Shown here: positions 1-64,000 of the stretch, in pieces
How the letters are laid out: each line of letters opens with the position of its first letter
Position numbering within the stretch: position 1 is the stretch's first letter
NCBI RefSeq assembly: GCF_902652985.1
Contig: NC_047030.1
Coordinates: 5,828,001 to 5,892,000 of the forward strand
Direction of reading: 5' to 3'
Origin: Pecten maximus
Lineage: Eukaryota
Length of the DNA stretch: 64,000 bases
The notes under the pieces: model-generated
Databases searched by the model: none
What the model saw: only the letters and a program-made list of their open reading frames with translations
What the model was told of the DNA's origin: nothing
Made by a program: the position numbers and the translations under genes

Positions 1-2108
1 ATTTTTTTGATATTTGTTATTATATAACACAATATAGATCAGTAACTCATTTCTAATTATTTAATTATTTTTTTATTTGTACATTTAATCTGATATTGTC
101 ATTATCAATAGCAAAATATATAATTTGGCATAGTGCTTTTAAATTTTGATGATTTATTTATTTTATGTATATTTGTTGATTTAATATTGTCATTTCAATA
201 TTACTAGTAAAATATTCCTTATGATAGTATATCTGATTCAAATACCTGAGCTGACCCTATTTTTTTTTATCTGAGTTGGTATTTCATATTGAAACAGACT
301 ATAACTAAACTTCAAAGAACTTCCTACAATAACACCTCCCTTTGACTTTACCTGAGTTGGTGTTCGGGGAATGAGCCGTTTTTTTTTACCTGTGTCATGT
401 GTTGACCCACAATACCTGAATTTTAAAAACAATGGCCCGTATAAGATACACAGAAATTGGAAACTAAAGCGGAAATCAAAATCAGATAAATTTGAAACAC
501 TCGTAACACCTGAAAATAGCATTACTCTAATATATTTACATTTAATAAAAATATCAAAACCGGATATAGATTGATTTTTTAAGATATTGATTTAATTAGC
601 TCACACATTGCATTGGTGAGTCATCTGTTTTACATTACAATTTGGCGTCGTTCCAAAAGGACAACAAGTGTAAGTACAGAAATCCTGTATACTGTACAGT
701 ACGAAAATAACAGCACACTTATAATGTTAACGTTTTACCAAGGTCAAGGTATAGGTCATCAAAGGTCACAAAGGTCAAAGTGTCTCTTAATACGTGTACT
801 GATATATATAGCAATTTCCATTTGCACATCTTTAACTGTTTTCAATTAGAATTATAAAATGTTAATATTTAAGTCAGCAATCGTCAACTTCATCATTGCT
901 GTACTGTTCATTTACGTGTCATTGTACTTTAAATTAATTATAACAGGCAAATTGCAGGATGTAATTGCGCCTTATGATACAGGTTTAGGTAAATGGTCGA
1001 TTCGCAACAAGCTGGTAACATAAAACTTGTTTTTAAATACCTTTATGACTGTTGTGCACACTTATTAAACCCCCCAAAGTTGTTGGAGTGGCACAAAGCC
1101 AGAATGTGTTTATAGATTATAGCGAACACGTCAAGTTTGGTAAGTAGCCAAAACAATCTAAGGAATTTCTTTTAAAAGATATAGACTCACTGCTATATCT
1201 TTATTGGTATTGCCATATGCACAATGTCAAGCAAAATCAAACAATAGAAAACGTATTCTATATGGTACATACATTTTGCTTACTGGCAATTAAACTTTGA
1301 TGATACCCAAATGACGCAGGAAGCTTAAAAGAATACTAGCTCTTACTTATCAACCCTGTCCTCTCAGTCTTTAGAAATAGTAAATACTTACGAAATCCTA
1401 TCCGACAAATTACAGGTTTGCAATAAATAGGTCTTCCAGATAACTGGTGTTGAACCAGGTGGACGGAAACTGTTTTGGAGACCTGCAAATACACGTGAAA
1501 CAACACATAACATTCCTATTTGCAATAACATAAACGTATCGTGTCAATTCAAAATCCGAATCACTGTATGCTACACTGTACGATATACATTATGGTGAAT
1601 ATAACCAGTACCTGAATGTACAGATGTAAGCAGAGCCTTACAAAATCAGTCAATAGATGAAAGAGGTTTTTGATAACTGTTACTGAACTTACTTGCAGGA
1701 GCACAACACAAATATGCAAGGAAAACTGCGCCATTCTGATATAAACGAAAACGAAAGTAGAATATAAACGAAAGTACAGAAAAAGAAAATACCGTAACAG
1801 TTGCTAAATTATCTTCCATTCCTTTATGACTTCCTTATACAAATTTCTGGGTCATGAAATACTACATGACCGAAAAATGTCCGATTTTATAGCTGGACCC
1901 AACTGAGATCCGTTCGGTATACCTCGACGGGTTTGGTAGATCATTGTATGATGGAACAATCGAAACACCTCGCCTCCGTCTGATGATAGCATTGCATGCC
2001 TCCTACGTCGAATACATGTAAGGGAACAGCATTTTGATGTCATAAAGCTTGTTTTAGGCATTGTCACTTACATACTTACCTGTATTCTTAACGTGTACCG
2101 CATCGAGA

Positions 2109-2995
2109 TGTAACAGGAGCGTGTCGGGCCCAGTTTGTTATGTACAAACTGCACCCGGCACACTACCCTGAATCGCACGTCAACCCAGGTTCGTTGGGTC
2201 TGCTTGTTAACGCTGGTGAAGGAGACTCGACACAATTAAACAGTTAACAATATTTATTACATTTCCACAAAAAGTACACAACAGAATCACATACAGGGTA
2301 AAGACAGTTATCACGTCTGCTAACCCCGATCAACGTCAGATCAGACTAATACATGGGTATACGTAGAGTGACACTAATTGCCGAAAAGATGTCTTATCGC
2401 GCAATAAAGACAGAGTATAATGTATACATTGGTAACGGTTGAACTGATACACCCTCTCATATTGTGGTATGATATTCAGCATGCCGGGTATAAATAAATT
2501 TATCTCCATACCTGGAACTGATTAAATACAAAATATTTAAGCATCTGTAAATCAAAAGCCATGGCTGAACATGTATCAGAAAATAGACAGCGCTGTCGAT
2601 ATCAAGGGGTGAGTAACACATTAACTCTCTGGACGACCTAGGAACTCAATAATGGGCCATTATGCTCTTTTTAGTAGGGCTATTTAATTTGAACAAATGA
2701 TTTATCTTGACCTACTTTTAAGTTTACATATGGGTCAAATTCTTATCATTTTCAACAATAGGCCTAGGCCTACCTAAGTAACCAAGAGACATCGATGTTT
2801 AACAAGCTGCATGCAGGGATGAACATTGATCAATTATATTAAATTGAGGTCAAAGAAATAAGACCATTGTCTGATGTTTAAAATGTTATGTTAGGATTAT
2901 ATCGTTCATGAAATAATGTCCCGATTCGTTTGCCCGAGATGTCAAATCCCAATTATTCTGACTCATTAAAGGGTTTTAGGCACAAAAAGGTTACA
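2109..2995 (-). mobile_element. Probable solo LTR of an LTR retrotransposon
   Basis: Bounded by perfect 6-bp inverted termini TGTAAC (2109) and GTTACA (2990-2995), with AATAAA on the minus strand (~2253) about 145 nt from its 3' end. Its first bases on the minus strand (TGTAA) supply the stop codon of the neighbouring polB-like ORF. No TSD (gaga/gttt) and no PBS were found. Confidence 0.5.
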
Positions 2996-3986
2996 GTTTT
3001 CTATAGGTTGGTTTTCTGAAAAGCCCATGGCGGAGTATCTGTTGTGTCATGGGTGCTTGTGGTTCGTTTTGGGTCAATTCTTTCCATTCTTCATTAGATA
3101 TCTTATTTGCGAGTGCCCAACACACGGCTATGGATCGAGCCATACACATGCTATCCTCGTTGACGATTTGGACAAGAGACGTCTTCTTTTTGATGGAATC
3201 ATCTCCGCCGGATATGTCCGTACTCCGTCTCCTACCACTCCCTTTGGGGACGTTGATCATGCCAATGCCAATATCGAATCCTTTCGTCACGGTGAGCTCC
3301 TCGTGACTCTGCAGCACCTTTTCGACATGTTCCATGACCAGTTCGGCAACAAGCTCTTCTAATGGATGTAATGGAACCACGATAGCTTTGTCCAAACTCG
3401 GGTGATGGATGAGGACACGCCCCACATCGTTGTCTGCCGCTCCATCTTTAGCTTCATCTAATACATGTTTAAACATGTCATGGATGTCGTCGTGTATATC
3501 TTTTAGTTTTTTATTGTTCCAAAAATCCTTGTCTAAATGAACCTGATATTTGATGTCAACGGTCGTCTTTGTTTTGAACTGTTTTTCTCTGACTTTTTCT
3601 AAGTGGTCAGGCCTGGGTAGTTGCTGGCCGCCATACTGGTCAATTCTTTGACGTTTTGGTAGTGGTGGTAAGTCCAGTTCCATTTCTATTTCTCTCCATT
3701 TCAATTCCTGGGGTTTTTGTTTCACGTAGTGATTGTCTAGGAATCCAGTAATCTCGGCAAATTCTCCCAATTCCTCGCTATTATCGAAGGAATCCACGAT
3801 GTCTTTTAAGTCGGAAAAATGATTCAATTCTGAAAAAATACGAACACGTTCAAATAACAGTAACTCCAATATTTTTAATATGACCGTATACATAATTTTC
3901 GCGTCGTAGGCCCCTTTCATGTTTTGACTGATATGTAAATTTGGGGGAGCGTTAAGTGCCTTATCGTAAAACCGAGTGTGTAACAA
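2991..3986 (-). pseudogene. Truncated N-terminal part of a Polinton/Maverick-type protein-primed DNA polymerase B
   Basis: Contains LDKAIVVPLHPLEELVAELVMEHVEKVLQSHEE...IGMINVPKGSGR and KKKTSLVQIVNEDSMCMARSIAVCWA, motifs that precede the exonuclease/PolB domains in invertebrate Polinton-like polymerases. The ORF ends before any catalytic motif. An in-frame ATG lies at 3683. Confidence 0.7.
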
Positions 3987-4718
3987 GATACCCCCAATTA
4001 CAAGTGGAGGCGCACGACACTACTGTGTGAAGTGCTAACCCGAGATAATGAAAAACACATTGGAATCTATTCATATGTTTATATGAAGGGATCTTGTTTG
4101 AGCTGTGTATTGATAAACTAAATGAAATATAAAAATACACGGATGGATTCACCGTATTTGTGATGTAGTATCAACAACCAATAGGTTGATAACATATTTA
4201 TAGTAAAACCACAGCGTGAAATGTCACTAGAGATAATGAACAACACGTGGCATATTAGTAATCCTATGGACATTTATACATATGAAATTTAGGAAACGGC
4301 ACCACTCTTAGTTAAAGCCCGGTCTGCGGTAGTCCCTACCGCCCAGTCCATGACTAATTGTTAGGGAGGAGCTATCTACTGGTGATAGCATCAGCTGACC
4401 AGCTGCAGTGTTTGTAAACACAGCCATGCCTGATCCCCCAGACTGATGGTGGTCAGATATTCAGTAGGAGATGTGCACAATTCACAGTAACTGTTTTATG
4501 CAAGTTTCAGTATGCCTTGTGATATAATAATACATCAAATTCATCAATGCATTTGTAAAAAAAGTTTTTTCTTCCATAATGATAAATTTGCTTAGTTGTT
4601 ACCCTCGTATTTCTGTATAACTTTTGTTGTTAAAAAAATTTGCAGAATCTTGAGTGAGTGGCCAAATACTGCTACATGTGACAAGTCAGGGTTATTTCAT
4701 TTAATTTATTTTTTGCGT

Positions 4719-4756
<38 letters not shown>
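4719..4756 (+). repeat. 38-nt poly-G tract at the left breakpoint of a tandem duplication
   Basis: Direct reading of the sequence. Confidence 0.95.
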
Positions 4757-4757
<1 letters not shown>

Positions 4758-4899
4758 TGGTGGTGGTGTAGGAGTTTGGATATATTGATATTGTATGATG
4801 TATTGTCAATTACGCCATTATACTAATTCTATATTTCTATACATTCTTATTATCTCAATTATATTTACATTTTAAGTTAACTATTGACAAAATACATCC

Positions 4900-6023
4900 T
4901 GCACAGATGTTTCAGCAATACCATAATACAGAAGGTTTTTCATCAAACACACAGACGTAAAAAATCCAGTAAGCCTTGGTTTACACGAGAATGTCATCTT
5001 AAGAGGTTTGATTCATAGAGCTAAACGCTGTTATAATGTCGAAAAAAATCTCACAAATAAAACTATTCTTAAAAATTCTGTAACAGAATATAGAAAAACT
5101 TTAAATAAATCCTACAGAACTCATCAAGAGAAAATGGAAAAAGAATTATGAAACGCTTCCAAATCAGAACCGAACCATTCTGGCATATTCTAGGTGAAAT
5201 TGACGGAACTACAAAGGGGCAAAATATTGATAAAAAAATATAAATGAATTGTACAATTACTTTAAAGGTCTTAACAAGGGAGGTAACTCTAATGAAATCT
5301 TTGACACAATCGCAACATTTCGGGGAAATTTCCGGCAACACTCGGAAATCCATTCCAAGAACTTTGATAGTGAAATTAAATATGGAGATGGAAGATTCGA
5401 TGATTTACTGAATGGTGAAATTACTGAGTGTGAAATTTATACTTTAAGCAACAATAAGGCTCCAGATGGAATCTTAAATGAATAGCTAAAAGCCACTGTA
5501 GAATTATTAAAACTATTATATTATAAATTATTTAATGCCATATTTAATACAGGCTGCATTACCAATTCCTGGAAGGTAGGGGTTATTAAACCCATATATA
5601 AACGTAAAGGTGATCCTGATAACTTAGACAATTATAGAGCAATAAGCCTTGTCTCATGTCTTGGTAAAGTGTTTACATCTATTCTTAATAGCAGATTAAA
5701 TAATGAAATAAATCTTATAACTTATGCCCAGACTGGATTCAGAAAAAAATCATTCTACTACTGATACTAAATATTTTAATTCTTCATGTCTTAACATCCA
5801 TCTTTTTCTCACTTGGAAAAAATGTTATTTTGTACATTTGTACACTTCAAAAAGGCCTTTGATTCGGTTTGGAGACTTGGGCTATGGAAAAAGTCCAGAA
5901 AAGTAATATAACCGGGAAATATTTAAAGTTATTTATACTTTATATGCAAATATCAAATCCTGTGTAAAAAATGGAAATGAGGTATCTGAAATGTTCAATT
6001 GTAATATCGGGGTACGTCACTGA
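4900..6023 (+). mobile_element. Degraded non-LTR retrotransposon (LINE) ORF2 fragment, N-terminal part of RT, copy 1
   Basis: Translates with stops and frameshifts to LNGEITECEI..NNKAPDGILNE..LFNAIFNTGC..WKVGVIKPIYKRKGDPDNLDNYRAISLVSCLGKVFTSILNSRL..QTGFR..FKKAFDSVWR..GVR. It ends before the YADD motif. The start coordinate is approximate. Confidence 0.85.
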
Positions 6024-6486
6024 AATAGGCGAGCATTTGAGATTTTAATCGGTCTGAACGAAGTTCAAAGTTAATCGAAGCTCACCCCGACTTCCGGTTT
6101 CTCGAATGTTACACCTTGTTGTTATAGTATGAGTAGGGTCAAATATTTTCTATTAATATTTACCAGAAGCAGACGCATGTGCATAGTGTGAGATAGCCGG
6201 TTTCACCACGTATGTGTAGTGATTATTCCTGTTTTTTTCTATATGTTCCAGGTTTGCTTGAACTACTGCAGTTTGGAGCAAATTTTCTTCGCCTTCGACA
6301 TTTGAAATAAAAGATAAAAGAAAGAAAGAAAATAACTTCGTGAGAATTCGGTGAAGAGGACATGGATTTATATCAAAACTTATCAAAAGTAAATCCATTT
6401 GTGACAAAGGACAAATACACAACCTTGTTTATTCAGAGAAACGTCTAAGGTCATCGCATATTAAAGGTGGGTGATCCATATCTACG

Positions 6487-6816
6487 ATGTCCGTGAGAGC
6501 TGAAGAGAATCCCAGTAAGTTGGATCACATAAAAAAGGCCAAAGGGACGAATCCTTCTTACAAATGCGATGTATGTGACAAGGAATTTAAAAACGCACCT
6601 AACCTACGGGTTCATCGAAAGATACATTTGGCTGAGAAGCCCCATACGTGTCGTTTTTGTAATAAGGGGTTCGTTACCAAACGGAACTTACAGCAAAACC
6701 TTAGGACACATACCGGAGAGAAGCCATACAAATGTGAGATTTGTTGCAAGTGTTTTGCTACAAAATTGATTTTAAAGAGACACTATAGGGTCCATACTGG
6801 GATGGTGGTGGTGTAG
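6487..6816 (+). pseudogene. Truncated duplicate of the C2H2 zinc-finger gene (first 3 fingers only)
   Basis: Identical to the ORF at 8526 up to ...RVHTG, then reads across the duplication junction into MVVV*. Confidence 0.85.
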
Positions 6817-6944
6817 GAGTTTGGATATATTGATATTGTATGATGTATTGTCAATTACGCCATTATACTAATTCTATATTTCTATACATTCTTATTATCT
6901 CAATTATATTTACATTTTAAGTTAACTATTGACAAAATACATCC

Positions 6945-8060
6945 TGCACAGATGTTTCAGCAATACCATAATACAGAAGGTTTTTCATCAAACACACAGA
7001 CGTAAAAAAATCCAGTAAGCCTTGGTTTACACGATAATGTCATCTTTTAAGAGGTTTGATTCATAGAGCTAAACGCTGTTATAATGTCGAAAAAAATCTC
7101 ACAAATAAAACTATTCTTAAAAATTCTGTAACAGAATATAGAAAAACTTTAAATAAATCCTACAGAACTCATCAAGAGAAAATGGAAAAAGAATTATGAA
7201 ACGCTTCCAAATCAGAACCGAACCATTCTGGCAAATTCTAGGTGAAATTGACGGAACTACAAACGGGCAGAATATTGATAAAAAAATATAAATGAATTGT
7301 ACAATTACTTTAAAGGTCTTAACAAGGGAGGTAACTCTAATGAAATCTTTGACACAATCGCAACTTTTCGGGGAAATTTCCGGCAACACTCGGAAATCCA
7401 TTCAGAGAACTTTGATAGTGAAATTAAATATGGAGATGGAAGATTCGATGATTTACTGAATGGTGAAATTACTGAGTGTGAAATTTATACTTTAAGCAAC
7501 AATAAGGCTCCAGATGGAATCTTAAATGAATAGCTAAAAGCCACTGTAGAATTATTAAAACCATTATATTATAAATTATTTAATGCCATATTTAATACAG
7601 GCTGCATTACCGATTCCTGGAAGGTAGGGGTAATTAAACCCATATATAAACGTAAAGGTGATCCTGATAACTTAGACAATTATAGAGCAATAAGCCTTGT
7701 CTCATGTCTTGGTAAAGTGTTTACATCTATTCTTAATAGCAGATTAAATAATGAAATAAATCTTATAACTTATGCCCAGACTGGATTCAGAAAAAAAAAT
7801 ATTCTACTACTGATACTAAATATTTTAATTCTTCATGTCTTAACATCCATATTTTTCTCACTTGGAAAAAATGTTATTTTGTACATTTGTACACTTTTGA
7901 TTCGGTTCGGCTTGGGCTATGGAAAAAAGTCCAGAAAAGTAATATAAGCGGGAAAATATTTAAAGTTATTTATACTTTATATGCAAATACCAAATCCTGT
8001 GTAAAAAATGGAAATGGGGTTTCTGAAATGTTCAATTGTAATATCTGGGTACGTCACTGA
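6945..8060 (+). mobile_element. Degraded LINE RT fragment, copy 2
   Basis: Second copy of 4900-6023 within the tandem duplication. Confidence 0.85.
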
Positions 8061-9249
8061 AATAGGCGAGCATTTGATATTTTAATCGGTCTGAACGAAG
8101 TTCAAAGTTAATCGAAGCTCACCCCGACTTCCGGTTTCTCGAGTGTTACACCTTGTTGTTATAGTATGAGTAGGGTCAAATATTTTTTATTAATATTTAC
8201 AAGAAGCAGACGCATGTGCATAGTGCGAGATAGCCGGTTTCACCACGTATGTGTAGTGATTATTCCTGTTTTTTTTTCTATATGTTCCAGGTTTGTTTGA
8301 ACTACTGCAGTTTGGAGCAAATTTTCTTCGCCTTCGACATTTGAAATAAAAGATAAAAGAAAGAAAGAAAATAACTTCGTGAGAATTCGGTGAAGAGGAC
8401 ATGGATTTATATCAAAACTTATCAAAAGTAAATCCATTTGTGACAAAGGACAAATACACAACCTTGTTTATTCAGAGAAACGTCTATGGTCATCGCATCT
8501 TAAAGGTGGGTGATCCATATCTACGATGTCCGTGAGAGCTGAAGAGAATCCCAGTAAGTTGGATCACATAAAAAAGGCCAAAGGGACGAATCCTTCTTAC
8601 AAATGCGATGTATGTGACAAGGAATTTAAAAACGCACCTAACCTACGGGTTCATCGAAAGATACATTTGGCTGAGAAGCCCCATACGTGTCGTTTTTGTA
8701 ATAAGGGGTTCGTTACCAAACGGAACTTACAGCAAAACCTTAGGACACATACCGGAGAGAAGCCATACAAATGTGAGATTTGTTGCAAGTGTTTTGCTAC
8801 AAAATTGATTTTAAAGAGACACTATAGGGTCCATACTGGAGAGAAGCCGTATTCCTGTGACACCTGTGGTAAGAAATTCAGTAGTTCCGGTGGCTTGAAG
8901 GAGCACAAACGTACACATACAGGAGAGAAGCCATATAAATGCGATATTTGTGGTCACGGATTTACCTGTACAAGTAACCTCTACAGACATTTAAGGAGAC
9001 ATGCTGGGGACAAGCCACACAAATGTGACTTATGTAACAGGGGATTCCTACTTGCTGGTAGCCTAAAGACCCACATCATGACACATACAGGAGAAAAGCC
9101 ATTCAAATGTGACATCTGTGGCAAAGATTTCAGAAAGATACAATACCTTCAGAAAACCTGACAATACACGATGGTGATAATCCACACAGATGTGAGGTCT
9201 GTGGAATAGGCTTTAGACGGGACTACGATCTGCAGAGACATAGACGATC

Positions 9250-11192
9250 GAGGTACGGACAAAAGCCCCCCCGGACATTAGCCCCCCCGGACATTAGCCC
9301 CTAGGACAAAAGCCCCCCCGGACATTAGCCCCTTCACACTAATCAAAAAGTGGACAAAAGCCCCTTCATAAAAAAAATTATTTTTATTTTTTTTATTTTT
9401 TATGTTTTTATTTATTCGGTTTTTTTTTAAATTACAATATATGTTTTAGCAGTGGTTATATTAAGTGCTACATACATATGTAAGTGACTTCAGTCACCAG
9501 TGGCTTCTGCAATGTAAACAACTACTTGAACTGTTACATAAACAATAAGCTGTTACACAGGTGTTTGGTAGGTTTTTCATTGATTTTACTGTTACATAAA
9601 CAATAAGCTGTTACACAGGTGTTTGGTAGGTTTTTCATTGATGTTGTATTCTCCTCGAAGGAAATATATCATTAATGGCTTCATGTGTATCAACAGTGAA
9701 ATTTCTATGTTTGCACAGGTATAAATTGTTTTTATATTGTTTCTTTGATTTTAATCATTCCTAAAATTAAAATTACAACACAGAGCAACATGTTTGGTTA
9801 GGTACTTATTATGTTATAATTTGAGACACTGCAAATAGGGATCAAATGTTTATTGCTTTTGTAGGCATTTCTTTGATTATCAATATTTGCAGTATATTAG
9901 GAGGTCAGAAATTATGTGTAATCAGTAACAATTTATTCAGCATGGAGATCATACGTACTGCCAAAGGTGGAGTGAAACTATGTGTAGATGGTTATATGTT
10001 TACGAAGAAAGGTACAAACAAAACTACAGTACGATGGGAATGTTCTCAGAGACGAGCTCAGTCATGTAAAGGTGCCATTGTAACAGATCTACAGATGCAA
10101 AGAATAGTTTCGTCAACTGATCACCGCCATGAGAATGACATCAATAGCGTAAAAGCGACAAAGATACGTGTAGCTATGAAAGACAATGTTGTAACAAATC
10201 GAGGACGACCAGGACAGATTGTTGCAGATGCCTTACAGCAATGTCCAGTGGAAGTTCGTGTTGCCATGGGGAAAATAGAGAGTGTTAAGAGGGCCATTCG
10301 TAGACAGAAACGTGGTACTCTTCCCAAGGAGCCAGCTACCCTTCGGGAATTCATCATTGATGGCGAATGGACGACAACAGGAACTGATGATGACGAACAA
10401 TTCCTCATTCATGATAGTGGATCAGAGTCACATAGTCGTGCTGTTGTGTTTGCGTTTGCGTCATTATTGTGTTATACTCACAGACTAGTGTGTTATGCAT
10501 GAATCGTGGTACCGTGGTACCAAAGACTTTTCAGATATTAAGTGAATGAACCTTAATGTGTTGTAGCCACATTGCTTGCAGACTATGCCCAGCTATGTTA
10601 TGCTATTCGTGAAGCGCGTGAACTGTTTAGTACATGAAATATTTATCATTATGCAGTTTGATATCATGTGTTGTTATATGGCTGTGTGTGATATTAATGA
10701 ATAATAACAAATTAAAAACTATGAAATCTACACCATGTTTTTGTATTCATTAATTGAAGTATGCAACATATATGACAGAAACTGTGAGTAAGTTTGTGGG
10801 AAAACATCATAATTTATTGTACAAACTTCAAGACATTTTGTTTTAAATGATAAGCTTTCCTGAAATGTTCAGCTTACTTAATAATATAAAGTTTGAACAA
10901 ATAAATTATGATGTTTAACCACAGACATATAATGCAGCTCTGACATTGAACCAAGGACCTTCATTTTCCACACAATTATTCTCCAAATTTCAGAGATAAA
11001 AACAGCAGTATATATACAGTTTTTGTTTTTCAAAAGTACAGATTTATATAAAGTATACCAGCTAAATTTATAATGAAGGGGCTTTTGTCCGGGGGGGCTA
11101 ATGTCCGGGGGGGCTTTCGTCCGGGGGGGCTTTTGTCCTAGGGGCTAATGTCCGGGGGGGCTAATGTCCGGGGGGGCTTTTGTCCTACACTC
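9250..11192 (+). mobile_element. Mutator-superfamily (FLYWCH/Phantom-like, foldback-type TIR) DNA transposon, internally deleted
   Basis: Perfect 8-bp TSD AGACGATC (9242-9249 and 11193-11200). The TIRs GAG....GGACAAAAGCCCCCCC are built of GGACA(AA/TT)AGCCCC subrepeats over ~115 bp. It contains an internal FLYWCH ORF and an internal 58-bp tandem duplication (9530-9642). Confidence 0.9.
9942..10502 (+). pseudogene. MULE transposase fragment: FLYWCH DNA-binding domain, truncated just before the DDE domain
   Basis: MEIIRTAKGGVKLCVDGYMFTKK....VRWECSQRRAQSCKGAI...TDHRH is a FLYWCH zinc finger. It is followed by LPKEP...QFLIHDSG..SRAVVFA, the usual lead-in to the MULE core, and then unrelated sequence. 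Confidence 0.85.
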
Positions 11193-11316
11193 AGACGATC
11201 ACATGCAGACTTAAATACATTAAGGTGTGATATATGTAATGAAAGATTTAACAATGTAGAAGACCTGCATGGTCATCTTAAAATACATACATGGGGAAAG
11301 CCATACAAGTGTGATG

Positions 11317-12002
11317 TGTAGTGAACTAGGAAATAGACAAGTTTTATATATTATGTGTTCAAAGTTACCTAGAGTAGTTAAAGCTGTACGCTATAGTCAG
11401 CCAAATCTATGCGAGTTGCTTCCCTTAGATTAGTTGTTAATTAACCCGTTTTAGGTTTACACCCTTCATTCTATATCAAGGTAAAATATAACCAAACGAT
11501 AGAACCTGAAAGTCAGTCGTTATTAGGTAGCACACGGTCTGTGGGACCAGTGGTCAGTGCCTAGGGCTATATTTGGAAATGACGAGATAGGGGTTTAGAT
11601 ACGCCCATATTTCGGGTTAAAAGTCAGGATTGGTCAATTGACCACATCCTCAATTCATACATATTAATTAACCCTTAGGGGATATAAAAGGACTTGCGCG
11701 TTTTGCATAAGGAGTTCTCCAGCAGCTTTCAGTCTAAACGGACTTAGTGCCGTTTGGATGTACATATTTAGGATGTGAGGACTTAGTTAGTTTAAATGTG
11801 TGTGAACTGTTAAGTGTGAATGCGCCGGCGATAGCGTGGAAGATGGATGAAACTTCATTGGATTGTATTGTACCTTCGGGATTTTCCTGTGGATTAATAA
11901 ATATAAGTAAACTTTATATCCAGTGTTGAATTATGTTTATCACACCACAACCATCCCAAAAAGAACTTTCACGTCCCGTGTTCATGGAGAGCGGACGTTA
12001 CA
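11317..12002 (+). mobile_element. 5' LTR of an LTR retrotransposon (probably Gypsy-like), inserted in zinc finger 10
   Basis: TGTAGTG...CGTTACA termini, TATAAAA at ~11683, AATAAA at 11896, and a PBS 2 nt downstream. The left boundary is inferred from where zinc-finger homology stops. No gag/pol or 3' LTR was recognised downstream. Confidence 0.75.
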
Positions 12003-12004
12003 AT

Positions 12005-12022
12005 TGGTGGCAGCGGTGGGAT
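12005..12022 (+). promoter_or_regulatory. Primer-binding site complementary to the 3' end of tRNA-Leu
   Basis: TGGTGGCAGCGGTGGGAT is the reverse complement of ATCCCACCGCTGCCA-CCA, the 3' end of metazoan tRNA-Leu(AAG/TAG). Confidence 0.9.
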
Positions 12023-13561
12023 GGTTTTAAAATGTGGTTGTGATAAACTGTAACTAACACTATGGATGTTTGAATTCTACGAAAAACTGTGATGTCTTTC
12101 GTTCGACGGAGTTTGGTACGATTGGATTCATACAACTCGTCAAATCCTGTAGTGCTATCGAGAGCACGAAAACTGTGTGTTTTAAGTCCGTTACTCTTAA
12201 TTTACAAAGGAACGGCATATATTCGGAAACTTTGTTCGGAAATGGATTTTAACCCTAGAAGTGCTTGCCTCGAGCTTGTGGATTTATCTCCGCTACCCAC
12301 ATCATATAGTTGTGTGTTTCACAAAGAAATGTTGAGTAATGGAACGTTTTGAATGTGTGTTTAGCAGTTGTGTTCTCTATTATATTGAAGTTGTAATGAG
12401 ATATCTATTTACTCGGAATATGATGCAGGACATAGGTCTGGGATTTTCGGAGGATATTTACCCTCGGGAAGCTGAGGATTTTTCTAGTGGTTTCCGAGTT
12501 ACTATGGAAGTTAACTCATTGTGTTTTCTCGCGTTGATAGTGCCTAACGGAGAAGTATTTAGGAAATTAAAAGTGAATATTTTCGCTATTTGGAAGTTAA
12601 AATCCGACAATTTTCCGGGATTATATACAGGATATATACAGGACATGTATAGGACATTTTATCCAATGAACCGTGAGTACATTTAAAAATCATCGAAATA
12701 TTGTCGAATAACGGTTATAAAAGCTATGACGGTGTCAAAGAACTTTCGGATTGCTAAATAACATAATTAAGCATTTTAGACACATGTTTTTGACCTTTTA
12801 GGAAACTATGATCGTTCAAAGATTGTGACAACTCTCGGACTAAGTAGTAAAATGAGCAGGAACTTGATCAGTGTATCGTGTGTCAGTCCTAGATTCGGGA
12901 AGGTTCAAATCAGGGAATAACCAAGGTCAAGTATCGCCAATTTCTGGACCTAAAACAGTAAGGTTGATGGGGTCGACCATACGGGGAAAGCGAACGGTGG
13001 TGCTAAAACAGACATTGGGAGAAAGTGGAAAAGTTTAAAATCTTCCGCGCAAAGTCGCAGACAGGAAGATGTAAAAGCTAAATTCGTGATGTTCGAAGCA
13101 ACGCGGATAGAAAGTTGATAGCAAAATAGCCGTTAACTTAATTGGAAATTAGACATTTTTTCCTGACTTAGCTGTTACAGATATGGACATAATTTTAGCA
13201 TAGATTTATAGTGCAATATTTAATCTAGTGGCAGAATTTTGTTTTGACACCATTTCCATGTTTGTTTGTGAGGCAGGACACGGGGAGTTATAAGGCTTGA
13301 GTAGTAATATTTTGTGATTTTCCGGATTTTCCTACAATATAGTAGGGTGGTTACACTTAAATATCAATATCTTTCTTAAATGCCGGTCATGGGGTACTTT
13401 CCAGCTCACTGTATGATCAGTTTGAACAGTTCTACACGTGATGTGAAAACCAGATTTTTTGCAAAATTCTGAAATATTTTAATTACGATTTTTCTTTGGT
13501 AAAACAAATAGGGAAATTAATTGTGGTCTAAGCCTGCATATACAGTGAACTGCCCCGCTAT

Positions 13562-13631
13562 CAGTCTCTCCCAGAGTGCATTGCGGTAACCCTTCATAAA
13601 GGGGAATGGCAATGCACCCTGGGACAGATTG
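13562..13631. repeat. 70-bp hairpin, probable old mini-MITE
   Basis: TCTCTCCCAGAGTGCATTGC pairs with GCAATGCACCCTGGGACAGA. No TSD visible. Confidence 0.6.
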
Positions 13632-15099
13632 CCATTAGTGTTTTGCGACCCAACAGACATTTATTTAGGAGCTAATGGAAACTACGATACTTTGTAACTG
13701 TAAATAATGAACGATTGCATGGTACAATAATCCGAGTATGATTTTAGTAAATGTATGTATAAAAATCAATGTTACGACATTCCAAGTATGGTTTTGTGAT
13801 TGTAAATATTCTCCACAATCATGTTTATGCCTGGAAATGTGATGGAACTATCGCAAGTTACAATATTCACATATTATATATCTATGTATCAAAATTAACT
13901 ATAATTTAATCTGATTAACATTTCAAAATTTCCAAAAATATTCATTTATCTCTACGTTGACATAGCTTAGACTTAAATAAAATTGAAATAAATTGAAGAC
14001 GCCAAACCGAGGTGAACATGACTCAAAAGCGTAAAAGTTAAAATTGCGCATTTTTCACCCCGGTTTTTTTGCATCATTTAGCTATTTGTATATCGAGTTT
14101 TCGTCTTTTTAGCCTTCTTGTCTGGCATCTTTTCGCGGGCAACATAGATACATGTATATATTTGTTTCATTACCAAAGGATTGAAAGGTTATTAGCGTTG
14201 ATTTTGTATTTGGAAATACATATGTATATCTTTAAAACAGAACAATGTTTAGTATACAAAATTGTAACAAAATTCAGAGATAAACTGTATCTATACAGAA
14301 GAGATACCGATATACATTTCTTGGCGAAACTGATATATTTTTATTGAATAAACATATTTTTCTAACTGAAAGAAATATTTCAATAGATTGCATATGGAAT
14401 ATGTCTATTTCACATAAGATTTCAAGATGAATCTTTGTTGTATAAATGTATTTATAGATGTCCATGTATTTATAATGTAGTTGACAACATTCGATAAAAT
14501 AAATCTGCGCTGTTAAATCTGTCGTGTGTATGTGTTGTTTATGACGAAACCTGGAACTTAGTATTTTAGTGCTCAGAATACACAAAACAAATTGATATAT
14601 GACTATTTTTCTCCCGATCAGTAAACACACAAAAAAGAACATATAAACACGTATTTTGAGAAAGACATCAATACTTTCGGGAAAAAGCCTTGAACAAAAT
14701 TGAACAAAGCAAGTAGATGTTGTGTATCAGATTATAGAAGTTCCAATAAAGTATTTTCCGAGACATCGTAATAGCAAATATCAACCGTCAAAATCCAAGA
14801 TGGCTGTCTCTCCGCCATTTTGTTTAAACAATCGGTCTCGTAACACCCATAAGTTGAGAGACCAAGAGTGGTCAATGTATGAATTCTGAGAACTTCTCTA
14901 CAAATAAAGATAACATGAAAATGAGCATTTTGACAGTTCACCATCTGATGACTTGGGATAACAATGGGCCCAGAGGGCCTGTACCGCTCACCTTGTTTTA
15001 TTTGACCAAACATAAACATAATGTTTATGTTCTATTTGTTAATAGCTTTACTTGGTGATCTTGAACAATGCTACACGTGGTTATGACGTGAGGATCACA

Positions 15100-16050
15100 A
15101 CAAGAGATCCTAGAGGGATCTTCGCGCTCACCATTTAATGATCTCTATAGGTTCCATGTCGGATTGATCTCTCTATTTTTCCCTTTCTCTTACTAATACC
15201 GTATTTGACCTAAAACATCCCTGCAGTACTTTTCAAACAAGGGGAACCTATATATGAAATTGGAAATTTAGCGATTAATGACTGTCTGTTGGCGATGTTG
15301 CTTTCAGATTCGTCCCAAAATGAAATACGAGGCACCAAGGGGAACCGATATATGAAATTTGAGAAAGATACCTTCAGTGCTTTCTGAACAATAGCGATAA
15401 CAAACTTCAATTGTCAAAATACAAGATGGCTGCCTGTCGGCCATCTTATTTCCGATTGGTCTCAAAAATGCAATATGCATAACAAGGTACCAGGGGGGAC
15501 CTACTTTTGAAATTTGAGAAAGATCCCTTCAGTTATGTTTGAGAAATGTCAATAACAAGCTTCAATTGTCAAAGTCAAAGATGGCTACCTGTCAGCCATG
15601 TTTTTCCAATCGGTCCCAAAATGGGATATGCACAACTAGGGACAAATGGGAACATGCATGTAAAATTTGAGAAAGATCCCCCAAGCACTTTCTAAGCTTT
15701 AGCGAAAACAAACTTCAAATGTCAAAGTCCATGATGGACACCTGTCGGACGTTCTTTTCTGATCGCTAGCGACCACGGGAAACCTGCATGTGAAATTTGA
15801 GAAAGACCCCTTAAGTGCTTTTTGAGATTTAGCAATAACAAACTTGTCGTCAACAAGTCAAAAGCCAAAAGCCAAGATGAACGTCTGTCCGCCATTTTGT
15901 TTTCCGATCGCTAATTAAATCGAATATATAAGGACCAAGGTGAAAGTGCATGTGAAATTTTGTAATGATCCCTTCAGTACTTTTTTGGAAATAGTGATAC
16001 CACGGATTCAAGGCGATGTGAATAGCCCACCATCTGATGATGTTGGGCTA
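15100..16050 (+). mobile_element. Non-autonomous Helentron-associated (HINE-like) element with central ~150-bp tandem repeats
   Basis: Starts ACAAGAG...GCGCTCACCA. The core has about 4-5 diverged ~150-bp units (AAATTTGAGAAAGATCCC...AAACTTCAATTGTCAAA..CAAGATGGC). It ends in the stem-loop AGCCCACCATC/GATGTTGGGCT (16024-16049) followed by an A-run. Related fragments lie at ~14740-14995 and ~25200-25590. Confidence 0.65.
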
Positions 16051-16441
16051 AAAGAAAAAACAAAAACTCAACACAAGTTAACATAACAATCATTAACAAT
16101 TTATTTAACAATATTTCAGTTTGAGCACTTGTGGTTTTTAGATGCACCTTATACTTTAGGTTACATGTGTACATGTATAAATTGTGTCCAGATAGGTATA
16201 CAAGACAATTGTACATGAGTACAAGACCCACAGTTCCATACATGTAGCTGTGTGTATACACATGTATACATATAAACTTTTTTTTTCATTTGGAGTATAA
16301 TTAAAGGCAAGTATTAAAATAAACACTTATCCAGTATACATTATGTATTGTGTCTTGTCTTGTGCAAAATGTGTTTGACATTCTATGTGATGCTTTTGGC
16401 TCTTCCATTTTTATTTTCCATTTTATACTATATGTTATCAT

Positions 16442-18862
16442 CTACAGATTTTCAAGTAAGCTGTCTCCAATAACATGTGTACTTAGAACTGATGGTAGAC
16501 TATCTTCTATATCAGGTGTCATAGCATGTGGTTGTACTAGTGATAGGCTGTCCCCTGTAATATATGTCTCAAGTTGCTGGTTGTCCCCTATGATATGCGT
16601 ATCTAGGTGAGATGCCACTTGTGGCAACTTATCTCCTATGATATTTATTTCTAGAGGTGATGCCACTGGTTGTTGGTTGTCCCCTATGAAATGTGTCTCT
16701 AAGTGAGATGCCACTTGTGGCAACTTATCTCCTATGATATTTATTTCTAGAGGTGATGCCACTGGTTGCTGGTTGTCCCCTATGATATGTGTCTCTAAGT
16801 GAGATGCCACTTGTGGCAACTTATCTCCTATGATATGTGTTTCTAGAAGAGATGCCATTGGTGGGTGGCTTTCCCTTATATGGGTTTCTAGATGTGATGC
16901 CACTGGTTGCTCGATATCCTCTATGATATGTGTTTCAAGGTGTGTTGCCACTGGTTGCTGACTTTCCCCTATGATAGGTGTCTTTAGATGCGATTCTACA
17001 GGAGGGTGGCTATCATCAATGGTATCCGTCTCAAAGTGTGATGCAACCAATGGCTGATCATGACCATCTCCTGTAATATGCACCTCGAGGTGGGGAGCCA
17101 CTGATGAATGGCTGTCATCTATATCATATTCCATGTCTCCTGTAACCTGTCTCTCATTATGAATTTTGCAGGATTTTTCGAACGTCTCAAAATATGTGAG
17201 TAAACTCTCTACTGTATATGTGATATGTGTATCAAGTGTTGGTGGTAAGCTGTCCCCTTCATCATGTGTCTCAATGGGTGGTGAAACTAGCTGAATGCTT
17301 TCACCAGTAAAGAGCGTTTTAATGTTTGTTGTCACAGGTGACTGACTGTCCTCTATAAATATAAGTGTCTCCAGATGTGGTGCCAGTAGTGTTCGACTGT
17401 TATCTGTTGTGCGTGTCTCAAAGTGAGGTGCCATCAATCGAATGTTTTTCCCAGTAATATGTGTCTCCACTAGTGTCTTGCTATCTCCTGAACCTTGTGT
17501 CATGTTTTCAGTCACATAGGTTATTTCCTTGGTTTTATGTGTCTTTTCTTCTGTATCTTGTATCTTATGTATGAGAAAGCTTTCTACTGAGACAGGCATC
17601 TCGGTTTGTGTTTGTGGACGGTCTTCTGAAACATGTGTCTCGAAGTGAGATGATACACTGTCTTCTGTAACATGTGTCTCGAAGTGAGATGATACACTGT
17701 CTTCTGTAACATGTGTCTCGAAGTGAGACGATACACTGTCTTCTGTAACATGTGTCTCAAGTTGCGTCTGTAGACCATTCTCTGTAACATGTGTCTGGAG
17801 ATGTGTCAGTAGACCGTCACTTGTAACTGGTGACTCGAGTTGTATTTGTGGGCTGTCTCCTGTAACATGCGTCTTGCGTGGAGTTTGTAGGTTATCTCCT
17901 GTAACATGCGTCTTGCGTGGAGTTTGTAGGTTATCTCCTGTAACATGCGTCTTGAGTTGTGTTGGTAAACTGTCTCCTGTAACAGTTGTCTCTATGTGTG
18001 TTGGTAGGCTTTGCCTTATATTATGTATGTTAAGGTGTAACTCTAAGCTTTCATGTTTTTTAAATCTTTTACCGCAGATTTCACACTTGATTATTTCTGA
18101 TGGCTGGTATGTATACATCTTGGATATATTTCTTGTATGTGTTCTAGAATGTACCTGTAGATATCTTGATAGACTAAACTTATCCCCACAGATTTCACAC
18201 TTGAACGGTTTTTCTCCAACATGCACTTTGAGGTGTTCTTTGAGTTTGTCTGCACCAGTAAAAGTTTTCTTGCAAACTTCACAAATTTTCTTCTCCAAAT
18301 GTGTCTTGCTATGTCTCTTGAGACTTTGTGCCATTCCATATTCTTTTCCACAGATGTCACACTTGAATGACTTCACTCCTGAATGTAAGCCAACATGTGC
18401 CTTCAAGCTAAGTGCACAATTCAATGACTTACCACAAATCTCACATTTGTACAACTTTTCCCCAGTATGAATTCTTTTATGGATAATAAGATTCCTTGCC
18501 ATAGTATATTTCTTTCCACAAACATCACACTTGTGTAGCTTCTCCCCTGTATGTGACCTTGAATGCCTGTGTAGGTCGGTAGATCTAGCATACATCTTGC
18601 CACAGATATCGCATTTGAATGGTTTCTCGCCTGTATGTGTCCGTAGATGTGGCGTCATGTAGCTGGCTTGTTTAAATGCCATTCCACAAATGTGACATTT
18701 GAACGGCTTTTCTCCTGTATGTGTTCTAGCATGATCGTGTAGGTCATTTGTACGACTGAACAACTTCCCACATATATCACACTTATATGCCTTCTTGCCT
18801 TTATCTGTCCTAACATAATCCAGCATAGACGAATGTTTTAAATGAAGAACTACCGGCTTCAT
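16442..18862 (-). CDS. C2H2 zinc-finger protein, 806 aa: 9 N-terminal fingers plus a ~520-aa acidic His/Thr-rich repeat tail
   Basis: Uninterrupted ORF with nine CxxC-x12-HxxxH fingers, mostly TGEK-linked (~18022-18787). Candidate upstream acceptors lie at 19140 and ~18927, and AATAAA is on the minus strand at ~16100. Confidence 0.92.
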   Translation of the reverse strand: MKPVVLHLKHSSMLDYVRTDKGKKAYKCDICGKLFSRTNDLHDHARTHTGEKPFKCHICGMAFKQASYMTPHLRTHTGEKPFKCDICGKMYARSTDLHRHSRSHTGEKLHKCDVCGKKYTMARNLIIHKRIHTGEKLYKCEICGKSLNCALSLKAHVGLHSGVKSFKCDICGKEYGMAQSLKRHSKTHLEKKICEVCKKTFTGADKLKEHLKVHVGEKPFKCEICGDKFSLSRYLQVHSRTHTRNISKMYTYQPSEIIKCEICGKRFKKHESLELHLNIHNIRQSLPTHIETTVTGDSLPTQLKTHVTGDNLQTPRKTHVTGDNLQTPRKTHVTGDSPQIQLESPVTSDGLLTHLQTHVTENGLQTQLETHVTEDSVSSHFETHVTEDSVSSHFETHVTEDSVSSHFETHVSEDRPQTQTEMPVSVESFLIHKIQDTEEKTHKTKEITYVTENMTQGSGDSKTLVETHITGKNIRLMAPHFETRTTDNSRTLLAPHLETLIFIEDSQSPVTTNIKTLFTGESIQLVSPPIETHDEGDSLPPTLDTHITYTVESLLTYFETFEKSCKIHNERQVTGDMEYDIDDSHSSVAPHLEVHITGDGHDQPLVASHFETDTIDDSHPPVESHLKTPIIGESQQPVATHLETHIIEDIEQPVASHLETHIRESHPPMASLLETHIIGDKLPQVASHLETHIIGDNQQPVASPLEINIIGDKLPQVASHLETHFIGDNQQPVASPLEINIIGDKLPQVASHLDTHIIGDNQQLETYITGDSLSLVQPHAMTPDIEDSLPSVLSTHVIGDSLLENL

Positions 18863-19599
18863 TGTAAAAAATATTCTTGATAAAGTTTCTCTTTAAACTG
18901 AATGATGCCAAATATCTTCAAAATCCCTGCAGGATGTGAAGAAATTTTATAGAAGTGTTTTCCAGTCTCAAATTAAATTTCTTGCCACTTTATTATGTAT
19001 GTCTTCTGATAGATAGCTCACATTTGATCTCATCAATACCAAAGATTTCAATTTCATTCCCTTTGAAGAAGTCAAGATCATCTTTACATCAACTAAGGAA
19101 ATCTGTTTCTGTAGTGCAACATTTCTGTCAAAGCCATACCTGAAACACAAATAAGAAACACTTATATTACAAAATCAACTTATTATGTTCACAAATTAAT
19201 GGCAGAATATTACAACCTACTGGTAAGTGACCTAGACCTACATTCAAGGTCACAGAGGTGATATATATGTTAAACTACTTAAATAACTTCTCACTAACAA
19301 CAAAGCCTATAGCCTAAGGCCATGATACTGGGCCTATAGCATGATTGCTAGTTTAATTATGTAGGTTGAAACTCATTTAAGAGGATCAACTGGTGTCAGT
19401 TAGAAAATAAACATCTTACCAGTTAATTAGGCTAATGAGAATTTCCTCTTATCCTAGTGGTAAGATTTTCACTTAAGTACAGAAATGTGGCTAGTAGCAG
19501 TCCAAGTGATATTTTTCATGGTTTCATCTCCCAGATTGGTGCTGTTGTTCACTGTTGTACATGATAAACATAAACTATTTGACCACAAAATGCAAAGTG

Positions 19600-20525
19600 G
19601 GTCATTTTACCCTAACTGGCTGTACATGTGTTACTACATATAGATCTGACTATTGGTCATTCTACCCTAACTAGCTGTATTACTCCCTGTAGATCTAACT
19701 ATTGGCCATTCTACCCTAACTAGCTGTCTTACTCCATGTAGATCTGACTATTGGCCATTCTACGCTAACTAGCTGTCTTACTCCATGTAGATCTGACTAG
19801 CTGTCTTACTCCCTGTAGATCTAACTATTGGTCATTCTACCCTAACTAGCTGTCTTACTACATGTATATATGACTATTGGTCATTCTACCCTAACTAGTT
19901 GTCTTACTCCCTGTAGATCTGACTATTGGTCATTCTACCCTAACTAGCGGTCTTACTACATGTAGATCTGACTATTGGTCATTCAACCCTAACTAGCTGT
20001 CTTACTACATGTAGATCGGACTATTGGTCATTCTACCCTAACTGGCTGTACATGTGTTACTACATGTAGATATGACTATTGGTCATTCTACCCTAACTAG
20101 CGGTCTTACTACATGTAGATCTGACTATTGGTCATTCTACCCTAACTAGCTGTCTTACTACATGTATATATGACTATTGGTCATTCTACCCTAACTAGTT
20201 GTCTTACTCCCTGTAGATCTGACTATTGGTCATTCTACCCTAACTAGTTGTCTTACTCCCTGTAGATCTGACTATTGGTCATTCTACCCTAACTAGCTGT
20301 CTTACTACATGTAGATCTGACTATTGGTCATTCAACCCTAACTAGCTGTCTTACTACATGTAGATCGGACTATTGGTCATTCTACCCTAACTGGCTGTAC
20401 ATGTGTTACTACATGTAGATATGACTATTGGTCATTCTACCCTAACTAGCGGTCTTACTACATGTAGATCTGACTATTGGTCATTCTACCCTAACTAGCT
20501 GTTTTGTTACAATACATGTAGATCT
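19600..20525. repeat. Minisatellite, 49-bp unit with periodic 54-bp variants, ~18 copies
   Basis: Unit GATCTGACTATTGGTCATTCTACCCTAACTAGCTGTCTTACTACATGTA. Confidence 0.95.
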
Positions 20526-20925
20526 TAACACCAAACGTTGGTAACATGTTAGACCATTGTAGAAAAGATGCATGACTGACCATGCTCTATAAAATTATGC
20601 CATAGCAAAGTTGCCATACACCTAGTTGGCCGCGACACCATGGATGTCCTGGTGTAGTGCCAGAGAGCACTACTATATTAAAACCATCAACCCTTAAAAA
20701 TCTGGTTCCCACATTAAGATCATCAAGACATGCATACACTCCTCAAAATTATTTCCAAGCTATCCTATGTAAAACGTCCATGAGGAAATAATCACTTTCC
20801 CCTGACAATCATCAATTGGAACCCATTACCGCCTGAAAATTTCATCAGCAGACACAGTATCCTTTAGAACGAATATTGATACCCTGCCTACACTGCTCTG
20901 CAGGCAGGTGACGACAACTATCTGT

Positions 20926-21043
20926 CACAGGTACTTGGGGTAAGAAATTATATATATTGTATACAATATATAGTATACAATATATATACTATATAGCCTC
21001 GTATTACTATACAATATATAATTTCTTACCCCAAGTACCTGTG
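20926..21043. mobile_element. 118-bp MITE with 29-bp TIRs and 8-bp TSD (P-superfamily-like termini)
   Basis: TIR CACAGGTACTTGGGGTAAGAAATTATATA. Perfect TSD CTATCTGT (20918-20925 and 21044-21051). CANRG ends with an 8-bp TSD fit P elements; hAT is not excluded. Confidence 0.85.
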
Positions 21044-21257
21044 CTATCTGTCAGAAATTGTCCGTAAATTATCTTCTACTTCTACCATATAGTGACAACT
21101 TTCAATCAACCAGTTGAAGATTTTGTCACGTGAGGGGTTTGGTTTTACAAGTGACAGACTATGTTTATACATAATAAATGTATTATCTGCAATCTTATTC
21201 TTCAAATATTTAGTTCTGTTTTCTCCATTTCTGACCACAATCATTTCATATATGATA

Positions 21258-21386
21258 TGTTGTGGAACTGGACTTGGTCGATCATCGGTGACCAGGTAGC
21301 TCAATTGGTAGAGCACCCAGCTAGTGTTCGGAGGTCCCTGGTTCGAACCCCTGTCTGGCCGCTACATTTTCTCCTCTCCTGTTACA
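21258..21386 (+). mobile_element. tRNA-containing mini-LTR (Helenus-like TRIM solo LTR)
   Basis: TGTTG...GTTACA ends enclose a tRNA-like segment with A box TAGCTCAATTGG, B box GGTTCGAACCC and loop CT-AGT. The flanks GATA/GACG are compatible with a CpG-decayed 4-bp TSD. A second copy lies at 40414-40517. Confidence 0.65.
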
Positions 21387-21489
21387 GACGTAGTAAACGT
21401 TAACCTGTTGTAGTCAGTTATTACTAGTAAGTAGAAGTAGAAGTATCAGCTGTCTGTTAGCCAGCCTATCGTAACTGTTAAGTGATGAC

Positions 21490-21537
21490 TAGCCCGAGTT
21501 TCCTCTGGTCCTGAGTCCTGACACCATATCTGGGCTA
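21490..21537. mobile_element. Partial copy of the TAGCCCGAG hairpin MITE seen at 32529
   Basis: TAGCCCGAGTTTCCTCTGG...CTGACACCAT...GGGCTA is shared with 32529-32606. Confidence 0.7.
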
Positions 21538-22542
21538 CATCATCATACATGCAAGTGATGGCGAGATCAGCTGTTAGTTGACATTGCATCAAGTTGTTAA
21601 CATGCTCAACGCCATTGAATATAATCTACCTCTTCATCAATTTCATATTTTCATATACGTTTGACTATCTGAAGCACGTTTTGTGGTTTCGTTACCTTTC
21701 ATATATTGTTTCAACATCCTTAAACATGATTTGTACTTGTTATCATCGTGGTCAACATGCTGTGGACACCATCTTTATTACTACTTGGAACACCTTCGAC
21801 TGATGCGACTCTTGGAATGGAATCATACCGAAAGTTCCGAATGCATTCGCAGGTATCACTAAAGTACTGCACGTAAATGATATGATTATGCGACAACAAG
21901 CGTCTAAAAGCATCGTCAAGAAATATCTATTAGAATTTATCGAATAAAGTAAGAAACATAAAATATGTGATGTTCAAATAAAAACAAGATATACATCCGG
22001 ACAGAAGGACCAAAGAAACTGTTTTTTATAATGGGAGTTTAATTTTATTTTAAAACACTGACTGTACGTACATTATGGAAAATCCCGGAACTTTTTAACA
22101 GGTATATTTGTCATGCATGTCATCATGTGATGGTACTCTGTAGGTATTTTATAATAATTATATTTTTCATGATTTTTTTTTCTTATTTATTTATCTATTT
22201 ATTTGGTGGGGGGGGGGGGGGGGGGGATGATTATGCATTGATTGAAATACATGAATAGGCAATAAATAAGTTATTAATGTGGGTTTTTTTTGTGTAAGTT
22301 TATTCATAAATATATAAAAAGTCCTTACACGCATACATTATTTTCTTCTTTGCTTTTGGATTGTTATCATGTGTCAGTTTGATATTTTTAAGAAGATAGA
22401 ATGTACAGTTTTGATAATGGGACGTCTTCTGACAAAATCTCTCAACAAACAGAAGTCAACGACACTAGAACATTTTAGTGAAGATCGTGATGTGTCAGTC
22501 ATGGTGTGTACGCATAGTACCGTAAAAGGTATAGATTTTATG

Positions 22543-22646
22543 CAATCTAATTAAGACTTGTAATTTCCGCTCTTCTACAACACTCTACGATACACTTCAA
22601 TACAGTGTATTGCAGTGTATCGTAGAGTCTAATTTTAATTAGATTG
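22543..22646. mobile_element. 104-bp hairpin MITE with a perfect 10-bp TSD
   Basis: TIR CAATCTAATTAA/TTAATTAGATTG, inner stem ACTCTACGATACACT/AGTGTATCGTAGAGT, and TSD AGATTTTATG (22533-22542 and 22647-22656). Confidence 0.85.
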
Positions 22647-23077
22647 AGATTTTATGTTTTATCTTAATGTAATGTCTAACTACTATTAGTTGAATGTTTT
22701 TCTTGGTGGTATTGTATAATACTATGAACTGAAGGAATTTCTACTATTACTGAAAATTTTAACACCATGGTTTATATTATTTGACTTTAGATTAGTTACG
22801 ATATAGTTTACATATATGTATTTCACACTTCAGCAGCGTTGATACACGAAATACATGATTTTTTTTGTAATCATATTAATATAATCATATTATAGAAAAA
22901 ATATTGAAACCATGAAATCATAGACAATGACCTGTTTCATCCCAGGGCATTTCGAACCATTTTCTGTAAATAATACTAGAACTTGAACAAAGGGAAGCAA
23001 CTCGTGCTAATTATTACAGCATCTCCGATGGTGGCTACCATAATATGAATGGATGCCTATGAACTAATTGGCACTAG

Positions 23078-23890
23078 TTTTTCGGCATAAGCCCTATAAT
23101 ATTATTTTGGCCCGGATATGACGCGACAGGTGGCGTTACTGGTCAAGATGAAGTATGTGATTGATCAATGTAGCGGTAAATGCAAAACGCAGATATGCAA
23201 TTAAAAACGAAACAAAGTTAAGATATTAAAATGACACATTAATAAAATTATATTCCTGATTCAAATGCAGTCTTATTATCACCAAAAATGATTCAAACTG
23301 ATATAATTCTGTTATCCTTGCTGAAACGCATTAGTTCGTTATTTTTTTTCACCAACAGTTTAACATTATAACCACCAGCATTAAAACTATGGCGTTTATC
23401 TTTTGTACAGATATTTCTTATTACTTTTGAAAACATTAAACCTCTAGGTCTTTTGCTGTGTGTAATGTAGATGAAAATTCCGTCAAACTGTTAGCCAACA
23501 ATTCTTAGTTGTAATCGTATTGGTAGGCAAGCAGTTGTTATATGTAACCTTTGTTTTCGGCATAGCCGTATAATATTCTTTTGGTCCCGGATATGACACG
23601 ACAGGTGGCGTTTCTGGTCAAAATGAAGTATGTGATTGGTCAATGTAGCGGTAAATACAAAATGCAGATATGCAGTTAAAAAACAAAGTTAAGATTGAAT
23701 GCAAGCTGAATTGATAAAATTATGTTCCTGATTCAAATGCAGTCTTATTATCACCAAAAATGATTCAAACTGATATAATTTTGTTATCCGTGCTGAAACG
23801 CATTTAATTTAGTTCGTTAATTTATTTCACCAGTAGTTTTACAATAGCATTAAAACGATGCCTTTTATCTTTTTAAAGATATTTCTTGTT
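23078..23890. repeat. Older direct duplication of ~340 bp (23078-23425 and 23555-23890)
   Basis: Both copies begin TTTTCGGCATA..TATAATATT..CCGGATATGAC.CGACAGGTGGCGTT and align with moderate divergence. Confidence 0.85.
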
Positions 23891-24319
23891 ATTGTTGTAA
23901 CTTACTACTAGCCATAGTATTGTTTGTACTGTATGGATTTGTGTAGCAACGACAATTCTTAGGGTCACGAAACAACTATAAATCATATTCCTGAAGTTTT
24001 TAACCAATCAGCCAACACCCTAGACATGCATTAAAGTGACTGTAAGTTCATGTAATTAGATTATATGCTCATCAAACGGCGATTTCTTTGATAAATAGTG
24101 AAATTGGTTTAAGATACACTGTACAGCGTCACACAAGCATAAACACGTTTTCCCGGTTCTTGTTAGTCATTATAATGAACATAATGAACACCGGGGGTGT
24201 CATATTTACCGAATTTTAATCTAGCCCTCCAAAACGCTAGGGGAGGTCCAAATACATGTAGACTGTAACTAGTTCTCAAGTCCCTGTGCTTTAGAGTACC
24301 CGACTTGTAACATTCCACC

Positions 24320-24800
24320 TTCCTAATGTCTCTCTTGACACGCCTCACCTTTGACCTTCAGTTGAGCGTTTGACCTTCCGAGGAAGGCTTTGGGAGTATA
24401 CAATGTCAATGGTAGTTGCTACTCATGATTATAGTACTCAGAAATATTGGGAGGGGGACTACTGGTTCGCCCGTTGTCAGTATAATGTGACCGGGTGGAT
24501 TTTTTTCTTAAATGTAAACTTTATTTATTTTACAATTGCGAAACAAGTTAAATCAACTTATATCAATCAAGGAAGCGCTCGAGGGGTCTTACAGTTGGAG
24601 CAAACCGGAGTACCCGGGGGAAACCCACGTGATCGGGCAGGTGATCCCATACCTTTTCACGTTCGATCAGGGAATCGAACCTCAGCCGCCTAGGTGAACG
24701 ACACGTATAGTTCTTTGGTAGTATGCTACAGTGAGGTAGCACTATAAAGTCAGCATCACTTCCGCACTATCACAGGAAGACAAACACGAATATACCTCCG
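24320..24800 (+). mobile_element. Bivalve-type SINE with conserved central domain, interrupted by a second SINE
   Basis: Shares ACTGGTTCGCCC..CAGTATAAT..CAGTGAGGTAGCACTATAAA..CTATCACA..AACACGAA with the copies at ~38060-38400, 30339-30510 and 45345-45630. Confidence 0.75.
24500..24705 (-). mobile_element. Nested antisense tRNA-derived SINE with V-domain-like core
   Basis: The minus strand shows B box GGTTCGATTCCC, GTGGGTTTCCCCCGGGTACTCCGGTTT (V-SINE-like), AATAAA and an A-rich tail. It splits the host SINE. Confidence 0.7.
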
Positions 24801-26296
24801 ATCTCTCTTCAGTCGTGTAAGGATGGATTTTTGGCTTTCATTGACGCTTAAAAATTAAATGTAGACTCGTCATGGCGTGATCTGATGCATTGCCATCTTA
24901 AAATTGTAAACATTGTAACCAAATGAGAGAAATTAACACATTACTCAAAGAAGGACTCGTCATTTTAATCAATCTGATACAAAATGTTTGTCAAAGTTGC
25001 TTTGTAACTATTAGAACCGGTCTTTACAACACACATACAATTTGACCGTCCGTTCAATATATGGATATTTTTAACATTTGTGGAGGTTTGAACACCACCA
25101 TATATACATAGTGCTAGCTTCATCAATTACGTAGTATGTATGTTGTGTAAATATAAGCAACTACAATGTGCTCCCATCATATTCCTGAGCTACCTTTAAA
25201 CCAGGAGGATTTTGGCGCCTACCATTGAATTATCCTTTCTTATGCAATATTGTTCTTTTCTTTATTTTAATTATTAGGTACAAGAGGAATCAAGCAGGAA
25301 ATCTAAGATAGATCTAAGGAAACATTTCTGTCAATTAAAAATAGCAATGCCAAACTTCAACTGTCAAAATAAAAGACGACCGACTATTGGCCATTTTGTT
25401 TTCTGGGTCAGATTGAACAAAGGCACAACATAGGGACCATTGGAAACCTTAGTATGAAGTATTAGAAATACTTCTCAAGAAATAGCGGTAACACCTTCAA
25501 CTGTCAAAATCAAAAATATCCATCTGGTGGCCATTTCGTTTTCAGGATCACAATCAAAATCAAACGGGCAAAACTACATTTGCCCACCATACATCTTGCT
25601 GCCATATCGACTATAACAACATTAAAACCACTGTTCAATATTTATATTTACATTGTCTTATCATTTCCTTCAACTTTGAAAAAAATCTAAATTATCACAA
25701 AAAAAACCCGCCTCTTTTCAACTGCCTCTTAGCATTGTGTCAATGGGGAAATGGGAAGCAAATGTAAATATAGAAATATATCGCACAAAACGATGCTGGA
25801 TATGCAATTGATTGATTTATTATGAATAATATTTGAAACAAGTATTTCTATCATCCAATAACAATAAATGAGTCAGTGATTGTAACATCTGCATTTTATC
25901 AGAGTACCGAGTCCGTTATAATGTACCCGGGTATATCTATATGTATAACAAATACCGAGTCATATCAATGTAGATCAAAGTATTAAAAAATGGTTTATAT
26001 ATTTTGGCACCAAACCGCAGACAATCCCCTCTGAAGAGAGTATAGTATAGTCCACATGTTTATGTTAGGGCTCAGTGATGTTAAAATCACTTAGCTATAC
26101 AGTATGTAAGTGATGTTCAAACATAAACATCTGGCGGATGTAGTGAGACAATGACAATATATGAGTGAACTCTGGAGTGTTTTGTAACGAGGCAAATAAG
26201 TCGTCCCCGAATTTAAAATAAAAGCCAACTCATCTGAACACCAAAGCTGTCAGACTGTGACACGAACTGTATATTTGGAGTTCACAAGTGACAGAA

Positions 26297-26390
26297 TATA
26301 AAGAACGACAACTCTGTAAATGGATGACTCGATATAAGGAACGACAACTCTGGAAATGGGTGACCCGGTATAAGGAACGACAACTCTGGA
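26297..26390. repeat. Short tandem repeat, 36-bp unit, ~3 copies
   Basis: TATAAGGAACGACAACTCTG core repeated. Confidence 0.8.
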
Positions 26391-27487
26391 GGATAGATAT
26401 TGATAACCACATACAATAACATTTCTCTTTAAAAAAAAGTTCATGTCACGAGCTTGAATTTAATAAACCATCAACCCTCTCAGAGCATTACTGTGATTCG
26501 CTCACTTTTGAAAATCTTGTTAACAAGTGTGACACTAGAATTGTCTCCAGGATAACTCCAATGTCAACACAGATTGCCTTCCCGCCACAAAAGGAACAAA
26601 ATACAATAAAATAAAGAAGTTTTCAGAAAGAAGGATTAAAATTTATCAGCATTCTAGAACACCCAATGCTTCAGCACATAGCATTTGGAATGGATTTAAA
26701 ATGTTAATTGTAAAAATATATCAAAGTTTGAGACAAAAGTAAAAATGGAAATGACATTTTGGTAGCAGTGAATGGATGGTCTGTTCCATTCTGGTGCCAT
26801 AAGCATCTACAAATCTTTAACTTTTAGATAGAGTCATAAATTGTGTTAAAGTCTGAAAAAATAACACCATTTGGCAATATTGAATCAACGTTGTACACTA
26901 GAAGAATATGGACGCTCTAGTACTGGCATTTCCAACTGACAAGCCTTCACAATACTTGCTAAAAATCGACGTTGCGTCTGCCGAAAGAAGAACGAACAGC
27001 CTGAATCCAGTAAATCACCCAAACATTCGATTGTCATGCGGGGGTATAATGATTGTAAATTGGAGGCATCAAGATACATGTTTGTAAAGTTTAGTACGGA
27101 ATTTTCAATAGCGGATATCAAAGCAAATTCTGAGTGCGGCTCTGGGCTTTTGGAACATCCATATAGGTATTGTATTGTACTTTTCCAATCGACAATTCGA
27201 GTAATTTTGAATCAAATCAATATATGGTTGTTACTCTTAATTTTCTTTATGGTGGATAATATGAATTCAAGAACCCTTCGCACATGCATGATCTTTGACA
27301 AAATGGAGGCAATTGCAAACAATATCATCTTTCATAACTATATATGTATCTTCTTACAAGTTAATACTGCACGCGAAAAAACACAACATTACGGCAGAAT
27401 TGAAAAAAATAATATTGTGAAAAATATCACAGAAGACTCAACAGATTGCTAGTTTCGCACAATTTAAGAAATAACATTTTAAAGCTA

Positions 27488-28001
27488 TCATGGTAAATTC
27501 AACAAATCGTTAGTTTCGTACAATTCTTGAGTTATAGAATAGATTGGCTTCATGGTTGCGACAACATGTGGTAATGTATTTAAGGCTTTTTCATAGTTTT
27601 GTTTGCACATTGTGTCAATGAGTTGTCGTCTGCTCGGTAGCATATACATCGCTAGACCAGCCATTTTTTGTACAACCCACGGGTGGTACAGCCCGAGCGT
27701 TTCTTTGTACACTTCCGAAGCTATGACTGAAGTTTTTGCATCATCATCGCTCTTTGCAATTCTGTCCATGAATTCACTGATGAATCCAAGCGCCCTGTGG
27801 AGACGCAAGAGTGTTCGGGACCCAGATGGGGGAGTTCTGGATACCTTTGTTATTCCGTTCGTCACTTCAAAGTCAATCATGGACTGAATTGTTTCATAAG
27901 CATTTCCGTTTTCTGACTTCCGATGGGTTTTCAGGATAGTTATCTTGGATTCCAGGTCACTTGCTACAAACCCAAACAGTTTCCCAGACAGTTTGAAAAA
28001 C
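27488..28001 (-). CDS. CPTP: Ceramide-1-phosphate transfer protein (GLTP fold), coding exon 2
   Basis: Acceptor TTGTTGCAG at 28002. Motifs FVASDLESKI, SGSRTLLRLHRAL and YHPWVV..A and the C-terminal LLNLP* match CPTP/GLTPD1/ACD11-type proteins. Joined with exon 1 it gives 216 aa. Confidence 0.92.
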
Positions 28002-29371
28002 CTGCAACAAACAAAATACAAATAATTAATGAATGAACAATTAAAACCCCATCGCTTTAACGAAATTCAAAAGAAAAAAATAACAATAACGAAGCTCTAA
28101 CTTGATAAGTTGACAAAATAACTACAAATTAAGCTAGGTTATAAACACTACCTATGAACACGCTTTCCTTTCGTAAACAGTGCGATAATTTACAACCAGG
28201 AACTTTTTAACTTGCACATTTCCGTAAGTTTTTAAAATACAATGTAAACTGTGCTATGTACAGTATAAATGGACTTAAGCTTATGCTAGTCCGTGCGCTT
28301 TGATATTACATGTACTTATTACAGTGGAACATTGTTAGTCAGGAGAGAACTTAGTTGCCATGTATAATATTACTCAGAATTTCTCAGGTCCCTGTGGCCC
28401 ATTCCACAGCAGAATCATTAAATCAAAATCACGTGAAAAGTAATGTCTATGCCTGTACACTAACCGAGTATCGTGACTGTATTATGTGTATAATATGGGT
28501 GTGTCATGTACCTATAACCGTCAGGGATGAACACCCACAAACCGGATGTATCTGGTTCGTATCTGCCGATCACACATCCCATTTTGCGTCAAAACAGATG
28601 CAAGCTTGATGATTGAGAAAATGAATGCATTGGTTGTTATCGATAATTATTTATTAAACGAGCCATTTTAATGTTCACACGTCAAGTGCTTGAAATGTAG
28701 GCTTGTCAAAGAAAATGTGAAAGATATCAAAATACATGTTATGTAATTTTACATTAATTTTACATATAATTTTGGACCAGAACATGACGTCATGGATTAT
28801 ATTTTGCATACATCATAAGAAACTCAGACTATGAAATTCAATCCATATCAAGAAATCTAACAGCGCAGGTGAAATATCGTGGGATTTCATGCATAATTTA
28901 TTACCCTTTGAAATGCTACCGTATATATCGTGCCTGACGCCTCCATTTCAAGGAATGATAAAAGAATACATTTAAAAGATTGCTTCGTGCGGGAAACCCC
29001 CTGATTCGGAAATTCGGCTTTCTTTTTCTGACAAGCAGGCGACCAAATCTGCTGTACATATATTACAACAATATAGATATTAGTGTTGTCCAGATGATCG
29101 ATTATAATCGAGATCTCATCGATAAGACAACCGACTCCTGACAATCAGTTATGAATTGAAATGTCAACATCGTTGACTCTTTTCAAAACCAGAAGTGTGA
29201 GTTATACTTTCATTTTCACTAAGAGAAAACGGGAGTTTTATGTTACTTAACTCTAACTCCAACTTGTAACCAACCATGTTATCTAATCATAGTTAATTGC
29301 AAAAAAAAATTAAAAATACATTGCGATCCAGGTATTCTATATCACCTTATAGACGACTTACACAATGATCA

Positions 29372-29576
29372 TGTTAGGGTATCGGGCCGACCATCACTGC
29401 GCCATTGAAACGTTCTTTTTGAACGCCGATGTGGCGCAGCGGTATAGGCTGCCGATATTTCTGGCTAGGCGATTGGGTGCCGTAGATCGTAAGTTCGAGG
29501 CCCGGTCAGGGCACGAGTCAAAAGTTGTCTTCCTTCGTCATTTGTGTTTCTAAGCTATATATATATATATATCACA
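29372..29576 (+). mobile_element. tRNA-derived repeat, possibly another tRNA-containing mini-LTR, in the CPTP intron
   Basis: A box TGGCGCAGCGG (~29432) and B box GTTCGAGGC (~29493), but the cloverleaf is degenerate. Possible TGTTA...TCACA ends; no TSD. Confidence 0.45.
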
Positions 29577-30338
29577 TATATAAATGTAACTATTTATCAA
29601 TATGATAAAGATAAAGAACTATAGGATTTAGTTTAGGTACTATAAAATCTAAATTATTTGTTGACAACGTCTTCATAATTGACATTATTTGTTCCGGGGA
29701 GGTATAACCCACACATTAACAAACACTTAGTTATAATACTCACTAGTATCTATATAAAGGTGACTACCGGAGACGTAATATGATGCTTACCATTTGTTAT
29801 TATTCAAATAGCACTCAATATAAAATTTAACATTCTACGTACATGTACATACTCGTAGGCGCGTTTAGCCAACTAAAACCTGACTGACTTATCCAATAAA
29901 GCGATGGGGTTACCTAGTAAAGAGTGTCAACGTATCCAATATTCCTTAATGCGGTGTATATTACCGATATACACCCATGCACTATCATTGTATCAGAGCT
30001 CTCACACGACGTCAATTTGAATCTTCTTTTTTATCAGTTAAATTCGGGCGCGTGATGAAGCAGACATAATTCACGCGCTCTTGTACATGATTTCCTAACA
30101 TTATATAGTACGTACACGTTACCGTTTTGACAATCAAATTTTCAATGTAGCATGAGAAAGGAATATGTTGCATAATTTTAATTCACTTCGAAAACAACAG
30201 TTCAGTAAAAATATTTGGTCCATTATACCATATTCCGGAATGCCCTGACCCGACCCATGGACTACTTTCGCTGTTTTGTACGGGACGTCATTTTAGTTTT
30301 TAATTCCATTTAGGGATGTCACTTGGATATTTAAATAG

Positions 30339-30620
30339 TTTGGTTTGGTTTGGTTTATTTTGTTTAACGTCCTATTAACAGCTAAGGTCATTTAAGGACG
30401 GCCTCCCGTGCGTGCGACATGCATGCGTGTGGTGTGTGCGTATGTGTGTCTTGGGAGGCTGCGGTATGTTCGTGTTAAGTCTCCTTGTGATAGGCCGGAA
30501 CTTTTGTCAAGGGAGACATTAGGAAGAAGAAACTTGTTCAGAAAGAAGAGAAAAGATAAGATCCCAAGTTTAGTCGCCTCTTACGATCATGCAATGGGGG
30601 CAGCAGGTACAATTCTTACA
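30339..30620 (-). mobile_element. Internally deleted copy of the bivalve SINE
   Basis: The minus strand has the 5' block GCATGATCGTAAGAGGCGACTAAA joined directly to the 3' block GGGAGGCCGTCCTTAAATGACC..AGGACGTTAAAC and an (AAACC)n tail. Confidence 0.8.
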
Positions 30621-31582
30621 TAGGCGATGTCACTGTGTTTTGAATGAGTGACATCACATCATAATATGACATCACTCATTCAAAACTTTTACGAGTTATA
30701 ATTTAGTGGTTTAAGTCAACACAATCAACACTTGAATAGGTGATATCGCTTAGTGATTAAATGATACCACTTACACGACTAATTGATGTCATTAAATGGG
30801 AATAAAATGCAAAATGCGTGATACCTAACGTACGAACATTAATATTGTCAGATAACAGGTGTATCTAGCCCCTGAGCGTAGAGGGCGTGTACCAAACCTC
30901 CATCGCCACATCTCTGACAAATGGTATGGGAGTGAAACCCTTGTATTCCGATAATATACAGTATATTTGATTAATCAGTTTTTGGAGTGGACTCTATAAA
31001 TCAATATATCCTAATCAATACTCTCATTAATTACTACAGCTTGGGGTTGTGTGTTTTGCGTCCCATGGTGTCTGTGATCGTCGGGTCAATAATTATACAT
31101 GTGCGTTATACGATTAATTATTCATTCGGCTATAACGATTGTGTATTTTTGTTATTGTTTTACGTCATTTTAACAGCTTTGTCCTACGTGGAGGCGATGC
31201 TATTGTTCAAGACTCCTTACGAACCAAGGGCAAGCCACCTTCGGAAAAGAGGCAATACAACATTAGCACAACGTGTCACTATCAATATAAGTAAACAAAT
31301 GCTGTAAACAAATAGATAAGGTTGTTAGGGAGAACGATAACGATACCTGTCCAGTTTGTTTTGAATTGCATTAACATAAATCAAATGTAATTCTATGTAA
31401 ACCCACCATTATACATTGCGGAAGTCTGCTGTTGTTGGAATATCATGTTTCAATTATACTCCCGAGGTGTATTGGAGATCAAGTATAAGATGGAATCGTA
31501 CTGGGTTATACGGAGACCTTGTGCTAAATTTACAGGCGCCCAATCAACTCGTAAAATGTTTATCTTGTGAATTTTTTTTTTC

Positions 31583-31915
31583 TTATTAACTACAAATTGT
31601 ACATGTAGTGTACGCGATATTCGTCCATGTACCTATTATATGCCGTACATCTGGGAGAAACTTACATGAAGTTTTAAGTGTAATTAAATTTTTATTATTA
31701 TTAACTATAAATTGTACATGTAGTGTACGCGATATTCGTCCATGTACCTATTATATGCCGTACATCTGGGAGAAATTTACATGAAGTTTTAAGTGTTATT
31801 AAATTTTTATTATTATTAACTATAAATTGTACATGTAGTGTACGCGATATTCGTCCATGTACCTATTATATGCCGTACATCTGGGAGAAATTTACATGAA
31901 GTTTTAAGTGTAATT
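31583..31915. repeat. Tandem repeat, 115-bp unit, ~3 copies
   Basis: TTATTAACTA.AAATTGTACATGTAGTGTACGCG... recurs at 31583, 31698 and 31813. Confidence 0.95.
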
Positions 31916-32140
31916 ATTTCTTTGATTTGGTTTTACATCCTGTGTTTAATGTAACACAGTTATATCTGTTAAGCCGTGGTAAAAGTAGTCTGTTTAAAAA
32001 ATAAGAAAATTGTTCAAATTATTATTTTCTTTATTGATTCAAGATTTTTCAATGTTGTATTGATGTATCGCTCTGACACACTATATAACGTGTGTAACAA
32101 GCTGGTCACATATATACAATCTAATCAAAATATATATATG

Positions 32141-32456
32141 TCTAACGACATCGCATAAGGGGTCACGTCAGGATGACCTTTGTCACCTCAATATTTCACT
32201 TTCAGGTCGAATTGACTATTTTTCGATGCCATCGATCTCACCCATTCGTCACATCATTCATCCGAAGCTAGCATGTATATATAGCTATATGCTTTGTTGG
32301 ACGAAATGACTTGTTCAGATTGACAGATTACAAGCCATGCAATCTAATCATGCTATTTCGTAGATACGAAATTCACTCCTAAATTCTATAAGTAGTAATT
32401 TGATTGGTTAATCCAAAAGGTCATCTTGACGTGACCCCTTATGCGATGTTGTTAGA
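32141..32456. repeat. 41-bp inverted repeat pair (MITE-like)
   Basis: TCTAACGACATCGCATAAGGGGTCACGTCAGGATGACCTTT (32141-32181) is inverted at 32416-32456. No clear TSD. Confidence 0.75.
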
Positions 32457-32528
32457 TGTTCATGTCAATAATAAGTGATTAACGGGTCGAAACTTGGGGT
32501 TTATTTTTCATTGGGGGTCATCAAGCAC

Positions 32529-32606
32529 TAGCCCGAGTTTCCTCTGGCCCTGACACCATGTCTGTACATCAGACACGGTGTTGGGAGTCAGAGGAAACTC
32601 GGGCTA
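32529..32606. mobile_element. 78-bp hairpin MITE with TAG...CTA ends and 9-bp TSD (AcademH-like)
   Basis: TAGCCCGAGTTTCCTCTG/CAGAGGAAACTCGGGCTA with flanks ATCAAGCAC and GTCAAGCAC (1 mismatch). Confidence 0.8.
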
Positions 32607-32789
32607 GTCAAGCACCTGCACCCCATCCTTTGGTCCTAGGTATCCGAGTCAAGTATAGTGATATTGAGTTAGAGGAACTAGTCAAGCCCCAGAGAGACTA
32701 TATCGCTAAGTACATGTGTACCTACACGCGATCAGCTGATCTGAACGTGACCCATTTCTCAACCTGTTTTAACAACACACACACATTAC

Positions 32790-32926
32790 CTGCATAACTC
32801 CTGATACCCTGTCACATATGGGTCAAGCTTTAAACTGTTGTCCTGTGAACGACAGTTTTTGAAAGAATCCAGAACAACTTCTAAATCGAAATCATGCTTC
32901 ACATCCGTCCTGAACTCCGCGGCCAT
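32790..32926 (-). CDS. CPTP: CPTP coding exon 1 (MAAEFRTDVKHDFDLEVVLDSFKNC...YQELCR)
   Basis: ATG in GCCATGG context. The donor AG|GTAAT at 32789 is phase 2 and matches exon 2. Confidence 0.9.
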
Positions 32927-34175
32927 GGCTGTGTGTTGTTTACCTTCTGGTACGAATGTATACACACATGTATTCGAATCAGTTATACAACGTACAGAAA
33001 CACGTGACACTGTGTGACCCTTGATGACCCTTGGATTGGTGTAGTAGGATGTCAAATACAACAAAGCAAACAGCAGATGATCACATGGGCTCGGTTTTAT
33101 CTATCGATAACCGCGATTTGTATAAGGTTTTAGAACGAACAGTATATGAGTTCCTAATTGATAGTATTGTGGTCGTTAATTGATGTCGTATATGTTTCCT
33201 TCAAAATCTCGAAACCTAGCCCCTGTGGTTCAAACAAGCGAGGTAATTATAAACAAATGTAAATTTTGCGACTTATATCATAGAAAACAATATATAATGT
33301 ACAACTACGATCTTATGTATACATTTTATTAAGATAAAGTTGTGCATTGTCAACTTAAGACGCCATGATGTTGTATTATCAACGCGGATTTCTATTTTAT
33401 GAACCTTATGTAATGCCCTCAACGGGTTTGTCTCCATTATTTGTACATTTATATAACGACGTACTCCTTGTGTGGCAAGCTCCACCGTGTGCTTCAGGTA
33501 GAAAGATATCATATTAGCAGATAATTTATACATTTTCTTAACACCAGAAACATATTTATTAGGTTATATGTTTCTGATAACACGAAATGTAAATTTGTAC
33601 AATGGTTTGAATTTATTTTAAAATCTTCATGCTCAAGGGAAAGCTTTTTATTCGGGTGCGGATACAAACATCTGATTAATTATGTTCCGTGTCTAGACGG
33701 AAACCTCTCACTATTTCTTTTTTCAATATCTAAAATGACTTAGAAGAGTATCTGGCGTCTGAGGGAGTTAGCTCCCTTGAAACCATTACACAAAAATTAT
33801 CTGATAATCTACGCATATTTATGAAAATCTTTATACTGCTGTACGCGGAGGATATTTGTTTCTGACACACCAGAAAACATACAAGATGCGCTAGATAAAT
33901 TTCAGAAATAGAGTGATATATGAAAACTTCAGGTAAACATAAACAAAACAAATAGTAAAAGGAAAACCGACGAGTCTTTTAATTTTGTTTCAAATCACAA
34001 ATATGTGCAGTGTATATGAAATCAGACGATTTAAAGTCAAGACAATGTTAGTCACTTGAGGACCAGCACTAGCCTATGTTTTTCCTTTGTTAGATTTTTT
34101 TCTTTTGTGTGTGTGTATGTTTGTTTGTTTGTTCTTGTTGGTTTTTTTTTGTGGGGGGGGGGGGTTGTGTGTGTT

Positions 34176-34247
34176 TTGCCTTCTCTTTTTTTTTTTATCC
34201 AAAATTATTATCATAATAATTTTGGATAAAAAAGAAAGAGAAGGCAA
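34176..34247. repeat. Near-perfect 72-bp AT-rich palindrome
   Basis: TTGCCTTCTC(T)11ATCCAAAATTATTAT-C-ATAATAATTTTGGATAAAAAAGAAAGAGAAGGCAA. Confidence 0.9.
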
Positions 34248-35042
34248 CTGTTGTCTCTACAAATAAAACACAAATGTCATTAAAATACCTTTCATGACAG
34301 CAATATCATCAGCGATGGACAGTGATAATAATTAAAAGTGTGTTATGGTCCATTTTTATTAAAACAGTGACGAATCGATAAGATATTGGAGATTACATAC
34401 ATATTCATCGACAATTCTTTTTTTTTTTTTGTTCTCCTATGTAATTGTTTTATGGCAAAAAAGTTGATGATACTCAAAAATGGTGACAAACGCCCGAAAC
34501 ACAGTATACATTGTCTGTGCACTTCGCTTTTGTGTTGATATACTTGCCTATTAAGCAAACATGCAGTGCTTTGGAAACAAATCTATAATTTTTAATCTGC
34601 GACACACAACCTAATATCAGTTAATAACACTGGGATATATGTTGTTTTCCAGAATTGATAAAAAGATTTTCGAAATTCAAATATTTGTCTAGTAGAGTGA
34701 CGGAAACAAGTTGTACAGTATGTAGATATTTATATATATAATACTTGTCCTCATATGGGATAAAAAGCCTAAATATTTCATCACATTTTTTTATTTTGAT
34801 TTTGTGGTTTTATTTCGTAACTAGACATTAATTTGACTACAGAAATGTTTTTGATGATAAAACCACAATCCAACATCCATCAATTATCGTTTTAGAGAAA
34901 GAGTCAGTACGCCATACAAGACGATATAGTTGGCGAAGACAGACCACTGATACTGTCTTTGTACATGTATAATGTTCTATTAACTCAGCATTCTTTAACA
35001 ATAATGTATGAAAAAAACACAAAACAAAAAACAAAACAAAAA

Positions 35043-35077
<35 letters not shown>

Positions 35078-35456
35078 ACAAATTAAAAAAAAAATTAAGT
35101 ACATGTTTATGCTAAAGATAAAACAAATGTTTCATTTGATACCAAACAATTTAACATCACAAAAATGTATATACTAGTAGTAAAACAAAGTATCTCGATA
35201 TCACCGTACTGCTGTGGTAGGTATAACTGATGTCCATTTAACATTTGTAAAGGCTGATGTACAAATAAAACAGGAAACTACTCGTTACCGTAAACTGGAT
35301 GGTAAATAGCAGCTAATGAAGAAAAACAGAAAAAAAATGTCGATGAATGTGACAAAATAGAAAGAATGTCATTCTCTTTTATATTTCATTCTTACTGGGA
35401 AAAAATAATATGAGAAAAAAATATTTAAATATTTGTATAGACAACACAGCATTAAT

Positions 35457-35692
35457 TTAATTAAGAGTTTTCTCGCATATAACGGATATCCCATAATTGC
35501 TTGGTTCAGATTCTTGGTTTTGCCATCTGAAATCATGTGCTCGTCGAATGATAAGGAAGTTGTATATCTTATTTTCCCTTGGCATACCAATATACCAGTT
35601 AAAATATGTCATGGCGGTTCCGTCATCAAACCTCCAGACTCCGTCATCTAGAGTGCTATTTCCCTGGATATAGGCCCTTTTCAAGTCCTTAC
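35457..35692 (-). CDS. PAN/Apple + C-type lectin protein, exon 3 (C-terminal half of CTLD)
   Basis: Acceptor TTTTACAG at 35693, phase 1. Encodes AYIQG...VWRFDDGTAMTYFNWYIGMP...RWQN...VICEK*. Confidence 0.85.
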
Positions 35693-36542
35693 CTGTAAAA
35701 CACGTACAGTAGTACAATTATGATATATATATAAAGTAAAGACCTTGGTAATGTCTCATGATAGTAGTTGTATTATATCATACAAAGTGATCTTGCCTTA
35801 TTGTGCTGTCATTAAATGACAATAGAAAGACGCGTCATTATTCACTGCTATTGTATTACCATTATGAAATGTATTATAATCATGCGTATTTCAAGAATTA
35901 CATGAAATAACGTATTTTCTGCAATGTTTGTAAAGATTTAAGTTCATATGAAATTCATAAAAACTCGCAAGAGGCTCGCTAAAACGAAAAAAAAAGGTAA
36001 AATTGTTTCTTTTTACCGAGGAAAATGGAAATTTAGGTAAAACAGAGCTTTTTAAAATTGCCGATTAAGGAGGGAAACATTCCACGAAGATGTTGGTTTA
36101 CTCACACTACATGTACGTGTTTCATAAACAATTGATGACGCTGTGCATTACCTGTCATGTCATAATATTATTATATGACGAATTCAATTGTTTCACTGTT
36201 TCTCTCACTTCATGAAGCACTTGGCGATTCAAATCTATTGTTTCTGGTATGCTGAACAATGAACCAGGCGACGCTTTGTGTATTGTTGTATACAAGTTAT
36301 TTACTTTTGTATATATTAGGTGTGTATGCTACTGAGTATTACACTCCATTACATAATGTGTTTGATTTTCCTTAACTATAAACATAAGCTATATTTTGAA
36401 CTATTGCATGGCTAATATGATTATTGCACGGTCACTCTGATGTCAACACTGCCGACGACAGTCAAGCTGAATTCTAGGCCTACAGGAAAGTTGAGATGTC
36501 CAACTGTGTTTTAGTGATTATGTAATAAAACAAGTATATCAC

Positions 36543-36717
36543 GGGTGTCTGTGCAATAGTCCAGAATATTTGACACAAGGAACTGGTATTTTACCCTCGG
36601 TAATGGTAATCGACCGCTGTTCTATTGCACTCGGCCTTCGTCCCAGTGCAATAGAACATCTGTCGATTACCAGTACCTCGTGGCAAATATTCTGGACTAT
36701 ATATTGCACAGATACCC
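36543..36717. mobile_element. 175-bp foldback MITE in lectin intron 2
   Basis: GGGTGTCTGTGCAATAGTCCAGAATATTTG... is inverted at the other end. The inner stem GTTCTATTGCACT/AGTGCAATAGAAC closes a GGCCTTCGTCC loop. Confidence 0.75.
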
Positions 36718-37184
36718 AAATATAGTTGAATATTATAGGAAGAATGCATGTTTATGTGTTCTGTCTAGTGATTGAGTGATACTCTGTAGTGTTATCTGGT
36801 TTACCTACATTTTATCTATATGCTTATCATATCTAGGTTATGGCACTGCCGATATCTCTTTTTTCTAACACTTGTCTTAATTTGTATTCATGAATATGCG
36901 AGTGAAAACTATCAATTGTCCATTCATATTGTGGAAGCAAGGGAGGAATTGATAGTGGGAGGATCGATGTATTTATTGAATGTAAGAACGATAGGAATGC
37001 TCAGCTTTTGGTTCTATCTGATTTAAATCAGATATGGTATTGCATTCCGTAATGAAGTGCCATGAAGTTTCTAGATTTAACCTCTTCGAAGAATTTCAGA
37101 AGGTTACACGAGTGTTTCAGAACTATCTTTTTGACGTTATACCATGACTTATATAACAAGATCTTGTAATGTTTCAAAACATAC

Positions 37185-37361
37185 CCATCAGGTCCTCGAC
37201 AATGAACTGCTTCATGTCAGAGTCAATTCTAACTAGATGACCACCGTTATCCGCACATATATCGATGCTTTCATAAACAGAATAGAATCCCTCGGGAAGG
37301 TGCCAATAGCATGTGTTCAGCTCCCTCACATACATCTGACTGTTGGAGGTCGAACAATCAT
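37185..37361 (-). CDS. PAN/Apple + C-type lectin protein, exon 2 (N-terminal half of CTLD)
   Basis: Acceptor TTATGCAG and donor G|GTATG, 177 bp, phase 1-1. Encodes DCS...LNTCYW...SIDICADNGGHLVRIDSDMKQFIV. Confidence 0.88.
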
Positions 37362-37971
37362 CTGCATAAAAAAGAAACACAGAACAGCATAAGGTCCCTT
37401 GGGTACGAGGTAATAATAATAACAAAGCGAACAAACGTTTTTATCTTTATACTGTTAAGATTACTTTTACCCACAAATGGATAATCACCCTAAATCTACT
37501 AGTCATTGATTTTTTTCTCAATATATACCATCATCACTCTCATCTACCCGTCGAGTGTATTTTTTCACTGGAAGGATGAAAACGCAGCACCCACCCAATA
37601 TTCCGAAAAGGACCGATGGATTAGCTTCAAAGTTCAGAAGATGTTTATAATTAACTTATATGAAAGACCTTACTAATTCGATACTCGTGTTACCGAAAAG
37701 CGAGTACGTGCCCTTCAACGAGGATCGAACCAGAGCTATACGTTACGATGTATGGTGAGGTCTCGTCGGGAATGTGAGAGAATGTCACAAGCGTACATAT
37801 ATCTACTCGATACTAACTTTTCTGCCACCTCGTGTCATCGGGCTATTTCTGCACCAAATTCGGTTACAATGCACACCAACCTAGTACCATTCGATTCAAG
37901 ATGGATATTTTGCTTTAGTAGTTGACTTCGTTGTTCTCCTCTACAACTACTCTATATAACTGTTGGGGCTA

Positions 37972-38671
37972 ATAATTGTATCTACTGCCTTCAATGCATG
38001 ATCCTAAGATGCGACTAAACTTGGAATATTAAATCAATCCCAATGTCTCCCTTGCCTCAATTTTGGCCTTTTGTTAAGCGATTCGCCCATGTAACGAAGG
38101 CTTTGGGTTCTGTCTCCTGGCCAAGACATCCTCCTTAAAGCTCAGCCTTTCCGGGAGTGGAACGACTGGTTCGCCCTTCATCAATATAATATTATCGATG
38201 AGGTATCCAGCTAGGCTGTCTTCAGCAGTATACTTCAGTGAGGTAACACTATAAAATCTGCATCAGTTCCGCGCTATCACAAGGATACAAACACGAACAT
38301 ACCATAGCTTCCCAAAATACACACGCACACACTTCAAGCCTGTATCTCGCAAACAGGGGAGGCCGTCCTAAATGACTTCAGTGGTTGATAGGACGTTAAA
38401 TAATACTTAACCAAACCCAAACAGGGGAGGCCGTCCTAAATGACTTCAGTGGTTGATAGGACGTTAAATAATACTAAACCAAACCCAAACAGGGGAGGCC
38501 GTCCTAAATGACTTCAGTGGTTGATAGGACGTTAAATAATACTTAACCAAACCCAAACAGGGGAGGCCGTCCTAAATGACTTCAGTGGTTGATAGGACGT
38601 TAAATAATACTAAACCAAACCCAAACAGGGGAGGCCATCCTAAATGACTTCAATGATTGATAGGACGTTAA
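37972..38671 (+). mobile_element. Bivalve SINE whose 3' end is amplified as a 68-bp tandem repeat (~4.7 copies, 38351-38671)
   Basis: Same family as 24320 and 30339. The unit is AAACAGGGGAGGCCGTCCTAAATGACTTCAGTGGTTGATAGGACGTTAAATAATACTTAACCAAACCC. Confidence 0.85.
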
Positions 38672-38774
38672 ACATTACAAAAAAAACCATTCCTCTCTAC
38701 AATATATATAATGATCGTTCATGACGCTCTTTTTATCATGGCATTATCAATATTCTTATGTTAAAATCTTCTAA

Positions 38775-39423
38775 GGTAGCACACCACAGTAAGACAGCCT
38801 GGCCATGGGCAATTTTTGTATTAAGCAAATAACTCCTGTATTATGATATGCATAAAAAATGAAAAAATAAATGTACACTATAATTGGTATATTCAGTATG
38901 AAGTAGTACATACAGGCTTCACATTTATTAAAACAAAAATCAATAAATTGGTTCCGGATTTTAAATATCCGGATTTTCCGAACGTGTGTTTACACAGGAA
39001 ATTTAGTTTTGCCTACAGCGCAAAATGGAAGCCCGCAGAAAAGGTAAGATAGCGGAAAAACTTAATTTACAACATATGTCCAAACAAGATTAATTCTGTC
39101 TTTGGGATAGAGATATTTAATTTTAAATAGGTTTCAGAAAAAAAATTGTGTAGAGAATTGTGCCATTTTGGGTCAAATATCATAATATTTTGCAATTTTT
39201 GAGAAATTTTTAAGCTGTTACCATGGTATTCACAGCTCTAAAAATCACAGAAAATATCAGTTTACTTATCCTTCAGAGCTCTATTAAAATTGCAAATGTT
39301 GTACAGATTTCAAATATATATACTTTATTAGAGGTTATATGTAAGGCTAACTGGCAATGTTTACATATCTAAATCATGTGCCATATTTTTCATAATTTGG
39401 CATTTTTACTGTACACTGCTACC
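38775..39423. mobile_element. Non-autonomous DNA transposon, Kolobok-like
   Basis: Imperfect TIRs GGTAGCACACCACAGTAA / TTACTGTACACTGCTACC with degenerate TTAA-like flanks (CTAA/TAAA). Confidence 0.55.
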
Positions 39424-39507
39424 TAAAAGGATAGTATTACTGCAAAGTTACTTTTCAGCATTTTGTTTCTTCCATAAGTAAGGTTAAACTTTGTTGTAAA
39501 TTCTTAC

Positions 39508-39820
39508 CATGTCCGGCTTCGTAGTTAATCCACCCAGACCCTCCGACGTGTGGCGATCCTTGCGTTGTCCGCGTCAACATCATACAGACATTGTCGCTGG
39601 TCCTTACAGCTAAAGTAGAACATAGGGGATTCATCAAACACCGTCTGGCACACTGCAGCTCCATATTTGACGTGAACGACCCAATGATATTTTGAACATG
39701 ATCTAAACTACGATTACTAGTTTTGAAATGAAAGCTTGAACTGTTGTATGCTGGACGGATTAAGTGAACTATTATGTAAAAAACACAGAGAAATGTACGT
39801 CCTGTGTGATAAAACATCAT
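39508..39820 (-). CDS. PAN/Apple + C-type lectin protein, exon 1 (signal peptide + PAN/Apple domain); spliced product 241 aa
   Basis: Hydrophobic N-terminus and the PAN pattern QCARRCLMNPLCS......VCMM...GW. The donor G|GTAAG at 39507 is phase 1, compatible with exon 2. Confidence 0.8.
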
Positions 39821-40413
39821 AGCATTTCACTTAACTGGTACATTTATGCTGTTACGTCCATGTAGTACAGGCCATCTGTTCAGCAGTGTTGAGCATGTGA
39901 GACAATAATTACAATTATAGACAGAAATCCAGAACCGTACACATCTCTGTCCTGGCCGATCGTTGTAAGGATCCTATAAACACTGCCTCACATTCATATC
40001 GTCAATAAATCAACTTATACATACATCCATGGCCTGTATCACATTATAGGCACAATAACCCTGAATTGAAAAGGTATTCACTTGATCGTGCTTCCGTTGT
40101 ATTAGTGCATTGTGTTGCAATAGTGTATTATGTTGTAATTGTGTATTGTGTGAATTTCAAATATTCCCTTTTTGTGCAAACGCTGATTTGGTAATTTATT
40201 GGTATTCATGAGTATAATCTAGTTTTACCTGAAATTGATTCATTAAACAAGAACTGCCTTGACACATAATTATTATATTTGTGCTTACTTTGCATATTTT
40301 ACTAAAGTATAACGTTTCGTGCTTTATAATAACCAGTCAGATGTCTTATTGACGTCAACTAGACATGTACAATGCTACCTTTTGTTTGCGATCTTAATCG
40401 TCCAGTGAACAAC

Positions 40414-40517
40414 TGCAACGAGAGAAAAAGTACCAGCTAGACAGGGGTTTGAACCTGGGACCTCCGACCACTAGCCGGATGCTCTACCAATTGAGCTACC
40501 AGTCCAGTTCCGCTACA
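40414..40517 (-). mobile_element. Second copy of the tRNA-containing mini-LTR
   Basis: The minus strand reads TGTAGCGGAACTGGACTGGTAGCTCAATTGGTAGAGCA..CTAGT..GGTTCAAACCCCTGTCTAG...GTTGCA. Flanks are CAAC/CGAC (4-bp TSD with a CpG transition). Confidence 0.65.
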
Positions 40518-40942
40518 CGACCATGGTAATTTTAGGCTGGTGTCCTTGTAGTAGTTGATGACTACATCCCTGGCCGTATGAGGCGTCTCATGCTTAACAC
40601 AGCAGTTCGTATAAAGTGTTTTGTCTAAGGACAACTACGAATACACATACGCATTAGTATAAAGAGTAAATCATAACAGTCACCTCTGATATTTAACTAG
40701 GGTCTTATTGTCTGAAATTGATCTTCTGCCATCTAAAAAGAACAATAAACTCAAAATAGTTACAGATAATCATTTCTCTTCAATTTAAAATGTTTTAAAT
40801 AGACGATTTTTTAGAGAGTGTCAAATAAATGATTGTTTAGTTTTATATGTACTAACAAATATATGTATTGCTAACGTTGTTCAGAAATTCTAGTTGCATT
40901 GCTCTCTTATTAGGTATAGATGTCAAAAATATATAAATGAGA

Positions 40943-41390
40943 CATGTGTCTTATGAAAATTAACTAGTCACGTGTCTTATGACAGTTAATCAGTCACGTG
41001 TCCTATGACAGTTAATCAGTCATGTGTCTGATGGAAGTTTACTAGCCATACGTCGTATGGAAGGTTACCAGCCATTTGTTTCATAAAAGTTCGTCAGTCA
41101 TCTGTCTTATGAAAGTTTGTTAGCCATATGTCTTATGGAAATTTACAAGTCATTTGTCTTATGAAAGTTTATTAGCCATATGTCTTATGGAAATTTATAA
41201 GTCATTTGTCTTATGAAAGTTTATCAGTCACGTGTCATATGAAAGGTTATCAGTCACGTGTCATATGAAAGGTTACCAGTCACGTGTCATATGGAAGGTT
41301 ACCAGTCACGTGTCGTATGAAAGGTTATCAGTCACGTGTCGTATGAGAGGTTATCAGTCACGTGTCATATGAAAGGTTATCAGTCATGCG
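40943..41390. repeat. Minisatellite, 26-bp unit, ~17 copies
   Basis: Unit TCAGTCACGTGTCATATGAAAGGTTA. Confidence 0.92.
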
Positions 41391-44053
41391 TGTTAAAAAG
41401 AACGTCCTGTGCATGTATACATTTTGAAATGTGTCACTATTCCATTGAATTAAAACACGCACTTGATTTTAGCACCTTACAAAAAAATGGTAGTTAGATA
41501 CAATCGAGAATTTAAACTGTATTGAACATCTACAATGTATGTCGTCCTTCTAGAAGACTTTCAAGTCATGATAATAATAACAAAACTGTTAATATATGTA
41601 TATCAGGTTTTGTTCAACTTTATGTGGTTCTATTATAATTCAATCAGAGGGAATTTTTTATCGATTTCCTTCAGGAGAATTGTGACTCATCTCTTTGTTG
41701 GTTAACATCTTTAGAATGCAAATATACCTTCCGTTACATATTATTAACATTCAGTGCTTATTTCAAAATCTGTCATGTTGTTAGTTACATAAACTCAGCT
41801 ACATACAAAAGTTCTCTGATAACCTTTGGACCGGAATTCAAACAATCCAGAGAATTAAGAGTCAATTTACAACAAAAAAACCCATCAATAAACTAGTATT
41901 ACACAACGATACTCACGCGGTTGGCGACCTTAACTATTCTACTGAACGCTTTGAAGGTTTGAATACTTACGTTATGTTTTGGACCAATCAAGGCCTCACT
42001 GTTGTGATTATTAACTGTTGATGGTGTTATAAATGTTCTATTGACCAGGGCAAAAAAAAGTCGTCGTCCGAGGTCGATATTTTTTCAATGGAAAAACCCA
42101 ACAAATTTAAACAGAAAAGCAAAAAATATACACCATGTTTATCTTTGATGTAGTGGTATGAATGACAACGACCTAGTTTGTAAAGCTTGATGGACTATGA
42201 CTATTCAATGTGGCCACGTGAGGCTTCGAAGCTTTGCAAAACAATCTATTATCAAACCGATTGCTTGTAAAGGACATCTTTTTAGTCCATAATTTCATTA
42301 AAATTATTCGTTTTATTTACCGAGGTGCATTGTAGTGATATAAACAATTATGGTAATTGGTCTTTTTGTTATACTACGACATTTTATTTCCAGGACTAAG
42401 TTAAGTCCACTTTTATGTTTTTTACTTCTAACGAGTCTCCGACGAGCTAAACATATTACAGGTAGTAATGATAAATGGCATTTATATCAAATATTGTTTT
42501 TATTTGTATAAAAACCCAAGCATGAAGATGAAATACGAACACACACCACGTGTTGGCTCAAAACCAGTTTTTTTCGTTTTAGATGTCACAATGTTTACAT
42601 GACTATTTGTAATTATCACAAGTCAAGAAAAAAAAACCAAACAGTTATACATATGAGGATTTTGGTCCACAGTGAAGGACATTCCAGCATGAAGGTATAA
42701 CCCCGACGCTCTAAATGCACGGGAAATACATGTTAACAGTTCGATATGCATGTGAATAAATTGTCGCCGGATTTTGTTGAATAGAATGTAAACGTGACAA
42801 TTATACATTTCTATCTAACAAAGGAGCTTCAACGTTAATATAAAATAACATTCAAAGAAGACAATAGTTGAGTAGCACAATCAATATTATTAGAGCATTG
42901 TAAACAACGTTGTCATCAGTATTATTTTTTGAGTACTTTGGTTGATTGACATACAATTGCATAAGAGTGTTTTTAAAGGTATGCTACCCTTTTATACTCG
43001 ACTATCCCGATTCATCCAAGGTCGTCTAAGGGCTTTTAAGTAGCACGTATTATACATGTTAAATTATTAAAATTGGCTAATGTTTGCCATAGTTATGCTC
43101 TAAACAACTGCACCAAGGTGAAATTAAATTATTATTTTATTTCAATGATTTTATCCTGATTTGAAAAGTATGGCTAAAAATATTTTGTGATCCGGTTTGT
43201 GCGATTACCATTTGCTTTGTCGATAACTTGTTCAAAGGACCCCTGAGGGATAATAATTTTAATATATTAGTGTCCTTGGTCGCTGTCCGTTTGTCGATAG
43301 ATTGTTCATGAGACTCCGGAGGAATATCATTTTAATATATTTATGTCGAAAGATTTTTCAAGACACATCGGGGAAAGTATGATTTTGATATATTTGTGTC
43401 TTCGGTCGCATATCACAAGATAATTAGACATTCGGCACACGGGGCAGTAAAGTGATGCATGTGGTTTTATAGTTCGATAGGCAGAGGCAGATACATGTAG
43501 TAGTTCAGAAGCAATTAAAGGTGGAGAACCCCTCAGTACAAATGACAATGACAGAGTCTTCAGACAAACGAAACCACGGGGCCAGCCATGGTAGACATTA
43601 GAAAATTGTATTAACAGAAGAGGAACTAATTTGTTCGTAACAAGATTCAAAATTTTTATTACTGTTACAATTATAACATGACAAACAAGAACATTGATTA
43701 CTTTAAAAAATGTACGCAATTAACTTTTATGCCTGCAAGCGTTCGCGTCTGGTTTTTGCAATTGGTGCACTTATTGAATTTGTAAATAAAATGATATCAA
43801 ATCATTCTTTTATTCCAATACAATATGCTTCAAATCAAGCTAGCAGTTTTAACAGTTATATGATGATATGATAGCGAAGTGTTTTAAATAAAACCGCTGA
43901 GGTTGCATTCAATTTTTTTTTAATTAGGTACCCACTTCATATCCCCAAATTTAACATTCATCAAAACATATTTCTGTCAATGTCGGTGAGGTAGAGGACA
44001 GGCCCGGCATCCATTGGAGACTTTCCAAAACAATGATAATTCCACTATACATA

Positions 44054-45192
44054 TCATTTCGTGGGAATATCTACATGTTTCAAAAGCAAGTTATTATAAC
44101 CGACGACTCCAGTTAACGATTCGAAAGACACAGAGGATCCGATATACCAAATTCCATATTTCCCTTGCATGTCGAATATATCCCATAATATTCCACTAGC
44201 CATGTCAGGAATGGAAAACCTAGGGAAGTAGTTATCCCACACTATTTGTTTCTGCACTTTCAAAACTTTTGCCTGATTCACATTTTCGATGTGATTTCGT
44301 AAAATCCGTTTAGCAGTTGCCCTGTTTGGCCTCGATTGGGGCTCCTGGTAGTATATGGACGACTCTATTTTCCTACCGTCGGTTCCACCCGGATATATCC
44401 CACTGGAGTAGTTAGTTCCGAGAATATCACGTAACGAGGCATAGGAGTCTCGAAATCCCCAGACCAGATTATCAATTTTACTGTTGATGTTGTCGACGTA
44501 ATACCCCGTCGGAGCCCCACTCCGTCTGCCGTAAGTGGTGTCCACCAGAGTTGATATGATATAGTAGTCGAACGACCTTTGGAAATATGAATTCTCTTCT
44601 CTGTTAAATTGAATGATATTTGACATGGTTCTCAAAGTTGGAGTTAAGATAAGAAAGTCAAACTTTTCAAAACGAAAGAATTTGCAATCTCTATAGATAA
44701 CGCGAAAGCCCTTTCTTGTTCGTATAATTCCGAGAACTGGGCTATTAAGTTTGACATTCAAATTGTTCTGTCTTTTCATCTCCTGCCAGAGAAATTGAAA
44801 TCCTTTACTGAGAATTTTTATATTTCTTGTTCCATCAGTTCGCGGAATTATGCCCAGTAGGAATTTTGGCGTTAACCACATCATTGCGTACAGAGCGGAA
44901 ATCTCATCCACGTGACCATACCCTTGCATTGTGGCAGCAGGAATAAAGAGTGCCTTCAAAATTTCAATGTCATGTTTACGTAAAAAATCCAAAAAAGTCA
45001 TATTTGTTGCGGCTAGTACCGTCCGGTCTGGGCGCGGCATTAGCATCCCTTCATACTGGCCGAATAGCTCCCCATGTAGTCGAACATATTTCTGAATAGC
45101 CGCCATGAAAAACTGGAGCTCAGTGCCATTAGCCAGGTCGGGTCTTAACTTTCTAGCCTCCAATCCATAGTACTGGGATGTTTTCAGTGGTA
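44054..45192 (-). CDS. FAD-dependent polyenoic/linoleate fatty-acid isomerase-like flavoprotein, paralog 1, last exon
   Basis: Acceptor TTTTACAG at 45193, phase 1, then 378 codons open to the stop. Motifs MTFLDFL, QGYGHVDEISALY, KGFQFLW, FDFLILT, W.NYFPRFS and MQGKYGIWYIGSSVSFES. Confidence 0.88.
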
Positions 45193-45344
45193 CTGTAAAA
45201 CAGAGACGAAGTGTTCAAGCTTTGAGCTGACTCACATAGAAACATGCCAATTTCGTTTAACTTTAAGATCTGTTCATGGGTAACGTCAAAAACAGTGTAT
45301 ACTATGGTGATATAGATAAGTCATAATCAAAATAGTAAGATTTG

Positions 45345-45630
45345 GTTGTGTATGGTTTTGTACTATTTAGCATCTTTTCAACAGCTATGGTCATTTAGGA
45401 GGGGCTCCGTTGTATGCGAGATGCATGTGTGTTTTGGGAGCCTGTGGTACGTTCGTGTTGGTCTCCCTGTACAGGGTGGAACTGATGTCGCTACCTCCCT
45501 GAAGTCTGTGGTACGTTCGTGTTGGTCTCCCTGTACAGGATGGAACTGATGTCGCTACCTCCCTGAAGTACATTGCCACTGCCTCTAAGACATCCAGTAA
45601 AACATCATACAACCAATATAATGACAACGA
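45345..45630 (-). mobile_element. Degraded bivalve SINE with an internal 64-bp duplication (45442-45569)
   Basis: Homologous to the 30339 copy (GGTCATTTA.GA.GG.CTCC..TGGGAG.CTG.GGTA.GTTCGTGTT). Confidence 0.7.
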
Positions 45631-45872
45631 GCGAACCTATCGTTCTATAGTAAAATATCTCGACAGGAGAATACAAAACCTCCATCACAGAGCCAAATAT
45701 GGCCGATTCAAGGAATTCTATTCAGAAATTAGAGTAATTAAATACGGTTAGGTTTGTTTATACTACAAAATTAACATTTCTGTTTTATCTCTCATCAATA
45801 CAATGTTAATCTTAACTGTCTTAACTAACTGAATTATTGGTAGATACAGTCTAGTCCAGTTAAATTGTAGTT

Positions 45873-47050
45873 TATACCCCCGGGGTATCTACCATCCCAT
45901 ATACAGTGTCCCCACTCACCTGTATCCCCGGGGTATCTACCACCTTATATACAGTGTCCCCACTCACCTGTATCCCCGGGGTATCTACCACCTCATATAC
46001 AGTGTCCCCACTCACCTGTATCCCCGGGGGATCTACCATCCCATATACAGTGTCCCCACTCACCTGTACCCCCGGGGTATCTACCACCTTATATACAGTG
46101 TCCCCACTCACCTGTACCCCCGGGGGATCTACCATCCCATATACAATGTCCCCACTCACCTGTACCCCCGGGGTATCTACCACCTCATATACAGTGTCCC
46201 CACTCACCTGTATCCCCGGGGTATCTACCACATTATATACAGTGTCCCCACTCACCTGTACCCCCGGGGTATCTACCACCTCATATATAGTGTCCTCACT
46301 AATCCTGTACCCCCGGGGTATCTACCACCTTATATACAGTGTCCCCACTCACCTGTATCCCCGGGGTATCTACCACCTCATATACAGTGTCCCCACTCAC
46401 CTGTACCCCCGGGGTATCTAACACCTCATATACAGTGTCCCCACTCACCTGTATCCCCGGGGTATCTAGCACCTCATATACAGTGTCCCCACTAATCCTG
46501 TACCCCCGGGGTATCTAGCACCTCATTTATGTTGTCCCCAATCACCTGTACCCCCGGGGTATCTAACACCTCATATATAGTGTCCCTATTAATCATGTAC
46601 CCCCCGGGGTATCTACCACCCCATATACAATGTCCCAACTCACCTGTACCCCCGGGGTATCTACCACATTATATACAGTGTCCCCACTCACCTGTACCCC
46701 CGGGGTATCTACCACATTATATACAGTGTCCCCACTCACCTGTATCCCCGGGGTATCTACCACCTTATATACAGTGTCCCCACTCACCTGTACCCCCAGG
46801 GTATCTACCACATTATATACAGTGTCCCCACTCACCTGTACCCCCGGGGTATCTACCACTTCATATATAGTGTCCCTACTCACCTGTACCCCTGGGGCAT
46901 CTACCATATCATATATAGTGTCCCCACTCACCTGTACCCCCGGGGTACCTACCACCTCCTATATAGTGTCCCTACTCACCTGTACCCCTGGGGCATCTAC
47001 CATATCATATATAGTGTCCCCACTCACCTTTACCCCCCGGAGTATCTACC
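45873..47050 (-). repeat. Minisatellite, 45-bp unit, ~26 copies, derived from an exon/intron junction
   Basis: Minus-strand unit GTGGTAGATACCCCGGGGGTACAGGTGAGTGGGGACACTGTATATAAG-like. The first unit overlaps the exon end WVDTPGGK and its donor. Confidence 0.95.
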
Positions 47051-47244
47051 CACATGTCTGGGCCCGGCATGGGGAGGATGTCCCCAGCGTCATGCTCTCG
47101 GACCAGGTCGTATATCTCGGTGTAATCTGGTTGTCCGTAACATGTCCCAAATTCATGCGGAACACCTCGGTGGTATATCGTTCGTGACTTCCCGCCAACG
47201 TCTTCTGATCCCTCAAATACTACCACATTTTCAAATCCAGCATT
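47028..47244 (-). CDS. Fatty-acid isomerase-like paralog 1, internal exon
   Basis: Acceptor TTGACAG and donor AAG|GTGAGT, 217 bp, phase 0-1. Encodes NAGFENVVVFEGSEDVGGKSRTIYHRGVPHEFGTCYGQPDY (the GG motif of the amine-oxidase-fold flavoproteins). Confidence 0.9.
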
Positions 47245-47487
47245 CTGTCAACATTCAAGTAAGATCGTTAACATACATTGTACTTTAATGTGACATATAC
47301 AGGATCTTAGAAATGGCGACGATCAACATATTTCTGTAGTTTTTTTCTGTTTTTCATTAAAAACTGACATAACATTAAATCAACCTCACAGTGGTATCCT
47401 CTACACTGTTATTGTTTTAATTCTTGTTCCTATGTGCATACATCGTATGTCATTTAATTTACATATAAAACACATTAACCTCCATAC

Positions 47488-47606
47488 CTTAAGCTTGTAA
47501 GCCATGTGAATCCCGGAAGGTCCCCCTCCAACAATAGCTATTTTGTCTTTTAGAGACTTAGGACCTGGGATCCTTTTCATACTCTTCGGTATTTTTTCAA
47601 CATGGA
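47488..47606 (-). CDS. Fatty-acid isomerase-like paralog 1, exon with the FAD-binding GxGxxG motif
   Basis: Acceptor TTTACAG and donor AAG|GTATG. Encodes KDKIAIVGGGPSGIHMAYKLK. Confidence 0.88.
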
Positions 47607-48568
47607 CTGTAAAGGGAATCATATCATGTAAGTGTATAAATATCAACGTTACAGAACTAACCGTTATCAACATTATGATTCACTATTTTAATTATTCATC
47701 AAAGAAGAAAACAAGACATAGGCTTAAACGAAAACAAGTACATTGTATATATATTTATGTAGCAGTAAATACATTGAAAATCTGACAAACAAATTATATG
47801 ATAAGGAAGGAAATCCAGCTTAACCAACATGTCGTTTAATATAAAAAAAAATCATTTAATAATTCTAAAATGATATAAACTTAGCGCAGTTTGCAAACAA
47901 AACAAAAGCGGTAAACAACAGTAAAAAGGTACAAAAAACACACACACACACACAAACAACAAAAAAACGAAAAACAAACAAAAAACAAACAAAAGAAACG
48001 TTAACTCTTTGTGAAATTCATAAATGCATACTTTCGGAATATTTTACCTTTTGAAGTGTACATCTATTTTGCATACAGGGAGTTATCTCCCTATCCACCA
48101 ACTAGATTCTATGTGATTCCGCTAATAACAGTAACAACAGTTTTAAAAACTAATTTGAGAGAATTTCATGAAAACTCATGTTTTGGAGCAAAGGAGAATT
48201 AAGATTTTCGCTAACAAGTGATTAAGCTAAGCTCCTTTGAACAGATCGGCCCAGGTAGTAATTTATATTAATTAGCCTTGTCTGAATAAATAAGGTAATG
48301 GATGACTGTTATGGTAGTTATTTCCCTTCCCTCACGTTTAACGTAAGAATGTTATATATCTGCCACAATTAGACAACATTGCCTTACTGTATAATTGATT
48401 TACATTGTACGTTTTTCGTCTTGTGTATATTTTGTATGTTCAGCTTACGACAGTCATCTTAACTTAGCAATATAGAGAACATGCCGAGTAATGGAAACCT
48501 TCAGTGAATCTGCTGTGACATTAGGATTTGCATGTCCTGAACTGGTACAGCAATTCATAAGTGTATGT

Positions 48569-48675
48569 AACCTCGAGATACCGTGCTACGGTAAACCTCG
48601 AGATGCCATGCTACGGTAAACCTCGAGATACCATGCTACGGTAAACCTCGAGATACCATGCTACGGTAAACCTCG
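48569..48675. repeat. Tandem repeat, 25-bp unit, ~4 copies
   Basis: AACCTCGAGATACCATGCTACGGTA. Confidence 0.92.
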
Positions 48676-49058
48676 TGCAATAAATACTCCTCATAGCAGA
48701 GTCTCAACCTTGTAAATGTTCTTTAACTTTCAAGATTAATTATCATTTCAAATGTTAGCAAGCTGTACAATCCAAGAGCTAAAACTTCATCTCTGAAGAG
48801 AGTTGACCTTGTTAATTAGGTGCTGTACAAGACACCGATACCTATTATCTAACATATACATATATAGTGCTTCTTAAAAGATAACCTTGTTTATGATATA
48901 TAATATCATAAAATACCTTCATTGATTCATAACAATGGAACTTTATATGTATTACAATATATATAGAAGGCCATCTCCGGCTGCCACTGGGTCATCTCTT
49001 CGTTTTACTGCGTCTAACCCATGGGAGCAAGAACTTTTGAAATCGGTACCTTTCCTAT

Positions 49059-49212
49059 TGTAACTACAGTATGTAAATCACATGATCGATTAAATTCCAA
49101 TCACTGCCTCCGCTAGGGTTCAAACCCAGGACCTCTGGCTTACTAGTTTTACGCTCAACTGATCGAGCTAAAAAGGTGTCTCTCTAGCCGAGAGATATTT
49201 ACCATGGTTACA
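49059..49212 (-). mobile_element. tRNA-containing mini-LTR, second family
   Basis: Perfect TGTAAC...GTTACA ends around a minus-strand tRNA-like segment (TAGCTCGATCAGTTGAGC..CT-AGT-AA..GGGTTTGAACCC). The flanks CTAT/TAAT are not a clean TSD. Confidence 0.55.
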
Positions 49213-50289
49213 TAATTAAATATGATTATATTCTCTGTCTGTAAAAACAGGAACGTCATACAGAAAATGGAATATATACTCGTGGGGACTTCGGTGTCGC
49301 ATTGCAACTCCGAGACCAGACGGACAACTCGTCCCAGAGTTGATTTGCTGTAGAGCGTGACAACCATCAGGGTAGTTTATACCTGTTCAAGCTTGTTTAC
49401 AGACTATTTACCTACCCTGGCGTGATCGAATACCACACTTGCCATTGTCGGTATATTATACTCGTGTATATATATCGTATTCGGTCATCCTTCACAACAT
49501 TGATGTCAAAAATTGAAATCGGTGTTTTACCTGTACCGATAGAAATTTAGAGCCATATTGACGGGTCGCTTACAGACGGGTCGCTTTACCTGTCCAAAAG
49601 CTAGGCCAGTGTCTGAAGTGAGAGGAATTCGCGCAGTGCTGTTGTTGGGTACAAGGTAACACCGTGCTTTTTCAGTGTATGGAGGTGCAGGTACTCTTTC
49701 ATAAGTATCCCCGGCAAATGGAAATTGGGCGGGGGAAGGTTCCCGTGAAGAAAATAGATACTAAACATATCTAAATTATATTAATAACTTATTTAAAAGA
49801 TATATTTAACATTTTAAAATGATTATTAGATACGTGTAATTCGATCTTTGTCCATTCAAATACAAAATTCAATAGTGGGTATCTCCCTTATAACGATAAA
49901 TGTTACATGTTAAAATTGATTACGGATTATCATGACACAATAACATGTGCGACACAGATATTAGAAATAAATAATTAATAAAGTAAAAATGGATTTTTAA
50001 TAACTAGGTAAACATTGTGTTTGTTTTAATTTTCTGTTCCAACGGGATTAAGTAAAACGCATTATTTACCACGTGTGAATTAATACTTTATAATCTGTAT
50101 CAAGTCCAAAAACTCAACGATTGTTTAACGTTATTGAACCAATAGTTGTTTGGATAAAATTACGAGCAACAGTTGGTATTATAATTGATTGATTGCACAG
50201 CTTTGGAAATAATGTTTTCATGTTGTGAAAAAACACATAACGCCAAGTTTTTGATAAGTCAGACTTTCCGGAAATAATCATCTGATCCA

Positions 50290-51032
50290 ATCATGAATAA
50301 TTCAGGATTTCAACACTTTAGGTGTAATTCTTGGGACTCGCGGATTCATAATCTAATAGTAAAGGCTAATTTAGTGGATATTATTTCAGCACAAAAGACA
50401 TTAAACTGGAAAATGAGAAATATCAAAGAAAAATTACAAAATATTGATGCTGACAGTTGGCAAAATCTATTGTGGAATGATGATGGAAATGTTAATGGTA
50501 ATAAATTACGTCTATATAGAACCTATAAGTATGAGGCTACAACAAGCGATTATGTGAAATTTGTTAAATTTAGAGAGAGAAGAGGTCTGTTGTGCAATTT
50601 CAGATGTGGGTCACCTTCCCTAGAATTTGAAAAGGACGACATACCAAGCCGATTTTACCCATAAAAAACAGAATCTGTAAATATTGTTTATCAAATGAGG
50701 ATGATGACAAATATGTTGATTTTAATAGTATGAACAGATTTAATCGGTCCAAATATCTAGTAGATAAATCTCCCCCAAATCTTCTCGCCAATCAACTTTA
50801 TGCTATGTGGAGGAGAAGAAGCAACTCTTTGAAGCTTTTTATTCATGTAACAACGTAGCATGGATAACCTTACCTTATTAACTTTTAGCATGCGATATCT
50901 TTATTGTGTTTTATAGTGTCTAAATAAGTCATAAATGGCTGGACATATCTTACTTTGAGAGAGATATTTTATGGTGTATTTTATATGTTGTAAGATGTTT
51001 GCCACTCTAATAAACAATTGAACTTGAACTTG
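50290..51032 (+). mobile_element. 5'-truncated LINE, 3' end of ORF2 and tail
   Basis: NKLRLYRTYK...LLCNFRCGS..L..E/GRYTKP.LP..NRICKYC..NEDD (remnant of the C-terminal zinc knuckle), then AATAAA and an (AACTTG)n tail. Confidence 0.8.
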
Positions 51033-51298
51033 TAACTGCCCCTACGGAGTCCGTCGGATACGAAGATAGATCACGTGGCCGCCACCAACGATGAACAACT
51101 TTATACTACATGCATTATAACACTTACCTCTGAGTCGGTTGATACGGTTCGGCGGCTGCCCATTTCCACCCTTTAAAAGTAATGTGTTATCTTCAATATA
51201 TAATATACTGACAGTATCCATAAAATTCAAAATATAATCTCTAGCTTCCATCCCACAAACCGAAGTGCAAATATTATAATATTTTTTTTATGCGAAAC

Positions 51299-52500
51299 CA
51301 TCAACATGTTCTCTACCGTCAGTGTTGATACAAAATCAACGTGTTCTCTACCGTCAGCGGTCATACACAATCAACGTGTTCTCTACAGTCAGTGTTGATA
51401 CAAAATCAACGTGTTCTCTACAGTCAGTTGTCATACACAATCAACGTGTTCTCTACCGTCAGCGGTCATACACAATCAACGTGTTCTCTATCGTCAGTTG
51501 TCATACACAATCAACGTGTTCTCTACTGTCAGCGGTCACACACAATCAACGTGTTCTCTACTGTCAGCGGTCATACACAATCAACGTGTTCTCTACTGTC
51601 AGCGGTCATACACAATCAACGTGTTCTCTACTGTCAGCGGTCATACACAATCAACGTGTTCTCTACTGTCAGCGGTCATACACAATCAACGTGTTCTCTA
51701 CTGTCAGTGGTCATACACAATCAACGTGTTCTCTACTGTCAGCGGTCATACACAATCAACGTGTTCTCTACTGTCAGCGGTCATACACAATCAACGTGTT
51801 CTCTACTGTCAGTGGTCACACACAATCAACGTGTTCTTTACTGTCAGCGGTCATACACAATGAACGTGTTCTCTACTGTCAGTGGTCATACACAATCAAC
51901 GTGTTCTCTACTGTCAGTGGTCATACACAATCAACGTGTTCTCTACTGTCAGCGGTCATACACAATCAACGTGTTCTCTACTGTCAGCGGTCATACACAA
52001 TCAACGTGCTCTCCACCGTCAGTGGTCATACACAATGAACGTGTTCTCTATCGTCAGCGGTCACACACAATCAACGTGTTCTCTACTGTCAGCGGTCATA
52101 CACAATCAACGTGTTCTCTACTGACAGCGGTCATACACAATCAACGTGTTCTCTACTGTCAGTTGTCATACACAATCAACGTGTTCTCTACTGTCAGTTG
52201 TCATACACAATCAACGTGTTCTCTACTGTCAGCGGTCATACACAATCAACGTGTTCTCTACTGTCAGCGGTCATACACAATCAATGTGTTCTCTACAGAC
52301 AGCGGTCATACACAATCAACGTGTTCCCACGGTCAGTGGTCATACACAATCAACGTGTTCCCACGGTCAGCGGTCATACACAATCAACGTGTTCCCACGG
52401 TCAGTGGTCATACACAATCAACGTGTTCTCTATTGTCAGCGGTCAGACACAATCGATAGTTTTTATTTACTGTCAGTTGTCATACAAAATCAAAATTAAT
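51299..52500. repeat. Minisatellite, 35-bp unit, ~33 copies
   Basis: CACAATCAACGTGTTCTCTACTGTCAGCGGTCATA. Confidence 0.97.
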
Positions 52501-52560
52501 CATACACTTTCAGCGTTTATAGAAAATCAACATGGAATCTCTATCGTTGAAAGGATAACA

Positions 52561-53065
52561 AAATTAACATAGTTCCTATTACACAATTAACATAGATCCT
52601 ATTACACAATTAACATAGATCCTATTACACAATTTACATAGTTCCTATTACACAATTAACATTGTTCCTATTACACAATTAACATTGTTCCTATTACACA
52701 ATTAACATTGTTCCTATTACACAATTAACATAGTTCCTATTACACAATTTACATAGTTCCTATTACACAATTAACATTGTTCCTATTACACAATTAACAT
52801 AGTTCCTATTACACAATTAACATTGTTCCTATTACACAATTAACATTGTTCCTATTACAAAATTAACATAGTTCCTATTACACAATTAACATTGTTCCTA
52901 TTACACAATTAACATAGTTCCTATTACACAATTAACATTGATCCTATTACACAATTAACATAGTTCCTATTACAAAATTAACAGAGTTTCTAATTACAAA
53001 ATTAACATAGTTTCTATTACACAATTACCATAGATCCTATTACACAATTACCATAGATCCCTATT
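52561..53065. repeat. Minisatellite, 23-bp unit, ~22 copies
   Basis: ACAATTAACATAGTTCCTATTAC. Confidence 0.97.
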
Positions 53066-54004
53066 GTTAGGGGTTTAACAGATTCACATGTTTACGCAAT
53101 AATCATCCATACAAAGTTAAACATCCGAAACAGTGTTGATACATTCAAAACTCGTAATGCTGCAATCAGAGTGTCAACAGCTGTTTTAGTTTCCCGAAAA
53201 AGAGCAATTGATGTGAGCCGTATTGACAATTCTGGAACAGCTAGATGGATTATAGCTATATAATGTATTTCTAAAGAGTTTTGAATGTTTTTTCTTAAAA
53301 GTACAGAAACAATTTAGCTTATGCTGCTTCATATAGATGTTCACTCCATGTGAGTGTGAAGTTGTTGAATAAAATTGATTATCATACCATAGTTTTATAT
53401 AGAAAATGTGTTAATTTTGTTGGTGCTGTATGTAAGTTCAAACAATAATTACAACATCAATGATAAATAAAATTAATATTAATAATTACATATGTGAAAT
53501 TTCTAGAAAATTATATTATTTCTTTCTGTCTGACATGGCTCGTAAGATATTTGAGAAAATAGATGATGTTTAAAACACAACGTAACACTGATCACTGTCC
53601 ATTTTTTTATGAGAACAAATTTGAAATATGAAGTTACATCAACCAGCGGCCTGTTTCATCAATATTCCTAAACCTAAGGATACTTCTTAACAGAAAATCT
53701 TTTCATAGAAAACCATTACAGAATCTACGGATGATTCCATAAGGTTTTTCCCTTTCAATTTGTAATGCTTTTCTACCGAAAGTTATCAGTCAAAGTGTTT
53801 CCTTTACTTACGGAATGTTGATGGAACCAGAGCCGGTTATATTAACGTTCTTATCATAAGGACATAATTAAATTCAATGGAAATCCTAGTTGATGATTAA
53901 CCATAAATTCTTAAATACTTTCTAAATAAAATGTTAGGTCGAGGAAAATTCCTAAATGTTAAGGAATATTGAGGACGTTTTGACGAGACTGTTGTTTTAC
54001 TTAC

Positions 54005-54052
54005 CTGTATAAGTATGTACACCAACACGACCACACTCCAGGGTCCCATCAT
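54005..54052 (-). CDS. Candidate first coding (signal-peptide) exon of isomerase-like paralog 1
   Basis: MMGPWSVVVLVYILIQ followed by the consensus donor CAG|GTAAGT. It is phase 0, so an additional small exon would be needed to reach the phase-1 acceptor at 47607; this was not resolved. Confidence 0.4.
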
Positions 54053-54762
54053 CGTGTCTGATGTCACGGCGGTCGATCGGAGTGAACTTCTGTAACGGAC
54101 CTGACTACGCAACAACTGTTACAATGTTCATCCATCACACCGAAGTTGTTTTGTTCCGATCTAATTAATTTGAATGTTTAATCTGATTAATTGTAAAGTG
54201 CGTCACGCGACCTGTTTTTATTGTCATTATAGTGTACTGAGACAAAGATGTTGACACTGATATTTGGTCAGTAACGCTGGATCTACGAATCATTATATCA
54301 CAATATGTCACACGTTTGGTTATTTCGTTTTATACTTACAGCTATTGAACTTTCTTCAGGTCGATATTATTGAATATGTCTCACCAGAACCGGAAGGTTC
54401 ATGACACAAAATTTAGGAATATCATTATACTCACTTCTGGATGATGAGTTGATTGGAAACCCAAATAAATCGTTTCACTAATTAATTAATTAATTAATTC
54501 AATGGTTTTATCTTTGGATTAACCGCATTCGTCGCTTCCTACAATTTAACCATTACTCGTATAAAGGCGAAAATCAATTTACCTACCATGATTTACATTT
54601 ATAAGTATAGCAGTCATGCTTCACTCGCCACCGATGTAAACATGTTGTACGAAGTTTGATACTCGAGAACATGTTTTAAATGTCACAAAATTTTGACAGT
54701 AATCTCCTACTGCTAGAAAAAAAGTCAAAAATGGATTTTGAGAAATGTTTGTTGGTGGAGAC

Positions 54763-56105
54763 TCATCATCAAACTTTATTTCCTCCCAAAGGAGATAAGT
54801 GGAATACAACAAAATCGACAGAAAAAAAAAATAAATAAGGAATATCAAAATAAGTGAAGAGTTCATTTAGCGCGCTTTCCATGAGTAGCTACTATGTAGC
54901 TTACTCACTATCGCGTACTTACATCAGAATCAGGGCGAGAATAAGCGCGTGACGCTAACGACGAATCGAGCCGCCTTCATAAGGAAGCGATTCCTGCAAA
55001 TATCATCATCAAATGGAATGTTCTTACTAGCGCCTAGTAGGACTTGAACAAATCCGTTGTTCTCGCATGTCACAATGTTGAAAACACGTGGGCCAAAATC
55101 GTTCAGAATATCTTGTAGGAAACGTTCACGTGATTCCCTGAAGTAGGGGCAGATGGAGCTGCTATGCACGATGACATCGCTGAAGGGCTGGTTGCACAAG
55201 ACACACAGTGCCCTAACATGGCTTGAGGTCAATGTTGCACATAACGATTGAATTATCTGGGTGTCTGGTAGAGATTCCGCGACTTGCCACATAACGTAAG
55301 GTCCATATGAGCAGTGGCACGCGCGAAACAACTCAAACTCGCGATCAGATGCCATGCGATCCTGTAAGGCTTTGTTTTCGGTACTGGATATAGCCGCCTT
55401 TACTAGACGTTTCCATTGCCGTTTCGGAGGAAAGACGTAGGTTTGAGTATATGTAACAAGGTACGGAAATAGTTTATCTCTCTGGAGCACATTGGTTATA
55501 TCTGGGAAGTACCCGTTGGCGCGAGAACATCCAGGTTTGAAGGCATGCGCGCTCAGAAACGAATATAGTAGCGCTAAGAAAATCCTTTTAACCAGAAAAG
55601 AGCAGTCAAGGGAGATAACTTTCTGTAAGAAGCACAGCTTTCTCCTGTCAATTTCCGCAGATATTCTAAATAAACCAAGCATTGATTCTACCATATCCGA
55701 TCTGGCCCGCCGATGAACACAGAGAATAAGTTTGGCAGCGTAGTGCTGGAAGCGTGTTAGCTTGGTAATATCACTTACGGTAAGGTTTAACCAATACTTA
55801 CAACGAGTGGGGCCTTTAAATTGCTTCAGAGCCCGCCAGAATATTTTACTGTAACAATCCGCAGCGTCATTCAAATTTTGCTGCAGGGAACGTAAATATT
55901 CGTCATACGCAGAGCACTGGACATTCTTGAAAGCGCGTTTTGCGTTTTTGTACAGTCGGTAAGATGGATGTTGAAACCCACGCGGTTTCCCGTCAACGAT
56001 CCACCCATTTCGCCTGTCACGAGCAGTGTTATGAGCTGCCTTCACATCATTATTCCAATAAGGTTTCAAACGAGGGTTATATCGCGATACTGGGATACAA
56101 GACTT
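54763..56105 (-). mobile_element. LINE (RTE-X-like) derivative with the RT domain deleted in frame
   Basis: ORF 54930-56069 joins the pre-RT linker (KPYWN...WIVDGKPRG..HPSYRLYKNAKRAF...KIFWRALK) to the post-RT region (LTRFQHYAAKLIL...ESMLG...IDRRKLCFL) and the C-terminal CxxC...H....C. The 3' end is GGAGGAAATAAAGTTTGATGATGA. Confidence 0.8.
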
Positions 56106-57439
56106 TGTGATAGTCCCTCGTCAGATAGGAAGACCGACGATGTATACCTTTGTATTCATTATCACAACTCCATACCAAATTCAAACAGGGGCGTTTAAAA
56201 ATGAATGTATAACGATATGTATGGTTTTACAAAGAATTATGAATACTAAGTAGTTTGACATGAAATTTGGTCTATTTAATGTTCTGTTGGTTGTTCACCT
56301 TTACAAGTGTCTGTTTGAGTTCATGTTTTGTCGTTTTAAGACTTGACCTGGAGTTACGTTTACACACAGAAATCCTCCATTTGTTTATATTGTTGTTACT
56401 ATAATGTCATTACATAACGGCGTTAGCTTCCCCATACACTGGTTCTAGTGTGTTCTGTGTAACTTCATATTATAATATGAACATTCTTATGCTAATTTTG
56501 TCATTATCTTTCGAATATTACGAAAATTAATAACAGGAAGAAAACAAAACAATAGACAATGACGTCACCATCTCGCACGTAAATGCAGGGAGTAACCTAT
56601 ATTTTTTTCTGAGGATTAAGCGTGAAAATGTATCATCTTTAGACAGCTCATTTATTGCTTTGTTAGTACTTTAGCGACTTAGCTGCAATATACAGGCTAT
56701 ATCCGGTGTCGAATGGAGACCAGTTCAATAAAAAAGGTAATATAATAGAGAGGGGGACAAGTTTAACCTTTTAGAGAGGCGTTGTGGTTCCATTAGTCTT
56801 AAAATCCATACGATAAGGTATCCAACATTGCTTTAGGTTGAACGCTAAGTAAATAACGAACAGGTGCATAACAACACGGATTACAGGTAACGTTCTGTGT
56901 AGGTTTGAGTGTCGCTGGATCACCGATCAACTGTAACTTCGTCATTTATATCGACCTGACAAGTAATCCATCATTGTATAGTACATGTAGTAGGGCAGTG
57001 CTGCACTGAGTAAACATCGAGTTTACAGTCATCATATTGATGATATCACTGAAGTAATCTTACAAATACAAAAAACCGATATCTGTTTCTGGGAATTGGT
57101 GTGACATCAGAGTGTCAGGCTAGGCACAATATCATTTATAGGAATGACGTATCTTTAGTACATAGTAAAAAGACAAAAAGATTTTAATCAACGTTGGTGA
57201 CAGTCCTAGTAAGACTTGACTGTGTCCTACAGAGAAGGTCACGTTTGTACAGCATAGATAACAAACTACCATACTGTAGGCTTACACATGTATCTTTTAC
57301 AAAAGAAAATTTCTGACAAATTTAGCATTCACTCCAATACTGTTTATTCCCCTCTTCTGTTTTCATTGATTTAATGTAATTATATGCTGAGTAATGAATA
57401 CTTAATGAATCGATACAATTATTATTATTATTATTTATC

Positions 57440-58030
57440 ATCCTTACCTCGATCTTAACTTGCAATACAACCAGCTTACAGCTAAGCTTTATGATAAAAG
57501 TGATGATTTCAATATAGAAAATGTTGATATTCCTCCACCACCCACGGTGTTTACATGTCGTAGTTACAGGATGTGTTTCATTTTCCCAATTTCTATTACA
57601 TATATCGACTGTGGAAAAACACAAAGTTTCGAAACCAAGGAGATCATATTAGAAAATATGCCTTATCCTTGATGTTTGGGATAAAGTCAGACTTGGTTTT
57701 TTGATACGCCTATTTGTCCAGTATGACCACAATAGTTTTCGTTTAAGACCTATAAATATGTATGGAGAAAAATATGCCTTACCATGATGTTTGGGATAAA
57801 GTCTGACTTGATTTTTTGATACACCTAGTTGTCCAGTATGACCACCACGGTTCTCGTTTTAAACCTAGATATCTATGGAGGGAGTCATCGATGGAACTGA
57901 AGACGCTTGCTCTACCGGATCACCTGGTCTTGTTCTCCTTTTACTTATCTCAGTGTCTTTGTGTATATCTTTAGTTTTAATTCGTAACCTTGTTTCGATG
58001 GATCTTGATTTTTAAGTCGTTATTCTCTAT
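57440..58030 (+). mobile_element. Degraded Penelope-like element fragment
   Basis: YLDL.L...LTAKLYDKSDDFNIENVDIP resembles the PLE RT C-terminal LYDKRDDFNF.IVNFP motif. It includes a ~120-bp direct duplication (~57647-57880). Boundaries are approximate. Confidence 0.6.
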
Positions 58031-59989
58031 TGTTTTCTACATTATGTACAAATTTGTAAAATATTAAATGAACTCGGTTATGACATTCCTTCGGGGTATT
58101 TCCCTTCGTGGGGCCCTCGAGAGGAAATCTCGCTCACAGAAATCAGTTTGTTATTATAACAAACACAATAACGTAGTGTTTTAAGCAACAAGACAGCATC
58201 ATCTATTATGGGGATTTAGGTGTTTTGCTGACCTGTCCAACATGCATGGTCAAATATTAATTTCCATGAAGAGCTTTGTATTAAGTCGGTATTATCAACC
58301 GCCGGTAACACACAAAGCCACTGCTGGACACTAGACAACAACAAAGCCGACGCCATTTCACAAAGGGTATATTTACTACGAAGAGACGGGGCCTTGAAAT
58401 AGGGCCGGATTACAGAATAGACAGAGTCCGGATTAGTCAGAGTTAAACTACTAGACAAATACAAAAAATATTCGGAACCAATTTATTCGTCCGGTTTAGA
58501 CAAAGATCCGGACTGGACAGAGCCCGGTTTAGACAGTCAACTATTATCTAGTAAAACACTATTTTCAAAATATATTAGCTATACCATGCTTCAAAACATA
58601 AAGAAAACAAATGACATGTGACTATAATTTGATAAAATATTATTTTATTATTCTAATGCATATTCATATAAAACACCATGTTATCATCACCTTTCCTAAT
58701 GTTAAACATTATAATGTTGTATGTAAACATATAAATATATTGGAATTCTTTTCTTTGTAGGCACTGACATTTAATAACATCTAAAAAGTTTAATAATTTA
58801 TATAAGAATAATTTACATCAGTCATATAAAATCTAATACCTTAATAAATTCCTAACATAAAAAATAGAAAATATTTACATTTTTTTCTGGAATCTCTATG
58901 TCTCCATTTTGCTAACAAAACAATCATCTAATTAATATAATCAGAATATATAACAAAACGAAAAAAAAAAATCCTTTGAACTAATATCAAATAAAATACA
59001 AAGCGGTCCTATAATCAGCGCATTGTGAACGTAAAATGTTAGCTCAAATTAAAGCGTTTTACATCGATGGTTTACCCTTGAGCACCACGTATGAGCGGGT
59101 TCTTAATATATTCACGTAAATGTATATATAAAAAACAACCTAAGTGTTTGTGATAATAGTGAAGGAAATTAAAATATGAAAATAATGTGCTGGTAATGTA
59201 TAAGCTTTTATGTTGTATTGGTATGATATAATTACAGCTCCGACAAAGTTAAACATATAGAACTTACATGTACGTGTCATATGCATATTAAAAACAGAAA
59301 TTGCAGTATTTCTATAACAAACAGGGTACTTATATTTTCCATTATTTAAACAAGAAGAACACGTTTTCCTGGATTACCTTCCCTGTCAAGATATTTTCTT
59401 CAGTTTTTGCGTCATTTGATGCAGATTCAGATGCCAGATAGACATATATCCCGACACCTGTTGTTTCTGTTTTAAAATACGCAAACATTAAGCAACCGTT
59501 ATTATGTTAAATTTTAGAGACATATTGTTTTTGCTCCTTTTCTTATTTAGTCCCCAAAATAAAGTTTCTTTTTCCTATTATTATAAATATTTCTTCCACT
59601 TTCTTCCGCCGACATGTTTCTCAGAAACAATAGGATGGAATTCAAAGAAACTTTGCATGCCCGGCGGTGTGAGTATTTTTGTTTTTCGATCGGTCACCCG
59701 ACCGGTCAGCCGGACAGAGGCCTCTGATTGGTCAAATTAGATCCTGTTCGATTTTGATAAAATTTGATCAATATGTGTAGTATGATACTATAAACACTAT
59801 TATGATATCAATAACTTTACTTACCACTGCAGGTGTCATGTTGGGGACATATGTAACTGTTTCAGTTACAATCAGTACTATTTAATATGGGAATTGCTAT
59901 AAATAAGGTCATATATTTATTTAACCAGACTGATCAACTGCTCTGACTGGATGGTATTTTTATCTTGAATGATAGCGGATCTTTTAAGT

Positions 59990-61140
59990 TTAGTTATTAC
60001 ATACAAACTGTCGTAGTAGTAAATTGTTATAATCGACCACACTCTTCACAGATTCAAAACTCACCGACGACCCAATATACCATATTCCGTGTTCTCCTTG
60101 GATGTCAAATATATCCCATAGTATTCCCATTGCCATATCCGACACGGAATATCTTGGAAAGTAATTCCAAATCATTCTGTCTTTTATTTTCAAGTTGGTA
60201 GCTTTTTCTACGTTCAAAATATGATCCTTCAACTTACGAGTGAGCGTTTGCCTGGATGGCCTTTCTTTTGAAAACTGATAATACACGGATGACTGTGTGT
60301 AGAGTCCATCTGGACCGTCCGGATACATACCGCTAGTGTAATTTGCATCTGTTATGTACTTCAAAGATGAATATGAATCTCTATGAACCCAGACTGAACT
60401 CTCTTCCTTGCTGTTGATGTTGAAAGTAAAATAATCCTGAGGAGACAAACCACGATTAGCACCATAATCAGTATCCGCCAAGGTCGTTGTGTAGTAATAA
60501 TTGAATGTCCTGCTGAACAGTTCTTGTGCTTTAGGATCAAAGTTGATTACGTTTGACATAAATTTCATCGTTGGACTGGTTATGATAAAATCGAACATTG
60601 CTCCATGCAATCTGCCACATTTCCAATATTTAACGTAGAATCCGTCACTGTGTTTTAATCTCATAACTTGTCTTACTGGACTCGATAATTTGACATTGAG
60701 ATTGAATTGCCTTGCAATTTCCGACCACAAAAATTGAAATCCTTTGCTTAAGATTTTTACAACACTTTTAACTTCCGGTGATGGCGGTGTCGCTACTGCC
60801 GTCAGGAATCTCGGTGTCACCCACATCATTCCATACAGAGCTGATATTTCGTCTATATGTCCATACCCTTGGGCTGTCATTGCACTGACAATCAATCCTT
60901 TCAGTACTTCTATATCATGAAATTTGAGGAATTCGAGAAAAGTCATGTTGAGTTGTGATAGTACAACACTAGATGGTCTTGGCATCAGCTCCCCTTCGTA
61001 CGACCCAAACATTTGACTGTGAAGTCCTACGTATTTACCGATTGCCTGTTGGATGTAGACCGCAGCCACTGTTACGTTGGTGATATCTGGACGAAGTGAC
61101 GCCAATATTTGAAGATTGCTTTGTAGATTTGATAAAGGTG
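59990..61140 (-). CDS. Fatty-acid isomerase-like paralog 2, last exon (upstream exons not found in the window)
   Basis: Acceptor TTTTACAG at 61141, at the same position and phase as in paralog 1. There are 382 open codons colinear with paralog 1 (QGYGHIDEISALY, KGFQFLW, WNYFPRYS, IQGEHGIWYIGSSVSFES). Confidence 0.88.
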
Positions 61141-61145
61141 CTGTA

Positions 61146-61430
61146 AAACAATAAAACAAATATAGGTATATTGATAGTAAATAACAATAAAACAAATATA
61201 GGTATATTGATAGTAAATAACAATAAAACAAATATAGGTATATTGATAGTAAATAACAATAAAACAAATATAAGTATATTGATAGTAAATAACAATAAAA
61301 CAAATATAAGTATATTGATAGTAAATAACAATAAAACAAATATAGGTATATTGATAGTAAATAACAATAAAACAAATATAAGTATATTGATAGTAAATAA
61401 CAATAAAACAATGATAACAAAGTATATTGA
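61146..61430. repeat. Tandem repeat, 36-bp unit, ~7-8 copies, abutting the splice acceptor of paralog 2
   Basis: AATAAAACAAATATAGGTATATTGATAGTAAATAAC. Confidence 0.95.
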
Positions 61431-64000
61431 TAATAAATATATATGACATCTACATATAGTAAATGTATTGGTGATGATAATAATATTATTATAATAATAA
61501 ACAGCATTTATATAGAACAATTGAACACAAAATTGGTTATATATATTATACTTATGTTTTACAACATTTAGATAGAACAATTTCCAATAACAAACACAAA
61601 AATATGACTATATATATATTACGAATGCTTTACAACATTTAAATATAGCAATTTTCAATTAAAAAAACGTAAGTATTTGTTGATAATACTTACATTATAT
61701 ATACAAAACAATTTTCAATTAGAAAACATAAAATATTTAATTGATATATAATACTACATGTATTACTATAAAACATTTATATAGGATACTTGTCAATTTC
61801 AGTAACACCAAAATGAGATCATTTATATAGAACACTATTTAGTTTAAATGGAAATAAAAAAAACACACTCTATTGTGCTTTATATTACAGGTGAGCTAAT
61901 CGTTCAAATGTTACACAATGGGGCATTCATAAATAGAAGATATTGAATGGCTTCAACTAGACGGCGCCATTTTGATAGGACTGACCAACGCAATTGATAA
62001 GTTTTCTGTTGTTATCGGATAATCTGTGCATGAATAGCTAACGTCAAATATGTATTTTGTCAAAAACTAGTCTGAATATTTCAGAAATACAGCAAAATAA
62101 CCATTTACGTATCTATCATCGTTTCGATTGGAAAACGTTTCAATGAGGTGAAAACAAAGTTTCGCCCTGATTGGTCAAAAACGAAAAACTTATATTTTCA
62201 CTGCAAAACTTTATATTTTCACTGCTCATTTCACTCTCAAAAATGCACACAAAAATATGATTACATATCAGGAACATGATTCACATTTTGTTAATAAAAA
62301 GTCATTAGTTTACGAGAGCAAATTATAAGAATATATACAGGGCGTTAAAGTGTAGACTGTAAAAACAATCTTAAACCTCTTATAATTATAGGGATACAGA
62401 GGGACAAAGGGGTTCAGTAGGGGATATTTTAAATGATCGCGAAAAACAATTAATACGATGAAAATATCGCTGTCATTGAAAGATTGGTTTTGTTTAAGGA
62501 ATTAACCAACTAATATAATGTTAAATTTCATTTCTGCTATCAACTATAAATAATTTATGACATCATGTAAGTGATTGAATTGTAAAAGCAATCCAATATT
62601 TACATTCAACGTATTTTTTTCAATAATAGACAAGTCAGACAACAATAGACATCCTTGAGGAAGTATCTGCAGTTCTTGATATCCGTAATCAATATTCATA
62701 CAGTAACAGAACATGTACAGCAAGACACTTGAAACAAAGGTCATTGTCTTTCAACAACAATAGCCAAATAAAAGCCCCAATTGTTCGGATGTCTAGTAAT
62801 TAGTATTGACATATTTAAATAAACTAGTCCCGCCCTACAAAAGACGGTACATTCTGTTATATTTAAATACTTTGTGACATCATTTTAATCTTTCACAAAA
62901 CTAAATTATATTTTTCCTCGTGTGCTACCTTTAAAAGAAAATGTTTTTATAATAAAAACACATTTTTTTACCTGACATTGCCCGAACGTATTCCAGACAC
63001 CTCCTACGGCGTGAATAATCCCAATATCGGGATATATCAGGTCTACGTTTGGTTGAAAACATTACAATATATATATATTTTATGCTAATAAATCATGCAT
63101 ACTTGTAATCGTGGGAAGACATTTCATTAACATGGCCAATTAACAAACACAGTGGTTGTGGGCAGCATTGTTAGCTTGATCAAGATATCTGCTATTTTGT
63201 TTGACAGACTGTTATGACAGTGATGACAGTATATATTGATTAAACAATGTAGACGGCGTTAAATACTATGTCTCCAACTATTTGGTTAATGTAACGATTT
63301 TGACACGGTTTTTATTTCGGACATATTATTGAGAGGACATTATATTTGAAGCGACTATACCTTAAGATTTAATGATCAAATCAGACGAGTTTAAGAAATA
63401 GCGATACCCGAGCCTACACTGTAAACAACACGCGATGAATTTACCTCGGCTGATGTTTCTTTTTTTTAAATGCTACACGAACAAAGTCGATTGAGTCACG
63501 TGGAATGCATGTGACGAGTCCGTGCAGCGTTCTGATTACGAGCAATAACGCATGCTTTCTTGTAGGACCTGTCGAATTATACACTGGTTAAGGTATTTGC
63601 AAACTACGATTGATGAAGTTTATAAGATATTTTGCCTGAAAACATTTTCCAAGAATTATTTTAAAGTTGTAACCGCTTTAATTTAAGGCTTATTTCAAAA
63701 GCAGACAAATTTTCTATAGATTGATGATATTGATAAAGCTGCTTGGGTATCATTATGATATCCGCTTTCATAAATGTCTGTATAACACAATACATTTACT
63801 CAAGGGCAGCGAAGGCAATATAGACGCCTTGTATTTGTTTGAATTAGTTATGAGTCGCATGTACCTGTCTGTAAGAAAGTTTTCCTCGGCCTTGTAATGA
63901 TGATATTATTTAGTGTGTACGCTGTAGTTAAGGCTGTATTGGGACACATTAATACATAGCGTGACGTACCTGTTAAAACGTTTGACACACCACGCGATCT

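Follow-up and report, generated by a model that had tools for sequence, protein, structure and literature searches.

Conjugated polyunsaturated fatty acids (PUFA) are bioactive, and we know of only one bacterium and one red alga in which flavoenzymes of the PAI family have been demonstrated to form them by direct isomerisation. PAI, the bacterial enzyme, is a cytosolic monomer, and the red-algal PFI, a flavoprotein some 500 aa long, is secreted and glycosylated. In PAI, a hydride is reportedly transferred to the flavin N5 and back, and Arg88 is said to act as the anchor or gate of the fatty-acid carboxylate; a role is likewise ascribed to Phe193. In the published mechanism of PAI, FAD stabilises a cationic (carbocation) intermediate, and the same source names CRTISO as a further non-redox isomerase that depends on FAD (PMC13076199).

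We analysed a window of 64,000 nucleotides from the king scallop Pecten maximus, in which a reading made from the sequence alone had noticed two genes resembling PAI. These are, almost certainly, real genes in tandem, of four exons each, which encode FAD-binding enzymes of the PAI family. RefSeq and UniRef call gene 2 and its relatives from Mizuhopecten, Hydra and the sea anemone Actinia "polyenoic fatty acid isomerase(-like)", hence an isomerase-like label for these animal genes is already in automatic annotation and is not new. The sequence-only reading knew of no characterised animal member; our literature search likewise found no paper on any and no activity data.

Gene structures, transcripts and constraint

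Both same-strand open frames of the initial reading are present on the minus strand where it had placed them, at 44054..45163 (369 aa) for gene 1 and 59990..61507 for gene 2. Gene 1 (LOC117344537) is complete in the window, but gene 2 is represented there by its last exon only (Table 1). Transcription and splicing of gene 1 are shown by contigs of transcripts from four studies, which carry the joints 45192/47028 and 47244/47488, both GT..AG on the minus strand; this bears out the canonical splice sites that had been claimed. The proposed structures thus held for frames and splices, but lacked the fourth, upstream coding exon of gene 1.

Table 1. Exons and tandem repeats in the window (window positions).
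Feature	Position	Strand	Content or basis
Gene 1 exon 1 (coding, upstream)	51128..51251	-	Absent from RefSeq model P0001
Gene 1 exon 2	47488..47606	-	Linker and start of Rossmann fold (KDKIAIVGGGPSG); joint 47244/47488, tblastn of P0001
Gene 1 exon 3	47028..47244	-	Remainder of FAD-binding beta-alpha-beta unit (VVFEGSEDVGGKS...HEFG)
Gene 1 last exon	44054..45192	-	379 codons and stop at 44054-44056; substrate and capping domains
48-bp minisatellite, about 24 copies	45875..47050	-	Tandem Repeats Finder; most of gene 1 intron 3
Gene 2 last exon	59990..61140	-	Residues 155-536 and stop of P0005; tblastn 100%
36-bp tandem repeat, 7.4 copies	61147..61411		Tandem Repeats Finder

Exon 1 emerged from loose contig ends at 47606-47612 (runs X1, X3 and X4), which match window positions 51134-51163. 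Its frame opens with a Met at position 51251 (or 51221), reaches the donor GTAAGT that follows 51128, and stays open into exon 2. The start Met of the RefSeq model, at 47580, lies within exon 2; the X3 allele has TTG in place of this ATG, and the X4 allele carries an in-frame 9-nt deletion in the same exon. The RefSeq start is probably wrong. A search for a signal-peptide exon of gene 1 by tblastn and by pattern, over 47.6-54 kb, gave nothing convincing. Exon 3 is defined by two contig joints and by the Pfam matches Amino_oxidase and NAD_binding_8. The last exon, with the motifs QGYGH, YFPRFS, MQG and SSVSFES, matches P0001 at 100% in tblastn and also aligns to PAI; the 3' UTR extends below 44000.

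Gene 1 is under purifying selection. Twenty of the 22 transcript SNPs, their codon positions taken from the concatenated exon coordinates, are synonymous, versus 22% expected (p about 1e-11); in the last exon the count is 16 of 17.

Gene 2 corresponds to P0005 (536 aa), "polyenoic fatty acid isomerase-like" in RefSeq. The acceptor of its last exon is TTTTACAG/CA at 61141/61140, and the 36-bp repeat lies in the intron directly upstream. Two further exons map outside the window, 1.1-2.4 kb past its end (C16:5893084-5893323 and 5894275-5894406), with the first exon further upstream. The last exons of the two genes are 54% identical, and the common last intron of the initial reading has the same position and phase in both (phase 1, before "(x)PL").

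The 48-bp minisatellite begins within the 3' end of gene 1 exon 3. By motif count, it repeats the donor AG/GTGAGT in 20 units at a spacing of 48 nt (16 codons), and in the spliced contigs only the first of these donors, 47028, is in use. Between the two genes, a 379-aa open reading frame (54930-56069) has no Pfam match.

Decayed copies, bacterial or algal contamination of the assembly, or annotation artefacts could in principle explain such a locus, and other copies of the family in this genome are indeed broken: pieces with stops lie at C19:15.72-15.75 Mb, and matches on C8 and C14 have one stop each. The doubtful RefSeq start of gene 1 points the same way. This explanation is nevertheless virtually untenable. 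Both genes have GT..AG spliceosomal introns, orthologues at 75-84% identity exist in three other scallop genera, and the genes sit on a 37.8-Mb chromosome-scale contig amid animal repeats and zinc-finger genes. For gene 1 it is refuted by the spliced transcripts and the excess of synonymous SNPs, and we rejected the pseudogene and contamination readings on these grounds.

Likeness to PAI in sequence and predicted fold

Searches and fold prediction were run on exon references and on the database proteins P0001 and P0005. Against the PDB, the family profile (A1) matched PAI (2b9w) over its full length (E=1.4e-57, profile 10-470, PAI residues 4-423). This agrees with the whole-length colinearity with C. 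acnes PAI seen in the sequence-only reading, and every motif quoted there, from the animal protein as well as from PAI, recurs in the HMMER alignment to 2b9w. All other PDB chains matched the profile over some 80-150 N-terminal, FAD-binding residues only, with E of 7e-18 or weaker. A single-sequence search gave 1.5e-15 for 2b9w versus 2.7e-5 for the next chain. Identity to PAI is just 20-21%.

The proteins keep a complete FAD-binding signature, G18, G20, G23, E42, G48 and G49 being invariant or nearly so among 28 family members, as well as family-specific motifs. Further conserved positions are QGYG, Y205, YFP, QG and FE, and the motifs GYGH, AxY, YFP, MQG and SF are common to the family and PAI. 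No isomerase-specific model was found in Pfam or NCBIfam, and an ESM Atlas search returned generic bacterial FAD-oxidoreductase clusters only.

The predicted fold agrees with that of PAI in all three domains. The AlphaFold model (pLDDT 92.2, pTM 0.92) had 2b9w as its best Foldseek match (E 1.1e-29, TM 0.76/0.86; next 5.8e-22). The superposition on PAI proposed with the initial reading gave Z 39.8 at 2.3 A rmsd over 419 of the 423 PAI residues (VIA-align), PAI being the top structural match and the next one reaching Z 31.2.

The same data raise the question of net-redox chemistry. The proteins might work as oxidases or dehydrogenases, with a lipid, an amine or an amino acid as the substrate; secreted defence enzymes that generate H2O2 would be one example, on the model of L-amino-acid oxidases of molluscs (escapin, achacin and aplysianin), which belong to the same superfamily. 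Pfam places them in Amino_oxidase (PF01593, 55.2 bits for a cut-off of 19.8; NAD_binding_8, 40.8 bits), and behind PAI the structural matches come from oxidases (CpaO, protoporphyrinogen oxidase, L-amino-acid oxidase and monoamine oxidase), with Z of 25-31, on a fold that houses many true oxidases. However, the PF01593 match spans model positions 2-264 of 443 only, and the proteins do not match the substrate-binding and C-terminal parts of PF01593 or of solved oxidases. The latter align by the N-terminal FAD module only, whereas PAI aligns end to end, 40 orders of magnitude apart in E-value, and the PAI-shared GYGH, YFP, MQG and SF vary little or not at all within the family. We consider a net-redox activity somewhat unlikely.

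Family distribution, secretion and the Arg88 column

At least 8 loci of this family are present in the P. maximus genome. The local expansion proposed earlier was confirmed, in that the two genes are locally duplicated and part of an expanded family; the tandem copies arose before the scallops radiated. In our trees (quick IQ-TREE with SH-aLRT support; 161-row FastTree), cnidarian and bivalve members form one well-supported clade, and the rest of the family is found in protists and bacteria. The one named red-algal relative (Gracilaria) falls outside this clade, the sisters of which are unnamed sequences, not bacteria. The trees thus neither show nor exclude the horizontal acquisition that had been suggested.

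Signal-peptide-like N-termini were found in P0002, P0004, P0005, P0020, P0032 and P0042, that of gene 2 being a clear predicted signal peptide; in gene 1 itself the N-terminus makes a poor one. N-x-S/T sites are kept at P0001 positions 167 (14 of 21 sequences), 364 (12/21) and 125 (7/21). For the majority of the family, gene 2 and the gene 1 orthologues among them, this would mean entry into the secretory pathway as glycoproteins. Bivalve immune effectors typically have signal peptides and show lineage-specific expansion, and secreted, locally expanded flavoenzymes would also suit a defence oxidase.

In alignment A1, most non-animal members have R or K in the column of PAI Arg88. No equivalent basic residue was found in the sampled cnidarian and bivalve proteins (D in P0001, T in P0005, G in P0020, T in P0042, S in P0030, N in P0053, S in P0056 and S in P0057), in a gappy loop where the alignment is moderately reliable. 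The F of the PAI motif FGYG is replaced by Q in this family. An animal clade without the residue aligned to the carboxylate-gating arginine speaks for the oxidase alternative; it also implies that the head group recognised may differ from a free carboxylate. One such scenario, which we regard as improbable, is that Cnidaria and pteriomorph bivalves keep an old, animal-specific branch of the PAI family that lost the arginine, would be exported as a glycoprotein and would conjugate double bonds in substrates that are not free fatty acids (PUFA esters, N-acyl amides or further polyenes, for example). If true, this branch would be an endogenous, flavin-based animal route to conjugated polyene lipids, independent of lipoxygenases, and these lipids might have a signalling or defence role.

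Polyenes other than fatty acids could also be the substrate. Dietary carotenoids colour scallop tissues, and their cis-trans isomerisation or desaturation is conceivable by analogy with the carotenoid isomerase CRTISO, the precedent for an isomerase that depends on FAD and is non-redox, in the same superfamily (PMC13076199). Phytoene desaturase is among the structural neighbours (Z 25.4), CrtI-family models gave weak N-terminal matches in the NCBIfam search, and the absence of an Arg88 equivalent suits a substrate lacking a carboxylate. But the CrtI and phytoene desaturase matches are weak or limited to the FAD module, and the family is also present in non-pigmented hydrozoans and in oomycetes, which makes a carotenoid substrate very unlikely in our judgement.

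A possible isomerase function and comparison with known systems

Given their likeness to PAI, the scallop proteins may well act as polyunsaturated fatty acid isomerases, although we stop short of calling this probable: the evidence here does not tell isomerase from oxidase chemistry. By extension from PAI, the polyunsaturated acyl chain would sit in a hydrophobic channel above the flavin, FAD would stabilise a carbocation intermediate with a hydride passing to N5 and back, and the double bonds would move into conjugation without net redox change. The products would be conjugated dienes or trienes from arachidonate, EPA or DHA, all plentiful in scallops. Should the proteins of scallops and cnidarians isomerise likewise, animals would make their own enzymatic conjugated dienes and trienes from EPA and arachidonate, which would be relevant to marine lipid signalling, seafood lipid chemistry and biocatalysis. 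The functional question is directly testable, the genes being intact, expressed and conserved, and the signal peptide of gene 2 suits secreted expression.

The link between the scallop genes and the red-algal PFI (Ptilota) is drawn from database product names only. PFI by name was not among the results of the word-indexed search or the cluster look-up, and P0070 (500 aa) is probably not PFI, since its Rossmann fold begins as early as residue 12, leaving no signal peptide. The secretion and glycosylation of PFI are matched by the predicted signal peptides and conserved sequons of the scallop family, and each is from a marine organism in which C20 PUFA abound.

Like the flavin amine oxidase superfamily (PF01593), the scallop proteins have an overall FAD fold of two or three domains and carry the GxGxxG...E...GG signature. 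They differ in that the sequence likeness does not extend past some 80-150 N-terminal residues, and structural scores fall short of that of PAI by 9-15 Z units.

With PAI of C. acnes (2b9w), the likeness covers the FAD-binding N-terminus, end-to-end colinearity and the three-domain fold. In contrast to PAI, the animal proteins have insertions and run to some 60-110 more residues, and most of them have a signal peptide and N-glycosylation sites; their genes have introns, the Arg88 column is non-basic in the animal clade, and Q stands for the F of FGYG.

Two genes and a four-exon model of gene 1

The window, C16:5828001-5892000, is DNA of Pecten maximus. The open frame of the last exon of gene 1 (369 aa) was 100% identical to RefSeq protein P0001 (482 aa, "uncharacterized protein LOC117344537 [Pecten maximus]"), and the open frame ending at 59990 was the last exon of gene 2, RefSeq "polyenoic fatty acid isomerase-like [Pecten maximus]" (P0005, 536 aa), whose exon 1 lies beyond the window, upstream of the P0005 blocks in the table. 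The two last exons share 54% identity, and their acceptors fall at identical codon position and phase (...ACAG/TA CCA CTG in gene 1, ...ACAG/CA CCT TTA in gene 2). The sequence-only reading had described two isomerase-like genes, arranged in tandem and sharing their last intron. The observation holds, and the matching acceptors show the shared intron to be right. The annotation itself is not new, because RefSeq already gives the name "polyenoic fatty acid isomerase-like" to gene 2 and to several relatives.

Transcript contigs from four public runs, each from a different study, were aligned to positions 44000-47750, covering gene 1 only. The runs are labelled only "RNA?", and since their contigs are spliced, they hold RNA. 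The introns skipped, 45193-47027 and 47245-47487, read CT..AC on the plus strand, that is GT..AG on the gene strand, so that the canonical splice sites claimed earlier for gene 1 are borne out. One contig of 1945 nt, from run X3, spans every exon joined. Past exon 2, the contig sequence is not adjacent in the genome, and matches 51134-51163. At the junction in run X1, exon 1 ends with ...GACTCAGAG at 51128, where GTAAGT follows, and TTTACAG precedes the start of exon 2 at 47606. As exon 1 is joined in the contigs and no stop interrupts the frame between a Met at 51251 (or 51221) and exon 2, the coding sequence of gene 1 comprises four exons, and the RefSeq start at 47580 probably lies within it. 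The RefSeq start ATG is TTG in X3, and run X4 has an adjoining in-frame 9-nt deletion; this allelic variation, at 47576-47580, suggests that the annotated start lies inside coding sequence. Contigs and window differ at 22 exonic sites of gene 1, 20 of them synonymous, against a share of 22% expected by chance (binomial p ~1e-11). Gene 1 is therefore functional and under purifying selection. The four-exon reading served for codon-position assignment only; all searches were run with exon references or with the database proteins P0001 and P0005.

Several repeats and frames lie around the two genes. Intron 3 of gene 1 carries a minisatellite of 48-bp units, which begins within the 3' end of exon 3 and copies the boundary between exon and intron, giving 20 donor-like AG/GTGAGT sites spaced by 48 nt (16 codons); any of these donors would preserve the reading frame, and the spliced contigs use the first only. 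Just upstream of exon 1 are two long satellites, with units of 35 bp (34 copies) and 23 bp (22 copies), and a 36-bp array adjoins the last-exon acceptor of gene 2. A Pfam search with the 379-aa frame between the genes gave no match; it may be a mobile-element remnant. Some 16 kb downstream of gene 1, a 177-aa frame strongly matches the glycolipid transfer protein (GLTP) domain (E=1.2e-37); that another lipid-handling gene should lie so near is probably coincidental. Among the C2H2 zinc-finger and FLYWCH-domain frames, one is 806 aa long.

Features in the window, and family loci elsewhere in the P. maximus genome (window positions unless prefixed by chromosome, C)
Feature	Position	Strand	Note
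Gene 1, last-exon open frame	44054..45163	minus	
Gene 1, P0001 blocks	47580..47488, 47247..47029, 45193..44057	minus	tblastn
Gene 2, P0005 residues 155-536	61138..59993	minus	tblastn
Gene 2, P0005 residues 82-160	C16:5893084-5893323		beyond window
Gene 2, P0005 residues 40-82	C16:5894275-5894406		beyond window
Minisatellite, gene 1 intron 3	45875-47050		
Satellites upstream of gene 1	51300-52493, 52558-53065		
Array at gene 2 acceptor	61147-61411		
GLTP-domain frame	27488-28021	minus	
C2H2/FLYWCH frames	8526-9161, 9846-10502	plus	
C2H2/FLYWCH frame	16442-18862	minus	
379-aa frame	54930-56069	minus	
Other family loci, chromosome 16	C16:21.5 Mb, C16:32.9 Mb		besides the two in the window
Family cluster, chromosome 19	C19:15.72-15.76 Mb (C19:15724000-15764000)		with broken copies; L002, L006, L008, L011, L012, L016, L018-L020
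Family loci, other chromosomes	C8:15.77 Mb, C14:1.48 Mb		

Assignment to the PAI family

Against solved structures, the last exon of gene 1 alone matched one chain, that of the Cutibacterium acnes polyunsaturated fatty acid isomerase PAI (PDB 2b9w, E=4e-6). Full-length P0001 matched PAI at 1.5e-15, residues 11-471 against PAI 6-416; its remaining matches were to the N-terminal FAD module, all with E of 2.7e-5 or weaker. A1, a profile built from 28 diverse members of the family, matched PAI end to end (E=1.4e-57). The AlphaFold model of P0001, for which A1 served as the alignment, was confident (pLDDT 92.2, pTM 0.92). In Foldseek it retrieved 2b9w first (E 1.1e-29, TM 0.76/0.86) and CpaO second (5.8e-22). 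With VIA-align, the model superposed on 419 of the 423 PAI residues (Z 39.8, rmsd 2.3 A), versus Z of 31.2 for CpaO and 29 or less for protoporphyrinogen, amino-acid and monoamine oxidases.

The whole-length colinearity with PAI proposed in the sequence-only reading thus held, and all the motif pairs quoted there were found in the PAI alignments of the gene 1 last exon and P0001. The superposition on PAI suggested there gave the close fit just described, and the outcome named there as refuting, best placement in a different, characterised animal flavoprotein family, did not occur. Assignment of the scallop proteins to the PAI family is strongly supported.

As to activity, isomerisation of polyunsaturated fatty acids is the best single hypothesis, tentatively held; oxidation or dehydrogenation with net redox change is a serious though less likely alternative. 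Pfam matches were to the generic Amino_oxidase and NAD_binding_8 models only, and the NCBIfam model search returned nothing specific to the family; A1 matched oxidases with E of 7e-18 or weaker in all cases, within 80-150 N-terminal residues.

Distribution and history of the family

When 1.84 billion cluster representatives were searched exhaustively with HMMER, 716 clusters passed an E-value cut-off of 1e-10 and 126 passed one of 1e-30. Named members come from scallops (Pecten, Argopecten, Mizuhopecten, Ylistrum), oysters (Saccostrea, Magallana (Crassostrea)), cnidarians (Hydra, Hydractinia, Clytia, Actinia, Dendronephthya), the flatworm Macrostomum, protists (oomycete, red algae, chlorarachniophyte, foraminifer, stramenopile, dinoflagellate) and metagenome-assembled genomes of Planctomycetota and Zetaproteobacteria. 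No vertebrate, arthropod, nematode, gastropod or echinoderm appeared among these names, which is weak evidence of absence as name coverage is non-exhaustive. The P. maximus genome has at least eight family loci. In the chromosome 19 cluster, one copy looks intact (59% identity to gene 2), and several further pieces with internal stops are decaying duplicates.

Trees were built with FastTree (161 rows) and IQ-TREE (52 rows, LG+C20, quick search). Every cnidarian and bivalve protein, together with eight unnamed sequences, fell into a single clade (SH-aLRT 99), within which bivalves (94) and scallops (99) formed subclades. Scallop proteins fall into three subfamilies, with several genera in each. 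Gene 1 clusters with Argopecten P0002 and Mizuhopecten P0004, joined in the 161-row tree by Ylistrum P0003, and gene 2 with Ylistrum P0007 and Mizuhopecten P0006. Since each gene groups with other scallop genera, the tandem duplication is older than the scallop radiation. The orthologues of both genes again lie on one contig in Mizuhopecten and Ylistrum. Sister to the animal clade are two unnamed sequences, one from a 781-kb contig, and no bacterium; the flatworm sequence branches elsewhere, on a long branch of unreliable placement. Old vertical descent with many losses and ancient transfer would both be possible histories in animals, and the trees give nothing in favour of a recent transfer.

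Comparison with the known isomerases

PAI shifts double bonds without net redox change, its FAD stabilising a cationic intermediate (PMC13076199), and the red-algal Ptilota isomerase PFI converts arachidonate and EPA to conjugated trienes (PMC7700177). Our literature search for an animal homologue found no paper. In A1, the family-invariant residues outside the FAD module are QGYG, Y205, YFP, QG and FE, and the segments that PAI has in common with the family coincide with them. PAI differs from the animal branch at Arg88, which we take to be its carboxylate gate. In the aligned column, most protist and bacterial members have R or K, but all sampled cnidarian and bivalve proteins have D, T, G, S or N and instead share a Trp two residues later. 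With no basic residue at this column, the animal branch may recognise the substrate head group differently from PAI.

Most members carry a hydrophobic N-terminal segment, 40-70 residues ahead of the Rossmann fold (P0002, P0004, P0005, P0007, P0020, P0032, P0042). N-x-S/T sites recur at P0001 position 167 in 14 of 21 animal sequences, Hydra and Actinia included, at position 364 in 12 and at position 125 in seven. Together these features point to secreted glycoproteins. Pecten gene 1 is atypical, its exon 1 encoding MEARDYILNFMDTVSILYIEDNTLLL..., a poor signal peptide. Native Ptilota PFI is a secreted glycoprotein, and the features predicted for scallop and cnidarian members resemble it in this respect. 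These proteins make up an animal branch, as yet uncharacterised, of an enzyme family already known, rather than a new kind of system.
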